A DNA stretch of 47,752 nt from a virus. The notes below the pieces were generated by a model. It searched no databases and was not told the DNA's origin. It saw only the letters and a program-made list of their open reading frames with translations. Shown here piece by piece: positions 1 through 47,752 of this stretch (positions are counted from its first letter, which is position 1; every line of letters starts with the position of its first letter). The stretch lies in IMG/VR virus record IMGVR_UViG_3300045988_118171. One strand, 5' to 3'. A program made the position numbers and the translations under genes.

Positions 1-55
1 AGTGTAGTCTCGAATTTTTGTTATTTCGAGTGTCTACTCTATGGGGAGCATATCA
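1..55. repeat. Exact 55-bp terminal direct repeat, copy 1 (identical to 47698..47752); circular-assembly overlap
   Basis: Read directly: bases 1-55 equal bases 47698-47752. These bases are also the outer end of the IS listed at 46030..47752. Confidence 0.9.
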
Positions 56-105
56 GTAAAGGCGGCTATTTCCGCATCCTTTTTGTTGTGAAAGGGGGAT
101 TGAAC

Positions 106-951
106 ATGAACTTGCACAAGTTACTCCTGACAAAGAACGAGTGCTATATCAGGGGGGTGCCTATCACTCCCGTTGGCGTGATGGTACACAGCACCGGGGC
201 CAACAACCCCAACCTCAGACGCTACATCCAGCCGGACGACGGCCTGCTGGGGACCAACAACGCCGGGAACCATTTCAACCAGCCGCGCCCTGGTGGCCGT
301 AAGGTTTGCGTCCATGCCATCATCGGCAAGCTGGCTGACGGTTCTATTGCCACATACCAGACGCTTCCCTGGGCTATGCGAGGCTGGCACAGCGGCACTG
401 GACCAAAGGGCAGCGCCAACAACATGGGTTACATCGGGTTTGAAATCTGCGAGGACGGTCTAACCGACCCCGTGTATTTCCGCAAGGTTTACCGGGAGGC
501 TGTCGAGCTGACCGCCTACCTCTGCAAGCTGTACAAGCTGGACCCGAAGAAGGACGGCGTTATCATCTGCCACAGTGAGGGGAATAAGCGAGGCATCGCC
601 TCCAACCATGTCGACGTAATGCACTGGTTCCCGAAGCACGGAAAGAGCATGGATACCTTCCGGGCGGACGTGGTGAAAGAAATGAGCAACAGCACCGACG
701 ACAGAGAGAAAGAAGAGGGTGACGACATGGACATCAAGAAGTTTGTCGAACAGCTGACACCTGAAATGTGTTACAGCATCATGGCCGAAGCCATGGCCTA
801 TGCAGCCAAGCAAGCAGAACCCGAATGGAGCCAGAAGGAAGGACACTGGGCCGAGGCCACTAAAAAGGGCCTTATGAACGGTTCCGCGCCTGAGGGCTAC
901 GTCAAACGGGACGAACTGGCCGCTGTTCTGGGCCGTGGGGGGCTGCTGTGA
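106..951 (+). CDS. Endolysin, N-acetylmuramoyl-L-alanine amidase (Amidase_2/PGRP type) with unassigned C-terminal domain
   Basis: ORF track 88..951; start moved to ATG 106 behind the AAAGGGGGA RBS. Motifs: VMVHSTGANNP, GYIGFEICED, ICHSEG...HVDV. Confidence 0.85.
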   Translation: MNLHKLLLTKNECYIRGVPITPVGVMVHSTGANNPNLRRYIQPDDGLLGTNNAGNHFNQPRPGGRKVCVHAIIGKLADGSIATYQTLPWAMRGWHSGTGPKGSANNMGYIGFEICEDGLTDPVYFRKVYREAVELTAYLCKLYKLDPKKDGVIICHSEGNKRGIASNHVDVMHWFPKHGKSMDTFRADVVKEMSNSTDDREKEEGDDMDIKKFVEQLTPEMCYSIMAEAMAYAAKQAEPEWSQKEGHWAEATKKGLMNGSAPEGYVKRDELAAVLGRGGLL

Positions 952-1385
952 GTGGCTGGCTGGCTGAATACTGCGACAAGCTGATCGGCGGCATCCTGGC
1001 GCTCTTGGCGTCCTCTGTTGTGGTGCAGGTATCTCCGATCAAGCTCAACCCCTGGACGTGGCTGGCAAAGAAGATCGGGACGGCCATCAATGGCGAGGTC
1101 CTGGAGAAGGTAGATCATATCTCCGTGGAGCTGGCCGCGCACGTCAAGCACGACGACGAGCGCAATGCCAAACGCGCACGAGTGAGAATCCTGCGCTTTG
1201 CGGACGAGATACTCCAGGGGGAACGCCACTCGAAAGAGCACTTCGACGAGATCCTGGAGGACATCACGGAGTACAACCGCTATTGTGCGCGGCATCCTGA
1301 GTTCCCGAACGATAAGGCGACTCTCTCCATCGCCCACATCGAGCGCACCTACCGCACGAGGATGGAGAAAAACGACTTCTTGTAG
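948..1385 (+). CDS. Hypothetical N-terminally membrane-anchored protein of the lysis cassette
   Basis: GTG start overlaps the endolysin stop (GTGA) and follows a GGGGGG RBS. Hydrophobic N-terminus (LIGGILALLASSVVV). No family recognised. Confidence 0.55.
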   Translation: MSGWLAEYCDKLIGGILALLASSVVVQVSPIKLNPWTWLAKKIGTAINGEVLEKVDHISVELAAHVKHDDERNAKRARVRILRFADEILQGERHSKEHFDEILEDITEYNRYCARHPEFPNDKATLSIAHIERTYRTRMEKNDFL

Positions 1386-1402
1386 GAAGGGAGGGAAAAT
1401 CC

Positions 1403-1609
1403 ATGAACCTGACAAATAAATCGTGGTGGAGGGCCGCAGCTATCCGCGCGACCAAAACCGTAGCGCAGACAGCTATCGGCTGTATCGGTGCAGCTGCCGC
1501 CCTGGGAGACGTCAACTGGCCTATGGTGGTTTCGGCTGCCGTCCTGTCCGGCATCGTATCCGTGCTGACCAGCGTAGCCGGTCTGCCGGAGGTCGAGAGT
1601 AACAACTAG
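1403..1609 (+). CDS. Holin (small two-TM protein, r1t-holin-like pattern)
   Basis: 68 aa with a strong RBS (GGAAGGGAGGG). Motif RATKTVAQTAIG plus two hydrophobic segments; lies next to the endolysin. Confidence 0.7.
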   Translation: MNLTNKSWWRAAAIRATKTVAQTAIGCIGAAAALGDVNWPMVVSAAVLSGIVSVLTSVAGLPEVESNN

Positions 1610-1619
1610 GTATAAAAAA

Positions 1620-1666
1620 CCCCCGGCGGCGTATGGATACCGTCGGGGGCTGCCTTTAGTTTTTTC
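1620..1666 (+). terminator. Rho-independent terminator after the lysis genes
   Basis: Stem CCCCCGGCGG / CCGTCGGGGG (one mismatch) followed by a T-rich run. Confidence 0.7.
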
Positions 1667-1688
1667 GGGGGAGAAAAAACTGAGGTAC

Positions 1689-1716
1689 CCGGTTAGTGTA
1701 ACATGGCACTAACTGG
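1689..1716. promoter_or_regulatory. 10-bp inverted repeat (CCGGTTAGTG-N8-CACTAACTGG); operator or RNA hairpin
   Basis: Read directly; 9 Watson-Crick pairs plus one G-T. Lies just upstream of the 11-bp repeat array. Confidence 0.5.
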
Positions 1717-1726
1717 GAAAGCTGTC

Positions 1727-1770
1727 GAAAACACACGGAAAACACACGGAAAACACACGGAAAACACACG
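1727..1770. repeat. Four perfect tandem copies of the 11-bp unit GAAAACACACG
   Basis: Read directly; ends 5 nt before the AAAGGGGG RBS of the ORF starting at 1786. Confidence 0.95.
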
Positions 1771-1785
1771 AAAGGGGGTGGACGC

Positions 1786-2178
1786 ATGGCAAACGCCGAG
1801 ACCACAATCATGACCGGGGCGCTGGAGGACGACAAGGGCCGGAGACTGCTGCCGGAAACCACAGCCGCGCAGGTAATCCATACCGACGGCGAATCCAGCG
1901 AGACTAAATTCAAGCGGCAGAAAGCCAGCGCGAATATGTCCGCGACTCTCGCCGCCTCTGCCACCAAGACGGTGGTGGACCTGTCGGCCTACATAACGAA
2001 CCGGTCAAAGACGTCCTATCGGCTGGAAATCCTGGCATCCACGGCAGACGGCGAGTCTCCGGTTGCTACCGTTATCGCGGAGCTTATCGGTGACTATGCC
2101 GTATTCTACCGGCAGGGCGTCTCCGTTGCGAAGGAAATCACGATCACGTATCGCCTTGTATCAATGCCCCTGGCTTGA
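1786..2178 (+). CDS. Hypothetical protein, tail-fibre-associated (N-terminal LLPETTAAQVIH motif resembles fibre N-termini)
   Basis: ORF track; good RBS. Co-oriented and adjacent to the fibre-like gene at 2224. Confidence 0.55.
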   Translation: MANAETTIMTGALEDDKGRRLLPETTAAQVIHTDGESSETKFKRQKASANMSATLAASATKTVVDLSAYITNRSKTSYRLEILASTADGESPVATVIAELIGDYAVFYRQGVSVAKEITITYRLVSMPLA

Positions 2179-2223
2179 TGGGGCAGCAGCAAGGCCCGCA
2201 TGAAAGGTTAAGAGGTTTGTACT

Positions 2224-3447
2224 ATGAGCACTACGAATTTCTCCCCTGAGATCGACGACAACACCTTGTATCACAAGGGCGACATTGAGGCAAGCACCGC
2301 CCAGCTGATCGACGACGCACTGGCAGCCGCAAACGCGGCGCTGCCGAAAGCAGCTCAACTCGCTGTCTCAGACATGGACGAGCTTCGGACCACGGGCTTT
2401 TTCCATGGCTACGGGACGCTCAACGCCCCTGAATCCGGCTTCATGTATTTCCTGGTCATTGCCTACCCGGACGGCTACAACTACTGGGTGAAGCAGCTGG
2501 CGTTCAGTTTCACGGACAGCAAGACCTATATCCGCACCATGGCAAACGGCATCTGGAGTACCTGGGAGCCGATTCAGACCGGCACCAGGCTGGAGGATAA
2601 GGTCGGGGACCTGGCAGGGCTGGGCACCGTGGACAAGACCAACGCAGTGGCCGCCATCAACGAGCTGGTGGCTGCCCTCGATGTAGTACGCAACGAGGTT
2701 GCTATTGCTGGAGCGCTGGCCGCTGCTGCTGCACCCGCCAACCACAACCACGACGGCGTGTATGCTCCCGCCACGCACTCCCACCCCCAGTATTTGACCT
2801 CTGTTCCCCAGTACAACAGCAACACCGGCGAGAACACCTACGTCTGCGGCCCGAACCGGACCCACAAGACGCTCCAGGCGTTGGTCGATAGCCTGCCGAA
2901 GTTCAGCATCGGCCCCCGCCGCCTCCAGGTGGATGCTGGGGACTACGCCGAGAAGGTGGTGCTGCGCGGCTTCCATGGTGGCCCTATCACCATCGAAACC
3001 AGCGGCGCATATAGCGGGCGGGCGAATTTCCTGGGAATCCTGATGGAGGATTGCACAGCCACCATCAACGTGTCCAACGTAAACGTCGGACCTGCTGGCG
3101 GGCAGAATCCTTCCCATGGTATCTATCCCACCCGTTGCGGGGTGATCCGCGTCGAGAATTGCAATATCCAGACCGTGGCATTTGGCGCGTATCTGGTACG
3201 CACTGACAAGTTGGTCATGCGTAATGTTACTGTCAGCCACATCGGCGGAAACCTGACCGCTGCTGTTGGTATGAACGAGTCTGAGGGAACCTTCGTCGCC
3301 CTGGACGGCCTGACCGTCAACGGCGGCTATGGTGCTACCGCAATCCAGGCGCAGAACGCCGTTGTTGTGGGCAAGCGGCCCACCATGAACAGCGTAGACG
3401 TGGAGATCAACTCCAACGCTGGCGGCGTCTATTACAACGTCATCTAA
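2224..3447 (+). CDS. Tail-fibre / receptor-binding-like protein (knob-like N-domain, HNHDGVYAPATHSHPQY fibre motif, beta-helix-like C-domain)
   Basis: ORF track. GFFHGY...WSTWEP knob-like pattern, HxH fibre repeat, then repetitive N/V/G-rich C-terminal half. Confidence 0.55.
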   Translation: MSTTNFSPEIDDNTLYHKGDIEASTAQLIDDALAAANAALPKAAQLAVSDMDELRTTGFFHGYGTLNAPESGFMYFLVIAYPDGYNYWVKQLAFSFTDSKTYIRTMANGIWSTWEPIQTGTRLEDKVGDLAGLGTVDKTNAVAAINELVAALDVVRNEVAIAGALAAAAAPANHNHDGVYAPATHSHPQYLTSVPQYNSNTGENTYVCGPNRTHKTLQALVDSLPKFSIGPRRLQVDAGDYAEKVVLRGFHGGPITIETSGAYSGRANFLGILMEDCTATINVSNVNVGPAGGQNPSHGIYPTRCGVIRVENCNIQTVAFGAYLVRTDKLVMRNVTVSHIGGNLTAAVGMNESEGTFVALDGLTVNGGYGATAIQAQNAVVVGKRPTMNSVDVEINSNAGGVYYNVI

Positions 3448-3467
3448 CCGAATACCACCGAACGAAG

Positions 3468-3502
3468 AGAGGGCTGCCCCATGCGGGTGGCCCTCTTTTT
3501 TT
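3468..3502 (+). terminator. Rho-independent terminator
   Basis: Stem AGAGGGC / GCCCTCT followed by T7. Confidence 0.75.
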
Positions 3503-3593
3503 GTGCCCTTCTTTCCAATATATGCACTTTTAACAATGCCAACATTAGGAATTTGTGCATTTAGTCGATTTGTTCTTTTTGGTGTAAAAACTA

Positions 3594-3622
3594 TTGCATA
3601 TTCTGTTCTGTCGTTGTATTAT
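3594..3622 (+). promoter_or_regulatory. Sigma-70-type early promoter (TTGCAT-17-TATTAT); paralog of the promoter at 13719
   Basis: Hexamers and 17-nt spacer read directly. The downstream AGCACCATAaGGAACAAA is shared with the 13748 region. Confidence 0.55.
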
Positions 3623-3676
3623 AGCACCATAAGGAACAAACAAGATACAAAAAAGAACAATCAGGAGGAAACAGAA

Positions 3677-3877
3677 ATGAGACTTTACATTGAAGGACGC
3701 CGCAATGGCTACAGCCCAGATCAATGCGGGCACACGATGACTGTCCAGGAATTGATCGAATACCTTGAACAGTTCGACGAAGACACCGAAATCTTCTTAA
3801 AGAGCGACGGCGGATACACCTATGGCAACATCGATGAAACCAGCTTTGAGGAAAGCGACGAAGAAGACGCAGAGTGA
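3677..3877 (+). CDS. Small acidic hypothetical protein (first gene of the early operon)
   Basis: Start moved to ATG 3677 behind AGGAGG; the upstream part of track ORF 3503..3877 is AT-rich promoter DNA. C-terminus is EESDEEDAE. Confidence 0.6.
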   Translation: MRLYIEGRRNGYSPDQCGHTMTVQELIEYLEQFDEDTEIFLKSDGGYTYGNIDETSFEESDEEDAE

Positions 3878-3948
3878 CAGCCCTTCGGGGCTGGTAATGC
3901 GGGACCCGAAAGGGTGCGGTCACAACCCCGCGAGAAGGAGGAAATACC

Positions 3949-4796
3949 ATGAAGACTTTTGAGGTTGGAAAGACCTATACCATGCGAAGCATCGGCGACC
4001 ACGATTGTGTCTGGACCTATACCGTGGTCAAGCGCACCGCCAAGACCATCACTATCAGCGCCGGCCAGGAAACCAAGACCTGCCGCGTGAACGCCAAGAC
4101 TTCCGAGATCCGCAATGCCGAGAGCATCTATCCCCTGGGCCGCTACTCCATGAGCCCCGTCCTCTCTGCGGACGCCGAGGATGCCCCCGAAGAGGCTACC
4201 ATTGAGAAAGCTGCCACTGTCCCCATGAAATTCAAGAAGCAACCCAATGTTGCCTTTTTCTCCAGATACGTCCGCGAGGATGGGAAGATCACGATCACGA
4301 GCGTTGACCGCCAAATCAATGGTACATGGAAGAACGTCTTCGAGGTTACAGGCGAAAACGGCGCAGTTATTGACGTGCTTCCCCGCCTGAAAGACGCAAA
4401 AGCAAAATACGAAACTGAGCAGGGGTCCGAGGCCCCCATCGAGGCTGAAGAGGTGCAGGAAGCGCCCAAGGCTGCCGCAGAAGAAGCCCCCGACTTCAAG
4501 CTGAACCCCATGTGCGAGAAATGCGCCAACTATCCCACCGACTGCGCCGGAACCCACGAACAAGTCTGGACCGGCTGTGTCCACCGCGAGACTGCCCCTG
4601 ACGAGAACAGAACCTTTGCCCCGAAGAAGTTGCGGACCATGACCGACTCCAGGTTCTCTTTGACGAGAAACCCGACGAGGCCACCCGCGCCAAGCTGAAA
4701 CAGAACGGCTTTCGCTGGTCCCCCACGAACAGCGCATGGCAGCGCAAGCTCACCCCCAACGCGGAAATCGCAGCCCGCAGAGTTTTCGAGAAGTAA
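3949..4796 (+). CDS. Hypothetical protein with a broken reading frame (3949..4698, continuing in the -1 frame 4602..4796)
   Basis: Strong RBS. The tail of frame 1 (RTMTDSRFSLTRNPTRPPAPS) looks out of frame. The -1 frame reads EEVADHDRLQVLFDEKPDEATRAKLKQNGFRWSPTNSAWQRKLT and has no start codon of its own. Confidence 0.5.
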
Positions 4797-4846
4797 TCAC
4801 CGGACATAGCCTGACCTACCGGGCATACGGGGAGAAAGGAACCATT

Positions 4847-5077
4847 ATGAACGCAGTACAGAGAATCAAGGCGCGGCACAACGAGGCCGCGCAAGCCGAG
4901 ATGGACGCCCTGCTGGATGCCCTGCGCCCCGCCATGAAGCGGAACGTGCAGCGCCGCCGAGAGGAAGAGGCCCGCAAGGCCGAAGCTGCCCTGCGTAAGC
5001 GGGCAGAGGAAGAGTCCCGCAAAGCCCTGCTGAACATGGCCCTGTACCGGGCCGGTATCCCGTTCCAGGTGATGTGA
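4847..5077 (+). CDS. Hypothetical coiled-coil protein
   Basis: Start moved to ATG 4847 behind GGAGAAAGG. Charged helical sequence. Confidence 0.5.
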   Translation: MNAVQRIKARHNEAAQAEMDALLDALRPAMKRNVQRRREEEARKAEAALRKRAEEESRKALLNMALYRAGIPFQVM

Positions 5078-5217
5078 TGGGCGCTGTTTATCGCCTCTGC
5101 CGCCGCTGCGGGGAGCGGTGGAACGTGAGCTGCATCTACCCCGGAGAAAAGACTTATATCTGCCCCGTCTGCGCCTATAAAGCCAGGCGGGCAGGGAGGA
5201 AGGAGCGAACAGCATGA
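5077..5217 (+). CDS. Small zinc-ribbon protein (46 aa, CxxC...CxxC); absent from the ORF track
   Basis: Hand translation: MGAVYRLCRRCGERWNVSCIYPGEKTYICPVCAYKARRAGRKERTA. ATGA-type overlaps with both neighbouring genes. Confidence 0.45.
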   Translation: MGAVYRLCRRCGERWNVSCIYPGEKTYICPVCAYKARRAGRKERTA

Positions 5218-5525
5218 AGATCCCCGAACCAATGAATATCTGGCAAAGCTACGGAGATTACATTACTCTGCCCGCGATGTACGAGGCGCTGGCCGAAGAG
5301 TGTTCCGAGTTAGCCAAAGCCGCTCAGAAAATGGCGCGAGTCATCAGAAAAGAGAACCCCACGCCTGTTACCGGAGAGGAAGCCGAAGAGATGGTCCGCG
5401 AAGAGTTCACAGATGTTGTCAACTGTGCAATCGGGCTTGGCCTGGAGTTAGACGGCGTTTCATCCATCGAAAAGTTCTATCGGATGCAGAAGCGCTGCAT
5501 AGAGGGCTGCGAGAATGAGCGTTAG
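5214..5525 (+). CDS. MazG-like nucleotide pyrophosphohydrolase domain protein
   Basis: EECSE ... REEFTD (ExxE / EExxD) helical pattern; small size typical of phage MazG-like proteins. Confidence 0.5.
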   Translation: MKIPEPMNIWQSYGDYITLPAMYEALAEECSELAKAAQKMARVIRKENPTPVTGEEAEEMVREEFTDVVNCAIGLGLELDGVSSIEKFYRMQKRCIEGCENER

Positions 5526-5907
5526 AGTCAACGGCGTCCGAATCCAGACGGAGGGGCACAGGCCGTGGCTGAACGCACCCGCTACACCGGAGGCCCCAGA
5601 ACTCAGGAGCTTATACCTTCACCACAAGGACAGGCCGGAAGTGGTGGCTGCCTGCCTAAACTGCCAAGCGGAAACCTGCAAGACCGGCCACTGCGCCAAG
5701 CTGCAACGCATGGGAGTCGGCAAGACCTCCAGAGGCACCAGGGAGATGGTCAAAATCCCGATGCCGAAGGGATTCAAGAGGGCGTTCAAGGGGAACACAC
5801 TGCAAGCCCTGGCGAAGCGCTACGGGGTTAGCGTAAATACTGTGATCCGCTGGAGGGACGAAGCTGGCCTGACCTCAGTACAAGGGCCAAAGAAGGGGGT
5901 GAAGTGA
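5515..5907 (+). CDS. Hypothetical DNA-binding protein (C-terminal HTH)
   Basis: LAKRYGVSVNTVIRWRDEAGL helix-turn-helix pattern. Confidence 0.55.
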   Translation: MSVRVNGVRIQTEGHRPWLNAPATPEAPELRSLYLHHKDRPEVVAACLNCQAETCKTGHCAKLQRMGVGKTSRGTREMVKIPMPKGFKRAFKGNTLQALAKRYGVSVNTVIRWRDEAGLTSVQGPKKGVK

Positions 5908-6116
5908 TGCCCAAGCAAAGCACTCCCACGCCCGACAAGCGGACGCAGGGCCGCCCATACTACGTTGGCATTGCCCTGGATGCGGAAGAGTTCGAGTTCA
6001 TCCTGAACATCACAGCAAAGTTGGGAATGAACCGAGCGCAATACATACGCTATCTTCTCCATCGCGAGAAGGAAAACGAATTACTTAACGAAGTCGGCCT
6101 TGGCTATTTCGTGTGA
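5907..6116 (+). CDS. Ribbon-helix-helix (CopG/MobC-like) protein
   Basis: YYVGIALDAEEFEFILNITAKLGMNRAQYIRYLL pattern; TGATG overlap with the upstream gene. Confidence 0.5.
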   Translation: MPKQSTPTPDKRTQGRPYYVGIALDAEEFEFILNITAKLGMNRAQYIRYLLHREKENELLNEVGLGYFV

Positions 6117-6135
6117 TCTATCAGGAGGTACCCCA

Positions 6136-6321
6136 ATGAAAGAGAAAAAGAACCCACCCCAGAAGAAAGCTGCCCATGCCACCGTCAAGGTGAGCAAGAA
6201 GAACCCCACCACCAACTATCCCCGTGACAGCCATAGAGCGTTCTGCAATCGCTGTTTTTATGGCAACAACCGCCGCTGCCCTATTACCGGGCGCAACAGC
6301 ACCAAGCGGTGTAGACTGTGA
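6136..6321 (+). CDS. Small basic Cys-containing hypothetical protein
   Basis: ATG 6136 behind AGGAGG; ends just before the deaminase start. Confidence 0.4.
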   Translation: MKEKKNPPQKKAAHATVKVSKKNPTTNYPRDSHRAFCNRCFYGNNRRCPITGRNSTKRCRL

Positions 6322-6328
6322 GGGCGGC

Positions 6329-6739
6329 ATGGAGTTCAAACGAATCAGCAAGCGCGATTATTACCTGTTCATAGCCCGCGCTGTTGCCCGCCGTAGCACC
6401 TGCATCCGTCGCCACTATGGCGCTGTGATTGTCAAGGACGACAGGATCATTGCTACCGGCTACAACGGTGCGGCCAGAGGCGAACCGAACTGCTGTGATG
6501 TAGGGGAGTGCTGGAGAGCTGCCCACAACATCCCCCATGGGGAACAGTACGAGAAGTGCGTGGCAGTCCACGCCGAGGACAATGCCATTTCCCAGGCTGG
6601 CCGGGAGGCCCTGGGCGCGACCCTCTACCTGTGGGGAGAAGATGCCCAAGGAAACGAGATCCACGCCGCCCCCTGCATGATGTGTGCCCGGAAGATCAAG
6701 AACGCCGGGATTGTGGAGGTCGTAAGCTATGGACATTAG
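6329..6739 (+). CDS. dCMP (deoxycytidylate) deaminase
   Basis: Start moved to ATG 6329. Zinc motifs VHAEDNAI and PCMMCARKI; GYNG motif. Confidence 0.85.
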   Translation: MEFKRISKRDYYLFIARAVARRSTCIRRHYGAVIVKDDRIIATGYNGAARGEPNCCDVGECWRAAHNIPHGEQYEKCVAVHAEDNAISQAGREALGATLYLWGEDAQGNEIHAAPCMMCARKIKNAGIVEVVSYGH

Positions 6740-6935
6740 AAAGCTGTCCGAGCCTGAACTGAAAGCGCTGGCCCTGCGCAAGAACGCGCAGGGCTGCGCC
6801 ACAGCTGCCGCGCTCAAGGCCCAGGCTATTCTCTACGAGCGCCTGCACTGGCCCAGCTATAACGAGCTGCTGTCCAGGGGGATGGATCGCGATGGGAACC
6901 ACTACACTAAAAAGGGAGGATCGGAAAATGGTTGA
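6729..6935 (+). CDS. Hypothetical protein
   Basis: ORF track; overlaps neighbours in an operon-like way. Confidence 0.45.
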   Translation: MDIRKLSEPELKALALRKNAQGCATAAALKAQAILYERLHWPSYNELLSRGMDRDGNHYTKKGGSENG

Positions 6936-7164
6936 AAAATCTATCACTTGCGCCCAGCTCAGCGAGTTGGAAGATGCAGCAATCGTCGGTGGGGTCGATG
7001 GCTATCACAGACTGCTGGAGGACTACACTGGGATCAAGGCCGTTAGACATGATGTGTATCTGTATTACGATGCCGAGGGTAGATATGTCGGAGACAGCGA
7101 CAATACCCTGTTGGCCTGGATGCTAAAGAGGGCTGGCGTGGAGATTAAGGGGGGCAAGGAATGA
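6928..7164 (+). CDS. Hypothetical protein
   Basis: ATG 6928 behind AAAGGGAGGA. Confidence 0.5.
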   Translation: MVEKSITCAQLSELEDAAIVGGVDGYHRLLEDYTGIKAVRHDVYLYYDAEGRYVGDSDNTLLAWMLKRAGVEIKGGKE

Positions 7165-7526
7165 AAGACCTGACCTACCTGGAGAAGTACCGGGACACGC
7201 AAACCGAGCGTGATTACTACCACCGCCGGGGCGATTCCGGCAATGGTGCTTTCAAAGTGTACATCAACGGAAGATCGTTCTTCTGTATCGCCAGTAACGG
7301 CGGAGGATGGGAGCACGTCAGCGTGAGTCCCTGCAACCGCAAACGAGCCACGCCGCCCACCTGGGCTGAAATGTGCGAGATCAAGCGCATGTTCTTCGAG
7401 GACGAGGAAGCTGTTGTTCAGTTCCATCCGCCCCGCAGCGAGTATGTGAACATCCATCCGTACTGCTTGCACCTCTGGCGGCCAACATCTCAGGATATGC
7501 CCAGGCCGCCGAAGAAGTTTGTTTGA
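7161..7526 (+). CDS. Conserved phage hypothetical protein (GWEHVSVS...PTWAEM...HPYCLHLW pattern)
   Basis: ORF track; ATGA overlap with the upstream gene. The motif recurs in phage early regions (from memory). Confidence 0.6.
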   Translation: MKDLTYLEKYRDTQTERDYYHRRGDSGNGAFKVYINGRSFFCIASNGGGWEHVSVSPCNRKRATPPTWAEMCEIKRMFFEDEEAVVQFHPPRSEYVNIHPYCLHLWRPTSQDMPRPPKKFV

Positions 7527-7539
7527 TAGGGGGGATAAT

Positions 7540-7833
7540 ATGGCTGACTACATTGATCGGGAAGCCCTGCTGAAAGACGTAGCCAGAATCGGGGGATACC
7601 CGTGGCGCGAGTGGGAAACAGCGGAAGTGTTTGCTCTTGTGGCCAAACAGCCTGCCGTTGGTGTGGCCCCTGTTCGGTACGGTAAGTGGATAAGAGTCGG
7701 AAGCGGGACAGCGTGCAGCGAATGCATGACGGGCCTGAAAAGAACCACCGCCCTCAACGACGAGTGGGTGGATTTATCGGAAATGCCATACTGCCCAAAA
7801 TGCGGCGCGAAAATGGAGGCAAATCATAGCTGA
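7540..7833 (+). CDS. Hypothetical zinc-ribbon protein
   Basis: ATG 7540 behind GGGGGG. CSEC...CPKC motif. Confidence 0.55.
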   Translation: MADYIDREALLKDVARIGGYPWREWETAEVFALVAKQPAVGVAPVRYGKWIRVGSGTACSECMTGLKRTTALNDEWVDLSEMPYCPKCGAKMEANHS

Positions 7834-7858
7834 CACCATCAAATTCCCGACTAGCTAC

Positions 7859-8050
7859 ATGTCTACGGAAATGGCCGTATTCATCGTAAAGCACAGGCTG
7901 TCGTACTACGAAGGTGAAAAGTTCACCTTCGCGGACATGACCAATGCGATAGAGCGCGTTGCAACGTCCGACGAAGCGTGTTCGAGGCTGTCTAACGTGG
8001 ATTTTCAACGTGCATTGTGCTGGCTGTTTGACCACTATGATTTCACCTAA
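7859..8050 (+). CDS. Hypothetical protein
   Basis: ORF track only; weak RBS. Confidence 0.4.
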   Translation: MSTEMAVFIVKHRLSYYEGEKFTFADMTNAIERVATSDEACSRLSNVDFQRALCWLFDHYDFT

Positions 8051-8111
8051 CCGCCTCGATTCTGACGCGGTTAAAGAGGGCGATTTCGACCGGTTTAGAA
8101 AGGGGGAAACG

Positions 8112-8306
8112 ATGAATAACCACGAAGACCTGCTGAGCATGGACTCTTTGAATCTAGCATTATTCCTTGCGGCCTGCGGCGGCTGTCCGCCTCAGAAGAC
8201 GGTTTGCATTGAGGTTGTGTGTGACTGCGAATACTGTTGGCAAAAGTGGCTGGAAGCGCCACACCTGGAGGTAATGGAAGATGGAAATCCACTCCAACTT
8301 TACTGA
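8112..8306 (+). CDS. Hypothetical Cys-rich protein
   Basis: ATG 8112 behind AAAGGGGGA. Confidence 0.45.
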   Translation: MNNHEDLLSMDSLNLALFLAACGGCPPQKTVCIEVVCDCEYCWQKWLEAPHLEVMEDGNPLQLY

Positions 8307-8481
8307 TCTCAAGCCCTGCCCCTTATGCGGGGGCGGGGCCGAGCTGCACGACTCGCAGCGCAATCCTAGAGTCCCCATGTGGTGGGTACGATGCAAACTG
8401 TGTGGCGCGACCTCTGCGACGCACAGCACCAAAGAAAAGGCCGTCGCGGCCTGGAACGGGAGGACGTATGACAAGAGCTGA
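8281..8481 (+). CDS. Lar-family restriction-alleviation-like protein
   Basis: LKPCPLCGG...CKLCG...AVAAWNGR matches the Lar-family pattern (LKPCPFCG ... AWNRR). Confidence 0.65.
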   Translation: MEIHSNFTDLKPCPLCGGGAELHDSQRNPRVPMWWVRCKLCGATSATHSTKEKAVAAWNGRTYDKS

Positions 8482-8986
8482 ACAATGGCGGCCAATCCCT
8501 GGATACGGGGGCTGGTACGAGTTATCTAGGCACGGTGAAATCCGTTCCTGGTGTGTTACTGGCCCTAAAAAAAAGCGCCGGGACGAGCCTCTGATCCTGC
8601 GGCCATTTATGGCCCTGCACAAACGGACGCCAGAGCTGCAAATCACGCTCATGCGCAAGACGTATAGCGTGAAAATCTTAATGCGAGACATTTGGATGGC
8701 CGGACCGAAGGCGGGTATGCGAGTAACTTTCATTGATGGGGACCGCGCAAACTGCGCTTTACACAATCTGCGATATAGCCCCGTCGAAGAGGTCCGCACG
8801 AACCCACAGAACAGATGCCCCATTGCGAAATGCAAGCCGTGGGGAACTGTGATCGCCTATTACCGCAGCATGGCCGAAGCTGCCGAGAAAAACCACATCT
8901 CCCGCAGTGGGATGCAGAAACGAATAAACAACGAAACCCTGGCCGATGGTGTAATTTTCCGCCGGGCCAGTGAATTGGAGGGTTAA
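8468..8986 (+). CDS. Free-standing HNH homing endonuclease (NUMOD4 + HNH_3-like + C-terminal DNA-binding motif)
   Basis: Start moved to ATG 8468. Motifs: WRPIPGYGGWYELSRHGEIRS (NUMOD4) and FIDGDRANCALHNLRY (HNH). Confidence 0.75.
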   Translation: MTRAEQWRPIPGYGGWYELSRHGEIRSWCVTGPKKKRRDEPLILRPFMALHKRTPELQITLMRKTYSVKILMRDIWMAGPKAGMRVTFIDGDRANCALHNLRYSPVEEVRTNPQNRCPIAKCKPWGTVIAYYRSMAEAAEKNHISRSGMQKRINNETLADGVIFRRASELEG

Positions 8987-8988
8987 GT

Positions 8989-9477
8989 ATGAAAAATCGT
9001 GTACATAAGATGCTGGAAGCCCTGAACGCTTGCTCTGGCCGTTCCTGTGGCCTCTGCCCCTACACCAGCCCCCGAACAACTGCCTGCGAAAGGATGCTCA
9101 AGGATGACGCGGCTGACCTAATCTCAGACCTGTGGGGCATCATCTCCCAGCCCGTGCAGAACGCGCAGCAGGCGTCGCAGCTTGAAACTAGGGCCTCTAT
9201 CCTGGAAGGTGCCCGCAAGTGCGTCTGCGGCGAGCGAGAGGGACAGTACGGGACCCCAGAGGACAGCTTTTCTGCCATTGCTAGGCTATGGTCGGCCTAC
9301 TGCCAGGATAGGGATTTTTCCGGCGACGACGTGGCCTGCATGATGGCCCTGCTGAAAATCGCCCGAATCATCTACAACCCTGAGCACATGGACTCGTGGG
9401 TCGATGGCTGCGGCTATCTGGCCTGCGGTGCCGAGATCGCAGCGCGGCGGGCCAGCAAAAAGCTGGAGGGCGTGTGA
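8989..9477 (+). CDS. Hypothetical protein (C-terminal YG.PEDSF..IA.LWS...ALLKIARI...DSWVD pattern common in phages)
   Basis: ORF track; conserved-looking C-terminal domain. Confidence 0.6.
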   Translation: MKNRVHKMLEALNACSGRSCGLCPYTSPRTTACERMLKDDAADLISDLWGIISQPVQNAQQASQLETRASILEGARKCVCGEREGQYGTPEDSFSAIARLWSAYCQDRDFSGDDVACMMALLKIARIIYNPEHMDSWVDGCGYLACGAEIAARRASKKLEGV

Positions 9478-9630
9478 ATGAACAAGTTTATGAGCAGAAA
9501 GGCAATATTTATCGGGGTGACGCTTTTCATCGACATCTTGTGGCTCTGTGGGATTGCGTCGCTTCAAACAGCGGGCATTGCATCCTTTTATGGATTGATC
9601 TACAACCTCATGGAGGAACGAGATGACTAA
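9478..9630 (+). CDS. Small membrane protein (50 aa); absent from the ORF track
   Basis: Hand translation: MNKFMSRKAIFIGVTLFIDILWLCGIASLQTAGIASFYGLIYNLMEERDD. Abuts the upstream stop and overlaps the next start. Confidence 0.35.
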   Translation: MNKFMSRKAIFIGVTLFIDILWLCGIASLQTAGIASFYGLIYNLMEERDD

Positions 9631-9907
9631 AAAGCGATATATCAAGCTGCTCATGGCCCAGGGCCATAGTAGGAACTACGCGAACGAGTGTGCGCAGGAG
9701 GTGGCCGATGCAGGCGGCAGATGCAGCTATGAGGAAGCCTACACCCTTGCCTATGCCCTGGATCGCACGAACTGGATTTCTGCCGCACACCAGCTGGGCG
9801 AGGTGATTGAAAGCATCACGGCCAGTATGATTAAGGTCGTAAATGCGGTAGCGGCTGGAATCGCAGCGTTTGGCAAATCATTCCGGGATGCCTACGAAAA
9901 TGGATAA
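9623..9907 (+). CDS. Hypothetical protein
   Basis: ORF track. Confidence 0.5.
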   Translation: MTKKRYIKLLMAQGHSRNYANECAQEVADAGGRCSYEEAYTLAYALDRTNWISAAHQLGEVIESITASMIKVVNAVAAGIAAFGKSFRDAYENG

Positions 9908-9923
9908 ATACTGACGAATTGAA

Positions 9924-9953
9924 AGAGCCACCTCAATGGTGGCTCTTTTTTTG
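9924..9953 (+). terminator. Rho-independent terminator ending the early operon
   Basis: Stem AGAGCCACC / GGTGGCTCT followed by T7. Confidence 0.75.
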
Positions 9954-10077
9954 TGTCCAGATAAACAAATTTATACCTCTGTCCATTTCGGATATACTTT
10001 TGTTGGGAATTTTGGTATAGTCTGTAAAAACAAGTTCCTACGCTGTACCTTCCGTCAAACGCAGACTGGAGAACATT

Positions 10078-10254
10078 ATGAAAGACGATCGGCAGGAACC
10101 AATTAACATCTATATCAACATCATTGTTGGAGATGTTACAAACTCGTCCGTTGTCCAGGGAGGCATGGAAAATGTGGCTTCTCTGCTACGCCGAGAACAG
10201 CTCCCAGACGACATCATCAAGTACCTGGTCGAGCATATCCAGGACACGTCTTAA
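10078..10254 (+). CDS. Possible small ORF (58 aa) ending at the attP boundary
   Basis: Hand translation: [60 protein letters not shown]-rich. An extended -10 (TGGTATAGT) lies at 10013-10021. Confidence 0.3.
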
Positions 10255-10300
10255 TCTCTATCCTGCTGGTTATCCTAAAGAATCCCCATCAGGATGCAAA
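10255..10300. other. Candidate attP core for the serine integrase
   Basis: Imperfect inverted repeat ATCCTGCTGG (10260-10269) / CCATCAGGAT (10286-10295), 9 of 10 matched. It sits exactly where exonuclease III homology begins. Confidence 0.3.
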
Positions 10301-10663
10301 TCGGAAAAACGCCGAAAACCAATCATTGTCTGCGGGGACCTGAACGTTGCAGCAAGCGAGATCGACCTAAAGAATCCCAAGGCCAACCACAAAAATGCAG
10401 GCTTCACCGACGAAGAGCGGGGGAAGTTTCAGGAGCTTTTGGCCGCTGGCTTTACTGATTCATTCAGATACCTGTACCCCGACAAAGAGGGGGCCTATTC
10501 CTGGTGGAGCTACCGTTTCCATGCCAGGGAGAAAAATGCGGGGTGGCGGATAGACTATTTCCTGGTCGATGACTGCGCCAAGGATAAGATCGTAGACGCG
10601 AAAATACATAGTGACATTATGGGCAGCGACCATTGCCCGGTTGAGTTGGACATTGACCTATAA
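10301..10663 (+). pseudogene. xth: 3'-terminal fragment (about 118 codons) of exodeoxyribonuclease III; the N-terminal half of the enzyme is absent
   Basis: [35 protein letters not shown]...YSWWSYR...GWRIDYF...[11 protein letters not shown] matches the C-terminal half of ExoIII/ExoA. The upstream part of track ORF 10124..10663 is unrelated. Confidence 0.8.
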
Positions 10664-10666
10664 GCA

Positions 10667-10697
10667 AGGCCCCTGGCAGTTGCCGGGGGCCTTTTTC
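10667..10697. terminator. Bidirectional terminator between the xth fragment and the integrase gene
   Basis: Stem AGGCCCC..TGGCA / TGCCG..GGGGCCT, flanked by A and T runs. Confidence 0.7.
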
Positions 10698-12238
10698 TAT
10701 TCTTTCAGGTAGACGTCCAGGTGGACTTCTCCACCCTTGTTCCTACCGAAATCAACGCAATCATATTCGATTTTTCTTACGACAGTTTTCAGCAGGTCGT
10801 TTTTGGCCTTTGCCGGTACGTCTGGATCTTCAAGCGCACTCAGCGCCTCTGATACTCTCAAGATTTTCTCCCTGTAATCCACTGGTGGTGGGAGGCTCTT
10901 TTTGATATTCTCGATGCTGCCCTGCATGGCCTCAATTCGCTCTGATAGAACGCCTTTGCGCTCCATAAATTCCTGTTTCGTATAGATGCCGGACTCCAAA
11001 AAGTCGAACAGTTTCTCTCGCTTTTGTTCGAGCTTTTTCAGTTCAACATCCATCGAGCGCAAAATTTCCTCTTGCTGCTTATTCTTTTGGGCTTCCTCGT
11101 CGTTGTTCAGCTTAAATTCAAAGTCGCTGATGTAGTCCCGCAGTGCAGCGGCCACAGCAGCCACAACATCATCGTATGGGGCCGATTTTACCTTGCACGT
11201 CAGCGATGTTCTGTGAGACATACGGCCTTTAGTTTGTCCGCCGCGATGTGCAAAATCATTGTAGCTGATCCCCTTCCCGCAGTGCTTACACACCATGAGT
11301 CTGGCGAATGGGTTTGTTATCGTCGTCTGCGCTTTTAACGGCACCTGTCCGCAAAAAAGCGTTTGTGCCTTGTCGAATATTTCCTGTGATACAATGGCCG
11401 GGTGCTTTCCGTCCACAACCATGTAATCCTCTGGTGTGAGCCTGCGCTTTCTCTTGATGGTTCTCCCGTCGCTACCTTTCTCTTTGGAGACCTTTCGCCG
11501 GTTCCATCTGATCTTTCCTGTGTACAGCGTATTTTGCAGAATGTCCTTTACTGTGGCTCGGTTCCATTCGCTTTTCCCTGTTTGTGTAGGTATGCCCATC
11601 TCGCTCAAACGCCTTGCTATCTGGCCGCAGCTTAGTCCCTCATTGACAAACCAGTCAAACATCATTTTGACGTACTGAGACTGATCATTTAATTTCAGAG
11701 TCCGTTCTTTCTTATTTATCCGAATAATGTCATAGCCGTATGGAGGAAGGGAACCCACATAGTTGCCCTCTTTGATAGATTCTATCAAGCCGCGCTGCAT
11801 CCGACGGCGGATGGTTTTATACTCTCGGCGGCTCATAAACAGGCCGAACTCGAAGTATTCTTCATCAAATTCATTGTTTGGGTCGTAGGTTTTCGTCGGC
11901 GTGACAATCAGGGTATTTGACATAGAAAATGCCTCCGCCACTTCGCCCTGATCTTTCGTATTCCCACGCGCCAGACGCTCCACTTCCATGACCAGGACCC
12001 CTGCAAACCTTCCGGCGCAAACGTCATCAAGGAGCTGCTGCATCTGCGGGCGGTCTGCAATGGACTCACCGCTGACCATTTCTTCGTAGATTCTAGTGAT
12101 CTTCAAGCCTTTTTTGTCTGCAAGCTCCAGCAAGGCTGTCCGGTGTCGGGCCAGTGTTTCACCCTCACCTAGGGCCTCAAGGTCAAGGTCCTTGCGCGAT
12201 TTCCGAAGGTAAATAGCATAGTCGTCAGGCCGTTTCAT
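10697..12238 (-). CDS. Large serine recombinase (phage integrase)
   Basis: 513 aa. N-terminal resolvase domain (AIYLRKSRKD, catalytic Ser), recombinase domain, zinc-ribbon (CKHCG) and coiled-coil region. Confidence 0.9.
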   Translation of the reverse strand: MKRPDDYAIYLRKSRKDLDLEALGEGETLARHRTALLELADKKGLKITRIYEEMVSGESIADRPQMQQLLDDVCAGRFAGVLVMEVERLARGNTKDQGEVAEAFSMSNTLIVTPTKTYDPNNEFDEEYFEFGLFMSRREYKTIRRRMQRGLIESIKEGNYVGSLPPYGYDIIRINKKERTLKLNDQSQYVKMMFDWFVNEGLSCGQIARRLSEMGIPTQTGKSEWNRATVKDILQNTLYTGKIRWNRRKVSKEKGSDGRTIKRKRRLTPEDYMVVDGKHPAIVSQEIFDKAQTLFCGQVPLKAQTTITNPFARLMVCKHCGKGISYNDFAHRGGQTKGRMSHRTSLTCKVKSAPYDDVVAAVAAALRDYISDFEFKLNNDEEAQKNKQQEEILRSMDVELKKLEQKREKLFDFLESGIYTKQEFMERKGVLSERIEAMQGSIENIKKSLPPPVDYREKILRVSEALSALEDPDVPAKAKNDLLKTVVRKIEYDCVDFGRNKGGEVHLDVYLKE

Positions 12239-12258
12239 AGCTGTTGCACCTCTTGGTG

Positions 12259-12855
12259 TTATTTGTTTTCTCCGCTGTCGAGGGTTGGCCTCTGGGCAAT
12301 TTCTTCATCTGTAAAACCGGCGTCTTTCAGGTACGCTGTTCTGGAGTCTAAAAACTGCTGCTCTGCCGTCGGAATTACCTTCAAGTTCTTTTGCACTGCC
12401 TCAAGGCTGGAATACTTATTGTCGTCCACATAATCGCGTAGGTCGCTTGCTATCATGTAGACGGTGGAGAGATAGTCTGCTGCTGCATCTTGGTATTCTG
12501 CCGCCGTTCCGTCAGCTATATCAAATGCCTCAACTTTGGTCAAAAGGCCGCCTACAAAATCTTTTGCCTCCCCGGCGTAGCTGTATACGTCTTGCAGGTT
12601 TGTTTCTCCGGTGCCCATCTGCTGGACCTTATCTGCGAGTTTTACCTGGTACTGCTGGGCGGACCAGACCGACCGCGCAATCTCCAGATCCTTCTCTCCG
12701 GCAGCGGTCTTGGCTTCTTCCGGCGTCATGTTCTTGGCTGTCTCACTGTCACCCGTTCCGAGTGCGGCCACTAGGGCGATGAAGATCACTACAAGGGCGA
12801 TGATAACGATACCTAGTGTTTTGAGTGTTTTTTTCGACTTCGACGTTTCTTCCAT
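12259..12855 (-). CDS. Membrane-anchored, extracytoplasmic hypothetical protein of the lysogeny module (possible exclusion factor)
   Basis: N-terminal TM segment (LGIVIIALVVIFIALVAALG) and acidic helical ectodomain. Lies between the integrase and the repressors. Confidence 0.55.
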   Translation of the reverse strand: MEETSKSKKTLKTLGIVIIALVVIFIALVAALGTGDSETAKNMTPEEAKTAAGEKDLEIARSVWSAQQYQVKLADKVQQMGTGETNLQDVYSYAGEAKDFVGGLLTKVEAFDIADGTAAEYQDAAADYLSTVYMIASDLRDYVDDNKYSSLEAVQKNLKVIPTAEQQFLDSRTAYLKDAGFTDEEIAQRPTLDSGENK

Positions 12856-12874
12856 TTTTATACTCCTTCAACAA

Positions 12875-12900
12875 AAGCCCTTGGCTATATGCCAGGGCTT
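12875..12900 (-). terminator. Hairpin / partial terminator between the regulator and the membrane-protein gene
   Basis: AAGCCC-T-TGGC TATAT GCCA GGGCTT stem, T-rich on both sides. Confidence 0.4.
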
Positions 12901-12903
12901 CTT

Positions 12904-13239
12904 TTATATGCCCATAGCAGGGGCATTCCTAACCACTATTTCACAGTTTCTGTTGCCTTTTATCACCACACTTCCATTGATATTCCCCGATACCTGCTGG
13001 ATGACGAACCGATCCGTTTCTGTTGCTGGAACGCCGGTCACCAGCCAGCCAACCGACACGCCGAGGACTTCCGCAGCCTTGCAGATATTTTCCTCTGTCG
13101 GGGGCAGCGGCATCCGTTTATGCAGCGGTATGCTGGTATCTATTCCCATTCTGGCCGACACTTCAATCTGATTGCGCTGGAGGGCGAATATTGCCTTTTG
13201 CGCTCGTTCGTGCATTGCAACGAGATCGTACTTGTACAT
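12904..13239 (-). CDS. XRE-like HTH regulator
   Basis: ICKAAEVLGVSVGWLVTG HTH tail; sits next to the CI-like gene. Confidence 0.5.
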   Translation of the reverse strand: MYKYDLVAMHERAQKAIFALQRNQIEVSARMGIDTSIPLHKRMPLPPTEENICKAAEVLGVSVGWLVTGVPATETDRFVIQQVSGNINGSVVIKGNRNCEIVVRNAPAMGI

Positions 13240-13265
13240 CTCTGCTGCACATTCCCCTTCCTCTG

Positions 13266-13658
13266 TTATTTCAGCCGTTCCTCTTGCTCGTAAGCGAAAT
13301 TCAATACTGCGATTTGGCCCTTCCTGTCAAGCGAACGGAAGACGCTGATTAGTTCGGCCTCGCTGCCTTGCAGCTGATCCCCGTTGTTCACGTTGACGGC
13401 GCTCCCTATGCTGCCCTGGACTATGGCCGAGTTTTGCACGTTGCCCATGTTGTTGCTCATGGAGCGTTCGCCTCCGTGCAGCAGATAGTCTGTTGTTACT
13501 CCGAAATAGTCTGCGATCTTCCGTACTGTTTCACCATACGGAACAGCTCCGGCTTTCCAGCGCCCAGGCGATGACGGACTGATCCCCAGTTTACGCACGA
13601 CAGCCGTTGGCCTCACCCCTGTTTCGTCGCATAACTCCTTGAATTTTGTATAAAACAT
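13266..13658 (-). CDS. CI-like repressor (XRE family HTH)
   Basis: Start moved to ATG 13658 behind GGGGGAG. FKELCDETGVRPTAVVRKLGIS...TVRKIADYFGVTTDYLLHG. Divergent from the Cro/Xis-like gene. Confidence 0.7.
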   Translation of the reverse strand: MFYTKFKELCDETGVRPTAVVRKLGISPSSPGRWKAGAVPYGETVRKIADYFGVTTDYLLHGGERSMSNNMGNVQNSAIVQGSIGSAVNVNNGDQLQGSEAELISVFRSLDRKGQIAVLNFAYEQEERLK

Positions 13659-13718
13659 ACAAACAACTCCCCCTGTTTTAGTGAACCATACAAAAAGAAC
13701 AAAAAGGAACAAACGCTA

Positions 13719-13747
13719 TTGCAAACGGAACAAACATATATTATAAT
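13719..13747 (+). promoter_or_regulatory. Sigma-70-type early rightward promoter (TTGCAA-17-TATAAT)
   Basis: Read directly. GAACAAA lies inside the spacer. Followed by AGCACCATAGAGAACAAA, as at 3623. Confidence 0.55.
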
Positions 13748-13880
13748 AGCACCATAGAGAACAAATAAAAACAAGAGTTCCGCAAAACCTACTCCAAGTA
13801 ATTTTTTTAAGTGGAGCAAAAGCATAATAGCATAAAACGGAACAAAACGCAAGTAAAAAAGAACATAAAGGGGGAATAAA

Positions 13881-14078
13881 ATGAAGCCCAAATATTACTC
13901 CTGCCAAGACGTAGCCGACATGACCGGAAAGAAGCTCAAAACGGTGTGGGGCTGGTGCAACAGTGGAAAACTCCGCGCCAGCCGTCCGGGTGGCCGCGAC
14001 TATTTGATCGCCGAGGCCGATTTCCTGGAGTTCATACAGAGCGATAACCGCCGGAAGCCTGAAAAAAAGTCAAGCTGA
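13881..14078 (+). CDS. Excisionase-family (MerR-like HTH_17) DNA-binding protein; Cro-like or recombination directionality factor
   Basis: YSCQDVADMTGKKLKTVWGWCNSGKLRASRPGGRDYLI pattern. Confidence 0.65.
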   Translation: MKPKYYSCQDVADMTGKKLKTVWGWCNSGKLRASRPGGRDYLIAEADFLEFIQSDNRRKPEKKSS

Positions 14079-14094
14079 GAAGGGAGGGAATACC

Positions 14095-14268
14095 GTGGAG
14101 AAGACAGAGAACGTGTTCCGGCACGGGAATGTGATTGTCCGCATCCATGGGAAAGAACCAAGCCGCGAGGTGCTGGAGAAAGCCTGCATCAAGTTCATGC
14201 TGGCTGTGGAGGCTGCAAAGGCCGAGGCCGAATCCAAAAAGGCCGCCGGTGACGAGGGGGCCGCGTAA
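14095..14268 (+). CDS. Small hypothetical protein (57 aa, GTG start); absent from the ORF track
   Basis: GTG 14095 behind AGAAGGGAGGG. Hand translation: VEKTENVFRHGNVIVRIHGKEPSREVLEKACIKFMLAVEAAKAE... Confidence 0.4.
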   Translation: MEKTENVFRHGNVIVRIHGKEPSREVLEKACIKFMLAVEAAKAEAESKKAAGDEGAA

Positions 14269-14269
14269 C

Positions 14270-14470
14270 ATGGCTATGACCTGCGTAACCCTGGGCCGCG
14301 AGTGCGACGGCTGTATGAACTGCGAGAAGGAATCCGAGGTCGTGGGTATCTGTGAGTCGTGCCGCGAGGAAATCCGAGCCGACGAGACTTACTACGACAT
14401 TGAAGGTGATCTTCTCCACGAGGACTGCTTGCTCGACTGGGCCTGGAAATACAGGCGGGAGGCCCTATGA
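14270..14470 (+). CDS. Small Cys-rich hypothetical protein
   Basis: Start moved to ATG 14270. The upstream part of the track ORF is out-of-frame over the previous gene. Confidence 0.5.
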   Translation: MAMTCVTLGRECDGCMNCEKESEVVGICESCREEIRADETYYDIEGDLLHEDCLLDWAWKYRREAL

Positions 14471-15138
14471 CACAACAACAAATCAACAACGAAGCCCAGT
14501 GGCACGAGGAACGGGCCAAGGGCATCGGAGGCAGCGAGGCTGCTGCTATCATTGGCCTTTCGCCTTGGTGTTCCAACGTCGAACTGTGGCGGCGGAAAAC
14601 TGGGCGACACGCAGCCCCGGACATTTCCAACAACGCCGCCGTAGCCTACGGCCACGACGCCGAGCCATTGATCCGGCGGCTGTTTGCCCTGGACTATGCG
14701 GACAAGTACGTCGTGAGCTATGGCGGGGCCTTTGATATGGTCCGCCACCCTGACCACCCGTACATATTCGCTACCCTTGACGGCAGGCTGACAGAGGTCG
14801 AAACCGGGAGAAAGGGCGTCCTGGAAATCAAAACCACCAGTATTCTGCGCTCCATGCAAAAGGAAAAATGGTGGAAAGATGGAAAGCCTGCCATTCCCGA
14901 CCAATACTATTGCCAGGTCCTCTGGCAGATGATTGCCAGCGGTTTCGATTTCGCCGTTCTACACGCGCAATTCCGCTATGAATATGGCGACGAACCGAGA
15001 TTCGAGCGCCGGACCTACACCATCGAGCGTTCCGAGGTGGCCGACGACCTGGCCTATCTGGAAGCCGCCGGGGTGAAATTTTGGACTGAGAACGTCAAGG
15101 GAGATCGAGAGCCTGATCTTATTCTCCCGGAAATATAG
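14467..15138 (+). CDS. YqaJ-type (lambda Exo-like) recombination exonuclease
   Basis: W...R..GIGGSEAAAIIGLSPW...ELW pattern, LEIKT motif; next to RecT. Confidence 0.85.
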   Translation: MTQQQINNEAQWHEERAKGIGGSEAAAIIGLSPWCSNVELWRRKTGRHAAPDISNNAAVAYGHDAEPLIRRLFALDYADKYVVSYGGAFDMVRHPDHPYIFATLDGRLTEVETGRKGVLEIKTTSILRSMQKEKWWKDGKPAIPDQYYCQVLWQMIASGFDFAVLHAQFRYEYGDEPRFERRTYTIERSEVADDLAYLEAAGVKFWTENVKGDREPDLILPEI

Positions 15139-15147
15139 GAGGTACCC

Positions 15148-15348
15148 ATGAATATTGAAGAGATCAACGCCGTGTTGGGCATTGATGCAGAGGCTGCAAC
15201 CAGCACCAAGCTGCTGGCACGGGCCGCCGAGTTCTGCGCCGAAATGGCTGATTGCTATAAGCCAGGAACCCTGGAGCGTCTGGCATTTGGTTCCCTGCGG
15301 TATGCCCTGTGTCATGTAATCAGCAGCCACGAAGAAGGAGCAAAGTGA
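15148..15348 (+). CDS. Hypothetical protein
   Basis: ORF track; AGGAGG RBS. Confidence 0.5.
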   Translation: MNIEEINAVLGIDAEAATSTKLLARAAEFCAEMADCYKPGTLERLAFGSLRYALCHVISSHEEGAK

Positions 15349-16226
15349 TGCAACTTGAAATTTATTCCCCAACTCAGGCCCAACCGCTGCCCCCCGTCGA
15401 GTGGAACTACGCCGAATTGAAGCAGTGGGTCAGCGATGGTCTGGAAGCCTACCGGGGCCGTGTGTATACCGAGGACACCGTGACCGAGGCCAAGCGAGAC
15501 CGGGCGACCCTGAACAAGCTGGCCCAGGCCATTGAAGACCGCCGCCGGGAGATCAAGGCCGTGTATCTGGCCCCCTACGACCAGTTCGAGAAGCAGGCCA
15601 AGGAGCTTGTGGGGATGGTCAAAGACCAGTCCCGTGAGATCGACGCCCAGATTAAAACCTACGACCGGCAGCGTCGGGTGGAAAAGCTGGAACGAATCAA
15701 GACTGAGTTATACACCCCCATGATCGGCGACCTGGCCGAGGCCATTCCCTACGAGAAACTGCACGACCCCAAGTGGTTGAACGTGACCGTCAGCATGACG
15801 GCGGTGTCTGAGGCCCTGGCTGAGAAGATCGAGCGTATCCGTTCCGGTTTTGCTGCCCTGCACAAATTGGATGTTCCGCCGGATGTACTGCATCAAATTC
15901 ATGCCGAGTTTGCGAAAGATTTTGACCTAGCAGCCGCTATTGCAGCAAAAGACCGCATCCTGGAAGAGAAGAAGCACATGCTGGAGTTTGCGCGTCATCT
16001 GGAAGCTCAGAACGCTACGAGAGCCACGCAAGGCGACGGCAGTATGGAACAGCACCCAACTTCTGAAAAGCTCGCAGAAGCGCGGGAGACGGCTCACGGC
16101 GATGAGCCAGTCATGCAGTTGGACTTCCGGGCATGGGTCACGCGCTCCCAAATGCTGGCCCTGCGGGAGTTTCTGAACGCCAACAACATCAAGTACGGCA
16201 AGGTGCCGAGAGAAAGTGAGGAATAA
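15348..16226 (+). CDS. Hypothetical protein (DUF1351-like, commonly next to RecT)
   Basis: Start moved to ATG 15348 (TGATG overlap). Long helical protein in the conserved position. Confidence 0.55.
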   Translation: MQLEIYSPTQAQPLPPVEWNYAELKQWVSDGLEAYRGRVYTEDTVTEAKRDRATLNKLAQAIEDRRREIKAVYLAPYDQFEKQAKELVGMVKDQSREIDAQIKTYDRQRRVEKLERIKTELYTPMIGDLAEAIPYEKLHDPKWLNVTVSMTAVSEALAEKIERIRSGFAALHKLDVPPDVLHQIHAEFAKDFDLAAAIAAKDRILEEKKHMLEFARHLEAQNATRATQGDGSMEQHPTSEKLAEARETAHGDEPVMQLDFRAWVTRSQMLALREFLNANNIKYGKVPRESEE

Positions 16227-16228
16227 CC

Positions 16229-17170
16229 ATGGCAGTATCCAATTCCCTGGTGCAGTCCAGAGGCGGCAAGCCCAAGACTTTCAGCGCGTTCCTGACCTCT
16301 GACGCGATCAAGCACCGCATCAACGAAATGGTTGGCGGCAGAGATGGGCAGCGGTTCATCACGTCCATTATCTCCGCTGTCAGCACCAACCCGGCGCTGT
16401 CCGAGTGCGAACACTCCACGATCTTGTCCGCCGCGATGCTGGGCGAATCCCTCAAACTGTCGCCGTCCCCGCAGTTGGGGCAGTATTACATGGTCCCCTT
16501 CAAGGACAAGAAGCGCGGCTGCAAAGTGGCTCAGTTCCAGTTGGGCTATAAGGGCTACATTCAGTTGGCTATCCGCAGTGGCTACTACAAGAAGCTGAAT
16601 GTCCTGGCGATCAAGCAAGGCGAACTGGTCCGATTCGACCCCTTGGAGGAAGAGATCGAGGTCAATCTGGTGGAGGATGACACCGAGCGCGAGGCCCTTC
16701 CGACCATCGGCTACTATGCCATGTTCGAGTATCAGAACGGATTCAAGAAAGCCATGTACTGGAGCCGTGAGAAAATGATGGCTCACGCGGACAAGTTCAG
16801 TATGGCGTTCAGCGCCAAGGCTTTTGAGAAGCTCCAGGCTGGTGAGATTCCCGAAAAGGAACTCTGGAAGTATTCGTCATTCTGGTATAAGGATTTCGAC
16901 TCCATGGCGTACAAGACGATGCTTCGGCAGCTCATTTCCAAGTGGGGCATCATGTCCATCGACCTGCAAAAGGCCATGGACGGCGACATGGGTACCATCA
17001 ATGAGGACGGTTCTGTGGATTATGTGGACAACTACCCCGACGAGTCCCCGGCCCCGGCAGAGGAACCCGCGCCCGCGCCCGTTGTGGTGGACGAGAATAC
17101 CGGGGAGATCGTCGAAGAGGCCCTTGCTGCCGCTGATCCTACCGCCGACTTTTTCAATCAGGAGGGCTAA
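16229..17170 (+). CDS. recT: RecT-family single-strand annealing protein
   Basis: QLGQYYMVPF...FQLGYKGYIQLA..SG and AMF pattern, with an acidic C-terminal tail. Confidence 0.9.
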   Translation: MAVSNSLVQSRGGKPKTFSAFLTSDAIKHRINEMVGGRDGQRFITSIISAVSTNPALSECEHSTILSAAMLGESLKLSPSPQLGQYYMVPFKDKKRGCKVAQFQLGYKGYIQLAIRSGYYKKLNVLAIKQGELVRFDPLEEEIEVNLVEDDTEREALPTIGYYAMFEYQNGFKKAMYWSREKMMAHADKFSMAFSAKAFEKLQAGEIPEKELWKYSSFWYKDFDSMAYKTMLRQLISKWGIMSIDLQKAMDGDMGTINEDGSVDYVDNYPDESPAPAEEPAPAPVVVDENTGEIVEEALAAADPTADFFNQEG

Positions 17171-17173
17171 CGT

Positions 17174-17596
17174 ATGAGCCGTGACTATTTCAGCGAGTTC
17201 GAGGCCCAGCAAGAGAAGCTGGAGAAGTTGCTTGACGAAAACAACCTGCTGCACGAGTTTGCAGTTGACGACTATCCCATCACCCTGACCATTCGCCCCA
17301 ACGCTGTCCCGGATGCCCAAATGGCTATGTTTGCCCAGGCGACCGAGGGCGTTTCATCCAAGGACGCGCGTCTGGTGTTCCAGTTCCTTGTTGACGAGAT
17401 CAACGTCCGGGTCTATGGGCGGCTGATCATCTCCGACGCGCTTATGTCCAAGATCAAGGGCCAGGCCAAGAAGATGCTGCTGTTGTGGCTCCAGGCCGAC
17501 CATGCGGCCCGTGTGGAGCAGTCCGAGTATAAGCCTGCTGAGGAATCCCAGGACGGCAGCAGCGGTGATTTCGCCGAGTTCTACGAGCAAGAATAA
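17174..17596 (+). CDS. Hypothetical protein
   Basis: ORF track; good RBS. Confidence 0.55.
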   Translation: MSRDYFSEFEAQQEKLEKLLDENNLLHEFAVDDYPITLTIRPNAVPDAQMAMFAQATEGVSSKDARLVFQFLVDEINVRVYGRLIISDALMSKIKGQAKKMLLLWLQADHAARVEQSEYKPAEESQDGSSGDFAEFYEQE

Positions 17597-17646
17597 CACC
17601 AGAGAGGGGCGGGGAAACCCGCCCCCACACATAAGGAGCACTCCAC

Positions 17647-18576
17647 ATGGGTAAAAAATATTACTGGTTGAAACTGAAAGACGACTTTTTTACTCAGCCA
17701 AAGATTAAGAAGCTGAGACGGATTGCTGGCGGCGATACATACACCATTATCTATCTCAAAATGCAGCTTTTGAGCCTGAAAAACGAGGGGCGGCTGCTGT
17801 GGGAAGGTACGGAGGACAATTTTGTTGACGAGATAGCCCTTTGTATTGACGAAGATCCCGAAAATGTAGGTGTTACTGTCAACTATCTTTTGCGCCAGGG
17901 CTTGCTTGAACAGGCGTCAGAAACAGAGTTCTCACTCCCACAAGCCATGCAGAGTATAGGCAGTGAAACGTCTGGTGCCGAGCGTGTCAGACGTTTCAGA
18001 GAACGGCACAAAACGCTGGAAATTGGCACTGGACCTGAGCAAACAGGGCAAAAAGTGTTACATTGTAACGCCGATGTAACAAGCTGTAACACAGAGATAG
18101 AGAGAAGAGATAGAGAAAGAGATAGAGAAAAGAGAGAAGAGATAGAGGGAGAAGGTACGACGGCGGATGAACCGCCTGCCCCCCCTCGTCCCCCTGTTCC
18201 CTATGAAGCTATCAAGGATTTCTACAACCTGACTTGTTCATCCTTCCCACGCTGTACGACCATGTCCGAAAGCCGCAAAAAGGCTATCAAGGCCCGGTTC
18301 ACAAGCGGCTACACCCTGGAGGACTTCAAGAAGGTGTTCGTCAAGGCCGAGGGCAGTAGCTTCCTGAAAGGCCGCAACGACCGGAACTGGACGGCGACGT
18401 TTGACTGGATGATCAAGGACGGCAATATGGCAAAAATCCTTGAGGGAAACTACGACGACCATGACATGGGGCCTGGCCCTGGTCCAAGACCAGCCGGAGG
18501 CGGGCGGAACAACACCGGCTTCCAAACCTCGAACCCATTTCTTGAGATGCTGCGAGAGGAGCGTGACAAGCAATGA
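17647..18576 (+). CDS. Phage replisome organizer (N-terminal organizer domain plus conserved phage C-terminal domain)
   Basis: YYWLKLKDDFF..PKIKKLR...GDTYTIIYLKMQL N-domain. The C-terminal FY...RKKAIKARF...F.KV pattern follows a charged linker. Confidence 0.75.
   Translation: MGKKYYWLKLKDDFFTQPKIKKLRRIAGGDTYTIIYLKMQLLSLKNEGRLLWEGTEDNFVDEIALCIDEDPENVGVTVNYLLRQGLLEQASETEFSLPQAMQSIGSETSGAERVRRFRERHKTLEIGTGPEQTGQKVLHCNADVTSCNTEIERRDRERDREKREEIEGEGTTADEPPAPPRPPVPYEAIKDFYNLTCSSFPRCTTMSESRKKAIKARFTSGYTLEDFKKVFVKAEGSSFLKGRNDRNWTATFDWMIKDGNMAKILEGNYDDHDMGPGPGPRPAGGGRNNTGFQTSNPFLEMLREERDKQ
18064..18147. repeat. Iteron-like repeats inside the organizer gene: 3x TGTAAC (10-11 bp phasing) then 4x GAGATAGAG; candidate origin
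   Basis: TGTAAC at 18064, 18075, 18085. GAGATAGAG at 18094, 18107, 18119, 18139. Read directly. Confidence 0.5.
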
Positions 18577-19136
18577 CCAGAGAAGAGACTCTTGCTATTA
18601 TGTCCGTCCTGCGGGCCGCTTATCCCACCTATTACCGAGATATGACGCGCCAAGAGGCCGAGAGTGTGGTCGCCCTGTGGGAAGAAATGTTTCGGGATGA
18701 TACCGCCGAAGTCGTGGCCCTGGCCGTGAAAGCTCACATTGCCAACGACAAGAAGGGCTTTCCGCCCCACATTGGGGCAATCAAGGAGGCCATTGTAAAA
18801 ATCACGACGCCTGAGCAGATGACCGAGGCGGAAGCCTGGAGCCTGGTAATCCGGGCTATCAGCAACGGGACGTATGGCTCAAAGAAGGAATTTGACGCGC
18901 TGCCGCCAGTGATCCAGCGGCTTGTAGGTAGCCCGAACCAGCTCAAAGAATGGGCAGCCATGGACGCGGACGTTGTTTCCTCTGTGGTGGCGTCTAACTT
19001 CCAGAGAAGCTATCGAGCCAGAGCAGCCAGCGAACGGGAGATGCTGAGTCTCCCTGGAGATGTGCGCCAGGCGATGCAGAGCATTGCGGCAAGTCTGGCT
19101 CTGCCTGAGTTGTCCGCAGGGGGGGCAGGAAAATGA
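18573..19136 (+). CDS. Possible helicase-loader-like replication protein (G39P-like pattern)
   Basis: Position after the organizer. AAYPTYY...W..MF.D......A...H.....FPPHIGAI pattern. Weak call. Confidence 0.4.
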   Translation: MTREETLAIMSVLRAAYPTYYRDMTRQEAESVVALWEEMFRDDTAEVVALAVKAHIANDKKGFPPHIGAIKEAIVKITTPEQMTEAEAWSLVIRAISNGTYGSKKEFDALPPVIQRLVGSPNQLKEWAAMDADVVSSVVASNFQRSYRARAASEREMLSLPGDVRQAMQSIAASLALPELSAGGAGK

Positions 19137-19696
19137 TCGGAACCATCCTAGCAAATAGAACAGCTGCTGACCGCAACAAGACTGATTTCTACGAGACGCC
19201 GCCGGAGGTCACGAAAGCGCTGCTGGATTTTCTGGAGCAGCGAGACTTCCTGATTCCTGGGCAAAGCGTTATCTGGGAGCCAGCCTGTGGGGCTGGGAAA
19301 ATGGCGAAGGTCCTGGAGGGACGCGGTTATCAGACCGTATCTACTGACCTGTACGAGTATGGATACGGAGAAGCTGGCGTCGATTTCATGTCGAACGCAA
19401 GGGCCTGCGACTGGATTATCACGAACCCCCCCTTTTCCCGCGCTGCCGAGTTCATTGCGCGAGCGTTTGATCTCGGTAAGCCCTGTGCTATCTTGGTAAA
19501 ATCCCAGTTTTGGCACGCAAAGCGGCGCATTGAGCTGTACCGGAGGAATCCGCCGTCTTATGTGCTCCCGTTGACCTGGCGGCCCGACTTCCTGTATGGG
19601 GCCAAATCAGGCAGCCCGACGATGGAAATTATCTGGACGGTATGGACAGGGACCCATCACGCGGCGAAATACGTTCCGCTGGAAAAGCCGGAATGA
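19133..19696 (+). CDS. Orphan N6-adenine DNA methyltransferase
   Basis: Motif I EPACGAG and motif IV NPPF. No adjacent restriction gene. Confidence 0.75.
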   Translation: MIGTILANRTAADRNKTDFYETPPEVTKALLDFLEQRDFLIPGQSVIWEPACGAGKMAKVLEGRGYQTVSTDLYEYGYGEAGVDFMSNARACDWIITNPPFSRAAEFIARAFDLGKPCAILVKSQFWHAKRRIELYRRNPPSYVLPLTWRPDFLYGAKSGSPTMEIIWTVWTGTHHAAKYVPLEKPE

Positions 19697-19705
19697 GGTG
19701 AAGCC

Positions 19706-20134
19706 ATGGCTGAGATCAAATACATCATCCAGGGAGATCCCCGGACAAAGAAGAACAGTTTGATGATTGCAGGATCTGGCCGCCGGTGCCCAGCCTGCAA
19801 GAAGTTTGAACGGCAGTGGGTCCGACAGAGCAAAGCGCACGACGAATTTGCCGAGGCCGCCAAGTGGCAACTGCGCCCCCTGCCCCCGAAGCCCATTGAC
19901 TGCCCTGTCAATATCCAGTGTATGTTTTACATGAAAACGCGCCGGATCGTGGACGGCCTGAACCTGCTGGCAACTATCGACGACCTGCTGGTCTCCACTG
20001 GTATCCTGGCCGATGATAATAGCCGAATCGTTGTGGCCCACGACGGCAGCCGGGTATTATACGACCCGCAAAATCCACGGGTGGAGATCACGATAACGAA
20101 AATGCCAGCCGACGAGCAGCTGGCGATGTTTTGA
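19706..20134 (+). CDS. rusA: RusA-family Holliday junction resolvase
   Basis: Size and the DGLNLLATIDDLLVSTGILADDNSRIV motif (D..N..K..D..DD pattern). Confidence 0.65.
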   Translation: MAEIKYIIQGDPRTKKNSLMIAGSGRRCPACKKFERQWVRQSKAHDEFAEAAKWQLRPLPPKPIDCPVNIQCMFYMKTRRIVDGLNLLATIDDLLVSTGILADDNSRIVVAHDGSRVLYDPQNPRVEITITKMPADEQLAMF

Positions 20135-20166
20135 AAGAATCTTTGAAATAATTCGGAGGGAGACTC

Positions 20167-20613
20167 ATGCAGGAACAAGACAAGATGACAAAAGAGCGCC
20201 TGGCGTCCTACATCTCTCTCAGGCTGGAGGTAGACAACCAGCTGGAGAGGTTGGCCCGCATGAGAAATGACGAGAAAATCCCAGCTATGCGAGAAAGCGA
20301 TGGGTCACAGCACAGCCCTGGCTCTGGGGATCGTATGGAGAGAGCTATCATTCGCCGCATGGAGTATGAGGACCGCGTTATGCCGCAGATCGAGGCCGCC
20401 CTGGTAGAGATGGAGACCATCGAACAGGCTATTTACGCGGTCGCAGACCCGATGGAGCGAGAGGTCCTGAGACTCCGATACATGGAGGGCAATTACATAC
20501 GGCACATGCCTTGGCGCGATGTTGCACTGAAACTATTCGGCGACGACGACAAGCGCCACATGGTAGCTACCTACCGGCTCCACACGAGAGCACTGAACAA
20601 CATCACAAGTTGA
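20167..20613 (+). CDS. Putative late-gene transcriptional regulator (sigma-70 region-4-like / ArpU-RinA-DUF1492-like)
   Basis: MEREVLRLRYMEG...WRDVALKL...TYRLHTRAL pattern. Last gene of the replication block. Confidence 0.5.
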   Translation: MQEQDKMTKERLASYISLRLEVDNQLERLARMRNDEKIPAMRESDGSQHSPGSGDRMERAIIRRMEYEDRVMPQIEAALVEMETIEQAIYAVADPMEREVLRLRYMEGNYIRHMPWRDVALKLFGDDDKRHMVATYRLHTRALNNITS

Positions 20614-20617
20614 AAGG

Positions 20618-20642
20618 GACGCCCAGCTAGGGCGTCTTTTTT
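20618..20642 (+). terminator. Rho-independent terminator
   Basis: Stem GACGCCC / GGGCGTC, loop AGCTA, followed by T6. Confidence 0.8.
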
Positions 20643-20656
20643 CATGCCCTGATTTA

Positions 20657-20710
20657 TACACACCGAATACACACAAGATTATTGACTTTTGTGTATTGAG
20701 TGTGTATAAT
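20657..20710 (+). promoter_or_regulatory. hicAB promoter (TTGACT-17-TATAAT) flanked by an inverted repeat built from ACACAC-N5 units
   Basis: -35 at 20682-20687, -10 at 20705-20710. Arms at 20657-20676 and 20689-20706, about 15 of 17 complementary. Confidence 0.65.
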
Positions 20711-20733
20711 AGTAAGAGTAAGGGGGACAGACA

Positions 20734-20907
20734 ATGAAACGCAGAGATTTGATAAAGCTACTGGAGAAAAACGGTTGGTATCTAAAGCGCAATGGTGGAA
20801 ACCATGATATTTACACCAACGGGCGAGAGAACGAACCGGTCTCCAGACAGAGCGAAATCAAAGAAGACCTTGCAAAAGCAATCATCAAACGGAGAGGGCT
20901 GAAATAA
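20734..20907 (+). CDS. hicA: HicA toxin (mRNA interferase); absent from the ORF track
   Basis: Hand translation: MKRRDLIKLLEKNGWYLKRNGGNHDIYTNGRENEPVSRQSEIKEDLAKAIIKRRGLK. Classic HicA pattern; RBS AAGGGGGA. Confidence 0.85.
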   Translation: MKRRDLIKLLEKNGWYLKRNGGNHDIYTNGRENEPVSRQSEIKEDLAKAIIKRRGLK

Positions 20908-20952
20908 GCCCTCTCCACCCCCTGCACCATCAAACAAGGAGGGAAAAAGCAT

Positions 20953-21339
20953 ATGAAAAAGGCGTATCCTGTTATCTTTACCCCAGCGGCAGAGGGCGGC
21001 TTCACGTCCTATATGCCGGACTTCGATATAAACTCCCAGGGTGACGACCTGGCGGAGGCAATCGAAATGGCGCGGGACGCCATGGGGATCATGGGAATTG
21101 ATATGGAGGACGAAGGGAAAACCCTGCCGGAAGCCTCTGAGAGCGTAGCGCATAAGCCCGGTGACGTTGTGTCCTTCGTCGATGTTGACTTTACCGAGTA
21201 CCGCAGGCAGAACGATATGCGGACCGTCCGGCGGAATGTGTCGCTGCCGTCCTGGCTGAACGCCGAGGCAGACAAGGCGGGCCTGAATGTGTCCGCCGTC
21301 CTGCAAAATGCACTCCGGCAAGAGCTGAGAAAAGTTTGA
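20953..21339 (+). CDS. hicB: HicB antitoxin with C-terminal ribbon-helix-helix domain
   Basis: YPVIFTPAAEGGFTSYMPDF...GDDLAEAIEMARDA pattern, plus the C-terminal RRNVSLPSWLNAEADKAGLNVSAVLQNAL. Confidence 0.85.
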   Translation: MKKAYPVIFTPAAEGGFTSYMPDFDINSQGDDLAEAIEMARDAMGIMGIDMEDEGKTLPEASESVAHKPGDVVSFVDVDFTEYRRQNDMRTVRRNVSLPSWLNAEADKAGLNVSAVLQNALRQELRKV

Positions 21340-21361
21340 TAGTAAATGATAGCTTTTGTGG

Positions 21362-21391
21362 TTGTTTGTAATCTTATTTGCGTGGTATAGT
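21362..21391 (+). promoter_or_regulatory. Candidate extended -10 promoter (TTGTTT-18-TGgTATAGT)
   Basis: Read directly. The same TGGTATAGT occurs at 10013-10021. Confidence 0.35.
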
Positions 21392-21405
21392 ACAACCATC
21401 GGAGC

Positions 21406-21441
21406 AAGGCCGCACGGGGAAACCTGTCGCGGCCTTTTCTG
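21406..21441 (+). terminator. Terminator-like hairpin between the candidate promoter and the first late gene
   Basis: 8-bp stem AAGGCCGC / GCGGCCTT followed by TTTTCTGTT; 15 nt before the ATG at 21456. Confidence 0.5.
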
Positions 21442-21455
21442 TTGGAGGTGATAGC

Positions 21456-22118
21456 ATGGGCGGCAGCTCTGGTATTGAGAACTACGGAACCGTAATCAAA
21501 GAGATCCGGGGGATGCGTAAAGGGGCTGAGACCTGCATCAAACGAACAATGTCCGATATGCGGACCCGTGTTCCCGGTTGGGTAGCGACTGAGGTCGCCG
21601 CAGTCTACGGAATCAAGAAGGGCGAGATCACTCCGTCAAAGGCTGGCAAGGGTGGGAAAAAAGCCGGTGGCGTCCACGTCCGAGGCGAGACGATAGACTC
21701 GATAGAGGTCGTCTACACTGGCCGGGTGCTGACCCCCACGCATTTTGGTATGACACCCAAGGCTGCGCCACCGAATAGGGGCTATACCCTGAAAGCCTCT
21801 ATCCTCAAGGGTAGCAAGTCCACGCTGGGCAAGGTGAAGAAGCTCACGAAGAAGCAGAGGAAACAGATCGGGAAGAATCTCCGACGGCAAGGGACTAAGA
21901 GCAGCGACCACTCACCCATCATGCTGCTGGGGAATGGCGGGGGTGGCTCCATCCCATTCCAGCGGAAGAGCACGAACCGAAAAGACCTGGAGGTCATCAA
22001 GACTGTATCTTTGCCTCAGATGGTATCCAGTGACAGAACCAAGGACAACATCGAGAGGGCAATCAACGAGGGGTTGGAGAAGCGCCTACAGCAAAACCTA
22101 AAGCTGATCCTGAAATAG
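21456..22118 (+). CDS. Hypothetical virion protein, lambda gpZ-like (tail completion) pattern
   Basis: Start moved to ATG 21456 behind GGAGGTG. RVPGWVATEVAA... and the C-terminal IPFQRK...VIKTVSLPQM...NIERAINEGLEKRLQQNL resemble gpZ, from memory. Confidence 0.4.
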   Translation: MGGSSGIENYGTVIKEIRGMRKGAETCIKRTMSDMRTRVPGWVATEVAAVYGIKKGEITPSKAGKGGKKAGGVHVRGETIDSIEVVYTGRVLTPTHFGMTPKAAPPNRGYTLKASILKGSKSTLGKVKKLTKKQRKQIGKNLRRQGTKSSDHSPIMLLGNGGGGSIPFQRKSTNRKDLEVIKTVSLPQMVSSDRTKDNIERAINEGLEKRLQQNLKLILK

Positions 22119-22173
22119 AATCCCTAGAATAATAAGCACCACGCCTGCGGATATTATTCGCAGGAGGTGGAAC

Positions 22174-22578
22174 GTGGAGGACACCAAGACTAAGTACAGG
22201 CTCACGCTGGCACAATACATGCAAGAGATCAAGCAGGTGGAGACAAAGGCCAAGAGGGCTATGCGTATAACTCTATGGCTCAAGATCATCCTGTCCATTG
22301 CTACTGTGTCAGCTGTTGGCGCATGGCTCAAAGGCCACGGAGCCAAGGAAGTCTGGGCATTCATTATTGTCTTGGCTGAGCTGGCCGATGCCATGATGAA
22401 CACACTGCCCTACGCAGAGCAGCGGACGAAGCTACCAGCAATGAAGATCAAGCTCACGGATGTTTACATCGAGATGGAGCACGACCTGACACGTCTGGAG
22501 AATGGGCTGATAACAGAGGACGCAGCCCTTGAGAAATACTTTGCACATAGGGACGCATGGGGGAAAGCACTCGCTTGA
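22174..22578 (+). CDS. Hypothetical two-TM membrane protein
   Basis: GTG start behind AGGAGGTGG. Helical N-terminus, two TM segments (ITLWLKIILSIATVSAVGAWL, VWAFIIVLAELADAMM) and a helical C-terminus. Confidence 0.6.
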   Translation: MEDTKTKYRLTLAQYMQEIKQVETKAKRAMRITLWLKIILSIATVSAVGAWLKGHGAKEVWAFIIVLAELADAMMNTLPYAEQRTKLPAMKIKLTDVYIEMEHDLTRLENGLITEDAALEKYFAHRDAWGKALA

Positions 22579-22585
22579 AGATTGC

Positions 22586-22624
22586 TTTTCTCTTTTTCTT
22601 TTATTTATTTTCTTTTTCTCTTTT
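22586..22624. repeat. 39-bp perfect mirror repeat; polypyrimidine on the + strand (37 of 39 C/T)
   Basis: Checked base by base around the centre at 22605: TTTTCTCTTTTTCTTTTATTTATTTTCTTTTTCTCTTTT. Confidence 0.95.
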
Positions 22625-22625
22625 T

Positions 22626-23010
22626 ACATGGCTCCTCAACGTATAGGTAACTAGGTGCGGTGCAATCCCGCAGGGAGCCACCACAGAGGGCGTGATCCTC
22701 TGGCATTTCTCATATCTCCTCCCAAGAATATATATGACCACAACCAGGTAAGGGTCACGCAGGGGAAAGCCCAGGCAGCAGCCGAGGCAATACCACCCTG
22801 TGCTCCAGTGCAATTCTGGTGAGCCTGGACCCCTCAAGGATAGGACACTGCACGAGGCCGCTGTGCTGCCCTGTGCCGCGTCGGGACACGAGGGAATGTA
22901 GTTTGACTATGCGAGAAGAAAAATGCGGCACAAGCGATTCTGCGAGGCGTGAGAGAGTTTTCGCGGGTCCTTCCGACGGTCAAACGCTACTGTGGTGCTC
23001 GCGAGCCCAT
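22626..23010 (+). ncRNA. Candidate structured non-coding RNA region (tRNA-like minihelix, T-loop hairpins); alternatively a cos/packaging region
   Basis: No credible ORF or RBS across about 500 bp in an otherwise gap-free genome. Stems listed in the findings. Strand inferred from a single G-U pair. Confidence 0.3.
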
Positions 23011-23084
23011 TTTTTGCCTAGTTTTGAAATTTTGAAAATCGGCCATTTCGTTACCACGGGCCGAACTGTAAGAGGTGGACAACC

Positions 23085-23882
23085 GTGAAAAACATAGCTG
23101 CAATCAACCAGGAACGCAGGCGCATTGATGCCCTGAAACCTGCGGAGTACAATCCGAGGAAACGGCTGCAACCTGGGGACTCTGAGTACGAAGCTCTGAA
23201 ACGGAGCATCGAGACGTTTGGCTACGTTGATCCTATTATCGTCAACAAAGACGGTACAGTGATCGGCGGACACCAACGTCTTTTTGTTTTGGCTGACCTG
23301 GGATTCCTTGAAGCCGACGTTGCCGTTGTGGACCTCAACAAGCAGGACGAAAAGGCCCTGAACATTGCCTTGAATAAGATCAGCGGCGAATGGGATGAGG
23401 AAAAACTGGCGGCCATTTTCTCCGAGTTGAAACTGGATGGATACGACGCCACTGTTTCCGGCTTCCAGGATGACGAGATTGCCAGCCTCATCTCTGGGGT
23501 GGTGGCCGAGGAAGCCGAGGCTGCCGAGCAGTACAGCCGAAAGGTGGACGTCCCACACTACGAGATTACCGGGGAGACCCCAAAAATCAGCGAACTGTTC
23601 GACCAGTCAAAGGCCCTGGCTCTGCTGGACGACATCGAGAGCGACGGAAGCATCAGCGAAGAGGAACGGGAGTTCCTGAAACTTGCTTCCATGCGTCACG
23701 TCGTTTTTAATTACCGAAACATCGCCGAGTATTACGCCGCCGCCAGTCCTGCGATGCAGGGACTTATGGAAGATTCAGCCCTTGTGATCATCGATGTGGA
23801 CAGAGCGATTGCCAACGGCTATGTAGACCTGTCCAAAGTTGTTGAGGGCATTCTTGCTGACGGAGATGCTGACGGTGCGTGA
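23085..23882 (+). CDS. ParB-like N-terminal (ParB/Srx nuclease-fold) domain protein with unassigned C-terminal domain
   Basis: GTG start behind AGAGGTGG. Motifs LKPAEYNPR, FGYVDPIIVNKDGTVIGGHQRL, NKISGEWD. Confidence 0.75.
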   Translation: MKNIAAINQERRRIDALKPAEYNPRKRLQPGDSEYEALKRSIETFGYVDPIIVNKDGTVIGGHQRLFVLADLGFLEADVAVVDLNKQDEKALNIALNKISGEWDEEKLAAIFSELKLDGYDATVSGFQDDEIASLISGVVAEEAEAAEQYSRKVDVPHYEITGETPKISELFDQSKALALLDDIESDGSISEEEREFLKLASMRHVVFNYRNIAEYYAAASPAMQGLMEDSALVIIDVDRAIANGYVDLSKVVEGILADGDADGA

Positions 23883-24738
23883 CGACTTTGCTGTCTTTAT
23901 CTTGACACATGGCAGGGCTGATAACGTAGTTACGCTCAGGACCCTGGAGCGGCAGGGGTACAGAGGACGTTGGTACCTGATTATCGACGACGAGGACGCC
24001 ATGGCTCCGATTTACTATGAGAAATTCGGGAAGGATCACGTCGTCACATTCTGCAAGGCTGCTGCTGCCGACAGAACTGACACCATGGACAACTTCAACG
24101 AGCATCGAGCTATTCTGTACGCCAGGAATGAGAGCTTCCGAATTGCGCGGGAGCTTGGACTGATGTATTTTTTGCAGCTCGACGATGACTACTCCATTTT
24201 TATGCTCAGGTATCCTGATGGCAGTAAATTGGCCCACTTGACGCTCACGGGAAAAAACCTGGAGACGCTATTCGAGGCTATGATCGACTTTCTGGATTCC
24301 TCTGGGGCGCTGACCGTGGCGCTGGCTCAAGGCGGCGACTATATTGGGGGCCTTGCCGGTGGCGCTTACGAAAAACGCTTGCTGCGTAAGGCCATGAACA
24401 CGTTTTTCTGCCGAACTGACCGCCCGATAGAGTTCCGAGGGACCATGAACGAGGATGTTACGACATATACCACGCTGGGGAGCCGGGGGGACTTGTTCTT
24501 CACTGTCGCGGATGCCTGCATTGCTCAGTTGCAGACACAATCTCTGAGCGGCGGCATGAGCGAGGCGTATTCTGAATCTGGGACCTACTTAAAAACTTTC
24601 TATTCGGTCATGTCTATGCCGTCCTGCATCAAGGTCAGCATAATGGGAGAAGGACACAAACGCATCCACCACAGAATCAACTGGGAGTGCTGCGTCCCTA
24701 AAATCCTGGACGAAAAATACAGAAAGGACGTTGACTGA
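23866..24738 (+). CDS. GT-A-fold-like glycosyltransferase candidate (family not recognised with certainty)
   Basis: FAVFILTHGRADNVVT beta-strand start, YFLQLDDDY (DxD) motif, about 290 aa. Start uncertain (23839, 23866 or 23876). Confidence 0.4.
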   Translation: MLTVRDDFAVFILTHGRADNVVTLRTLERQGYRGRWYLIIDDEDAMAPIYYEKFGKDHVVTFCKAAAADRTDTMDNFNEHRAILYARNESFRIARELGLMYFLQLDDDYSIFMLRYPDGSKLAHLTLTGKNLETLFEAMIDFLDSSGALTVALAQGGDYIGGLAGGAYEKRLLRKAMNTFFCRTDRPIEFRGTMNEDVTTYTTLGSRGDLFFTVADACIAQLQTQSLSGGMSEAYSESGTYLKTFYSVMSMPSCIKVSIMGEGHKRIHHRINWECCVPKILDEKYRKDVD

Positions 24739-25697
24739 TGCTAGGAATCACTGGCGACAAGATGCTGTCGCACCTTGACAGGATCGTCGGAGACCACAGG
24801 CCCATAACAGCCGACGTGTTTCTGACCAACTACTGCAACAACAGTTGCCCGTACTGCACATACCGTCGCTGGAACCTGGAGGACGGCGCGTACTCGATGG
24901 GCTATGACGAATTTGTCCTGTATGCTGAACGGCTGCTGTCGTTTGGAGTGCAGGGCATTATCCTGACCGGGGGCGGAGAACCTACCGTCTGCCGGGATTT
25001 TGAAAAGATCACGGCATGGATGGAGTCGCGCTCAATTCACTACGGAATCAACACGAATCTCAATCGGATGGTCCGTATCAAGCCTGACTATCTCAAGGTC
25101 AGTTTGGACGGCTGGGACGAGGATAGCTACGCCGAGCGCCGGGGCGTCCGGCATTATCAGCTCGCACGAAAAAATATCCAGGCGTATGCAGCATGGAAGC
25201 GAGAGAACAGCCCTAGTACGTCCCTGGGTATCCAGTGTGTGGTCAAATCTGTGGAAGATGTGGAAAAGTTCTTCTCTGCCAATAGGGATTTGGACGTTGA
25301 CTACATCGTTTTCAGGCCGGAAGAAAGCACCGGCGGGAAAGCCTACGCTGGGGAATCTGCGCGGGCGACTGCTGCTGAAATTATTCAGGCCGTGAATAAT
25401 CTTACAGAGATAGACAGCCGTGTTGTGTGCAATTTCAAGTGGCATTTGCTGGGCGTCCAGGAGCGCGATTGCGTGGCTGCCTGGTCGCAAATAGCCATGA
25501 ATGAGCGTGGCGGCATTATGTTCTGCTGCCACAAGCCGTACCAAGTCCTGGGCCACATTATGGACGAGGATATTCTGGAGAAAAAGGCGGCTGCTGTAAC
25601 GGATATGCGAACCTGCGATGTTCCGTGTAGGCTGACAGCGCCAAACGCTTTTGTAGCCAGCACAATGGCTGAGAGAAAGGACGCTTGTTTTTTATGA
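24738..25697 (+). CDS. Radical SAM enzyme with a SPASM/twitch-like C-terminal Cys pattern
   Basis: CNNSCPYC (Cx3Cx2C), LTGGGEPT, then C-x13-G-x4-C (DCVAAWSQIAMNERGGIMFCC) and CDVPC. TGATG overlap with the upstream gene. Confidence 0.85.
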   Translation: MLGITGDKMLSHLDRIVGDHRPITADVFLTNYCNNSCPYCTYRRWNLEDGAYSMGYDEFVLYAERLLSFGVQGIILTGGGEPTVCRDFEKITAWMESRSIHYGINTNLNRMVRIKPDYLKVSLDGWDEDSYAERRGVRHYQLARKNIQAYAAWKRENSPSTSLGIQCVVKSVEDVEKFFSANRDLDVDYIVFRPEESTGGKAYAGESARATAAEIIQAVNNLTEIDSRVVCNFKWHLLGVQERDCVAAWSQIAMNERGGIMFCCHKPYQVLGHIMDEDILEKKAAAVTDMRTCDVPCRLTAPNAFVASTMAERKDACFL

Positions 25698-25717
25698 TCT
25701 AAAGGCGGGGTGATCTT

Positions 25718-26278
25718 ATGGCAGAACAGAGCAACTTACAACCGACGGCTGTGATAGCCCAGATATTTGGCGTCTCTGTCCGCCGAGTGGAGCAGCTAAA
25801 GGCCGAGGGTATCATAAAGGGCCACGGGAAGCCGACGAAGTATGATCTTCTGCCGACGATCAAGGCGTACATATCCTACCTATCCGACAAGGCACATGGG
25901 CGGGAGAAGAAGCAGACCGATGCACAGTTGGCAACAGCGAAGCTGGAGGCCGAGAAGCGAATCAAGGTCGCCAAGGCGGAAATGGCCGAGCTGGAGCTAC
26001 GCGAGTTGAAAGGTGAGCTGCACAGGGCGTCTGACGTTGAGGCTATCACGACGGACCACGTTATGTTTTTGCGCTCCATGCTTATGGCGCTGCCTGGTAA
26101 GGTGGCCGTAGATATGGCCGCGATACAGTCCGCGCCGGAGGCTGCGGAGCGCATGAAACAGGAGGTATACAACATCCTTGGGCGGCTTGCCTCATATCGG
26201 TACGACCCTGACGAATACAAAGAGCGAGTGATGGAAAGGCAGGGCTGGAATGAGCGACAGGGAGACGACGACGATTAA
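25718..26278 (+). CDS. Terminase small subunit (Nu1-like HTH plus coiled coil)
   Basis: N-terminal HTH (IAQIFGVSVRRVEQLKAEGII). Position and overlap with terL. Confidence 0.65.
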   Translation: MAEQSNLQPTAVIAQIFGVSVRRVEQLKAEGIIKGHGKPTKYDLLPTIKAYISYLSDKAHGREKKQTDAQLATAKLEAEKRIKVAKAEMAELELRELKGELHRASDVEAITTDHVMFLRSMLMALPGKVAVDMAAIQSAPEAAERMKQEVYNILGRLASYRYDPDEYKERVMERQGWNERQGDDDD

Positions 26279-28193
26279 AAAACGTCGTATGCGTTCCGTA
26301 GATCGGACCTTCGCCCGTTCCTTTGCAAACTACACGCCCCCTGCCGACCTGACCGTTTCCGAGTGGGCAGAGGCCCACAGAGTTCTGTCCAGGGAAAACA
26401 GTGCCGAGTCTGGCCCGTGGCGCAATGCCCGGACCCCGTACCTAGTGGAGATCATGGACGCTTTTACCGACCCGAAGGTCGAAAAAATAAGTCTGGTGGC
26501 TTCATCCCAGGTCGGCAAGTCCGAGCTGGAGCTGAACATCATCGGCTATATCATCGACCAGGACCCCGGCTCAATCCTGTACATCCAACCGACGGTTGAC
26601 GACGCGAAGAAATTCTCCCGGCTGCGTATTGCGCCGATGATTCGAGATAGCCTGACGCTGCGGACGAAGGTCGCGGACATCAAAAGCCGGGACAGCGGCA
26701 ACACCATGTTGCAAAAGAGCTTTCCCGGCGGGATGCTGACCATCGTCGGCTCCAACAGTGCCAGCGGCCTTTCCTCTACCCCGGCGAAGTACGTCCTTGG
26801 CGACGAGCGTGATAGGTGGGCCCTATCGGCAGGGACCGAGGGCGACCCCTGGGCGCTTGCTGAGGCCCGGACGACGACGTTTTACAATTCAAAGATGGTG
26901 GATGTATCCACCCCGACGGATAAAGAGGCCAGCCCCATTGCCAAGTCGTTCAACGAGGGCACGAGGGAACGCTGGTGCCATAAATGCCCGCACTGCGGGG
27001 AGTATTCCAACATCGTTTTTGACAACATCAAATTTGATTTTGAGACTGTCGGAAGCGGCAGAAAAAAGGATTACATCGTAAATTCTGTTTCGTGGAGCTG
27101 CCCGGAGTGCGGCTGCCTGTCCAGTGAGGACGAAATGCGTAGGCAGCCAGCAGAGTGGATAGCCGAGAACCCCGAAGCCTATGACAAGGGGCATAGATCA
27201 TTCTGGCTAAACGCCTTTTCTTCGCCGTGGCAGGCGTGGTCAAAGGTAGTCTATTCGTTTCTGGTTGCTCGAAAGGACCCGCAGCGTCTCAAGGTTGTCT
27301 ACAACACAATGCTTGGGGAACTCTGGGAGGATCGCGGAGACCTGGAGGACGAGGACACCATGCTGGGCCGCCGTGAAGATTACGGCCACCGAGACGACGG
27401 GACCCCGGTAGAACTGCCAGAGGGCGTCCTGGCTCTGACGTGCGGTGTCGATACGCAGGACGACCGCCTGGAGTATGAGGTCTTGGGGCACGGCCACTAT
27501 GGCGAAACCTGGGGCATCAAAAAGGGCATTATCATGGGCGACCCTGCTTACGACGAACCCTGGGAACGGCTGGACGACGTTCTGGAGCACGTTTACCGGT
27601 TCCGGGATGATAGAGGGCTGACCATAGCCCGGACGTTCGTAGACAGCGGCGGGCACAAGACTCAGCACGTCTATACCCAGTGCAGGGCGCGGCTGCATAA
27701 GCGCGTTTTTGCAATAAAAGGTCAGGGCGGGGACGGAATACCGTTCACCAAGCCGCCCAGCAAGGTCAAAATCATAGTCAACGGGAAAGCGATGGGCCAA
27801 ACTTGGCTCTACGTCCTGGGCGTTGACGCAGGCAAGGCGGACATATTTGCCGCCCTGAAAGTACAAGAAGCCGGTCCGAAGTTCTGTCACTTCCCGAAGG
27901 GGGAGCAACGGGGCTACGACGTGGCTTTTTTTAATGGGCTTTTATCCGAAAAGCTGGTTATGAAGTCCGAGCGAGGCCGGACGCGCTGGGCGTGGGTGAA
28001 GCTGCCGGGGCATGAGCGAAACGAGGCCCTAGACTGCCGAAACTATGCGCTTGCTGCGTTCCGGTCCTGGGACCCTGACCTTGACGCCGTGGAGCGCAGG
28101 CTTCGGGGCGTTGGGGATTCTGCGGAAACAAAACAGAAAACACGGCGGCGCGGTGTGGTCAAGCGCAGAACGTCCGCCGGTGACGATTGGTAG
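26250..28193 (+). CDS. Terminase large subunit, lambda gpA family
   Basis: 647 aa. SEWAE..R.L....SAE.GPWR...TPYL.EIMDA and Walker-like SSQVGKSE. Confidence 0.9.
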   Translation: MSDRETTTIKKRRMRSVDRTFARSFANYTPPADLTVSEWAEAHRVLSRENSAESGPWRNARTPYLVEIMDAFTDPKVEKISLVASSQVGKSELELNIIGYIIDQDPGSILYIQPTVDDAKKFSRLRIAPMIRDSLTLRTKVADIKSRDSGNTMLQKSFPGGMLTIVGSNSASGLSSTPAKYVLGDERDRWALSAGTEGDPWALAEARTTTFYNSKMVDVSTPTDKEASPIAKSFNEGTRERWCHKCPHCGEYSNIVFDNIKFDFETVGSGRKKDYIVNSVSWSCPECGCLSSEDEMRRQPAEWIAENPEAYDKGHRSFWLNAFSSPWQAWSKVVYSFLVARKDPQRLKVVYNTMLGELWEDRGDLEDEDTMLGRREDYGHRDDGTPVELPEGVLALTCGVDTQDDRLEYEVLGHGHYGETWGIKKGIIMGDPAYDEPWERLDDVLEHVYRFRDDRGLTIARTFVDSGGHKTQHVYTQCRARLHKRVFAIKGQGGDGIPFTKPPSKVKIIVNGKAMGQTWLYVLGVDAGKADIFAALKVQEAGPKFCHFPKGEQRGYDVAFFNGLLSEKLVMKSERGRTRWAWVKLPGHERNEALDCRNYALAAFRSWDPDLDAVERRLRGVGDSAETKQKTRRRGVVKRRTSAGDDW

Positions 28194-28204
28194 GAGGGTT
28201 ACAC

Positions 28205-28462
28205 ATGGCGAGTAGAACGGTGCTAGAGCTACGGCTTGAGCGGAAGAAAGAGGCCCTTGCAGCCGCCGAGGAAGCGTACATTGCACTGCTGAAAGGCCAG
28301 GTCAAGGCATACGCAATCGGTAGCCGGAACCTGACGCGCTTTGATCTTCCGCAACTGGAGGACACCATTGCGAAGTTGGAAAAAGAAATCGACGAGCTGG
28401 AGTCACAGCTCAACGGTGGACGCCGCCGAAAGGCTGTGTCTGTGATTCCCCGCGACTGGTGA
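28205..28462 (+). CDS. gpW-like head-tail joining protein
   Basis: Start moved to ATG 28205. Size, position after terL, and a helical pattern ending RRRKAVSVIP. Confidence 0.6.
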   Translation: MASRTVLELRLERKKEALAAAEEAYIALLKGQVKAYAIGSRNLTRFDLPQLEDTIAKLEKEIDELESQLNGGRRRKAVSVIPRDW

Positions 28463-28528
28463 TTATTCCGTCGGTTATCAGCCCGCACAAGTGGGCTTTT
28501 AACATAAAACCGAAGAAAGGAGGAAGCA

Positions 28529-30148
28529 ATGGGAACGCAAGTCAAACCTAAAATCACCGCCAATTCTCGCGTGGTTATGAAAGGCTACTCTCAGGCCGGG
28601 GCCAGCTACACAAAAAAAGCACTGAAAGGCTTCCGTGTAGCCAGCGGCGCACCGTCTGAGGACATTGACCAGAATAACTACACCCTGCGGCAGCGTAGCC
28701 GGATGTTATACATGGGTGCCCCGATTGCCACGGCAGCCCTAAAGCGACAGCGGACGAACATTGTCGGCTCTGGCCTCTGGCTGAAAAGCACAATCGACCG
28801 GGACACTCTGGGGATGACCAAGGAACAGGCGGAAGCGTGGCAGCGCAGGACGCAGGCCGAGTTTGCCCTCTGGGCTGAGAAGAAACAGACCTGTGACGCC
28901 ACTGGCCTGAACAATTTCTATGGGATGCAGCAGCTTGTGGCCCTATCCTGGCCCATGTCCGGGGACGTGTTTGCCCTGGTCAAGCGGGCCAAGGTGACGC
29001 CACTGGCCCCGTACTCCCTGCGCCTGCATCTGCTGGAGGCAGACCGGGTGCGGACGCCCACGGCAAGCGGCGGCCTGTTTGCTGCCAACCAGACCAAGGG
29101 CAAGAACCCGACGACCGGCAACACCATCTATGACGGCGTGGAGGTGGACCGGAACGGGGCTATTGTGGCCTATCACATTGCCAACACCTACCCGTATCAA
29201 TACGACGGGACCCCGACCGAGTGGGTCCGCGTGGCGGCTTATGGGGCTGGGACAGGATTGCCCAATATCCTGCACATCATGGATTCTGAGCGCCCGGACC
29301 AGTACCGGGGCGTCCCGTATCTGGCCCAAGCTATTGAGCCATTGCTGCAACTGCGCCGGTACACCGAGGCCGAGATCATGGCCGCCGTGGTGCAGAGCTT
29401 TTTCACTGCCTTTGTCAAGACTGAGGCCGGGGCCGATGATATGCCATTCAACGAGCCAATCAGTGCCGACCAGGACGAGGTGAGCAAGGACCCGAACGAG
29501 TATGAGCTGGGACCTGGAGCCATGAACATCATGGAGCCTGGGGAGGACATTACATTTGCCAGCCCAACCCATCCGAACACCGGCTTTGATACGTTCGTCC
29601 GCGCCATTGTGGAGCAGGTAGGGGCCTGTCTGGAGATCCCCGCCGACCTTATGATGATGTCGTTCAGTTCCAGCTATTCAGCGTCGCGGGCGGCCCTGCT
29701 GGAAGCCTGGAAGGGATTCAAAATGAGGCGCGAGTGGCTGGCGGATGACTTCTGTCGCCCGGTGTACGAGCTATGGCTGACTGAGGCTGTGGCCCGTGGG
29801 CGTATCTCTGCCCCCGGCTTTTTGACTGACCCCATCATCCGACAGGCGTACCTTGGCAGTGAATGGATCGGACCGTCTCAGGGACAGCTCGACCCGACGA
29901 AGGAAGTTTCTGCCGCTGTGACCGCCGTTGAGAATGGATTCTCGACTCGCGAGGCCGAGTCCATCAAACTGAACGGCAGCGAGTACAGCCGGAACGTGGA
30001 CAAGCTGACCACGGAAAATGAGCAGCTGAGGGCGGCGACCGGCGGGAGCACCCAACCGACACAGGCTGTACCCGTGGAACCCACAGAACCGCCCGACGAC
30101 AACGAAGGAATGGAGGGAAAACCCGATGGGCAAAACGATCCCATTTAG
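28529..30148 (+). CDS. Portal protein, lambda gpB family
   Basis: 539 aa in canonical position; YTLRQRSRMLY..AP.A pattern. Confidence 0.85.
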   Translation: MGTQVKPKITANSRVVMKGYSQAGASYTKKALKGFRVASGAPSEDIDQNNYTLRQRSRMLYMGAPIATAALKRQRTNIVGSGLWLKSTIDRDTLGMTKEQAEAWQRRTQAEFALWAEKKQTCDATGLNNFYGMQQLVALSWPMSGDVFALVKRAKVTPLAPYSLRLHLLEADRVRTPTASGGLFAANQTKGKNPTTGNTIYDGVEVDRNGAIVAYHIANTYPYQYDGTPTEWVRVAAYGAGTGLPNILHIMDSERPDQYRGVPYLAQAIEPLLQLRRYTEAEIMAAVVQSFFTAFVKTEAGADDMPFNEPISADQDEVSKDPNEYELGPGAMNIMEPGEDITFASPTHPNTGFDTFVRAIVEQVGACLEIPADLMMMSFSSSYSASRAALLEAWKGFKMRREWLADDFCRPVYELWLTEAVARGRISAPGFLTDPIIRQAYLGSEWIGPSQGQLDPTKEVSAAVTAVENGFSTREAESIKLNGSEYSRNVDKLTTENEQLRAATGGSTQPTQAVPVEPTEPPDDNEGMEGKPDGQNDPI

Positions 30149-31346
30149 ACCCTACACCATCAACATGGTGGGCGAGAATGACGCCGAAATCAACATGTAT
30201 GGTGAGATCGTAGAGGAACACCCTACGGACTGGTGGACTGGCGAACCTGTCCCTGGCAATTTCATTGCCCTGGACGACTTTCTTGCAGACCTGGATGACC
30301 TGCGTACTAAGGACAACATCACCGTCCACATCAACAGCGTGGGCGGCAGCCTGTACGCTGGTGTCTCGATCTATAACCGGCTGAAAGAGCTTCCGGCCAA
30401 CGTCGTGACCATCAACGACGGCCTTGCTGCTTCTGCTGCCAGCGTTATATTCCAGGCTGGTAATCCCAGAAAGGTAAATGCCGGTAGCTGCCTGATGATC
30501 CACGAGGCCGCAGCGCTGCTGATTGGCTACTTCCAGACGAAGGACCTCAAAACTGAGATGAAACGGCTGGATGCCCACAATCGGACAGCTATCGCAGCCT
30601 ATGCCGAGGCTACCGGCATTGACTCGGACACTATCAAGAGTGCCCTGTCAAAAGAAACCTGGATGACCGGCCAGGAGGCGGTCGATGCTGGCTATGCCGA
30701 TGAGGTCATTGACAGCGGGGGCAAAGTCAGCATGAGCTTGTCCCCGGATAAAAGATTCATCGTGTCCAACGGTGTGGCTATGTCCGCCCGTGGCATGGGT
30801 GCCTATCCTACTGGCATCAAAACTATGACGGCGGCGCAGGCCGCTATTTTTGTGGGCAAAAACGCCCAGGAACCCAGTGTACCGCCTGCCCAGCAGGTTA
30901 GTGCAAAAACAAAAACAGGAGGCAAGAACATGGACAAGATCACCACTATGGAGGCCCTGCGAGAGGCATACCCTGACCTGGTATCTCAGGTCGAGGCTGC
31001 TGCCAAGGCATCCGAAAAGGCCGACGGCATCCAGGCTGAACGCGCCCGCATCCAGGGCATTGAGGCTATCGAGGCCGCCATTGGCGACAAGGAGCTGGTC
31101 AAGGCCGCCAAGTACGGCGACACTCCCTTGACCGCCGAGCAGCTGGCTTTCAAGGCCATGCAGGCCCAGGCAGCTATCGGCGCGACTGTCGTCAAGAACC
31201 TGGAGGACGATGCAGCCAACTCCGGCGCTGCTGGTGTGGCTGCTGATCCCACCGGCGGCGACCCAAAGGCAAAAGCAGAGGACGAAGAGGCCCAGGCAGT
31301 CAGCATGATTGCCGGTTTCCGTCCCAAGAACAAGAAGGAGGGCTAA
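30126..31346 (+). CDS. Prohead protease (ClpP/S49-like) fused to a scaffold-like C-terminal region
   Basis: INSVGGSLYAGVSIYN...AASAASVIFQAG...MIHEA ClpP-type motifs, with an Ala/Glu-rich helical C-terminus. Confidence 0.8.
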   Translation: MGKTIPFRPYTINMVGENDAEINMYGEIVEEHPTDWWTGEPVPGNFIALDDFLADLDDLRTKDNITVHINSVGGSLYAGVSIYNRLKELPANVVTINDGLAASAASVIFQAGNPRKVNAGSCLMIHEAAALLIGYFQTKDLKTEMKRLDAHNRTAIAAYAEATGIDSDTIKSALSKETWMTGQEAVDAGYADEVIDSGGKVSMSLSPDKRFIVSNGVAMSARGMGAYPTGIKTMTAAQAAIFVGKNAQEPSVPPAQQVSAKTKTGGKNMDKITTMEALREAYPDLVSQVEAAAKASEKADGIQAERARIQGIEAIEAAIGDKELVKAAKYGDTPLTAEQLAFKAMQAQAAIGATVVKNLEDDAANSGAAGVAADPTGGDPKAKAEDEEAQAVSMIAGFRPKNKKEG

Positions 31347-31349
31347 ACA

Positions 31350-31745
31350 ATGGCTAACTACGAAGTTATGGGCGAAGTGAAGTACGCCAACATCTGGAAC
31401 AGCGTTGACGTTCCCATCATCACCGGCCTGCGTACCATCCGCAAGCTGACTGGTGCCGCTGCTACCTACAAGGCTGGTACTGCTCTGGCACTGTCCGGCG
31501 GCACCGCAGGAGACGACAAACTGGTGATCCTGGGCACCGCTGCCGCATCCAATGAGACTCTGACCGCCAACTGCATCCTGGCCGAGGACGTTGAGGTTGG
31601 CACCGACGCTGACGTGCAGGCACTCGTTTTCCTGTCCGGCCACGCCAACGCCAACAAGCTGGCTGTCGCATCCAGCCACACTATCACCGCCGCTGAGATC
31701 GAGGCTTTCCGCGCTGCCGGAATTTACCTCGAAAACGCAATGTAA
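31350..31745 (+). CDS. Head decoration protein (gpD-like)
   Basis: 131 aa, between the protease and the capsid gene; Ala/Gly-rich beta pattern. Confidence 0.6.
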   Translation: MANYEVMGEVKYANIWNSVDVPIITGLRTIRKLTGAAATYKAGTALALSGGTAGDDKLVILGTAAASNETLTANCILAEDVEVGTDADVQALVFLSGHANANKLAVASSHTITAAEIEAFRAAGIYLENAM

Positions 31746-31759
31746 GGGAGGGCTACAAA

Positions 31760-32833
31760 ATGGCATTTGACCTGTATAAAACCAAAACCATGCTGTCTGC
31801 CGTTGAGCAGATGGAACCGATTCACTCTTTTCTTCGTGACCGCTATTTTCCCACCGGTGCGGGCGACCTGTTCCCCACCGACGAGGTCCTGATTGAGTAC
31901 CGCGACGGTACCAACAGAGCCATGGCCCCTGTTGTGGTGGACGGCCACGACGGCATCACCGTTGGCCGTAACGGCTACAAGACCTTCCGCATGGAGCCGC
32001 CCCTTGTGGCACCCAAACGCCACCTGTCCGAGGATGACCTGCGGAAAAAGGGCTTCGGCGAGGACCTGTTCAGCAATATCACCCCTGAGCAGCGGCAGGC
32101 ACAGTTGCTGGCCCAGGACCTGACCGAGCTGGACGAGCTGCACACCAACCGTGAAGAGTACATCGCCTCCAAGTGCATTTTCGAGAACGGCTACACCCTG
32201 AACCAGTGGGCCGACGAGTACGGCACCACCGGCAAGTCCAAGGCGTATGTGATGAAGTTCTACACTGAGGGTTCCAACCCCGCCACTTACACCCCTGGCA
32301 CCAAGTGGGGCGCGACCGGCTCCGATAAGATGGCTGACTTGCTGGTCATGGCCCGCCAGCTGACCACCGCCGGGAACGCTGCCACCGACGTGCTGCTGGG
32401 CTTCGACGCCGCCGACGCGCTGATGAACGACGAGACCATCAAGAAGCTGATGGACCTGAACCGTTACGACGCCGGTCAGATTGCGCCCCAGCTCATGCAG
32501 GACGGCGCGGCCCTGCTGGGCGTCCTGAACGTCCGTGGTCATCGTCTGAATCTCATCACCTATGACGGCACCTACAAGGACGAGACCACCGGCACCATCA
32601 CCGCCTATGTTCCCGCAAAGCAGATTTGCGTGACCGCCCCCGGCGCTGGCCGCGCCCTCTATGGCTGCGTGACCCAGACCGAGCAGGCTGACGGTGTTTT
32701 TCACAGCTACATGGGCCGCCGTGTGCCTCGCTACTGGTCCGACAAGAAGGGCCGCGAGCTGCGTCTGGCCTCCAAGCCCCTGCTGGTACCCCGTACCAAG
32801 AACCCCTTCATTTCTGCCACCGTGCTGGACTGA
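31760..32833 (+). CDS. Major capsid protein, lambda gpE family
   Basis: FLRDRYFP....LFPTDEVLIEYRDG.R.MAP.V pattern; 357 aa. Confidence 0.9.
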   Translation: MAFDLYKTKTMLSAVEQMEPIHSFLRDRYFPTGAGDLFPTDEVLIEYRDGTNRAMAPVVVDGHDGITVGRNGYKTFRMEPPLVAPKRHLSEDDLRKKGFGEDLFSNITPEQRQAQLLAQDLTELDELHTNREEYIASKCIFENGYTLNQWADEYGTTGKSKAYVMKFYTEGSNPATYTPGTKWGATGSDKMADLLVMARQLTTAGNAATDVLLGFDAADALMNDETIKKLMDLNRYDAGQIAPQLMQDGAALLGVLNVRGHRLNLITYDGTYKDETTGTITAYVPAKQICVTAPGAGRALYGCVTQTEQADGVFHSYMGRRVPRYWSDKKGRELRLASKPLLVPRTKNPFISATVLD

Positions 32834-32856
32834 GGGACCGAGAGGAGCAAAAACAC

Positions 32857-33291
32857 ATGATTAAGATCGTCTGTGGTGTATATGGCCACTACATCGACGG
32901 CAGAGTCGTTGCCAAGAACAGCGATTCCGAGCCGTTCTCTCTGACTCCCCGACAGGAGGCGGAGCTTGTGGCAAAGGGCGTCGCAGCGTTCGTGGACGAG
33001 GTGACAGAGGTCTCCCATGCGGGGGCCTCTGCACCTATCGGCTTCGACGAAAGCCCTGAGCCTGACATCGAGATCCCTGAGTACAGCGTTGACTCCAAGG
33101 CCGACGAGCTGCGGGAGATCGGGAAAGCCTACGGCCTGCACTTCAAGGTTGGCATGACCAAGGCTGACATGGTTTCTGCCTTGGACGCCTTTTTTGCGGA
33201 GAAGATCGACGAGGACGACGCCGATGCCGACGAGGCAGAGGACGACGACCTGGGCCTGCCTGACTTTGACCCCACCGAGGCGGTGGAGTGA
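32857..33291 (+). CDS. Hypothetical head-associated protein with an acidic C-terminus
   Basis: ORF track; position after the capsid gene. Confidence 0.5.
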   Translation: MIKIVCGVYGHYIDGRVVAKNSDSEPFSLTPRQEAELVAKGVAAFVDEVTEVSHAGASAPIGFDESPEPDIEIPEYSVDSKADELREIGKAYGLHFKVGMTKADMVSALDAFFAEKIDEDDADADEAEDDDLGLPDFDPTEAVE

Positions 33292-33605
33292 TGGGCTTCA
33301 AAGATTCTGTTTCCGCTGACAGAGGTATCTTTCTCGACCTTGAATTTTTCGGCGAGACCGCAACCGTAGAGGGTAAAGAGATCCCCATTGTCATTGACAA
33401 CGACCAGTTGAAAACCCGTCAGGGAAGCCAGGAGCTTGCCATTGCAGAGAGTGCCACGCAGTTTTATGCGCGGACCGAGGACCTGCCCCGGAACCTGGCC
33501 CCAGGCAGCAACCTGAATATCAACGGGCGGGAGTGCCTGGTCGATGATTACAGCGAGGCGATGGGCGTCTCCACGGTTGTCCTGAGAGAAACCATCGTCG
33601 TGTAA
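33291..33605 (+). CDS. Putative head-tail connector / head-closure protein (call by position)
   Basis: TGATG overlap with the upstream gene. Position is analogous to lambda FII. Confidence 0.45.
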   Translation: MGFKDSVSADRGIFLDLEFFGETATVEGKEIPIVIDNDQLKTRQGSQELAIAESATQFYARTEDLPRNLAPGSNLNINGRECLVDDYSEAMGVSTVVLRETIVV

Positions 33606-33619
33606 GGGAGGCGAGCAGA

Positions 33620-34240
33620 ATGTCCGTTGTGAATATCTTGGATAGCGTCACGGATTGGGTCCGGGAGAACATCTGCACTCAAATCAAGCTCAAAGCGCCG
33701 CCAGAGAATGATACCGACCCGACCGACTCCGGGTATGAGTACAAGCTTGTCACCCCTGCGGCTTTTCCGCTGTTCGTCCCGGCGAAGGACAAGGCCCCGC
33801 CTGGTATCCTGTCCCCGATACCGTCCGTTTGCGTCCGGTTCCTGGAGGGGGCCGAAAGCCCGGCAGGCAGCAAGGGCAGTATCGGGATGCAGCTTTGTTT
33901 TTCGGTCTGGGACCCTGGCGTACATGGGGCGGATATGCTGCTTCCTGGCGAGGAAGGTAAAGCGCAGCGGTGGACAGGGCCGGAGGCAGACGCCTATTTC
34001 CAGCGCAGTGCTGGGGGCTGGCGGGATGCCTGGAACTTCGTTGACATTGCTCTTCGGGCACTTGGCAGCACGACGAACGTCGGCGGCTATGCTATCGACC
34101 GCAGCGTCCCAATGAAGTTCGGTCCCTTGACCGAGGAAGGAGCTATTATCGACGCCTATCCGCTGTGGTTTGCCTGGTGCTCTTTTTCCGTCAACTACGA
34201 TTTGCGCCGGAACATGGCGGATATTTCAAAATTCCTGTAA
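33620..34240 (+). CDS. Putative tail-completion / neck protein (call by position)
   Basis: ORF track; strong RBS; immediately upstream of the sheath gene. Confidence 0.45.
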   Translation: MSVVNILDSVTDWVRENICTQIKLKAPPENDTDPTDSGYEYKLVTPAAFPLFVPAKDKAPPGILSPIPSVCVRFLEGAESPAGSKGSIGMQLCFSVWDPGVHGADMLLPGEEGKAQRWTGPEADAYFQRSAGGWRDAWNFVDIALRALGSTTNVGGYAIDRSVPMKFGPLTEEGAIIDAYPLWFAWCSFSVNYDLRRNMADISKFL

Positions 34241-34252
34241 GGAGGAAAACCA

Positions 34253-35728
34253 ATGGCAGTATACAAACACGGTACCTACGGCGAGTTTTCGGCAAGCATT
34301 GGGAAGCCTGCGTCTTCCGCTGGCACTGTCGCCGTCTACGTTGGTACCGCCCCGGTAAACCTTGTCCGGGGCTATGCGACCGCCGGTGTCGTAAATGAAC
34401 CGGTATATCTGTCCAGCCTGTCCGCAGTAAAGCGGCTGATGGGCTACGCGGCAGACTGGGCGAAGTTCACGCTTTGCGAAGCCTTTGCCCTGCACTTCGA
34501 CAGCGAAGAGAACGTCGGCCCCATCGTGGCTATCAATGTTCTCAACCCTGCCACCCACAAGAAGAGTGCTGAGACCACGAAGCAGCTCACCTTTGCCAAT
34601 GGGCGGGCTACCATCGACAGCACCACCATCATTCTGGATACCCTGGTATTGGCTGAGAAGGTCGAGGGCGTGGATTTCTCCATCGACTACGACTTCACCA
34701 AGGGCCAGGTCATTATCGAGAGTCTGGGCAATACTGAGATCACCGGCTCTGTCAGCTGTACTTTCAGCGAGATCGACACTACCAACATCGACAAGGACGC
34801 TATTGTCGGCGGCGTGACTGCCGCAGGCGTGTACACCGGCCTGGGCTGTGTGTCCCTGGTGTACCAGGACCTCAACATCATCCCCAACCTGATTGCCGCC
34901 CCTGGCTGGAGCGACAAGAAGGACGTTTACTCCGCCATGGTCAAGGCAGCGACCAAAATCAATGGGCACTGGGATGCTATGGCCGTCGCAGACATTCCCC
35001 TGGTGGATTCCAGCACCGCCGTTGATACCATCGAAAAGGCGAATACCTGGAAGGACACTAACGGCTACACCAGTGAACGGGCAAAGGTATGCTGGCCCCA
35101 GGGCAAGGACAGCTCTGGCCGCATTATCCACGCCTCTACCCTGTGGGCATGGCGGCAGATGCTCGTCGATGCTGAACACGACGGGGTGCCTATGGAGTCC
35201 GCCTCCAACAAGGCTGTCCCCGTTGTCAAGCAGTATTTCGGCGCGGCGGCCACGAATCGCGGCTTTGACCAGCAGCGGGCCAACGACCTGAACCAAAATG
35301 GTATCTCTACCATCGTATTTTTCGGCGGCCAGTGGGTACTCTGGGGTCCCCATACTGCGGCGTTCAAGCACGGCGCGATTACTGACAATCGCGTGATCTT
35401 CGACGTGTCCATCCGCATGATGATGCACCAGTCCAATTCGTTCCAGCAGGACTGGGCGCTGACCATCGACAGCCCTATGACTCGCGCCATGGCTGACACC
35501 ATCAAGAACCAAGAGCAGGAGAAAGCCGACGCCCTGGCCTCTATGGGCGCTCTGATCGGGACTCCTGTCGTCCGGTTCGACGAGGACGACAACTCCACTG
35601 ACGAGCTGGTCCAGGGCAATTTTGTCTGGAGCTACGAGTCTACCCCGACGCCGCCCTTCAAGTCCGGCACCATGAAGGTAGCCTATTCGTCCGAGGGATT
35701 CAGCAGCTTTATCGGAGAGGAGGGTTAA
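34253..35728 (+). CDS. Contractile tail sheath protein
   Basis: 491 aa. N-terminal AVYKHGTY.E......P..SAGT.AVYVGTAP pattern typical of sheath proteins. Confidence 0.85.
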   Translation: MAVYKHGTYGEFSASIGKPASSAGTVAVYVGTAPVNLVRGYATAGVVNEPVYLSSLSAVKRLMGYAADWAKFTLCEAFALHFDSEENVGPIVAINVLNPATHKKSAETTKQLTFANGRATIDSTTIILDTLVLAEKVEGVDFSIDYDFTKGQVIIESLGNTEITGSVSCTFSEIDTTNIDKDAIVGGVTAAGVYTGLGCVSLVYQDLNIIPNLIAAPGWSDKKDVYSAMVKAATKINGHWDAMAVADIPLVDSSTAVDTIEKANTWKDTNGYTSERAKVCWPQGKDSSGRIIHASTLWAWRQMLVDAEHDGVPMESASNKAVPVVKQYFGAAATNRGFDQQRANDLNQNGISTIVFFGGQWVLWGPHTAAFKHGAITDNRVIFDVSIRMMMHQSNSFQQDWALTIDSPMTRAMADTIKNQEQEKADALASMGALIGTPVVRFDEDDNSTDELVQGNFVWSYESTPTPPFKSGTMKVAYSSEGFSSFIGEEG

Positions 35729-35731
35729 ACA

Positions 35732-36238
35732 ATGGCATTCGTAAATGTTACCGGCCCCGTAGTGGCCGAAACTGTCTACGCGAACAACAAGCTCGTCGCA
35801 AAAGACGTCGAGCTGACCCTGCCCGCAGTAACGCCCACCACCGCAGATGTGCAGGCCATGGGCACCATGAGCGTCCCCATTCCCCAGTTGTTGGAGAATA
35901 TGGAGCTTTCCATTACCAAGATCGGCACCGACCTGGGCCTGTCCTCTATGCTGTCCTTCGATGCTTTCCCCATCGAGGTCCGCTGGGTGCAGAGTGTGAC
36001 CGACGCCAACGGCAAAGTGTCCCACATCGGCTGCAAGGCGTTCCTGCGGTGTATGTCCACCGTGCTGCCAGAGGTGGGGCTTGCCCCCGGTGAGGCCAGC
36101 GAGAACGAGCTGACTTACACCGTGACCAGATACCAGCTTGTGCAGGACGGCAAGGAGGCATGGCTGATCGACCGGCTGGCCGGTATCTGCCGAGTATATG
36201 GCAAAGACTACATGGGCAATATCAGCTCCATGCTCTAA
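35732..36238 (+). CDS. Tail tube protein
   Basis: 168 aa directly after the sheath gene. ELTLP.V...T......G.....P pattern. Confidence 0.8.
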   Translation: MAFVNVTGPVVAETVYANNKLVAKDVELTLPAVTPTTADVQAMGTMSVPIPQLLENMELSITKIGTDLGLSSMLSFDAFPIEVRWVQSVTDANGKVSHIGCKAFLRCMSTVLPEVGLAPGEASENELTYTVTRYQLVQDGKEAWLIDRLAGICRVYGKDYMGNISSML

Positions 36239-36243
36239 GTAAG

Positions 36244-36279
36244 AAAGCCCTGCCGATGGAAACACCGGCGGGGCTTTCT
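36244..36279 (+). terminator. Strong hairpin after the tube gene (no clear U-tract; partial terminator or stabiliser)
   Basis: GAAAGCCC-T-GCCG ... CGGC-G-GGGCTTTC. Confidence 0.4.
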
Positions 36280-36309
36280 ACATACCGACGAAAGGATGGA
36301 ACCGAACCA

Positions 36310-36714
36310 ATGAATGGAACATTTAAGCTGCATAACCCTATTGCTATCAACGGCAAGAGCCATGAGTCCCTTGCCTACGACACCAACGAGATCACCGCTC
36401 TGCTGTTCACCGAGGCTGAGGCCAAGCGGAAAGCTGCCGCAGGGCTGAAAAATGTGACCATCACCCCGGCGGTGGAGTTCGACTTCGGCCTGCATCTGTA
36501 TCTTGGCTTTGCAAGCATCATTGCCAAGACGCCTGAGTGCGATTTTACCGACCTGGAGCGTCTTCACGGCACCGACCTCATTGACATCATGGCGGTGGGC
36601 CGAAATTTTTTGCTGAAATCGGAGGATGCAACGCCAAGCAACTCCGACGAGCCATCCGGGACTACTCCCAAGCCTACCACACCCCAGTCACAGACCTTGA
36701 GCGAAAGCGAGTGA
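36310..36714 (+). CDS. Tail assembly chaperone, short (0-frame) form
   Basis: Start moved to ATG 36310. Position between the tube and tape-measure genes. Confidence 0.7.
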   Translation: MNGTFKLHNPIAINGKSHESLAYDTNEITALLFTEAEAKRKAAAGLKNVTITPAVEFDFGLHLYLGFASIIAKTPECDFTDLERLHGTDLIDIMAVGRNFLLKSEDATPSNSDEPSGTTPKPTTPQSQTLSESE

Positions 36715-36818
36715 CTGACTTCATCGCCGAGTACATCGAGGCGGTAGAGGACGAAAAGGAGCGGAAGAAGCGGATGCCAAAAGTAAAACCGGCAAAGAAA
36801 CCGCATAGAAGAAGGTGA
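36310..36818 (+). CDS. Tail assembly chaperone, long -1 frameshift form (G-T-like)
   Basis: See the slippery site at 36603. Ends 5 nt before the tape-measure start. Confidence 0.55.
36603..36609 (+). promoter_or_regulatory. Programmed -1 ribosomal frameshift heptamer A_AAT_TTT
   Basis: 0-frame codons are cgA AAT TTT. The -1 frame stays open to TGA 36816-36818 and reads ...QLRRAIRDYSQAYHTPVTDLERKRVTDFIAEYIEAVEDEKERKK. Confidence 0.6.
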
Positions 36819-36822
36819 TCCC

Positions 36823-38958
36823 GTGTCAAAAGAGCTTGAAGCTACAATACGAATAAGCGGCAATATTGACGCGAGACTGAGAAGCGCCATCGAGTCGGCT
36901 GTCAAACGGCTGGACCAGCTGGACGCTGCGGCAAAGGAATCCGGTGGCGCTATTGGTGAACTTGCGGATAAGATCAAGGACCAAAGCTCAGAGCTAAAGG
37001 CGGCTCAGAAACAATATGCGTCCTATGTTCTGGCCGGAGAAGAGGGGTCAGACCAGGCCCGCGAACTGGCTGACAAGATCAAGGAGTTGTCCAGTGATCT
37101 AAACCGGAACAAAAGCTCGTTGGAAGCGGCTGAACGGGCTGCCCGCGACCTTGCGGACGGATTTAACGACGCCGACGACTCGACCGGAGACCTTGACGAC
37201 AATCTGGACGACGTTGACGATGCTGCCCGAAACTCAAAAGAGGGCTTTACTGTCCTCAAGGGTGCAATGGCGAACCTGGTTTCAGCCGGGTTTCAAAAGC
37301 TGATCGGCGCGGCTGTCGATGCTGGGAAAGCCTTACTCGACCTGTCCGAGCAGACCAGGGAGTTCCGGCAGGATATGTCCACGCTCGAAACCGCCTATGA
37401 TCGAGCTGGATTCTCCACGGAGGCAGCAACGAACACATGGCGAGAGCTGTATGCCGTCTTCGGCGAGGACGACCGAGCAGTCGAGGCCGCGAACAACATC
37501 TCCCGAATGTCCAAGTCGCAGGAAGACCTGGATAAATGGGTGAGGATCACAACCGGCGTCTGGGGAACCTATCAAGACGCCCTTCCGGTCGAATCCCTCG
37601 CGGAGGCGGCGGGCGAGTCGGCCAAGACGGGCACCGTGACCTCGGCTCTCGCCGATGCATTGAATTGGTCAAGTGAGGCGGCGTCTATGTTCTCGAAGTA
37701 TATGTCTGAGGATGTAACGACCGCCGAGGACGCTTTCAACGTGGCCCTATCAAAATGCTCCAACGAGCAAGAACGACAGGCCCTTATAACTGAAACCATG
37801 ACCGCATTGTATGGTGATGCAGCCACCAAGTACGAGGAGAGCGCTGGAAGCCTGATGAACGCGAACAGGGCGGCAGCAGACGCTCAGCTTGCTCAGGCGC
37901 AGCTTGGCGCGGCGATTGAACCTGTGACAACGGCGTGGACGAACTTGAAGACGCAGCTGCTCAATGCTGTTGCCCCTGCTATCCAAGCAGTGAGCGAGAA
38001 GTTACAGCAGGCGATCCAGTGGATGCAAGAACATCCTGCCGTGGTGCAGGCGCTTGTTGCCGCGCTGGCTGTCCTGGCTGCTGGAATTACGGCAATCACC
38101 ATCGCTGTTGCAATCTATACCGGCATCCAGATGCTTGCCAATGCGGCGCTGCTGCCGGTCATCGGCATAGCGCTTGCGATTGTGGCGGTCATTGCCGTTG
38201 TCATCGCCATTGTGGTAGCCCTATACACTCATTGGGACACCGTAAAGCAGAAAGCAATGGAGGTTTGGCAGGCGGTTCAAAACGCCTGGAGCAGAATCGC
38301 CACGGCAGTTACCAACGCGATTCAAACTGTCGCCAACGCTATCCGCACTGGATGGAGCAACCTCGTCGGAGTTGTGCGGGGTATCTGGAACAACATTCTG
38401 AACGCGATAGTAAGCGTCTGGAACAGCATAAAAGCGAAAGCAAGCGCGTTCGTCAATGGTGTCAAGTCCACCATCTCCAGAGGTTGGTCCGCGCTGACGA
38501 GTATCCTGACTGCACCGTTCAGGGCGTTGATGAATTTCATCGGTGGCGTACAGAGCAAAATCAGCGGCTTGTTTGGAAAGATTGGCAGCCTGAAAGACAA
38601 AATATCCGGTATCAAACTTCCAAAGTTTGCGTCTGGTGGCTTTACCAGCGGCCCGTCTATCGCCGGTGAGGCTGGCACAGAGGCGGTCATTTCTTTTAAC
38701 AAGAAATACCGTGCCCAAAACTTAGCGTACTGGGCAAAGGCAGGTGAAATGCTCGGTGTTGACGATGCTTTCTCCCTGACCGGCGGAGCCTCTGGGACCT
38801 ATGTTGACCTGGGCGGCGTAAATTTCGCCCCAAACATCGTGGTACAAGGGAACGCGAAGAAAGACGACATCGTGGCAGCTATCCGGGAGTCTTACCCTGA
38901 GTTCATGGATATGCTGGACGAGCTGATAAGCGAGAGGGAGGAAACAGTCTATGCCTGA
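36823..38958 (+). CDS. Tail tape measure protein
   Basis: 711 aa, coiled-coil N-terminal half, hydrophobic central block (AVVQALVAALAVLAAGITAITIAVAIY...). Confidence 0.85.
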   Translation: MSKELEATIRISGNIDARLRSAIESAVKRLDQLDAAAKESGGAIGELADKIKDQSSELKAAQKQYASYVLAGEEGSDQARELADKIKELSSDLNRNKSSLEAAERAARDLADGFNDADDSTGDLDDNLDDVDDAARNSKEGFTVLKGAMANLVSAGFQKLIGAAVDAGKALLDLSEQTREFRQDMSTLETAYDRAGFSTEAATNTWRELYAVFGEDDRAVEAANNISRMSKSQEDLDKWVRITTGVWGTYQDALPVESLAEAAGESAKTGTVTSALADALNWSSEAASMFSKYMSEDVTTAEDAFNVALSKCSNEQERQALITETMTALYGDAATKYEESAGSLMNANRAAADAQLAQAQLGAAIEPVTTAWTNLKTQLLNAVAPAIQAVSEKLQQAIQWMQEHPAVVQALVAALAVLAAGITAITIAVAIYTGIQMLANAALLPVIGIALAIVAVIAVVIAIVVALYTHWDTVKQKAMEVWQAVQNAWSRIATAVTNAIQTVANAIRTGWSNLVGVVRGIWNNILNAIVSVWNSIKAKASAFVNGVKSTISRGWSALTSILTAPFRALMNFIGGVQSKISGLFGKIGSLKDKISGIKLPKFASGGFTSGPSIAGEAGTEAVISFNKKYRAQNLAYWAKAGEMLGVDDAFSLTGGASGTYVDLGGVNFAPNIVVQGNAKKDDIVAAIRESYPEFMDMLDELISEREETVYA

Positions 38959-39178
38959 GATCATTGACTATCGGGAGCATAAGACTGTCGAGGGAGATAC
39001 CTTCGACGGCCTTGCGCTCTGGTATTACAACGACGAGCAGCTGGCCTCTCGCATTATTTCTGCCAACCTGGATTACTGCGACGTGCTGATCTTCGAGGCA
39101 GGCGTCACCCTGCGTATCCCCATTATGGATACTGTGGACACGCCGGAGACCTTGCCGCCCTGGAGGCGAAACGCATGA
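38951..39178 (+). CDS. LysM-like tail protein (P2 gpX / XkdP-like)
   Basis: HKTVEGDTFDGLALWYY pattern; 75 aa after the tape-measure gene. Confidence 0.65.
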   Translation: MPEIIDYREHKTVEGDTFDGLALWYYNDEQLASRIISANLDYCDVLIFEAGVTLRIPIMDTVDTPETLPPWRRNA

Positions 39179-40098
39179 TAAAAGTCACCTACAAAGGGGT
39201 AGATGTAACGTCTGACATCTCCATCAACCGCTGTATTCACGATATGTACGCGGCTGGGCAGGCTGATACCCTGGACATTCGATTCAACGACGCGGCGAAG
39301 CTCTGGGACGGCTGGGCACCGGCGGTGGGTGACGAGATCCGTATTGACTATGGCCCTGCATCTACCGGGGCGATGTTTGTTCGGTCCTGCATTGCAGAAA
39401 ATGGCCTATACACCATCAAGGCTATGGCCGCGCCGCCGTCGGCGATGGAAGTCACCAACAAGGCGTGGTCCCAAGTTCGCCTGTTACAAATCGGGCAGGA
39501 GATCGCGGGCCGCCACGGCCTGTCTTTCCAGTCCTACAACGTGACGGACCAGCTTTTTCCGTACCTGTTGCAGACGAAAAGTGATTTTGCTTTCCTGCAC
39601 CGCGTAGCAGTTCAGGAGGGCTGCGGCTTTCTGGTATACGACAAGGCCCTGGTCCTTTATGGCGCGGCGGCCATGGAGGCCGTGGCCCCGGTTGAGAGCC
39701 TGGAGCTACCCCTTGACGGTGATTATCATTACAACGACGCACGGGCCAAACTGTACGGGTCCTGTATCGTGGAATCTGGCGACTACTCCGGCAAATTCGA
39801 CGCTGGGAATGGAGTAAGCCGCATCCTGCGCCCTGTCTGTGGTGATATGACCATAGGCTCCAACGCAGAGGCGGAACGCTATGCCAAGAACTTGCTGAGA
39901 GACGCCAACAAAGACGGGCGGACCGGCTACATCCGCACCGCTGGGGTTGCTGCTGGCTATGCTGCTGCATCCACCGCGAAGCTCGTCAACCAACGGGCAC
40001 CGTCCTGGGACGGCCCTGTATTCCTCTACCACGTCCGGCACGACTACGGCGTAGGAGAGAGTAAACTATTTTTCAGAAAGCCATTGGAGGGATACTGA
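39175..40098 (+). CDS. Baseplate hub / late control gpD-like protein (XkdQ-like)
   Basis: 307 aa. SDFAFLHRVA.Q.G pattern and position. Confidence 0.7.
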   Translation: MIKVTYKGVDVTSDISINRCIHDMYAAGQADTLDIRFNDAAKLWDGWAPAVGDEIRIDYGPASTGAMFVRSCIAENGLYTIKAMAAPPSAMEVTNKAWSQVRLLQIGQEIAGRHGLSFQSYNVTDQLFPYLLQTKSDFAFLHRVAVQEGCGFLVYDKALVLYGAAAMEAVAPVESLELPLDGDYHYNDARAKLYGSCIVESGDYSGKFDAGNGVSRILRPVCGDMTIGSNAEAERYAKNLLRDANKDGRTGYIRTAGVAAGYAAASTAKLVNQRAPSWDGPVFLYHVRHDYGVGESKLFFRKPLEGY

Positions 40099-40100
40099 CC

Positions 40101-40469
40101 ATGATCGACAAAGGCTATATTTCGTCCATCCTGGATGAAGGGAAAAAGGTCACGGTTATCCCAGCCACATCCGGCGACGTTGTGACGCAGCCGTTGATCG
40201 TCCCTTTTTTTCTGCTGGGGACCATGAAACCCCGGAAAGAAGTCGTGTTTTGCTCGTTTCCGGACGGCACTGGCCTTGTCCTGGCGGCGCTGGACGGCTC
40301 TTGGAACCATGACCTTGCTGGTAGTGTTACCGTCTCCGGGACACTCTCTGCGGCTGCTGTGGTGGCCTCTGGCGCGGTATCTGGTGGCAGTGTGTCCGCT
40401 GGCGGCGTGTCCCTGAGCAGTCATACACACACAGACTCCCGTGGCGGGGCTACGTCCGGGCCACAGTAA
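40101..40469 (+). CDS. Baseplate central spike protein (gpV / Mu gp45-like)
   Basis: OB-fold-like N-terminus (G.ISSI....KVTV....GDV.T.PL.V) and C-terminal SSHTHTD His motif. Confidence 0.55.
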   Translation: MIDKGYISSILDEGKKVTVIPATSGDVVTQPLIVPFFLLGTMKPRKEVVFCSFPDGTGLVLAALDGSWNHDLAGSVTVSGTLSAAAVVASGAVSGGSVSAGGVSLSSHTHTDSRGGATSGPQ

Positions 40470-40484
40470 GAAGGGGGTTATATC

Positions 40485-40991
40485 ATGGGATACACAGCAC
40501 GATGGGGGCCGAAAGGGTTTATCATTTCCGCCTCAAAGGTCGTGGCCCTGGAAGACTTCAAAACAAGCTATGCGCTCAAGTCTGATACCAACTCAGACAC
40601 TTCCGGGACGCCGCCGACCAACACGCAGGGCCTGGAGCTGCAACCGCTGGAGCTGTCCACGCGGTATCTCCGCGCCCTGGGCACTGATCCCCTGGGTCAG
40701 ATAGCCGAATGGAAAGCCCAGATCGGCAAAACCTGGCCCTTCCTGCTGAATGGCAAGCAGTTCGGGCCGAAATTCACCCTAAAATCTTTTGACGTCTCAG
40801 ACACCATGTTCACCCCGGCGGGGGATATGATCGGCTGCACAATCTCGCTGAAATTCGAGGAATACTCCACTGCGACCACGACCAATGCATCTGCCAGCAA
40901 AAAGACTACTGCATCGACCAAGGCCGGTCAGAAAACGCAGGCCATAACGTCGAAGCCTACCACGTCGTCAAAGTCAACGAAGAAGAAGTAA
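40485..40991 (+). CDS. Hypothetical baseplate/tail protein with a 41-residue Ser/Thr/Lys-rich C-terminal tail
   Basis: ORF track. Tail sequence: STATTTNASASKKTTASTKAGQKTQAITSKPTTSSKSTKKK. Confidence 0.5.
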   Translation: MGYTARWGPKGFIISASKVVALEDFKTSYALKSDTNSDTSGTPPTNTQGLELQPLELSTRYLRALGTDPLGQIAEWKAQIGKTWPFLLNGKQFGPKFTLKSFDVSDTMFTPAGDMIGCTISLKFEEYSTATTTNASASKKTTASTKAGQKTQAITSKPTTSSKSTKKK

Positions 40992-41005
40992 AGGGGGCGG
41001 TAACC

Positions 41006-41275
41006 ATGAAGGGACACGGAAACGGAGACGTTGCCCTGTGTGCGGAGAACCTGCTGAGAATCTTCCGGGGGGAGAATCCCTATGAACGTATCAAAGGCAT
41101 TGACGCCCGCAGCCTGGACAAGCCCGCCCTGGACGCAGAGGCGGAAATTTTGCAGGACGCTGAGTTCTGCATTGAGAACTACGAGCCACGGGCACAGATT
41201 GACAGCCTGGACGTTTACGAGCTGGACCGTGAGCGTGGAGACTTCCGGGTCGTCGCTGCCGTGACTGAAATCTGA
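41006..41275 (+). CDS. Baseplate wedge protein (gpW / gp25-like)
   Basis: 89 aa. LLRIFRGENPYER...I.NYEPRAQIDSLDV pattern. Confidence 0.55.
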   Translation: MKGHGNGDVALCAENLLRIFRGENPYERIKGIDARSLDKPALDAEAEILQDAEFCIENYEPRAQIDSLDVYELDRERGDFRVVAAVTEI

Positions 41276-41293
41276 CAGAAGGGAGTGACGCGC

Positions 41294-42439
41294 ATGGCGA
41301 CAGACTATAATTTCGTGGAGACCGACAGCGCAAAGCTCTACACTGCTATTGTGGGGAACCTGATGGACTACTGCGACGAGCCTCTGTACCCCGGCGACGA
41401 GCGCCGGATCTTCGGCGAGGCCCTGGTTGCTGTCCTGGTATCCCTATACAACGAGTTCAACGACAAAATGAAGCAGCGGACGTTGCAGAACGCCCGTGGC
41501 TACGTCTTGGATGCTATCGGGGACATGTTCTACCGAGTGGAACGTGCCGCCCCTGCGCAGGCCCATGCGACATTCCGGTTTGCCGTGGATGCTGCCTTGC
41601 AGGAAAATGTTATCATCCCGGCTGGTACCAGGATCACGACCGACGGCAGCGTCTACTTTGCCACGCAGGAAACTGCCGTCTTGCAGGCCGGGGAAACCTA
41701 CGTCGATCTTCTGGGCGTCTGCACGGAGGGCGGCAGTAATTACAACGGCTTTACTCCCGGAACCATCGGGACGCTGGTTGACCTGATCCCCTATATTGCA
41801 TCGGCCAAAAACACCACGATTTCGACTGGTGGAGATGATGGGGAGCCGTACACCGAGGAGGGCGACAACAGATTCCGGGAGCGTATCAGCCTGTCCTATG
41901 CCAAGCTGTCCACGGCGGGGCCGGAGAGTGCTTACAGGTATTTTGCGCTGTCTGCTGATCCTGACATTATCGACGTGTCCATTGACGTGCCCAGCGCCAA
42001 CGTCGTGGACATTTATGCCTTGATGAAGGGCGGCGAGTTGCCCGACGAGGAAACCCTGGAAAAGATCGAGGCGGCTGTCTCCCAGGACGACGTGCGGCCT
42101 ATGACTGACACCGTAACGGCAAAGGTCCCTGAGACTGTCGATTACACGGTGAACATCAAGTATTACGTCACCAAGGACAACGAGGCGTCTACCATCCAGC
42201 TTATTGAAGCTGACGGCGGGGCAATCGACCAGTACAACGAATGGCAGCAGTCCGCCCTTGACCGGGACGTAAACCCCGACAAGCTGCGGGAACTGATTCT
42301 CACATCCCTGGCCGAGTACAAGCTGACCGGCGCTTTCCGCATGGACATTACCGGCCCAGTCTATACCGCTGTCGGCAAGAACGAGGTTGCGAAGCTGTCT
42401 GGGAGCGTGACCGTTACCCACGCCATCATCGTAGGGTGA
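41294..42439 (+). CDS. Baseplate J-like protein
   Basis: Start moved to ATG 41294. Size, position and J-family-like pattern. Confidence 0.8.
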   Translation: MATDYNFVETDSAKLYTAIVGNLMDYCDEPLYPGDERRIFGEALVAVLVSLYNEFNDKMKQRTLQNARGYVLDAIGDMFYRVERAAPAQAHATFRFAVDAALQENVIIPAGTRITTDGSVYFATQETAVLQAGETYVDLLGVCTEGGSNYNGFTPGTIGTLVDLIPYIASAKNTTISTGGDDGEPYTEEGDNRFRERISLSYAKLSTAGPESAYRYFALSADPDIIDVSIDVPSANVVDIYALMKGGELPDEETLEKIEAAVSQDDVRPMTDTVTAKVPETVDYTVNIKYYVTKDNEASTIQLIEADGGAIDQYNEWQQSALDRDVNPDKLRELILTSLAEYKLTGAFRMDITGPVYTAVGKNEVAKLSGSVTVTHAIIVG

Positions 42440-42452
42440 GGGGGGCTGAACT

Positions 42453-43025
42453 GTGAAACTTTCGGATCTCGATTTCAGGAAGCTGCTGCCTCAGTTCATG
42501 CGGGAAGACAGTGCCGTCATTGGCCTCTCGAACGGCCTTGACAGCATTGTTCCGAGTCTTGCCGAATCCATGAAGGTGCTGACCACCTGGGACCATATCG
42601 ACGAGCTGGCCGAGACTGAGCTTGACGAGCTGGCCGTAGAGCTTAACGTCCTGTGGTATGACATGGGCGCTACGCTGGACACCAAGCGCGACCTGATCAA
42701 AAACTCCATGGATGTTTACAGGCACTTGGGGACCAAGTGGGCCGTGGAGTCCGTCATCCATTCCTATTTTGGCGAGGGCTACATTGCCGAGTGGTTTGAC
42801 TATGACGGGGAGCCTGGGCATTTCCGGGTGTATTCGACCAACCCCAGCCTCACCAACGAGAAGCTGCTGGAGTTCCTGAACCTGCTGGAGAAAGTCAAAC
42901 GTGCGTCGTCCATCCTGGACGGCGTTTTTATTTCCCTCACCGGGCAGATGAATCTCTATACAGGCGTAGCGATTCACGAGTCCGGCAAGGACGTTTATGC
43001 CATCGGCGCAAAGCCGTTGGCCTGA
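42453..43025 (+). CDS. Tail protein, P2 gpI / XkdU-like
   Basis: LLPQFMRED....GLS..LD........W.HIDEL.E.ELDELA.ELNV.WYD pattern. Confidence 0.75.
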   Translation: MKLSDLDFRKLLPQFMREDSAVIGLSNGLDSIVPSLAESMKVLTTWDHIDELAETELDELAVELNVLWYDMGATLDTKRDLIKNSMDVYRHLGTKWAVESVIHSYFGEGYIAEWFDYDGEPGHFRVYSTNPSLTNEKLLEFLNLLEKVKRASSILDGVFISLTGQMNLYTGVAIHESGKDVYAIGAKPLA

Positions 43026-43039
43026 AAGGAGCGTGAAAC

Positions 43040-43681
43040 ATGGGAAGTTTTGCGAACAACGTCATCACTGACGCTGGCCGCATCCTGCACGCGGACTGTC
43101 TGGCCGGGGCGGTTTTCACGCCGACCAGAATTGTGATCGGCAGCGGGTCCCTGCCCAGCGGCACGGCACCGGCGAGTTTGACCGCAGTCATAACGCCAGT
43201 GAAAAGCCTGACCATCAACAAGGCCCAGAGAACGCCCGACGGCAAGTGCATTTTCGGCGGTGTGTACTCCAACAAGGACGTCACCAAAGATTTCTATTTC
43301 CGCGAGTTGGCCCTGTATGCCAAAGGTGTCTATCTCAACGAGGACGGCTCAGTAAAGAGCGAGACGGCTGAGACTCTGTACTCCTACGGCAACGCTGGCA
43401 GCACGGCTGACCTCATGCGGGCGTACTCCACAGAGCACGTTGTGGAGCGCCAAATGGATCTTGTTTGCTGGGTGGGCAACACGGCGCAGGTCAACCTCAC
43501 CATTGCCAGTGACGTGTATGTCACCAGGGAGCAAATCGCAGACCTGGGGGGCGGCCTGGTTGTCATCCCAATCGGCGAGGACATTCCTGTTGCCGAAAGA
43601 AAAGCCGGATTCCTGTACTTCAAGGAGAAAAACAGCGTCACTCTCCAGGTAACACAAGAAATCGGCTTGAAATTTGAATGA
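43040..43681 (+). CDS. Tail fibre protein, N-terminal baseplate-attachment type (tail-collar-fibre-like)
   Basis: ITDAGRILHAD.LAG......RIVIGSG pattern. Confidence 0.65.
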   Translation: MGSFANNVITDAGRILHADCLAGAVFTPTRIVIGSGSLPSGTAPASLTAVITPVKSLTINKAQRTPDGKCIFGGVYSNKDVTKDFYFRELALYAKGVYLNEDGSVKSETAETLYSYGNAGSTADLMRAYSTEHVVERQMDLVCWVGNTAQVNLTIASDVYVTREQIADLGGGLVVIPIGEDIPVAERKAGFLYFKEKNSVTLQVTQEIGLKFE

Positions 43682-43695
43682 AGGGAGGGGCCAGG

Positions 43696-44613
43696 ATGGC
43701 TGATACTAGACCAATTACAAGACTCACGATCAAGGACAAGGAGACCGGAACCGAAACCGAGACTGACGTCCAAACCTGTGCCAGAGGTGTAACGTGCGAC
43801 GAGGGCAAGACCGCCCAGGACCACATCTCTGATTTCGTGGCACATAAAAAGGACGTAAATCGTCACGTCCTGGTGCAGGTCAGCGGAGACGAACCGGCAA
43901 CCGGTCCTGCTCTGTGGATCGACGAAAATAACCTGCTGCACTACAAGGATAAGAGCGGGAGCAAGGACGACCTGTACCCCGTGACGAAAGCCGCCCTCGT
44001 GGAGGGCCTGAGCGCACTGCTTGCTGGGGTAAAGCAAGGGGCATCCACCGACCTGAGTTCGCATATCAGCGACAAAAACAACCCCCATGGAGTGACAGCC
44101 GAACAGGCAGGCGCAGACCCGAAAGGCGCGGCGGCTGCTGTGCAGAGCAACCTTGATACCCACACGGGGAACAAGAATAACCCGCACAACGTCACCCGTG
44201 ACCAGATCGGCGCGGCGGCTGCTGAACACACGCACAGCGCCAGCGACATCAACAGCGGTATTCTCCCCGTTGCCCGTGGCGGCACTGGGGCAGGCACGGA
44301 ACAGGCAGCACGGACAAATCTCGATGTAGCAAAGCCCGTTCGGGAGACAGTGAGTTTCCCGACCAGTGGCTGGTCTCTGGCCTCTGGTGCTTACAAGCAA
44401 GTAGTGAACTGTTCAGTTGCCAAGGCAACGATGAAATACGCAAACATTGGTCCGCAGTTTTCGACCGACGTTTCCGCGCGAAAACTTGAGCAGGAGGCTT
44501 ATGCTCAGATTGCTTATGTAGACACGGGGGACGGAAAGCTCACCGCGACTTGTTGGGGTGATACCCAACCTGGCGTGAACCTGACATTGATTTTTGAGGG
44601 AGGGGTGGAGTAG
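43696..44613 (+). CDS. Tail fibre protein with phage-fibre repeats
   Basis: Start moved to ATG 43696. NPHGVTAEQAGA, NPHNVTRDQIGAAAAEHTHSASDINSGILPVARGGTGA. Confidence 0.7.
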   Translation: MADTRPITRLTIKDKETGTETETDVQTCARGVTCDEGKTAQDHISDFVAHKKDVNRHVLVQVSGDEPATGPALWIDENNLLHYKDKSGSKDDLYPVTKAALVEGLSALLAGVKQGASTDLSSHISDKNNPHGVTAEQAGADPKGAAAAVQSNLDTHTGNKNNPHNVTRDQIGAAAAEHTHSASDINSGILPVARGGTGAGTEQAARTNLDVAKPVRETVSFPTSGWSLASGAYKQVVNCSVAKATMKYANIGPQFSTDVSARKLEQEAYAQIAYVDTGDGKLTATCWGDTQPGVNLTLIFEGGVE

Positions 44614-45221
44614 TGCAGCTAACCACAAACAACAAAACCTATGCGGGTATCACGTTTCGCCTGACGGCGGACGGCTGTGTCATTACAGCACAGGAAGCTA
44701 TCACGCCGGGCGACACACTGATTATCACGGCGGATGATGGAGCGGAGCTTTGTCGGTACACGGTATCAGACTGGTTGCGGTGTGAAATTGACGAGGAGAA
44801 GCTGACGCTTTCCGACAGCCCGAAGCCTGAGCCTGTGCCGCCAGATCTTGACGCGCTGAGAGGCATAAAGCAGGCGGAAAACAAGGCAGCGCTTGCAGAC
44901 TGGCTTGCCACCCACCCGTTGATATGGAAGGACGGCCAGACCTATGGCGTGACGCAGGAGGACCAGGACGAACTATCGCTAAACCTGATGCAGTATCAGC
45001 TCGCCGTACAGACTGGACAAGCAGCGCAGCTCGAATGGCACGCGCAAAAGCAGGCGTGCAGGACCTTTACGTCTGAGGAATATGCAGCGCTGTCGCTTGC
45101 AATCGCCGCGTATGTCTATCCGTACCGGCGGTATCAGGAGCAAATCAAGGCCGCGATTTATGCAGCGGAAAGCGAGGATGAAATCCATGCGGTGCAGATT
45201 GATTACAGCTCGGTTAGTTAG
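44613..45221 (+). CDS. Hypothetical protein, possible fibre assembly/chaperone-like
   Basis: GTG start overlapping the upstream stop. Position after the fibres. Functional call is weak. Confidence 0.45.
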   Translation: MQLTTNNKTYAGITFRLTADGCVITAQEAITPGDTLIITADDGAELCRYTVSDWLRCEIDEEKLTLSDSPKPEPVPPDLDALRGIKQAENKAALADWLATHPLIWKDGQTYGVTQEDQDELSLNLMQYQLAVQTGQAAQLEWHAQKQACRTFTSEEYAALSLAIAAYVYPYRRYQEQIKAAIYAAESEDEIHAVQIDYSSVS

Positions 45222-45233
45222 TGAGGTGTTGAC

Positions 45234-45569
45234 ATGAGATGCGTAATGAAGCAAAGCGGGGCTTCGACGAAAGGATTGATACGTTTTATCCCGAAGAGCA
45301 CTTACTACCCGTCAGGTACTTCTATATCTGTATCTTATGATGAAGGTGACTATGCCGAAGTTACCGATTATGACGGTGCTGTTCAATATATCAGGACACC
45401 AAAAGGAACCAGTTGGTCCGTTGCTCAAATAATGGTAAGCCGCAATAATAGTCCTGTTTGGTGTTTTATTTCAAACACTGACGCAGGCGCTTGGACATAT
45501 AACTACCGTACCGAAAATTTAGATTATTTTGTCCAACAAATCAGATTCGGGACTATGGAAATATTGTAA
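45234..45569 (+). CDS. Hypothetical protein in a visibly AT-richer segment (moron-like)
   Basis: ORF track; composition differs from the flanking genes. Confidence 0.5.
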   Translation: MRCVMKQSGASTKGLIRFIPKSTYYPSGTSISVSYDEGDYAEVTDYDGAVQYIRTPKGTSWSVAQIMVSRNNSPVWCFISNTDAGAWTYNYRTENLDYFVQQIRFGTMEIL

Positions 45570-45614
45570 GGCCGCCTGGCTGACCAAGGTCAGAAATCGA
45601 AAGGGGTTTTTTCT

Positions 45615-46028
45615 ATGTGTCGGCGTCATAACATTGCCCTGCATTGTGTGTTCGGCCTGCTGGCTGGCTGCATCTATCTGCTAATCGAGATAGCCTGGCG
45701 CGGGCACACTCACTGGACGATGCTGCCTCTGGCAGCGGTGATCTTCGTCTGCGCTGGGCTGCTGGATGAACGGCCCAAGCCGCCGCCCCTGTGGTTGCAG
45801 GTGGTAATCGGTACCACCATCGCTACAGCGCTAGAGCTGGCCGCTGGGCTGATCCTCAACGTGTGGTTGGGGCTTGGCGTTTGGGATTATTCCAATCTGC
45901 CCGGTAACATCCTGGGGCAGATTTGCCCGCAATACTGCCTAGCTTGGGCTGTCCTTATGGTCGTGTCCATCAAATTGGAAAACATCATGCACAAGATAGC
46001 TGACCAGCTGCTGGCCGAGAAGAAATAA
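45615..46028 (+). CDS. Multi-pass membrane protein (putative ABC-transporter type IV / CmpB-like family pattern), lysis-module associated
   Basis: Four hydrophobic segments. GLGVWDYSNLPGNILGQICPQY pattern. Confidence 0.55.
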   Translation: MCRRHNIALHCVFGLLAGCIYLLIEIAWRGHTHWTMLPLAAVIFVCAGLLDERPKPPPLWLQVVIGTTIATALELAAGLILNVWLGLGVWDYSNLPGNILGQICPQYCLAWAVLMVVSIKLENIMHKIADQLLAEKK

Positions 46029-46123
46029 AAAGGCCGCCTGAGTATGAACCGCTCCCTGTCAAGTAGACAGACGAAAAAACAAAATGTTTTCTCCAGGATT
46101 TCAGAGATGAGATCCTGGTTTTT

Positions 46124-47017
46124 TTATGCAACTTCCAACAAACTGCGGTAATCCATTGGTGCAAGGCAATTTAGACGATGCTGACGCCGTTGGTAGTTGT
46201 AGTAATGAATGAATTGTCCTACCGCATCCACAAGCTCTTCATAGGTTTCAAAATGGTTGAGATAATACATTTCACACTTCAGGATGCCCCAGAAGCCCTC
46301 CATCGGGCCATTGTCAATACATCTGCCAACACGGGACATACTTTGCCGCATTCCCTGTTTTTCCAGCATATCCTTGAACTGCCTGTTCGTGTACTGGAAT
46401 CCCCGGTCACTGTGAAATAATGGGTGTGCATCCGGGTACTTCTGGATTGCCAAATCAAAGGTCTCAAATACGAGCTGGTTGTTGTTGTGCCTGCCAATTG
46501 CAAAGGAAACGATATCTCTACCCTTCAAGTCCAGAATGGCACTGAGATAGGCTTTCCCACCCTCAGAGCCATATTTCATTTCTGTAACATCGGTGCACCA
46601 TTTCTCGTTTACGGTGTTGGCTGTGAATTCTCTGTTCAGAATATTTTCGACAGTTACTTCCGGCTTAGACCGCTGGTATGCCGGACGTTTTCTGCGGATG
46701 ACAGCAAGAAGGCCGACAATATGTACCAATCGATAGAACCGTTTCAGGTTGTACTGTTTTTCATGGGTAGCGTTGTACTCGTCCGCAATTCGGCGGTAGC
46801 CATAGGTTCCGTTGTGTTCGGCGTAGATCAAGCCAATATCGTGCAGCAAAGCCTCGTTCTCAAGCTCGCTGCTGCTCTTGGATCGGTGTGTCCATTTATA
46901 GTAACTGGAACGATTCAGGTTCAGAATGTCACAAGTCTCGGTGATTGCATACGCCTCTTCGTGCATTTTCTGAACACAAATGTAGAGATATTCCTGTCTT
47001 ACTACGCTCAGCGCCAC
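46124..47017 (-). CDS. IS3-family transposase OrfB (DDE / rve integrase domain)
   Basis: WCTDVTE...HSDRGFQYT...DNGPMEGFWG motifs. Confidence 0.9.
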   Translation of the reverse strand: MALSVVRQEYLYICVQKMHEEAYAITETCDILNLNRSSYYKWTHRSKSSSELENEALLHDIGLIYAEHNGTYGYRRIADEYNATHEKQYNLKRFYRLVHIVGLLAVIRRKRPAYQRSKPEVTVENILNREFTANTVNEKWCTDVTEMKYGSEGGKAYLSAILDLKGRDIVSFAIGRHNNNQLVFETFDLAIQKYPDAHPLFHSDRGFQYTNRQFKDMLEKQGMRQSMSRVGRCIDNGPMEGFWGILKCEMYYLNHFETYEELVDAVGQFIHYYNYQRRQHRLNCLAPMDYRSLLEVA

Positions 47018-47682
47018 CTCCTTTCGAGTTCCTCGAGTTTTTTTAGCACTGCATTCTCCGTTTCCAATCTTCTGTTTCGGGCTTCCAGCATCCGGTTCTC
47101 GGCGCGCAGTTTCTCCACTTCTGTCATCTCAGATTCGGCCTTACGTTTACCACGCTTGTCTACCAGACCTTCCGCACCTTTCTCGTTGTATTTCCTGACC
47201 CATGAATAGATTTGCTGGTAACTCACTCCGTACTTCTCGATCGTGGCAGGGTAGTCATTTCCGTGCTCGATGCAGTAGCTGACAATTTCAATCCGTTCTT
47301 CGTATGTCGTAGTCCGTCCTTTGGTCATATAGATATCACTCCCTCGGCCGCTGCTGGGCCGTAATTCCTTATGACCATTATACATCTTAATCCAGTTTTG
47401 CAACTGTGTTCTTGATGAAATTCCGTACTTTTTACAGATTGCTGCGTAACTCCCTTCTCCGTTAAGATAGGCTTGTACAGCAGATTCCTTTAACTCTGAT
47501 GAATATTTTCTATTTCCTGTATTCTTAAATCCTTCTGCGCCAAATGTTTCATATCTTCTTATCCAGTCCTGAAACGTTCGATGATGTACTCCCTGCTTTT
47601 TTGCTTCTGCGTTCTGGCTCGTTTCTCCTCTCTTGTATCGTTCTACGGCTTTAATGATTTTGTCTATATTTTCTTTAGGCAT
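47008..47682 (-). CDS. IS3-family transposase OrfA (double HTH plus leucine-zipper-like tail)
   Basis: Start moved to the second ATG (47682) behind GGGGAG. HTH repeats and the C-terminal LEARNRRLETENAVLKKLEELE. Confidence 0.85.
   Translation of the reverse strand: MPKENIDKIIKAVERYKRGETSQNAEAKKQGVHHRTFQDWIRRYETFGAEGFKNTGNRKYSSELKESAVQAYLNGEGSYAAICKKYGISSRTQLQNWIKMYNGHKELRPSSGRGSDIYMTKGRTTTYEERIEIVSYCIEHGNDYPATIEKYGVSYQQIYSWVRKYNEKGAEGLVDKRGKRKAESEMTEVEKLRAENRMLEARNRRLETENAVLKKLEELERRWR
47038..47044 (-). promoter_or_regulatory. A7 slippery site for -1 frameshifting that produces the OrfAB transposase
   Basis: The - strand reads CTA AAA AAA CTC. The -1 frame continues KKTRGTRKEVALSVVRQEY into OrfB. 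Confidence 0.7.
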
Positions 47683-47697
47683 AATAATACTCCCCAT

Positions 47698-47752
47698 AGT
47701 GTAGTCTCGAATTTTTGTTATTTCGAGTGTCTACTCTATGGGGAGCATATCA
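47698..47752. repeat. Exact 55-bp terminal direct repeat, copy 2 (identical to 1..55)
   Basis: Read directly. Confidence 0.9.

Follow-up and report, generated by a model that had tools for sequence, protein, structure and literature searches.

The stretch of DNA analysed here in full (the window, 47,752 nt, IMG/VR record IMGVR_UViG_3300045988_118171) represents a temperate phage in its entirety, in circularly permuted form. The endolysin and serine integrase genes are followed in the gene order by those for RecT, a DnaD-like loader, a methyltransferase and RusA, then by a phrog_36 late-regulator-like gene, HicA and HicB, and by the gene-free block that is the subject of this study. On the other side of the block lie a ParB-like gene, a gene for a TET-associated glycosyltransferase (TAGT) and a radical-SAM gene, then a Nu1-like terS and a gpA-type terL, and further on the genes for the portal, protease, major head protein, tape measure, baseplate and an IS transposase. 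All neighbouring genes of the block are on the + strand, and the block comes after the RusA and late-activator genes and before those for packaging, head and tail; this gene order puts it where the late operon begins. The elements recognized in the block are collected in Table 1.

Table 1. Features of the block and landmark genes of the window
Feature	Position	Strand	Remarks
Endolysin gene	88-951
Serine integrase gene	10697-12238	-
phrog_36 late-regulator-like gene	20167-20613
Gene-free block	22579-23084		506 nt; flanked by TGA 22576-22578 (134-aa 2-TM gene) and GTG 23085 (ParB-like gene)
Polypyrimidine mirror repeat	22586..22624	+	39 nt, perfect, centre 22605; directly 3' of the 2-TM gene stop
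tRNA-like minihelix	22630..22683	+	acceptor stem 22630-22636/22673-22679; T-arm 22656-22672; ACCA 22680-22683
GC hairpin	22684..22702	+	CAGAGG-GCGUGAU-CCUCUG; begins right after ACCA
Pyrimidine CU box	22716..22723	+	CUCCUCCC
Pseudoknotted RNA motif	22730..22830	+	101 nt; covariance model R1: 84.2 bits, E 1.4e-19
Motif helix A	22735-22739/22753-22757	+
Motif helix B	22744-22748/22824-22828	+
Motif P3 variable hairpin	22758-22802	+
Motif hairpin D	22805-22808/22816-22819	+	T-loop-like loop UGCAAUU 22809-22815
GC-rich spacer, motif to candidate cos	22831..22987	+	lineage-specific; ~83% identity; fold z +1.12, no signal
Candidate lambda-type cos region	22988..23055	.	candidate
Candidate cos box TACTGTG	22988-22994
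Candidate cos GC box	22994-23008		GGTGCTCGCGAGCCC; candidate cosN
Candidate cos T-run	23010-23015
Candidate cos box	23016-23023		GCCTAGTT
AT-rich direct repeat	23022-23037		TTTTGAAA x2
Candidate cos box	23043-23055		CCATTTCGTTACC; candidate terS-binding R site
RBS and GTG start of ParB-like gene	23070..23087	+	RBS AAGAGGTGGA

A composite non-coding block

The gene-free gap of 506 nt, with which the original prediction began, is confirmed as the largest one by a rough mapping of the ORFs in the window. Gaps elsewhere had been put at 0-60 bp, which is an overstatement, as the same map also shows intergenic gaps of 176, 247 and 358 nt. The two ORFs called within the block (22601-22837 on the - strand and 22819-23088 on the + strand) had been judged not to be protein-like, and the judgement holds: neither matches a family in a PHROG search, and both are frameshifted by indels in near-identical relatives. 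Six relatives were found in IMG/VR via the flanking genes; in four of them the identity to the window is ~98% over the whole block, and in the other two it is 89% over 22672-23084. A single nucleotide is deleted at ~22897 in L004 and another near 22724 in L005 and L007, and in the latter two the left part of the block is swapped for a tRNA. Such indels and replacement among relatives indicate that the block does not evolve like a coding region. It is real and non-coding, and a hidden protein gene is rejected on the same grounds.

Between the two relative groups, conservation of the block is patchy. Positions 22727-22842 are ~97% identical and positions 22990-23062 are 100% identical in groups that share 89% identity overall, whereas the spacer between these two patches, at ~83% identity, is the most variable part of the block; the flanking genes are 82-92% identical. 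No match to the block was found by blastn among 50,697 GenBank phages, and a search of 137 ParB-anchored loci by nhmmer and blastn returned the six close relatives only. The same is true of the spacer on its own (22831-22987), for which no homologue was found outside the close relatives.

The block had been described as GC-rich and stem-rich. The first half of this description fits the centre of the block, with a GC content of 0.58 versus ~0.50-0.55 around it, but the second fails for the block as a whole, as MFE folding of the entire sequence gave no signal (z-scores of +0.61 and -1.04 for the + and the - strand, respectively). One sub-segment only is demonstrably structured. Scans of the + strand of the block for promoters and terminators found none; in particular, no sigma-70-like promoter was predicted.

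A covariance-model scan for known large RNAs, suggested along with the original prediction, was also carried out. No ROOL, GOLLD, raiA, group I-II intron or tmRNA was detected in the whole window with Rfam 15 at gathering thresholds, where the sole match was a Twister-P5 ribozyme at 3868-3931, and the region 22400-23250 yielded just two chance-level matches, none of them to these families, at E<=10. Thus the identity of the block with ROOL (RF03087) or GOLLD (RF01998) is excluded as far as the Rfam models can see. The resemblance to these RNAs lies in the association with phages and prophages of Firmicutes and in the tRNA neighbours, whereas they are ornate RNAs of 500-800 nt and the structured motif of the block has 101 nt. 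The size of the gap and the tRNA-like neighbours in a Firmicutes phage could still be taken to speak for one large ornate RNA of this kind, or for a concealed protein gene, spanning all 506 nt. The missing Rfam match and whole-block fold signal, as well as the different phylogenetic distribution of the sub-blocks and their rearrangement among phages, count against the large RNA, as do the frameshifts and the lack of a PHROG family against the gene, so that either is extremely unlikely. The block is a composite of separate elements and not one large RNA.

At the left end, the polypyrimidine tract with mirror symmetry that had been noted earlier proved to be a perfect repeat. It is invariant in all 7 relatives save for a 3-nt insertion in L002, with flanks that differ in L005 and L007, and its candidate roles are those of a U/C-rich RNA leader or of an H-DNA-forming DNA. 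Apart from this tract, a repeat search of the block found no long repeats. The minihelix that follows it ends 46 nt upstream of the motif and reads GGCUCCU...UGCGG-UGCAAUC-CCGCA-GGGAGCC-ACCA in the window and its four closest relatives; its MFE fold consists of the acceptor stem and the T-arm. The T-arm loop is UGCAAUC, and the D arm and anticodon arm are absent. ARAGORN found no tRNA or tmRNA in the window, and the minihelix, lacking a full cloverleaf, does not qualify as a tRNA. In L005 and L007, a complete tRNA-Met(CAT) replaces the equivalent of window positions 22625-22690 between identical flanks. The presence of the same flanks around the minihelix and around tRNA-Met indicates a cassette exchange rather than simple decay. 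An earlier remark on tRNA-like neighbours of such non-coding regions was apt, since there is a minihelix here and a real tRNA in relatives.

The GC hairpin and the CU box to the right of the minihelix recur elsewhere. A hairpin upstream of the motif is usual in 57 distinct contexts (mean z of -1.49 vs -0.46 in control regions); it is variable in sequence, precedes the CU box and, where there is an upstream tRNA, begins at the CCA end of this tRNA. In 52 of the 57 contexts, the 22 nt that precede the motif contain CUCC, CCUC or UCCU, compared with 11% of control windows. The CU box is complementary to Shine-Dalgarno sequences and similar to the 3' tail of 16S rRNA, and in many contexts it reads CCUCCUUUCU, the complement of strong ribosome-binding sites. 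Micro-ORFs on the minus strand behind "GGAGG", the complement of the CU box, were considered and rejected, being unconserved between subfamilies and running antisense through tRNAs.

The pseudoknotted RNA motif

Unrelated phages share a 21-mer from the first conserved patch, which was found in 32 stretches of IMG/VR. With another, independent seed, taken from the opposite half of the element, 78 IMG/VR stretches were retrieved, as were the genomes of 30 bacterial species, all of them Oscillospiraceae or other Clostridia. The search of IMG/VR phage contigs and Oscillospiraceae prophages by cmsearch with the covariance model R1 yielded 110 copies of the motif, representing 72 distinct sequences of 68-103 nt, with a single copy in the window. 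The MAFFT alignment of 40 distinct sequences has the consensus AUA-[WGAYC]-ACAR-[NNNGG]-UAAG-[GRUCW]-[P3 variable hairpin]-C-[hairpin D, loop UGNRAUU]-UGAG-[CCNNN]. Helices A and B cross and form an H-type pseudoknot, the long loop of which holds P3 and hairpin D, so the order of helices is A-B-A'-P3-D-B'.

Aligning the homologues and counting covariation, another check proposed beforehand, gave a clear outcome. Over the four helices, 96.3% of the 838 cells of the 40-sequence alignment are paired, compared with 28-47% in slid controls; double, compensatory changes on both sides are seen in 15 of the 21 pairs, and all four helices covary, including the one that closes hairpin D. None of 500 shuffled controls reached the observed covariation values. 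For example, pair 6-29 of helix A is A-U in 21 sequences and U-A in 19. There are 67 G.U cells, which on the opposite strand would be A.C mismatches, and thus the RNA is assigned to the + strand. The junctions ACA, GG-UAAG-G and UGAG are invariant, as are many unpaired nucleotides. The folding z-score of the motif alone is only -1.34, as the pseudoknot cannot be represented in the MFE fold. That the motif is a real structured RNA family seems to us virtually certain. The earlier expectation of a structured RNA is thereby upheld with regard to the structure, and not with regard to the scale, since it is a compact pseudoknot of 101 nt instead of a large ornate RNA.

The loop of hairpin D fits the T-loop criterion U-N-N-R-A, with U1 and A5 invariant, position 3 free and a purine in position 4. 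Among the 72 distinct sequences, 70 could be parsed, with UGCAAUU in 61, UGCGAUU in 4 and UGAAAUU in 2, and UGAAAGU, UGGAAUU and UGUAAUU in one each.

The motif occurs in several genomic contexts. In ~32 distinct ones, a Nu1-like terS begins 23-400 nt downstream. In ~10 contexts, a tRNA (Met, Thr, Gly, Leu or Trp) begins 2-5 nt past the end of the model. Of 27 spacers between tRNAs of these arrays, 11 have 1-5 nt, and given this similarity of spacing the motif behaves like a further member of the array. Where tRNAs lie upstream, the distance from their end to the motif is 30-50 nt. Most copies have no tRNA within 1.5 kb, and in the largest subgroup the motif lies ~13-20 nt before the RBS of terS with no tRNA nearby and no terminator following. 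Another subgroup, made up of the copy from Anaerotruncus colihominis and those from L142, L182, L189, L203, L206 and L217, has a strong terminator hairpin between the motif and terS.

No gpA-type terminase was found in the motif-bearing tRNA-array phages of 84-124 kb, two of which are at least 95% complete. The presence of the motif in phages without this terminase makes the RNA module independent of lambda-type packaging and argues against a sub-site of cos. For this reason, and because it tolerates G.U but not A.C pairs, the interpretation of the motif as a cosB DNA element is rejected. A host origin of the motif, by capture of a 16S-23S spacer element, was dismissed as well, since the copy in A. 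colihominis is single and located in a prophage, with none beside the rRNA operons. The motif is sporadic in genomes: a sample of 150 further genomes from the order of the host yielded no copy, which, with 29 candidates scored per genome, speaks for rarity and not for absence.

In a scan of seven diverse motif-bearing loci against Rfam at E<=1, no family overlapped the motif, and the literature, searched for sequence words and for the topic, yielded no description of it. The family is apparently uncatalogued, although the motif may already be one of the 10,006 unnamed candidates of PMC10690425.

The candidate cos site

The second conserved patch, at the right end of the block, has the organization of a lambda-type cos region. 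The AT-rich repeats that had been reported on this side were verified as two direct copies of TTTTGAAA, and the boxes around them form a series common to more than 25 phages, AAAAGGTACTGTGAC ... GCGGGCTCGnCGACCCC - A/T tract - CGCCTAGTTA - ~10 nt - A/T+CGG - (C)ATTTCGTTAC, the left end of lambda (NC_001416) being GGGCGGCGACCTCGCGGG - TTTT - CGCTATTTA - ... TTTTCCGG ... - TTTCCGTTC. In an alignment of lambda bases 1-75, the window and nine other phages, base 1 of lambda falls on the start of the GC box. The box TTTCCGTTC of lambda is the R3 site. The candidate cos thus has a GC-rich nicking region, an A/T tract and terS-binding repeats in the order of lambda, and the likeness to lambda bases 1-70 extends to the GC box, the A/T tract, CGC(C)TA(G)TT, A/T plus CGG, and TTTC(C)GTT. 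The TACTGTG box adjoins the GC box in the clade of the window, whereas in other phages there is a spacer of 20-25 nt. Two unrelated IMG/VR contigs that end in the GC box are suggestive in this respect: the contig from which L150 was taken ends within 1 nt of the position of lambda base 1, and that of L216 ends 3-4 nt before it, its far end not being at cos.

The terminase genes are of the appropriate type. TerL contains the GpA ATPase and nuclease domains (PF05876 and PF20454, E 1e-77 to 1e-82), and TerS matches phrog_57 and shares 28% identity over 92 aa with the DNA-binding N-terminus of lambda Nu1 (residues 8-99). As in lambda, the candidate cos lies upstream of a Nu1-like terS and a gpA-type terL. 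It differs from the cosQ-cosN-cosB region of lambda in that the host belongs to Clostridia (Oscillospiraceae-type), that the RNA motif and tRNA-like units are found beside it, and that a 2.6-kb cassette of the ParB, TAGT and radical-SAM genes intervenes between cos and terS. This cassette is seen only in the clade of the window; it is absent from more than 25 further phages that share the type of cos and terS, and there terS begins 23-400 nt past the motif. The insertion of the trio between cos and terS, as suggested beforehand, is supported by these comparable phages, and the window would therefore show a DNA-modification cassette lodged between the two.

The order of elements is cos, motif, terS in most phages, and motif, cos, terS in the clade of the window and in L160, L224, L241 and L248; as both orders occur, the motif and cos are separate modules. 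The latter order fits late transcription through cos, by analogy with lambda.

The invariant patch (22990-23062) is located directly upstream of the ParB-like gene and contains the direct repeats, which would also suit a late promoter or operator, or a parS-like site for the ParB-like protein. We consider such an assignment unlikely, as the box series is found in more than 25 phages without the ParB cassette, always beside a Nu1-like terS, and in the same order as from cosN to R3 of lambda; moreover, no sigma-70-like promoter is predicted here. The A/T tract is a run of A in some phages and of T in others, which indicates a feature of double-stranded DNA. Judging from box order, invariance and type of terminase, we conclude that the region is probably a cos site of the lambda (Nu1/gpA) type, and for the right end of the block the corresponding part of the original prediction has good support. 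TerS would then bind at the ATTTCGTTAC-type site and TerL at the GC box, and a cut at ~22994-23008 would produce the virion ends. If correct, this assignment carries the cos grammar of lambda into phages of Clostridia.

Possible functions of the motif

Taken together, the data are best explained by the block being the untranslated head of the late unit, for packaging and structural genes, combined with a DNA packaging site, and we regard this as likely. Such an anatomy fills a region usually left blank in phage annotation, namely the leader with the late regulator on one side and the terminase genes on the other. For the motif within it, we can propose a role only tentatively: it may be a stable module of the late RNA, a leader or "punctuation" element obtained by processing. 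Late transcription would cross the whole block and, as it does in lambda, would continue through cos where the DNA is circular or concatemeric; tRNA-like units would be trimmed by the tRNA-processing enzymes, and the compact, nuclease-resistant pseudoknot module would be released or remain 5'-terminal on the downstream RNA. Together, hairpin, CU box and pseudoknot could form one unit derived from the late transcript. In the arrays, where the motif would fill a tRNA-like slot with tRNA-like spacing, this unit would be delimited by tRNA-processing sites, and in one subgroup by the terminator, whereas in another it would remain joined to the terS mRNA. Base pairing between the single-stranded CU box and Shine-Dalgarno sequences is possible. 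In the largest subgroup, where the motif is near the RBS of terS and there is no tRNA nearby, excision is less readily assumed.

Precedents for such a module are found in other phages. The species 1 and 2 RNAs of T4 are stable small RNAs encoded together with phage tRNA clusters, and late leaders of lambdoid phages carry tRNA genes. The motif resembles them in being a non-tRNA structured RNA placed flush between tRNAs with tRNA-like spacers, and in its location in the leader of a late operon; it differs from the T4 RNAs in that it also occurs as a 5' leader of terS without a tRNA. We know of no relation in sequence or structure between the motif and the T4 RNAs.

Three other functions have to be weighed against this proposal. 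T-loop modules have been adapted convergently to dock the tRNA elbow in the S-domain of RNase P (CR-II/CR-III), at the distal end of T-box Stem I and in the L1 stalk of 23S rRNA (PMC4810234), and the motif could be a pair of T-loops of this kind, clamping a precursor tRNA in cis or tRNAs in trans, thereby aiding, timing or protecting tRNA processing or sensing tRNA in the leader of terS. The T-loop signature U-G-N-R-A-U-U of hairpin D, which is a helix-capped UGNRA loop, and the helix-flanked UAAGG junction are in line with this possibility, as are the pentamers of GG-UAAGG and UGCAA, which match the helix-flanked CR-III/CR-II words GCGG-UAAGG and AAAG-UGCAA of the A. colihominis RNase P RNA, and the position of the motif near tRNAs of phage arrays, where they start 4-7 nt past helix B in ~10 independent contexts; further interdigitated T-loop RNAs are expected by the same authors (PMC4810234). 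On the other hand, most copies are remote from any tRNA, the pentamers come in reversed order relative to RNase P and inside an H-type pseudoknot of 68-103 nt, and the short spacing is that ordinarily found between tRNAs and needs no special cause. Neither the RNase P nor the T-box model matches the motif. The identity with RNase P RNA itself (RF00010) was dismissed, as this model matches neither the region in the window nor the seven motif-bearing loci, while it recovers the genuine RNase P gene of A. colihominis. From these similarities of sequence, elbow docking appears improbable, and still a little less probable is that the motif constitutes a fourth natural class of T-loop-pair RNAs recognizing the tRNA elbow, in addition to the L1 stalk, RNase P and T-boxes. 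If true, phages would possess a "tRNA clamp" of ~70-100 nt in tRNA precursors and in the terS leader, which guides or replaces host 5' processing of phage tRNAs or ties late genes to the tRNA pool.

Reading-through of terminators, tRNA structures and cos by the polymerase into the long late operon is what a cis-acting processive antitermination RNA, like put of HK022 or EAR of Bacillus, would accomplish. The motif heads the late operon after a late-activator gene, it has many invariant unpaired nucleotides, as would be expected of an RNA that binds a protein or polymerase, and the subgroup with A. colihominis has the terminator between the motif and terS. But cleavage by RNase P 4-7 nt downstream of the motif in tRNA arrays would sever the tether to the polymerase, the largest subgroup has no terminator to be overcome, and there is no likeness to EAR or other Rfam models; we therefore find antitermination doubtful. 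A self-cleaving ribozyme that trims phage RNAs is very unlikely. Gut phages are known to mature their tRNAs with small ribozymes, among them the theta ribozymes, which are minimal HDV-like and cleave within +/-5 nt of the tRNA 3' end (PMC10879173), and the motif, which has a pseudoknotted core with invariant junction nucleotides and abuts the 5' ends of tRNAs, could be seen as their counterpart on the 5' side, the more so as the same phage has a twister ribozyme elsewhere. The theta ribozymes are likewise small pseudoknotted RNAs of human and animal gut phages beside tRNA genes; however, they have the nested double pseudoknot of HDV (P1-P2-P3-P1-P4-P2), and the motif, with its order A-B-A'-P3-D-B', precedes the 5' ends of tRNAs. 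As the topology is wrong, the side of the tRNA is wrong and no HDV-type model of Rfam matches, identity with this class was rejected. The topology is also unlike that of twister, pistol, hatchet and hammerhead ribozymes, with none of these models matching, no candidate cleavage dinucleotide is conserved at a fixed distance from position +1 of the tRNA, and most copies have no tRNA to trim. In contrast to the theta ribozymes, no cleavage activity of the motif is known to us.

The T-loop hairpin, the junction words similar to those of RNase P and the behaviour of the motif in tRNA slots offer a testable candidate link between late expression of phages and tRNA processing. The family is common to small lambda-like temperate phages and to tRNA-array phages of 76-141 kb from gut Clostridia. 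A. colihominis DSM 17241, with its single prophage copy (NZ_CP102255, ~791,967-792,053), is a cultured host in which the motif is open to experiments.

A variant of the motif and the sequence that follows the motif itself

Four of the compared loci (L174, L183, L196 and L214) carry a variant of the 101-nt pseudoknotted motif, scoring 40 bits. Helix A, the UAAGG junction and the variable hairpin P3 are retained in this variant; its 3' half differs from that of the motif and is without hairpin D.

In the Anaerotruncus colihominis prophage locus (L253), and likewise in L142, L182, L189, L203, L206 and L217, the motif is followed immediately by an A-run and a GC hairpin, to which some loci add a U-run. 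This arrangement could be a terminator, either one for the minus strand or one that serves both strands.

tRNA-like genes and known RNA motifs nearby

Rfam tRNA matches of 116 nt were observed in L139, L146, L154-L156 and L163, all of them phages of 76-141 kb. These matches, which flank the motif, look like tRNA genes with intron-like insertions of about 45 nt. In these phages an aberrant tRNA-like gene, for which ARAGORN makes no call, begins 12 nt past the motif, and in L181 a mini-tRNA consisting of the acceptor and T-arm only is located immediately 3' of it. GP20-b (RF03003) and gut-2 (RF02990), known phage RNA motifs, share RNA-rich regions with the new motif.

The cos-terS cassette and other features of the window

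Between the candidate packaging site cos and the small terminase gene terS lies a cassette that is a candidate DNA hypermodification module. It encodes a protein with a ParB-like N-terminal domain, a radical-SAM protein and a TET-associated glycosyltransferase (PF20691 match, E 6e-42). At the left of the gene-free block, a polypyrimidine tract of 39 nt forms a perfect H-DNA-type mirror repeat that is kept in every relative; its flanking sequence varies. Just upstream of the block and distant from the structural genes, a 246-aa protein shows a weak PHROG match to 'tail completion/Neck1' (phrog_27, E 3e-14), and a HicA toxin-HicB antitoxin pair is situated between the block and the late-regulator gene. 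A Twister-P5 self-cleaving ribozyme (55.8 bits, E 5e-09) was detected at the end of ORF 3503-3877, antisense to ORF 3820-4737. Finally, past its tail-fibre genes the phage carries an IS-type transposase gene (phrog_157, E 9e-86), accompanied by a second ORF.

Coordinates of features in the window and in compared loci
Feature	Sequence	Position	Strand
Twister-P5 (RF02684)	window	3868-3931	+
HicA/HicB	window	20734-21339	
246-aa protein	window	21378-22118	
Mirror repeat	window	22586-22624	
Cassette	window	23085-25697	
Transposase and second ORF	window	46124-47697	-
Motif variant	L174	2257-2328	
116-nt tRNA matches	L139	3717-3832, 4172-4287	
GP20-b/gut-2 sites	L181	4010-4071	-
GP20-b/gut-2 sites	L166	7230-7277, 7397-7459	+
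A-run and GC hairpin	L253 (NZ_CP102255)	1576-1620 (about 792,040-792,090)

Follow-up and report, generated by a model that had tools for sequence, protein, structure and literature searches.

Three translationally coupled genes at the head of the terminase genes of a phage of gut bacteria (IMG/VR record IMGVR_UViG_3300045988_118171) encode a ParB/Srx-fold protein (ORF1), a TAGT-family glycosyltransferase (ORF2), and a radical SAM (rSAM) enzyme (ORF3), and together they point to an oxygen-independent decoration of phage DNA with a modified sugar. The explanation that we prefer, tentatively and at somewhat short of an even chance, is that ORF1-3 would form a ParB-assisted DNA glycosylation cassette with radical sugar tailoring. 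The ParB–TAGT pair is the core of this cassette; the rSAM is an accessory that can be missing and that accompanies glycosyltransferases generally. The whole stretch of 47,752 nucleotides that was analyzed is referred to here as the window.

Post-replicative hypermodification in phages is explained by a methyltransferase or dioxygenase that makes a hydroxymethyl "handle" for glycosyltransferases, and the dioxygenase step needs oxygen. The locus described here has a DNA-type glycosyltransferase and a ParB without a detected nearby handle-making enzyme, joined by an rSAM in strict anaerobes.

Organization of the locus

The three genes are coupled in the manner that an earlier note on this DNA had described (Table 1). 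The stop codon of ORF1 (23880-23882) lies beyond the ATG of ORF2, which results in a 17-nt overlap; the TGA of ORF2 (24736-24738) and the ATG of ORF3 (24738-24740) are merged in the sequence TGATG, and a gap of 20 nt separates ORF3 from terS. The sequence AGAGGTGG is located 7 nt 5′ of the GTG of ORF1. A scan for promoters and terminators inside the ORF1-3 block found none and gave nothing informative; to judge from the coupling only, the three genes are probably carried on one late transcript.

Table 1. Features of the cassette and its surroundings in the window
Feature	Coordinates	Strand	Remarks
Gene-free stretch 5′ of ORF1, 506 nt	22579..23084		possible cos or late-promoter region, tentative
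ORF1, ParB/Srx-fold protein	23085..23882	+	GTG start, 265 aa
ORF2, TAGT-family GT-A glycosyltransferase	23866..24738	+	290 aa from ATG 23866; open from TTG 23839
ORF3, radical SAM enzyme	24738..25697	+	319 aa
terS	25718..26278	+	phrog_57 terminase small subunit, 8.8e-37
terL, lambda GpA type	26250..28193	+	GpA_ATPase 3.4e-77, GpA_nuclease 1.4e-82

The stretch ahead of ORF1 contains no convincing ORF, no Rfam match, no notable repeats, and no significant fold (z -0.01). By analogy with Lactobacillus phage c5, in which the cos site lies 79 nt 5′ of the ParB gene, and with phi jlb1, which has a 1.4-kb gap ahead of its ParB gene, it might tentatively be regarded as a candidate cos or late-promoter region.

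The glycosyltransferase ORF2

The earlier description of ORF2 as a GT-A-like protein with a DxD motif can be sharpened to a defined family. ORF2 is clearly a TAGT (TET-associated glycosyltransferase, Pfam PF20691), with a score of 144.5 bits (cutoff 27.5; E 5.5e-42) over profile positions 1-201 of 205, and it also matches phrog_842 (5.7e-68). The residues R17, D106-D107-D108, and E196-D197 are 97-100% conserved in 116 TAGTs and represent the GT-A catalytic motif R…DDD…ED(Y/F) (bioRxiv 10.1101/2023.12.21.572611), so that the enzyme is predicted from its sequence to be catalytically intact. A sequence search of ORF2 against the PDB returned only spurious matches to RecA repeats.

Phage TAGT/GT-A enzymes are DNA base glycosyltransferases (PMC13390438; bioRxiv 10.1101/2023.12.21.572611), and the TAGT family includes, besides such base glycosyltransferases, the T6-type second glucosyltransferase (beta-glucosyl-HMC-alpha-glucosyltransferase). 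With these and the JGT-like enzymes (Pyle et al., bioRxiv 10.1101/2023.12.21.572611), ORF2 has the profile match and the motif in common, and the tandem TAGT pairs in relatives of the cassette resemble multi-sugar TAGT pathways. The characterized enzymes, however, use 5hmC, 5hmU, or a sugar on them, and a maker of those bases was not found here. Members of the family have a median pI of 8.7. Among the 116 TAGTs, those adjoining an rSAM form a separate clade; the idea that the rSAM is a maturase of the glycosyltransferase was rejected, as no residue or cysteine is specific to the rSAM-linked TAGTs.

The ParB-like protein ORF1

ORF1 is composed of an N-domain (residues ~8-128), an acidic helical linker, and a conserved C-terminal helical domain (~160-245), and it matches phrog_620 (1e-54). 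As a single sequence it scores 21.7 bits with Pfam ParB_N (PF02195), under the cutoff of 26.3, and PF02195 is a precomputed annotation on ORF1 homologues. The family profile matched ParB-N, Spo0J, and Noc in the PDB (E 7e-7), with matches ending at residue ~150-190, and the AF2 model (pLDDT 80) matched ParB structures in Foldseek (E 1.7e-8). The YNPR and GGHQR (G61-G62-H63-Q64-R65) motifs, from which a ParB/Srx N-domain had been proposed in the earlier note, are invariant across 28 homologues, and ORF1 belongs to the ParB/Srx N-terminal domain group with a GxxR phosphate-binding motif. It is homologous over its full length to c5 ORF1 (41%) and to the YnaK-like ParB of E. coli (34%). The features of a canonical chromosome-segregation ParB, a central HTH and a ParA partner, were not found: no HTH family matched ORF1, and no parA is present among the ORFs scanned in the window.

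The same N-terminal half had also been suspected to be one half of phage ParB–methyltransferase fusions, and its 150 N-terminal residues are indeed 65-79% identical to ParB–N6_N4_Mtase fusions, which lie upstream of terminase genes (PMC12704722); in Streptococcus prophage records, the stretch matching the ORF1 N-half lies within methyltransferase genes. ORF1 differs from the fusions in having a helical domain of ~100 residues, restricted to TAGT-linked ParBs, in place of the methyltransferase half, and its catalytic partner is the product of a gene of its own that is translationally coupled. The net charge of ORF1 is -25. This strong acidity was dropped as an argument against a DNA target, as the ParB–methyltransferase fusions are no less acidic.

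The radical SAM enzyme ORF3

ORF3 is a member of the radical SAM superfamily, with 47 bits against a cutoff of 29.5 for Pfam Radical_SAM (PF04055). Its CX3CX2C motif CNNSCPYC (C33-x3-C37-x2-C40) and its GGGEPT motif (G78-G79-G80-E81) are invariant in 28 rSAM homologues, as are five additional cysteines in a twitch/SPASM-like pattern, found in the auxiliary motif C245-x12-G258-x4-C263 and as C264, C293, and C297. The SPASM/twitch-like arrangement proposed earlier thus stood, except that the first spacing is x12 and not x13. Homologues at E<1e-5 number 614, with lengths of 311-338 aa among the matches listed.

Assignment to a more specific group was not obtained. The score with NCBIfam N_Twi_rSAM is 32 bits against a cutoff of 170, no Pfam SPASM match was reported for ORF3, and the region of the auxiliary cluster is poorly modelled (pLDDT <50 in the C-terminal third). 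Foldseek of the model found generic rSAMs only (SuiB, DesII, viperin, BlsE, and anSME; TM 0.5-0.6). With the twitch/SPASM group (BtrN, DesII, BlsE, anSME, and viperin), ORF3 shares the rSAM core, a CX9-15GX4C-type motif, a fold similarity with E of 1e-9 to 1e-7, and a link to glycosyltransferases; it differs in that its identity to them is only 11-19% and its scores stay below all curated family cutoffs, and cooperation with a DNA glycosyltransferase is not known for any of these enzymes. The generic structural matches and the poorly modelled C-terminal third were counted against DNA glycosylation.

Synteny and distribution

Co-conservation, which the earlier note had named beforehand as a test of its proposal, was found: ParB–TAGT(×1-2)–rSAM occurs in 72 of 75 informative rSAM-seeded viral loci (96% co-occurrence), and ParB–TAGT(–TAGT)–rSAM in 11 of 13 genomic loci. 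The gene order of ORF1-3 is repeated in >100 independent loci, and the trio is therefore not due to chance. In the viral loci, terminase-sized genes, which belong to several families, usually come after the cassette. The order is altered in two loci, ParB–rSAM–TAGT in L156 and rSAM–ParB–TAGT in L173. Wherever the host of an rSAM-bearing cassette is named (Blautia, Lachnospiraceae, Oscillospiraceae, Clostridium, and Phascolarctobacterium), it is a strict anaerobe, and the rSAM is restricted to phages whose hosts are strictly anaerobic Bacillota.

The trio had been presented as one module, and in this respect the proposal has to be revised: the trio is not an indivisible unit, because the ParB–TAGT core occurs without the rSAM and the rSAM also follows other glycosyltransferases. 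ParB lies directly ahead of TAGT in every TAGT-seeded locus with upstream sequence, and the two genes are adjacent, usually overlapping, and typically just 5′ of terS/terL. Pairs without an rSAM were found in ~40 metagenomic loci, in the Lactobacillus phages c5 and phi jlb1, and in the archaeal virus HHTV-2, and the pair (ynaK) is carried within prophages by 29% of complete E. coli genomes. It follows cos directly in c5; in phi jlb1 and in the E. coli prophages it precedes terS, and in HHTV-2 it is upstream of terL. The ynaK/ydaY literature yielded no functional study.

In three distinct lineages, a GT8 glycosyltransferase lies directly 5′ of rSAMs that are 48% identical to ORF3 (62-64% mutually); one such pair stands in a chromosomal cluster beside the GDP-heptose genes HddA, GmhA, and HddC–GmhB. 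The podovirus MW202801 carries a 26%-identical ORF3 homologue in an rSAM–GT–PhyH–methyltransferase–NodB–GT cluster after the capsid gene. In L072 and L076, the rSAM has a MuF-like head gene on one side and the scaffold and capsid genes on the other; the rSAM of L091 is by itself ahead of terS. For L076, ParB and TAGT were not found within 11 kb upstream and 6 kb downstream of the rSAM, with ~9 kb of the contig unseen; a walk along this contig added 5.4 kb of upstream sequence free of both. The occurrence of the rSAM without a nearby ParB/TAGT in these three loci was counted against DNA glycosylation.

Search for a handle-making enzyme

The acceptors of characterized TAGTs are, to our knowledge, all hydroxyls, namely those of 5hmU, 5hmC, a sugar, or Ser/Thr in GREB1, and unmodified DNA bases have no hydroxyl acceptor. 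In agreement with the claim that neither TET/JBP nor a hydroxymethylase is present, TET/JBP (5mYOX), ThyS, and Thy1 were not matched in the scanned ORFs of the window, which are the larger ones and include few of the structural genes. Among 114 neighbour clusters of the 40 rSAM-less ParB–TAGT loci, TET/JBP, C5-methyltransferase, and thymidylate-synthase-like genes were likewise not found, apart from single occurrences (one Thy1, one C5 DNA_methylase, and one DUF5131). This Pfam scan covered the best 25 of 82 families, so that a weak single TET match could escape it; ten neighbours of suitable size, re-scanned one by one for TET, gave no match. The complete annotated genomes of c5 and phi jlb1 have no annotated rSAM, 5mYOX, or source of hydroxymethyl-pyrimidine. 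The absence of a handle-making enzyme from the scanned ORFs, c5, and phi jlb1 was also counted against DNA glycosylation.

Comparison with ParB-dependent modification clusters

The statement of the earlier note that no described pathway fits was too strong, because neighbourhoods of ParB, GT-A glycosyltransferase, and terminase, as well as a ParB that activates a DNA base-modifying enzyme, have been published (PMC13229309, PMC8256090, bioRxiv 10.1101/2023.12.21.572611). In ParB-dependent 5mYOX clusters (O'Toole et al., PNAS 2026, PMC13229309; Burke et al., PNAS 2021, PMC8256090), a ParB homologue without a DNA-binding domain adjoins a post-replicative DNA modifier, and GT-A glycosyltransferases and terminase genes are often nearby, as would fit a ParB-directed modification around packaging. 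These ParBs consist of a nucleotide-binding and a C-terminal domain, with which ORF1 is compatible as compared by architecture only. The locus differs in that no TET/JBP dioxygenase was found in the scanned ORFs or in the 40 related loci, an rSAM being present instead, and in that the constant partner of ORF1 is a glycosyltransferase and not an oxidase; the neighbours of ORF1 are the TAGT and the rSAM, with no 5mYOX next to it. The new part is the rSAM partner together with the absence of a detected handle-making enzyme.

Mechanistic considerations

In the preferred explanation, the core would consist of ORF1 as an NTP-binding ParB/Srx protein without a recognizable HTH, and of ORF2 as a TAGT with intact catalytic motifs. 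Because ParBs activate phage thymine dioxygenases on double-stranded DNA, ORF1 may, by analogy, act as a gate or a tether for the glycosyltransferase on phage DNA that has been replicated, at about the time of packaging. ORF3 would be functionally coupled to the glycosyltransferase rather than to ParB, and it would most likely perform a radical tailoring (oxidation, epimerization, or dehydration) of the nucleotide-sugar donor or the transferred sugar, so that phages of anaerobes would attach a non-standard sugar. The family memberships, the intact motifs, the coupling of the genes, their synteny, and their distribution are observed; we infer DNA as the acceptor, the atom that is glycosylated, the timing, and the type of the rSAM reaction. 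As published background, a ParB is the activator of its cognate 5mYOX on dsDNA, and GTs (31%), ParBs (27%), and terminases (19%) accompany 5mYOX pathways (PMC13229309); ParB–DNA methyltransferase fusions are enriched in prophages (PMC12704722). It seems rather unlikely, albeit conceivable, that such a radical-tailored sugar is placed on DNA without a 5-hydroxymethyl-pyrimidine from a known enzyme, either with the rSAM making the acceptor anaerobically or with ParB–TAGT glycosylating a canonical DNA position.

A target other than DNA, for which we see a limited chance, would have the TAGT attach an rSAM-tailored sugar to a packaging or virion protein or to a host envelope polymer, with ParB as only a regulator or scaffold. 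The lack of a hydroxyl acceptor on unmodified bases, the acidity of ORF1, and the placement of the rSAM within head-gene modules or, in MW202801, beside GTs, NodB, and a methyltransferase would be in line with it. So would three observations on related enzymes: GREB1, of the TAGT family, is reported to glycosylate a protein (PMC7968844); TarP, the nearest solved structure to phage GT-A enzymes, modifies wall teichoic acid (bioRxiv 10.1101/2023.12.21.572611); and ~65% of phage GT contigs are without a base-modification partner and have been judged "less likely" to act on DNA. However, the obligate partner has a ParB N-domain that, at up to 79% identity, also occurs in fusions with DNA methyltransferases, a ParB of similar kind activates a DNA-modifying enzyme on dsDNA (PMC13229309), and the TAGT median pI is basic at 8.7. 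Moreover, the pair usually lies just 5′ of packaging genes across unrelated structural modules in bacteria and archaea, and it therefore tracks DNA packaging and not one structural module.

Less probable still is that the rSAM is an oxygen-independent stand-in for a TET/JBP-type 5-methylpyrimidine dioxygenase in an anaerobic pathway resembling that of base J. Helped by ParB, it would abstract H from the C5-methyl group of thymine (or from that of 5mC), a second electron would pass to the auxiliary cluster, and a water quench would give 5hmU or 5hmC for the TAGT to glycosylate. The arrangement of ParB, base modifier, GT-A, and terminase is that of the published 5mYOX neighbourhood with the rSAM replacing the dioxygenase, the strictly anaerobic hosts and the lack of a 5mYOX or ThyS match in the scanned ORFs agree with this, and a twitch/SPASM-like cysteine cluster is also present in two-electron-oxidizing rSAM enzymes; the variable gene order and the occasional solitary rSAM in phages, as expected of a stand-alone base modifier, can be added. 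On the other hand, 40 metagenomic loci, c5, and phi jlb1 have ParB–TAGT without an rSAM or annotated 5mYOX, so that an rSAM-independent acceptor has to exist for the TAGT. Close rSAM homologues pair with GT8, once in the GDP-heptose cluster without a DNA link, a distant homologue lies in a glycan-tailoring cluster, and a radical SAM enzyme that hydroxylates methyl groups of DNA is not known to us from the literature. Very improbable is a viperin-like nucleotide modifier for defence or counter-defence whose place in the same insertion hot-spot as ParB–TAGT would be accidental. Accessory genes have a known hot-spot ahead of terminase genes, viperins are among the Foldseek matches, "annotated viperins" have been reported adjoining phage GT pathways, and weak pVip matches were obtained (PADLOC 28 bits, E 3e-7; NCBIfam 28.7 bits). 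Yet these span the generic rSAM core only (residues 26-180) and reach 28.7 bits against a curated cutoff of 180, with no full-length match over it, and viperins are not known to us with a cysteine cluster like that of ORF3. The 96% co-occurrence, the start/stop overlaps, and the independent pairing with a second glycosyltransferase family favour a functional link.

Implications

If DNA is the target, the cassette would represent an oxygen-independent chemistry of DNA decoration or a new sugar–DNA linkage. The ParB–TAGT core offers tractable models, since ynaK and its unnamed neighbour are present in ~29% of complete E. coli genomes and c5 and phi jlb1 are cultured. Through this core, a new hypermodification chemistry, if true, would reach as far as Lactobacillus phages and the prophages of 29% of complete E. 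coli genomes. It would also bear on the nanopore- and restriction-based analysis of gut phage DNA, provide a source of new DNA-modifying enzymes, and have a bearing on the evasion of restriction and CRISPR in the gut virome.

Component proteins of the cassette

The three genes lie exactly where the earlier note had placed them, and the junctions that it described were likewise recovered: ORF1 and ORF2 overlap by 17 nt (from the ATG at 23866), ORF2 and ORF3 are joined by a TGATG at 24736-24740, and 20 nt separate the ORF3 stop codon from the ATG of terS. The GTG start codon of ORF1 has a good Shine-Dalgarno sequence ahead of it.

ORF1 is a ParB/Srx-fold protein. Taken alone it scores 21.7 bits in Pfam, slightly below the cutoff of 26.3, and it matches phrog_620 at 1e-54; a profile of the 28-member ORF1 family, in which GGHQR is invariant, matches ParB-N, Spo0J, and Noc in the PDB, and the AF2 model (pLDDT 80) matches ParB structures. 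The first ~150 residues show 65-79% identity to the N-terminal half of 447-aa ParB–N6_N4 DNA-methyltransferase fusions, which bears out the statement in the earlier note that this N-domain is typical of such phage fusions and agrees with its occurrence in methyltransferase fusions in a published survey (PMC12704722). Residues ~160-245 are modelled with confidence as a helical domain that has the invariant pattern RH…F…AEY…Q.LME.S.LV..D, and no match to this domain was found among PDB sequences. ORF1 shares it with the ParBs that precede a TET-associated glycosyltransferase (TAGT, PF20691) in Lactobacillus phage c5, where identity is 41% over the full length, and in E. coli prophages (34%). ORF1 is also extremely acidic, with a pI of 4.4 and a net charge of -25, as are four related ParB–DNA methyltransferase fusions (P0208, P0212, P0229, and P0239; net charge -30 to -38), and such strong acidity is unexpected in proteins thought to act on DNA.

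By sequence, ORF2 is unambiguously assigned to the TAGTs, with 144.5 bits to PF20691 and 6e-68 to phrog_842. Its R17, DDD106-108, and ED196-197 are kept across 116 relatives, and the same motifs (R…DDD…ED) have been reported for phage GT-A DNA glycosyltransferases (bioRxiv 10.1101/2023.12.21.572611). ORF3 is a radical SAM enzyme (rSAM), in whose family CX3CX2C and GGGE are invariant. Five further invariant cysteines (C245-x12-G-x4-C263, C264, and C293-x3-C297) make up what resembles a twitch/SPASM pattern in primary structure, at a level that does not reach the curated SPASM/twitch models. Its fold matches are generic, with TM 0.5-0.6 to SuiB, DesII, viperin, BlsE, and anSME.

Conservation and distribution

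Sufficient upstream sequence was available in 75 of the 80 rSAM-seeded viral contigs, and 72 of these carry the gene order of the cassette, either as ParB–TAGT–rSAM (61) or as ParB–TAGT–TAGT–rSAM (11). The same arrangement is seen in 11 of 13 genomic rSAM matches, so that the co-conservation of the trio, which the earlier note had put forward for checking, holds in both sets. The cassette is almost always followed by an ORF of 110-190 aa and then one of 400-650 aa. Where checked, these encode terminases of differing families (GpA in the window, Terminase_6N/6C in locus L181), from which we infer that the cassette moves between unrelated packaging modules; the large downstream gene of locus L001 encodes a 629-aa protein with no family assignment.

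When loci were instead seeded with TAGT, ParB was found ahead of TAGT in every locus with upstream sequence, and rSAM was present in only about half of them. The TAGTs with an identity of 57% or higher to ORF2 form their own clade and are accompanied by rSAM, with the exception of one locus (L133). The ParB–TAGT core alone occurs in 40 loci, mostly with terminase-sized genes next and without TET/JBP nearby. Two variants of gene order, ParB–rSAM–TAGT (L156) and rSAM–ParB–TAGT (L173), were also observed. The named hosts of rSAM-containing cassettes, Blautia, Lachnospiraceae, Muriventricola (Oscillospiraceae), Clostridium, and Phascolarctobacterium, are all strict anaerobes; aerobes and aerotolerant hosts carry the core without rSAM.

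A tblastn search of GenBank phages located the core in two phages already in culture, c5 of Lactobacillus delbrueckii and phi jlb1 of Lactobacillus gasseri, and also in Nocardia phage NTR1, Vibrio jumbo phages, the archaeal virus HHTV-2, and lambdoid phages of E. coli and Salmonella, including vB_EcoS-683R6. The E. coli version consists of ynaK (ParB/Srx) and an unnamed 310-aa TAGT homologue annotated as hypothetical; in lambdoid prophages it is flanked by trkG and the lysis genes and, at its other end, by terS. This pair is present in 1580 of 5426 complete E. coli genomes, near full length in 889 of them, and the literature search returned no functional study of it.

Partners of the radical SAM family

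The rSAMs of a cellular sub-clade share 48% identity with ORF3 and 62-64% among themselves, and in each of three separate lineages (L094/L179, L180, and L190) they directly follow a GT8 glycosyltransferase. At L094 (2099-6954), in an otherwise cellular context, the GT8–rSAM pair faces HddA, GmhA, and HddC–GmhB, a complete gene set for GDP-D-glycero-alpha-D-manno-heptose, which points to an as yet uncharacterised glycan containing a heptose or hexose modified by radical chemistry. A full-length ORF3 homologue (26% identity), annotated as Fe-S oxidoreductase, is encoded by the podovirus MW202801 within a six-gene cluster, a candidate module for tailoring glycans on the virion or on DNA. The GT8 pairings and this cluster therefore indicate that the constant partner of the rSAM family is a GT-A glycosyltransferase, rather than ParB or DNA-metabolism genes. 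The rSAM stands alone in a few phages (L072, L076, L029, and L091); at L076, neither ParB nor TAGT was found over ~11 kb of upstream and 6 kb of downstream sequence. No proposed model fits well with the lone rSAM in a head-gene context, as seen at L072 and L076.

The surrounding phage genome

The window appears to represent a single genome of a temperate tailed phage with a Clostridia-like host. Ahead of the cassette, Pfam and PHROGs assign a serine integrase, recombination genes of YqaJ/RecT type, replication genes of DnaD and G39P type, RusA, and a HicB-like antitoxin. After ORF3 come terS and terL (lambda GpA type), genes for the baseplate (GPD, Baseplate_J, Tail_P2_I), an amidase, and an IS3-family transposase. 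The IS3-family pair is apparently an insertion into the phage genome, and the partial phosphatase-family ORF could represent a host gene truncated upon integration or a phage remnant. The Twister-P5 ribozyme sits where a small plus-strand ORF (3503-3877) meets an orphan ORF of 305 aa on the minus strand (3820-4737), the latter with no Pfam, PHROG, or PADLOC matches.

Coordinates of the cassette, of other features in the window, and of related loci
Feature	Location	Strand	Details
ORF1	23085-23882	+	ParB/Srx fold
ORF2	23866-24738	+	TAGT (by sequence)
ORF3	24738-25697	+	rSAM
Twister-P5 ribozyme RF02684	3868-3931	+	Full-length; 55.8 bits, gathering score 37.6; E 5e-9
Partial endonuclease/exonuclease/phosphatase-family ORF	10124-10663	+	C-terminal profile positions 141-225 of 225 alone; adjoins serine integrase gene
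Serine integrase	10697-12238	-	
Methyltransferase-like ORF, 187 aa	19133-19696	+	phrog_799 'DNA methyltransferase' 1e-52, positions 202-369 of 458 alone
IS3-family transposase pair	46124-47697	-	HTH_Tnp_1/HTH_28, then rve; between tail-fibre region and window end
Core of L. delbrueckii phage c5	cos 1-11; ParB 90-863; TAGT 835-1713		Then terL
Core of Escherichia phage vB_EcoS-683R6	L188 5220-6936		ParB–TAGT
Six-gene cluster, podovirus (Manatee Spring)	L187 (MW202801.1) 6980-11643		rSAM–GT–PhyH dioxygenase–methyltransferase–NodB-like deacetylase–GT; after major capsid gene
Lone rSAM	L072 2761-3738		Between MuF-like head protein gene and scaffold/capsid genes
Lone rSAM	L076 5983-6948		Between MuF-like head protein gene and scaffold/capsid genes

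An enzyme that makes the glycosyl acceptor was sought with Pfam or PHROGs in a set of window ORFs that includes most of those of at least 130 aa outside the head and tail genes. Among the ORFs scanned, none encodes TET/JBP, a ThyA- or ThyX-like hydroxymethylase, a C5-methyltransferase, DpdA, or Que proteins, and the sole other candidate DNA-modification gene is the 187-aa methyltransferase-like ORF, whose Pfam match to N6_Mtase is weak and under the cutoff. The annotations of the complete c5 (31.8 kb) and phi jlb1 (38.3 kb) genomes list neither a hydroxymethylase nor a dioxygenase.

Mechanistic interpretation

Among described systems, those nearest to the cassette are the phage pathways of TET/JBP-type 5-methylpyrimidine dioxygenases (5mYOX), where a ParB homologue without a DNA-binding domain activates thymine dioxygenase on dsDNA, and with which glycosyltransferases (GTs), ParBs, and terminases co-occur at 31%, 27%, and 19%, respectively (PMC13229309). 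An older proposal holds that modification enzymes are directed by ParB during packaging (PMC8256090). The cassette shares ParB and a GT-A/TAGT with the 5mYOX pathways but differs in the absence of a dioxygenase, and it is therefore read in three parts, as adaptor, glycosyltransferase, and tailoring rSAM. ParB-assisted DNA glycosylation with GT-coupled radical tailoring is accordingly favoured tentatively, at somewhat below an even chance. ORF1 would serve as an NTP-gated adaptor or activator, ORF2 would glycosylate phage DNA, and ORF3 would be a GT-coupled radical tailoring enzyme, acting most simply on the nucleotide-sugar donor or the attached sugar. A sugar-tailoring ORF3 fits the optional presence of rSAM, the GT8 pairing beside GDP-heptose genes, and the podovirus glycan cluster.

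The strict-anaerobe host range and the stand-alone rSAMs could also be explained if ORF3 replaced an O2-dependent dioxygenase in anaerobes, but ParB–TAGT exists without rSAM and the rSAM relatives have a cellular GT8 context, and this replacement is improbable. It is rather unlikely, too, that the acceptor is something other than DNA, although the known TAGT acceptors are all hydroxyls, of which unmodified DNA bases offer none, and 65% of the GT contigs in a GT survey have no base-modifying partner and were set aside by its authors. In view of weak pVip matches (28 bits), the annotated viperins beside GTs in that survey may include the rSAM family of ORF3. No radical SAM partner is described in the literature searched on phage DNA modification and ParB, a reach that does not extend to Iyer et al. 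2013. The idea of linking ParB, GT, and terminase is already published; what appear to be new are the missing acceptor-making enzyme, the ParB–TAGT–rSAM cassette itself, its restriction to anaerobes, and the general pairing of this rSAM family with glycosyltransferases.
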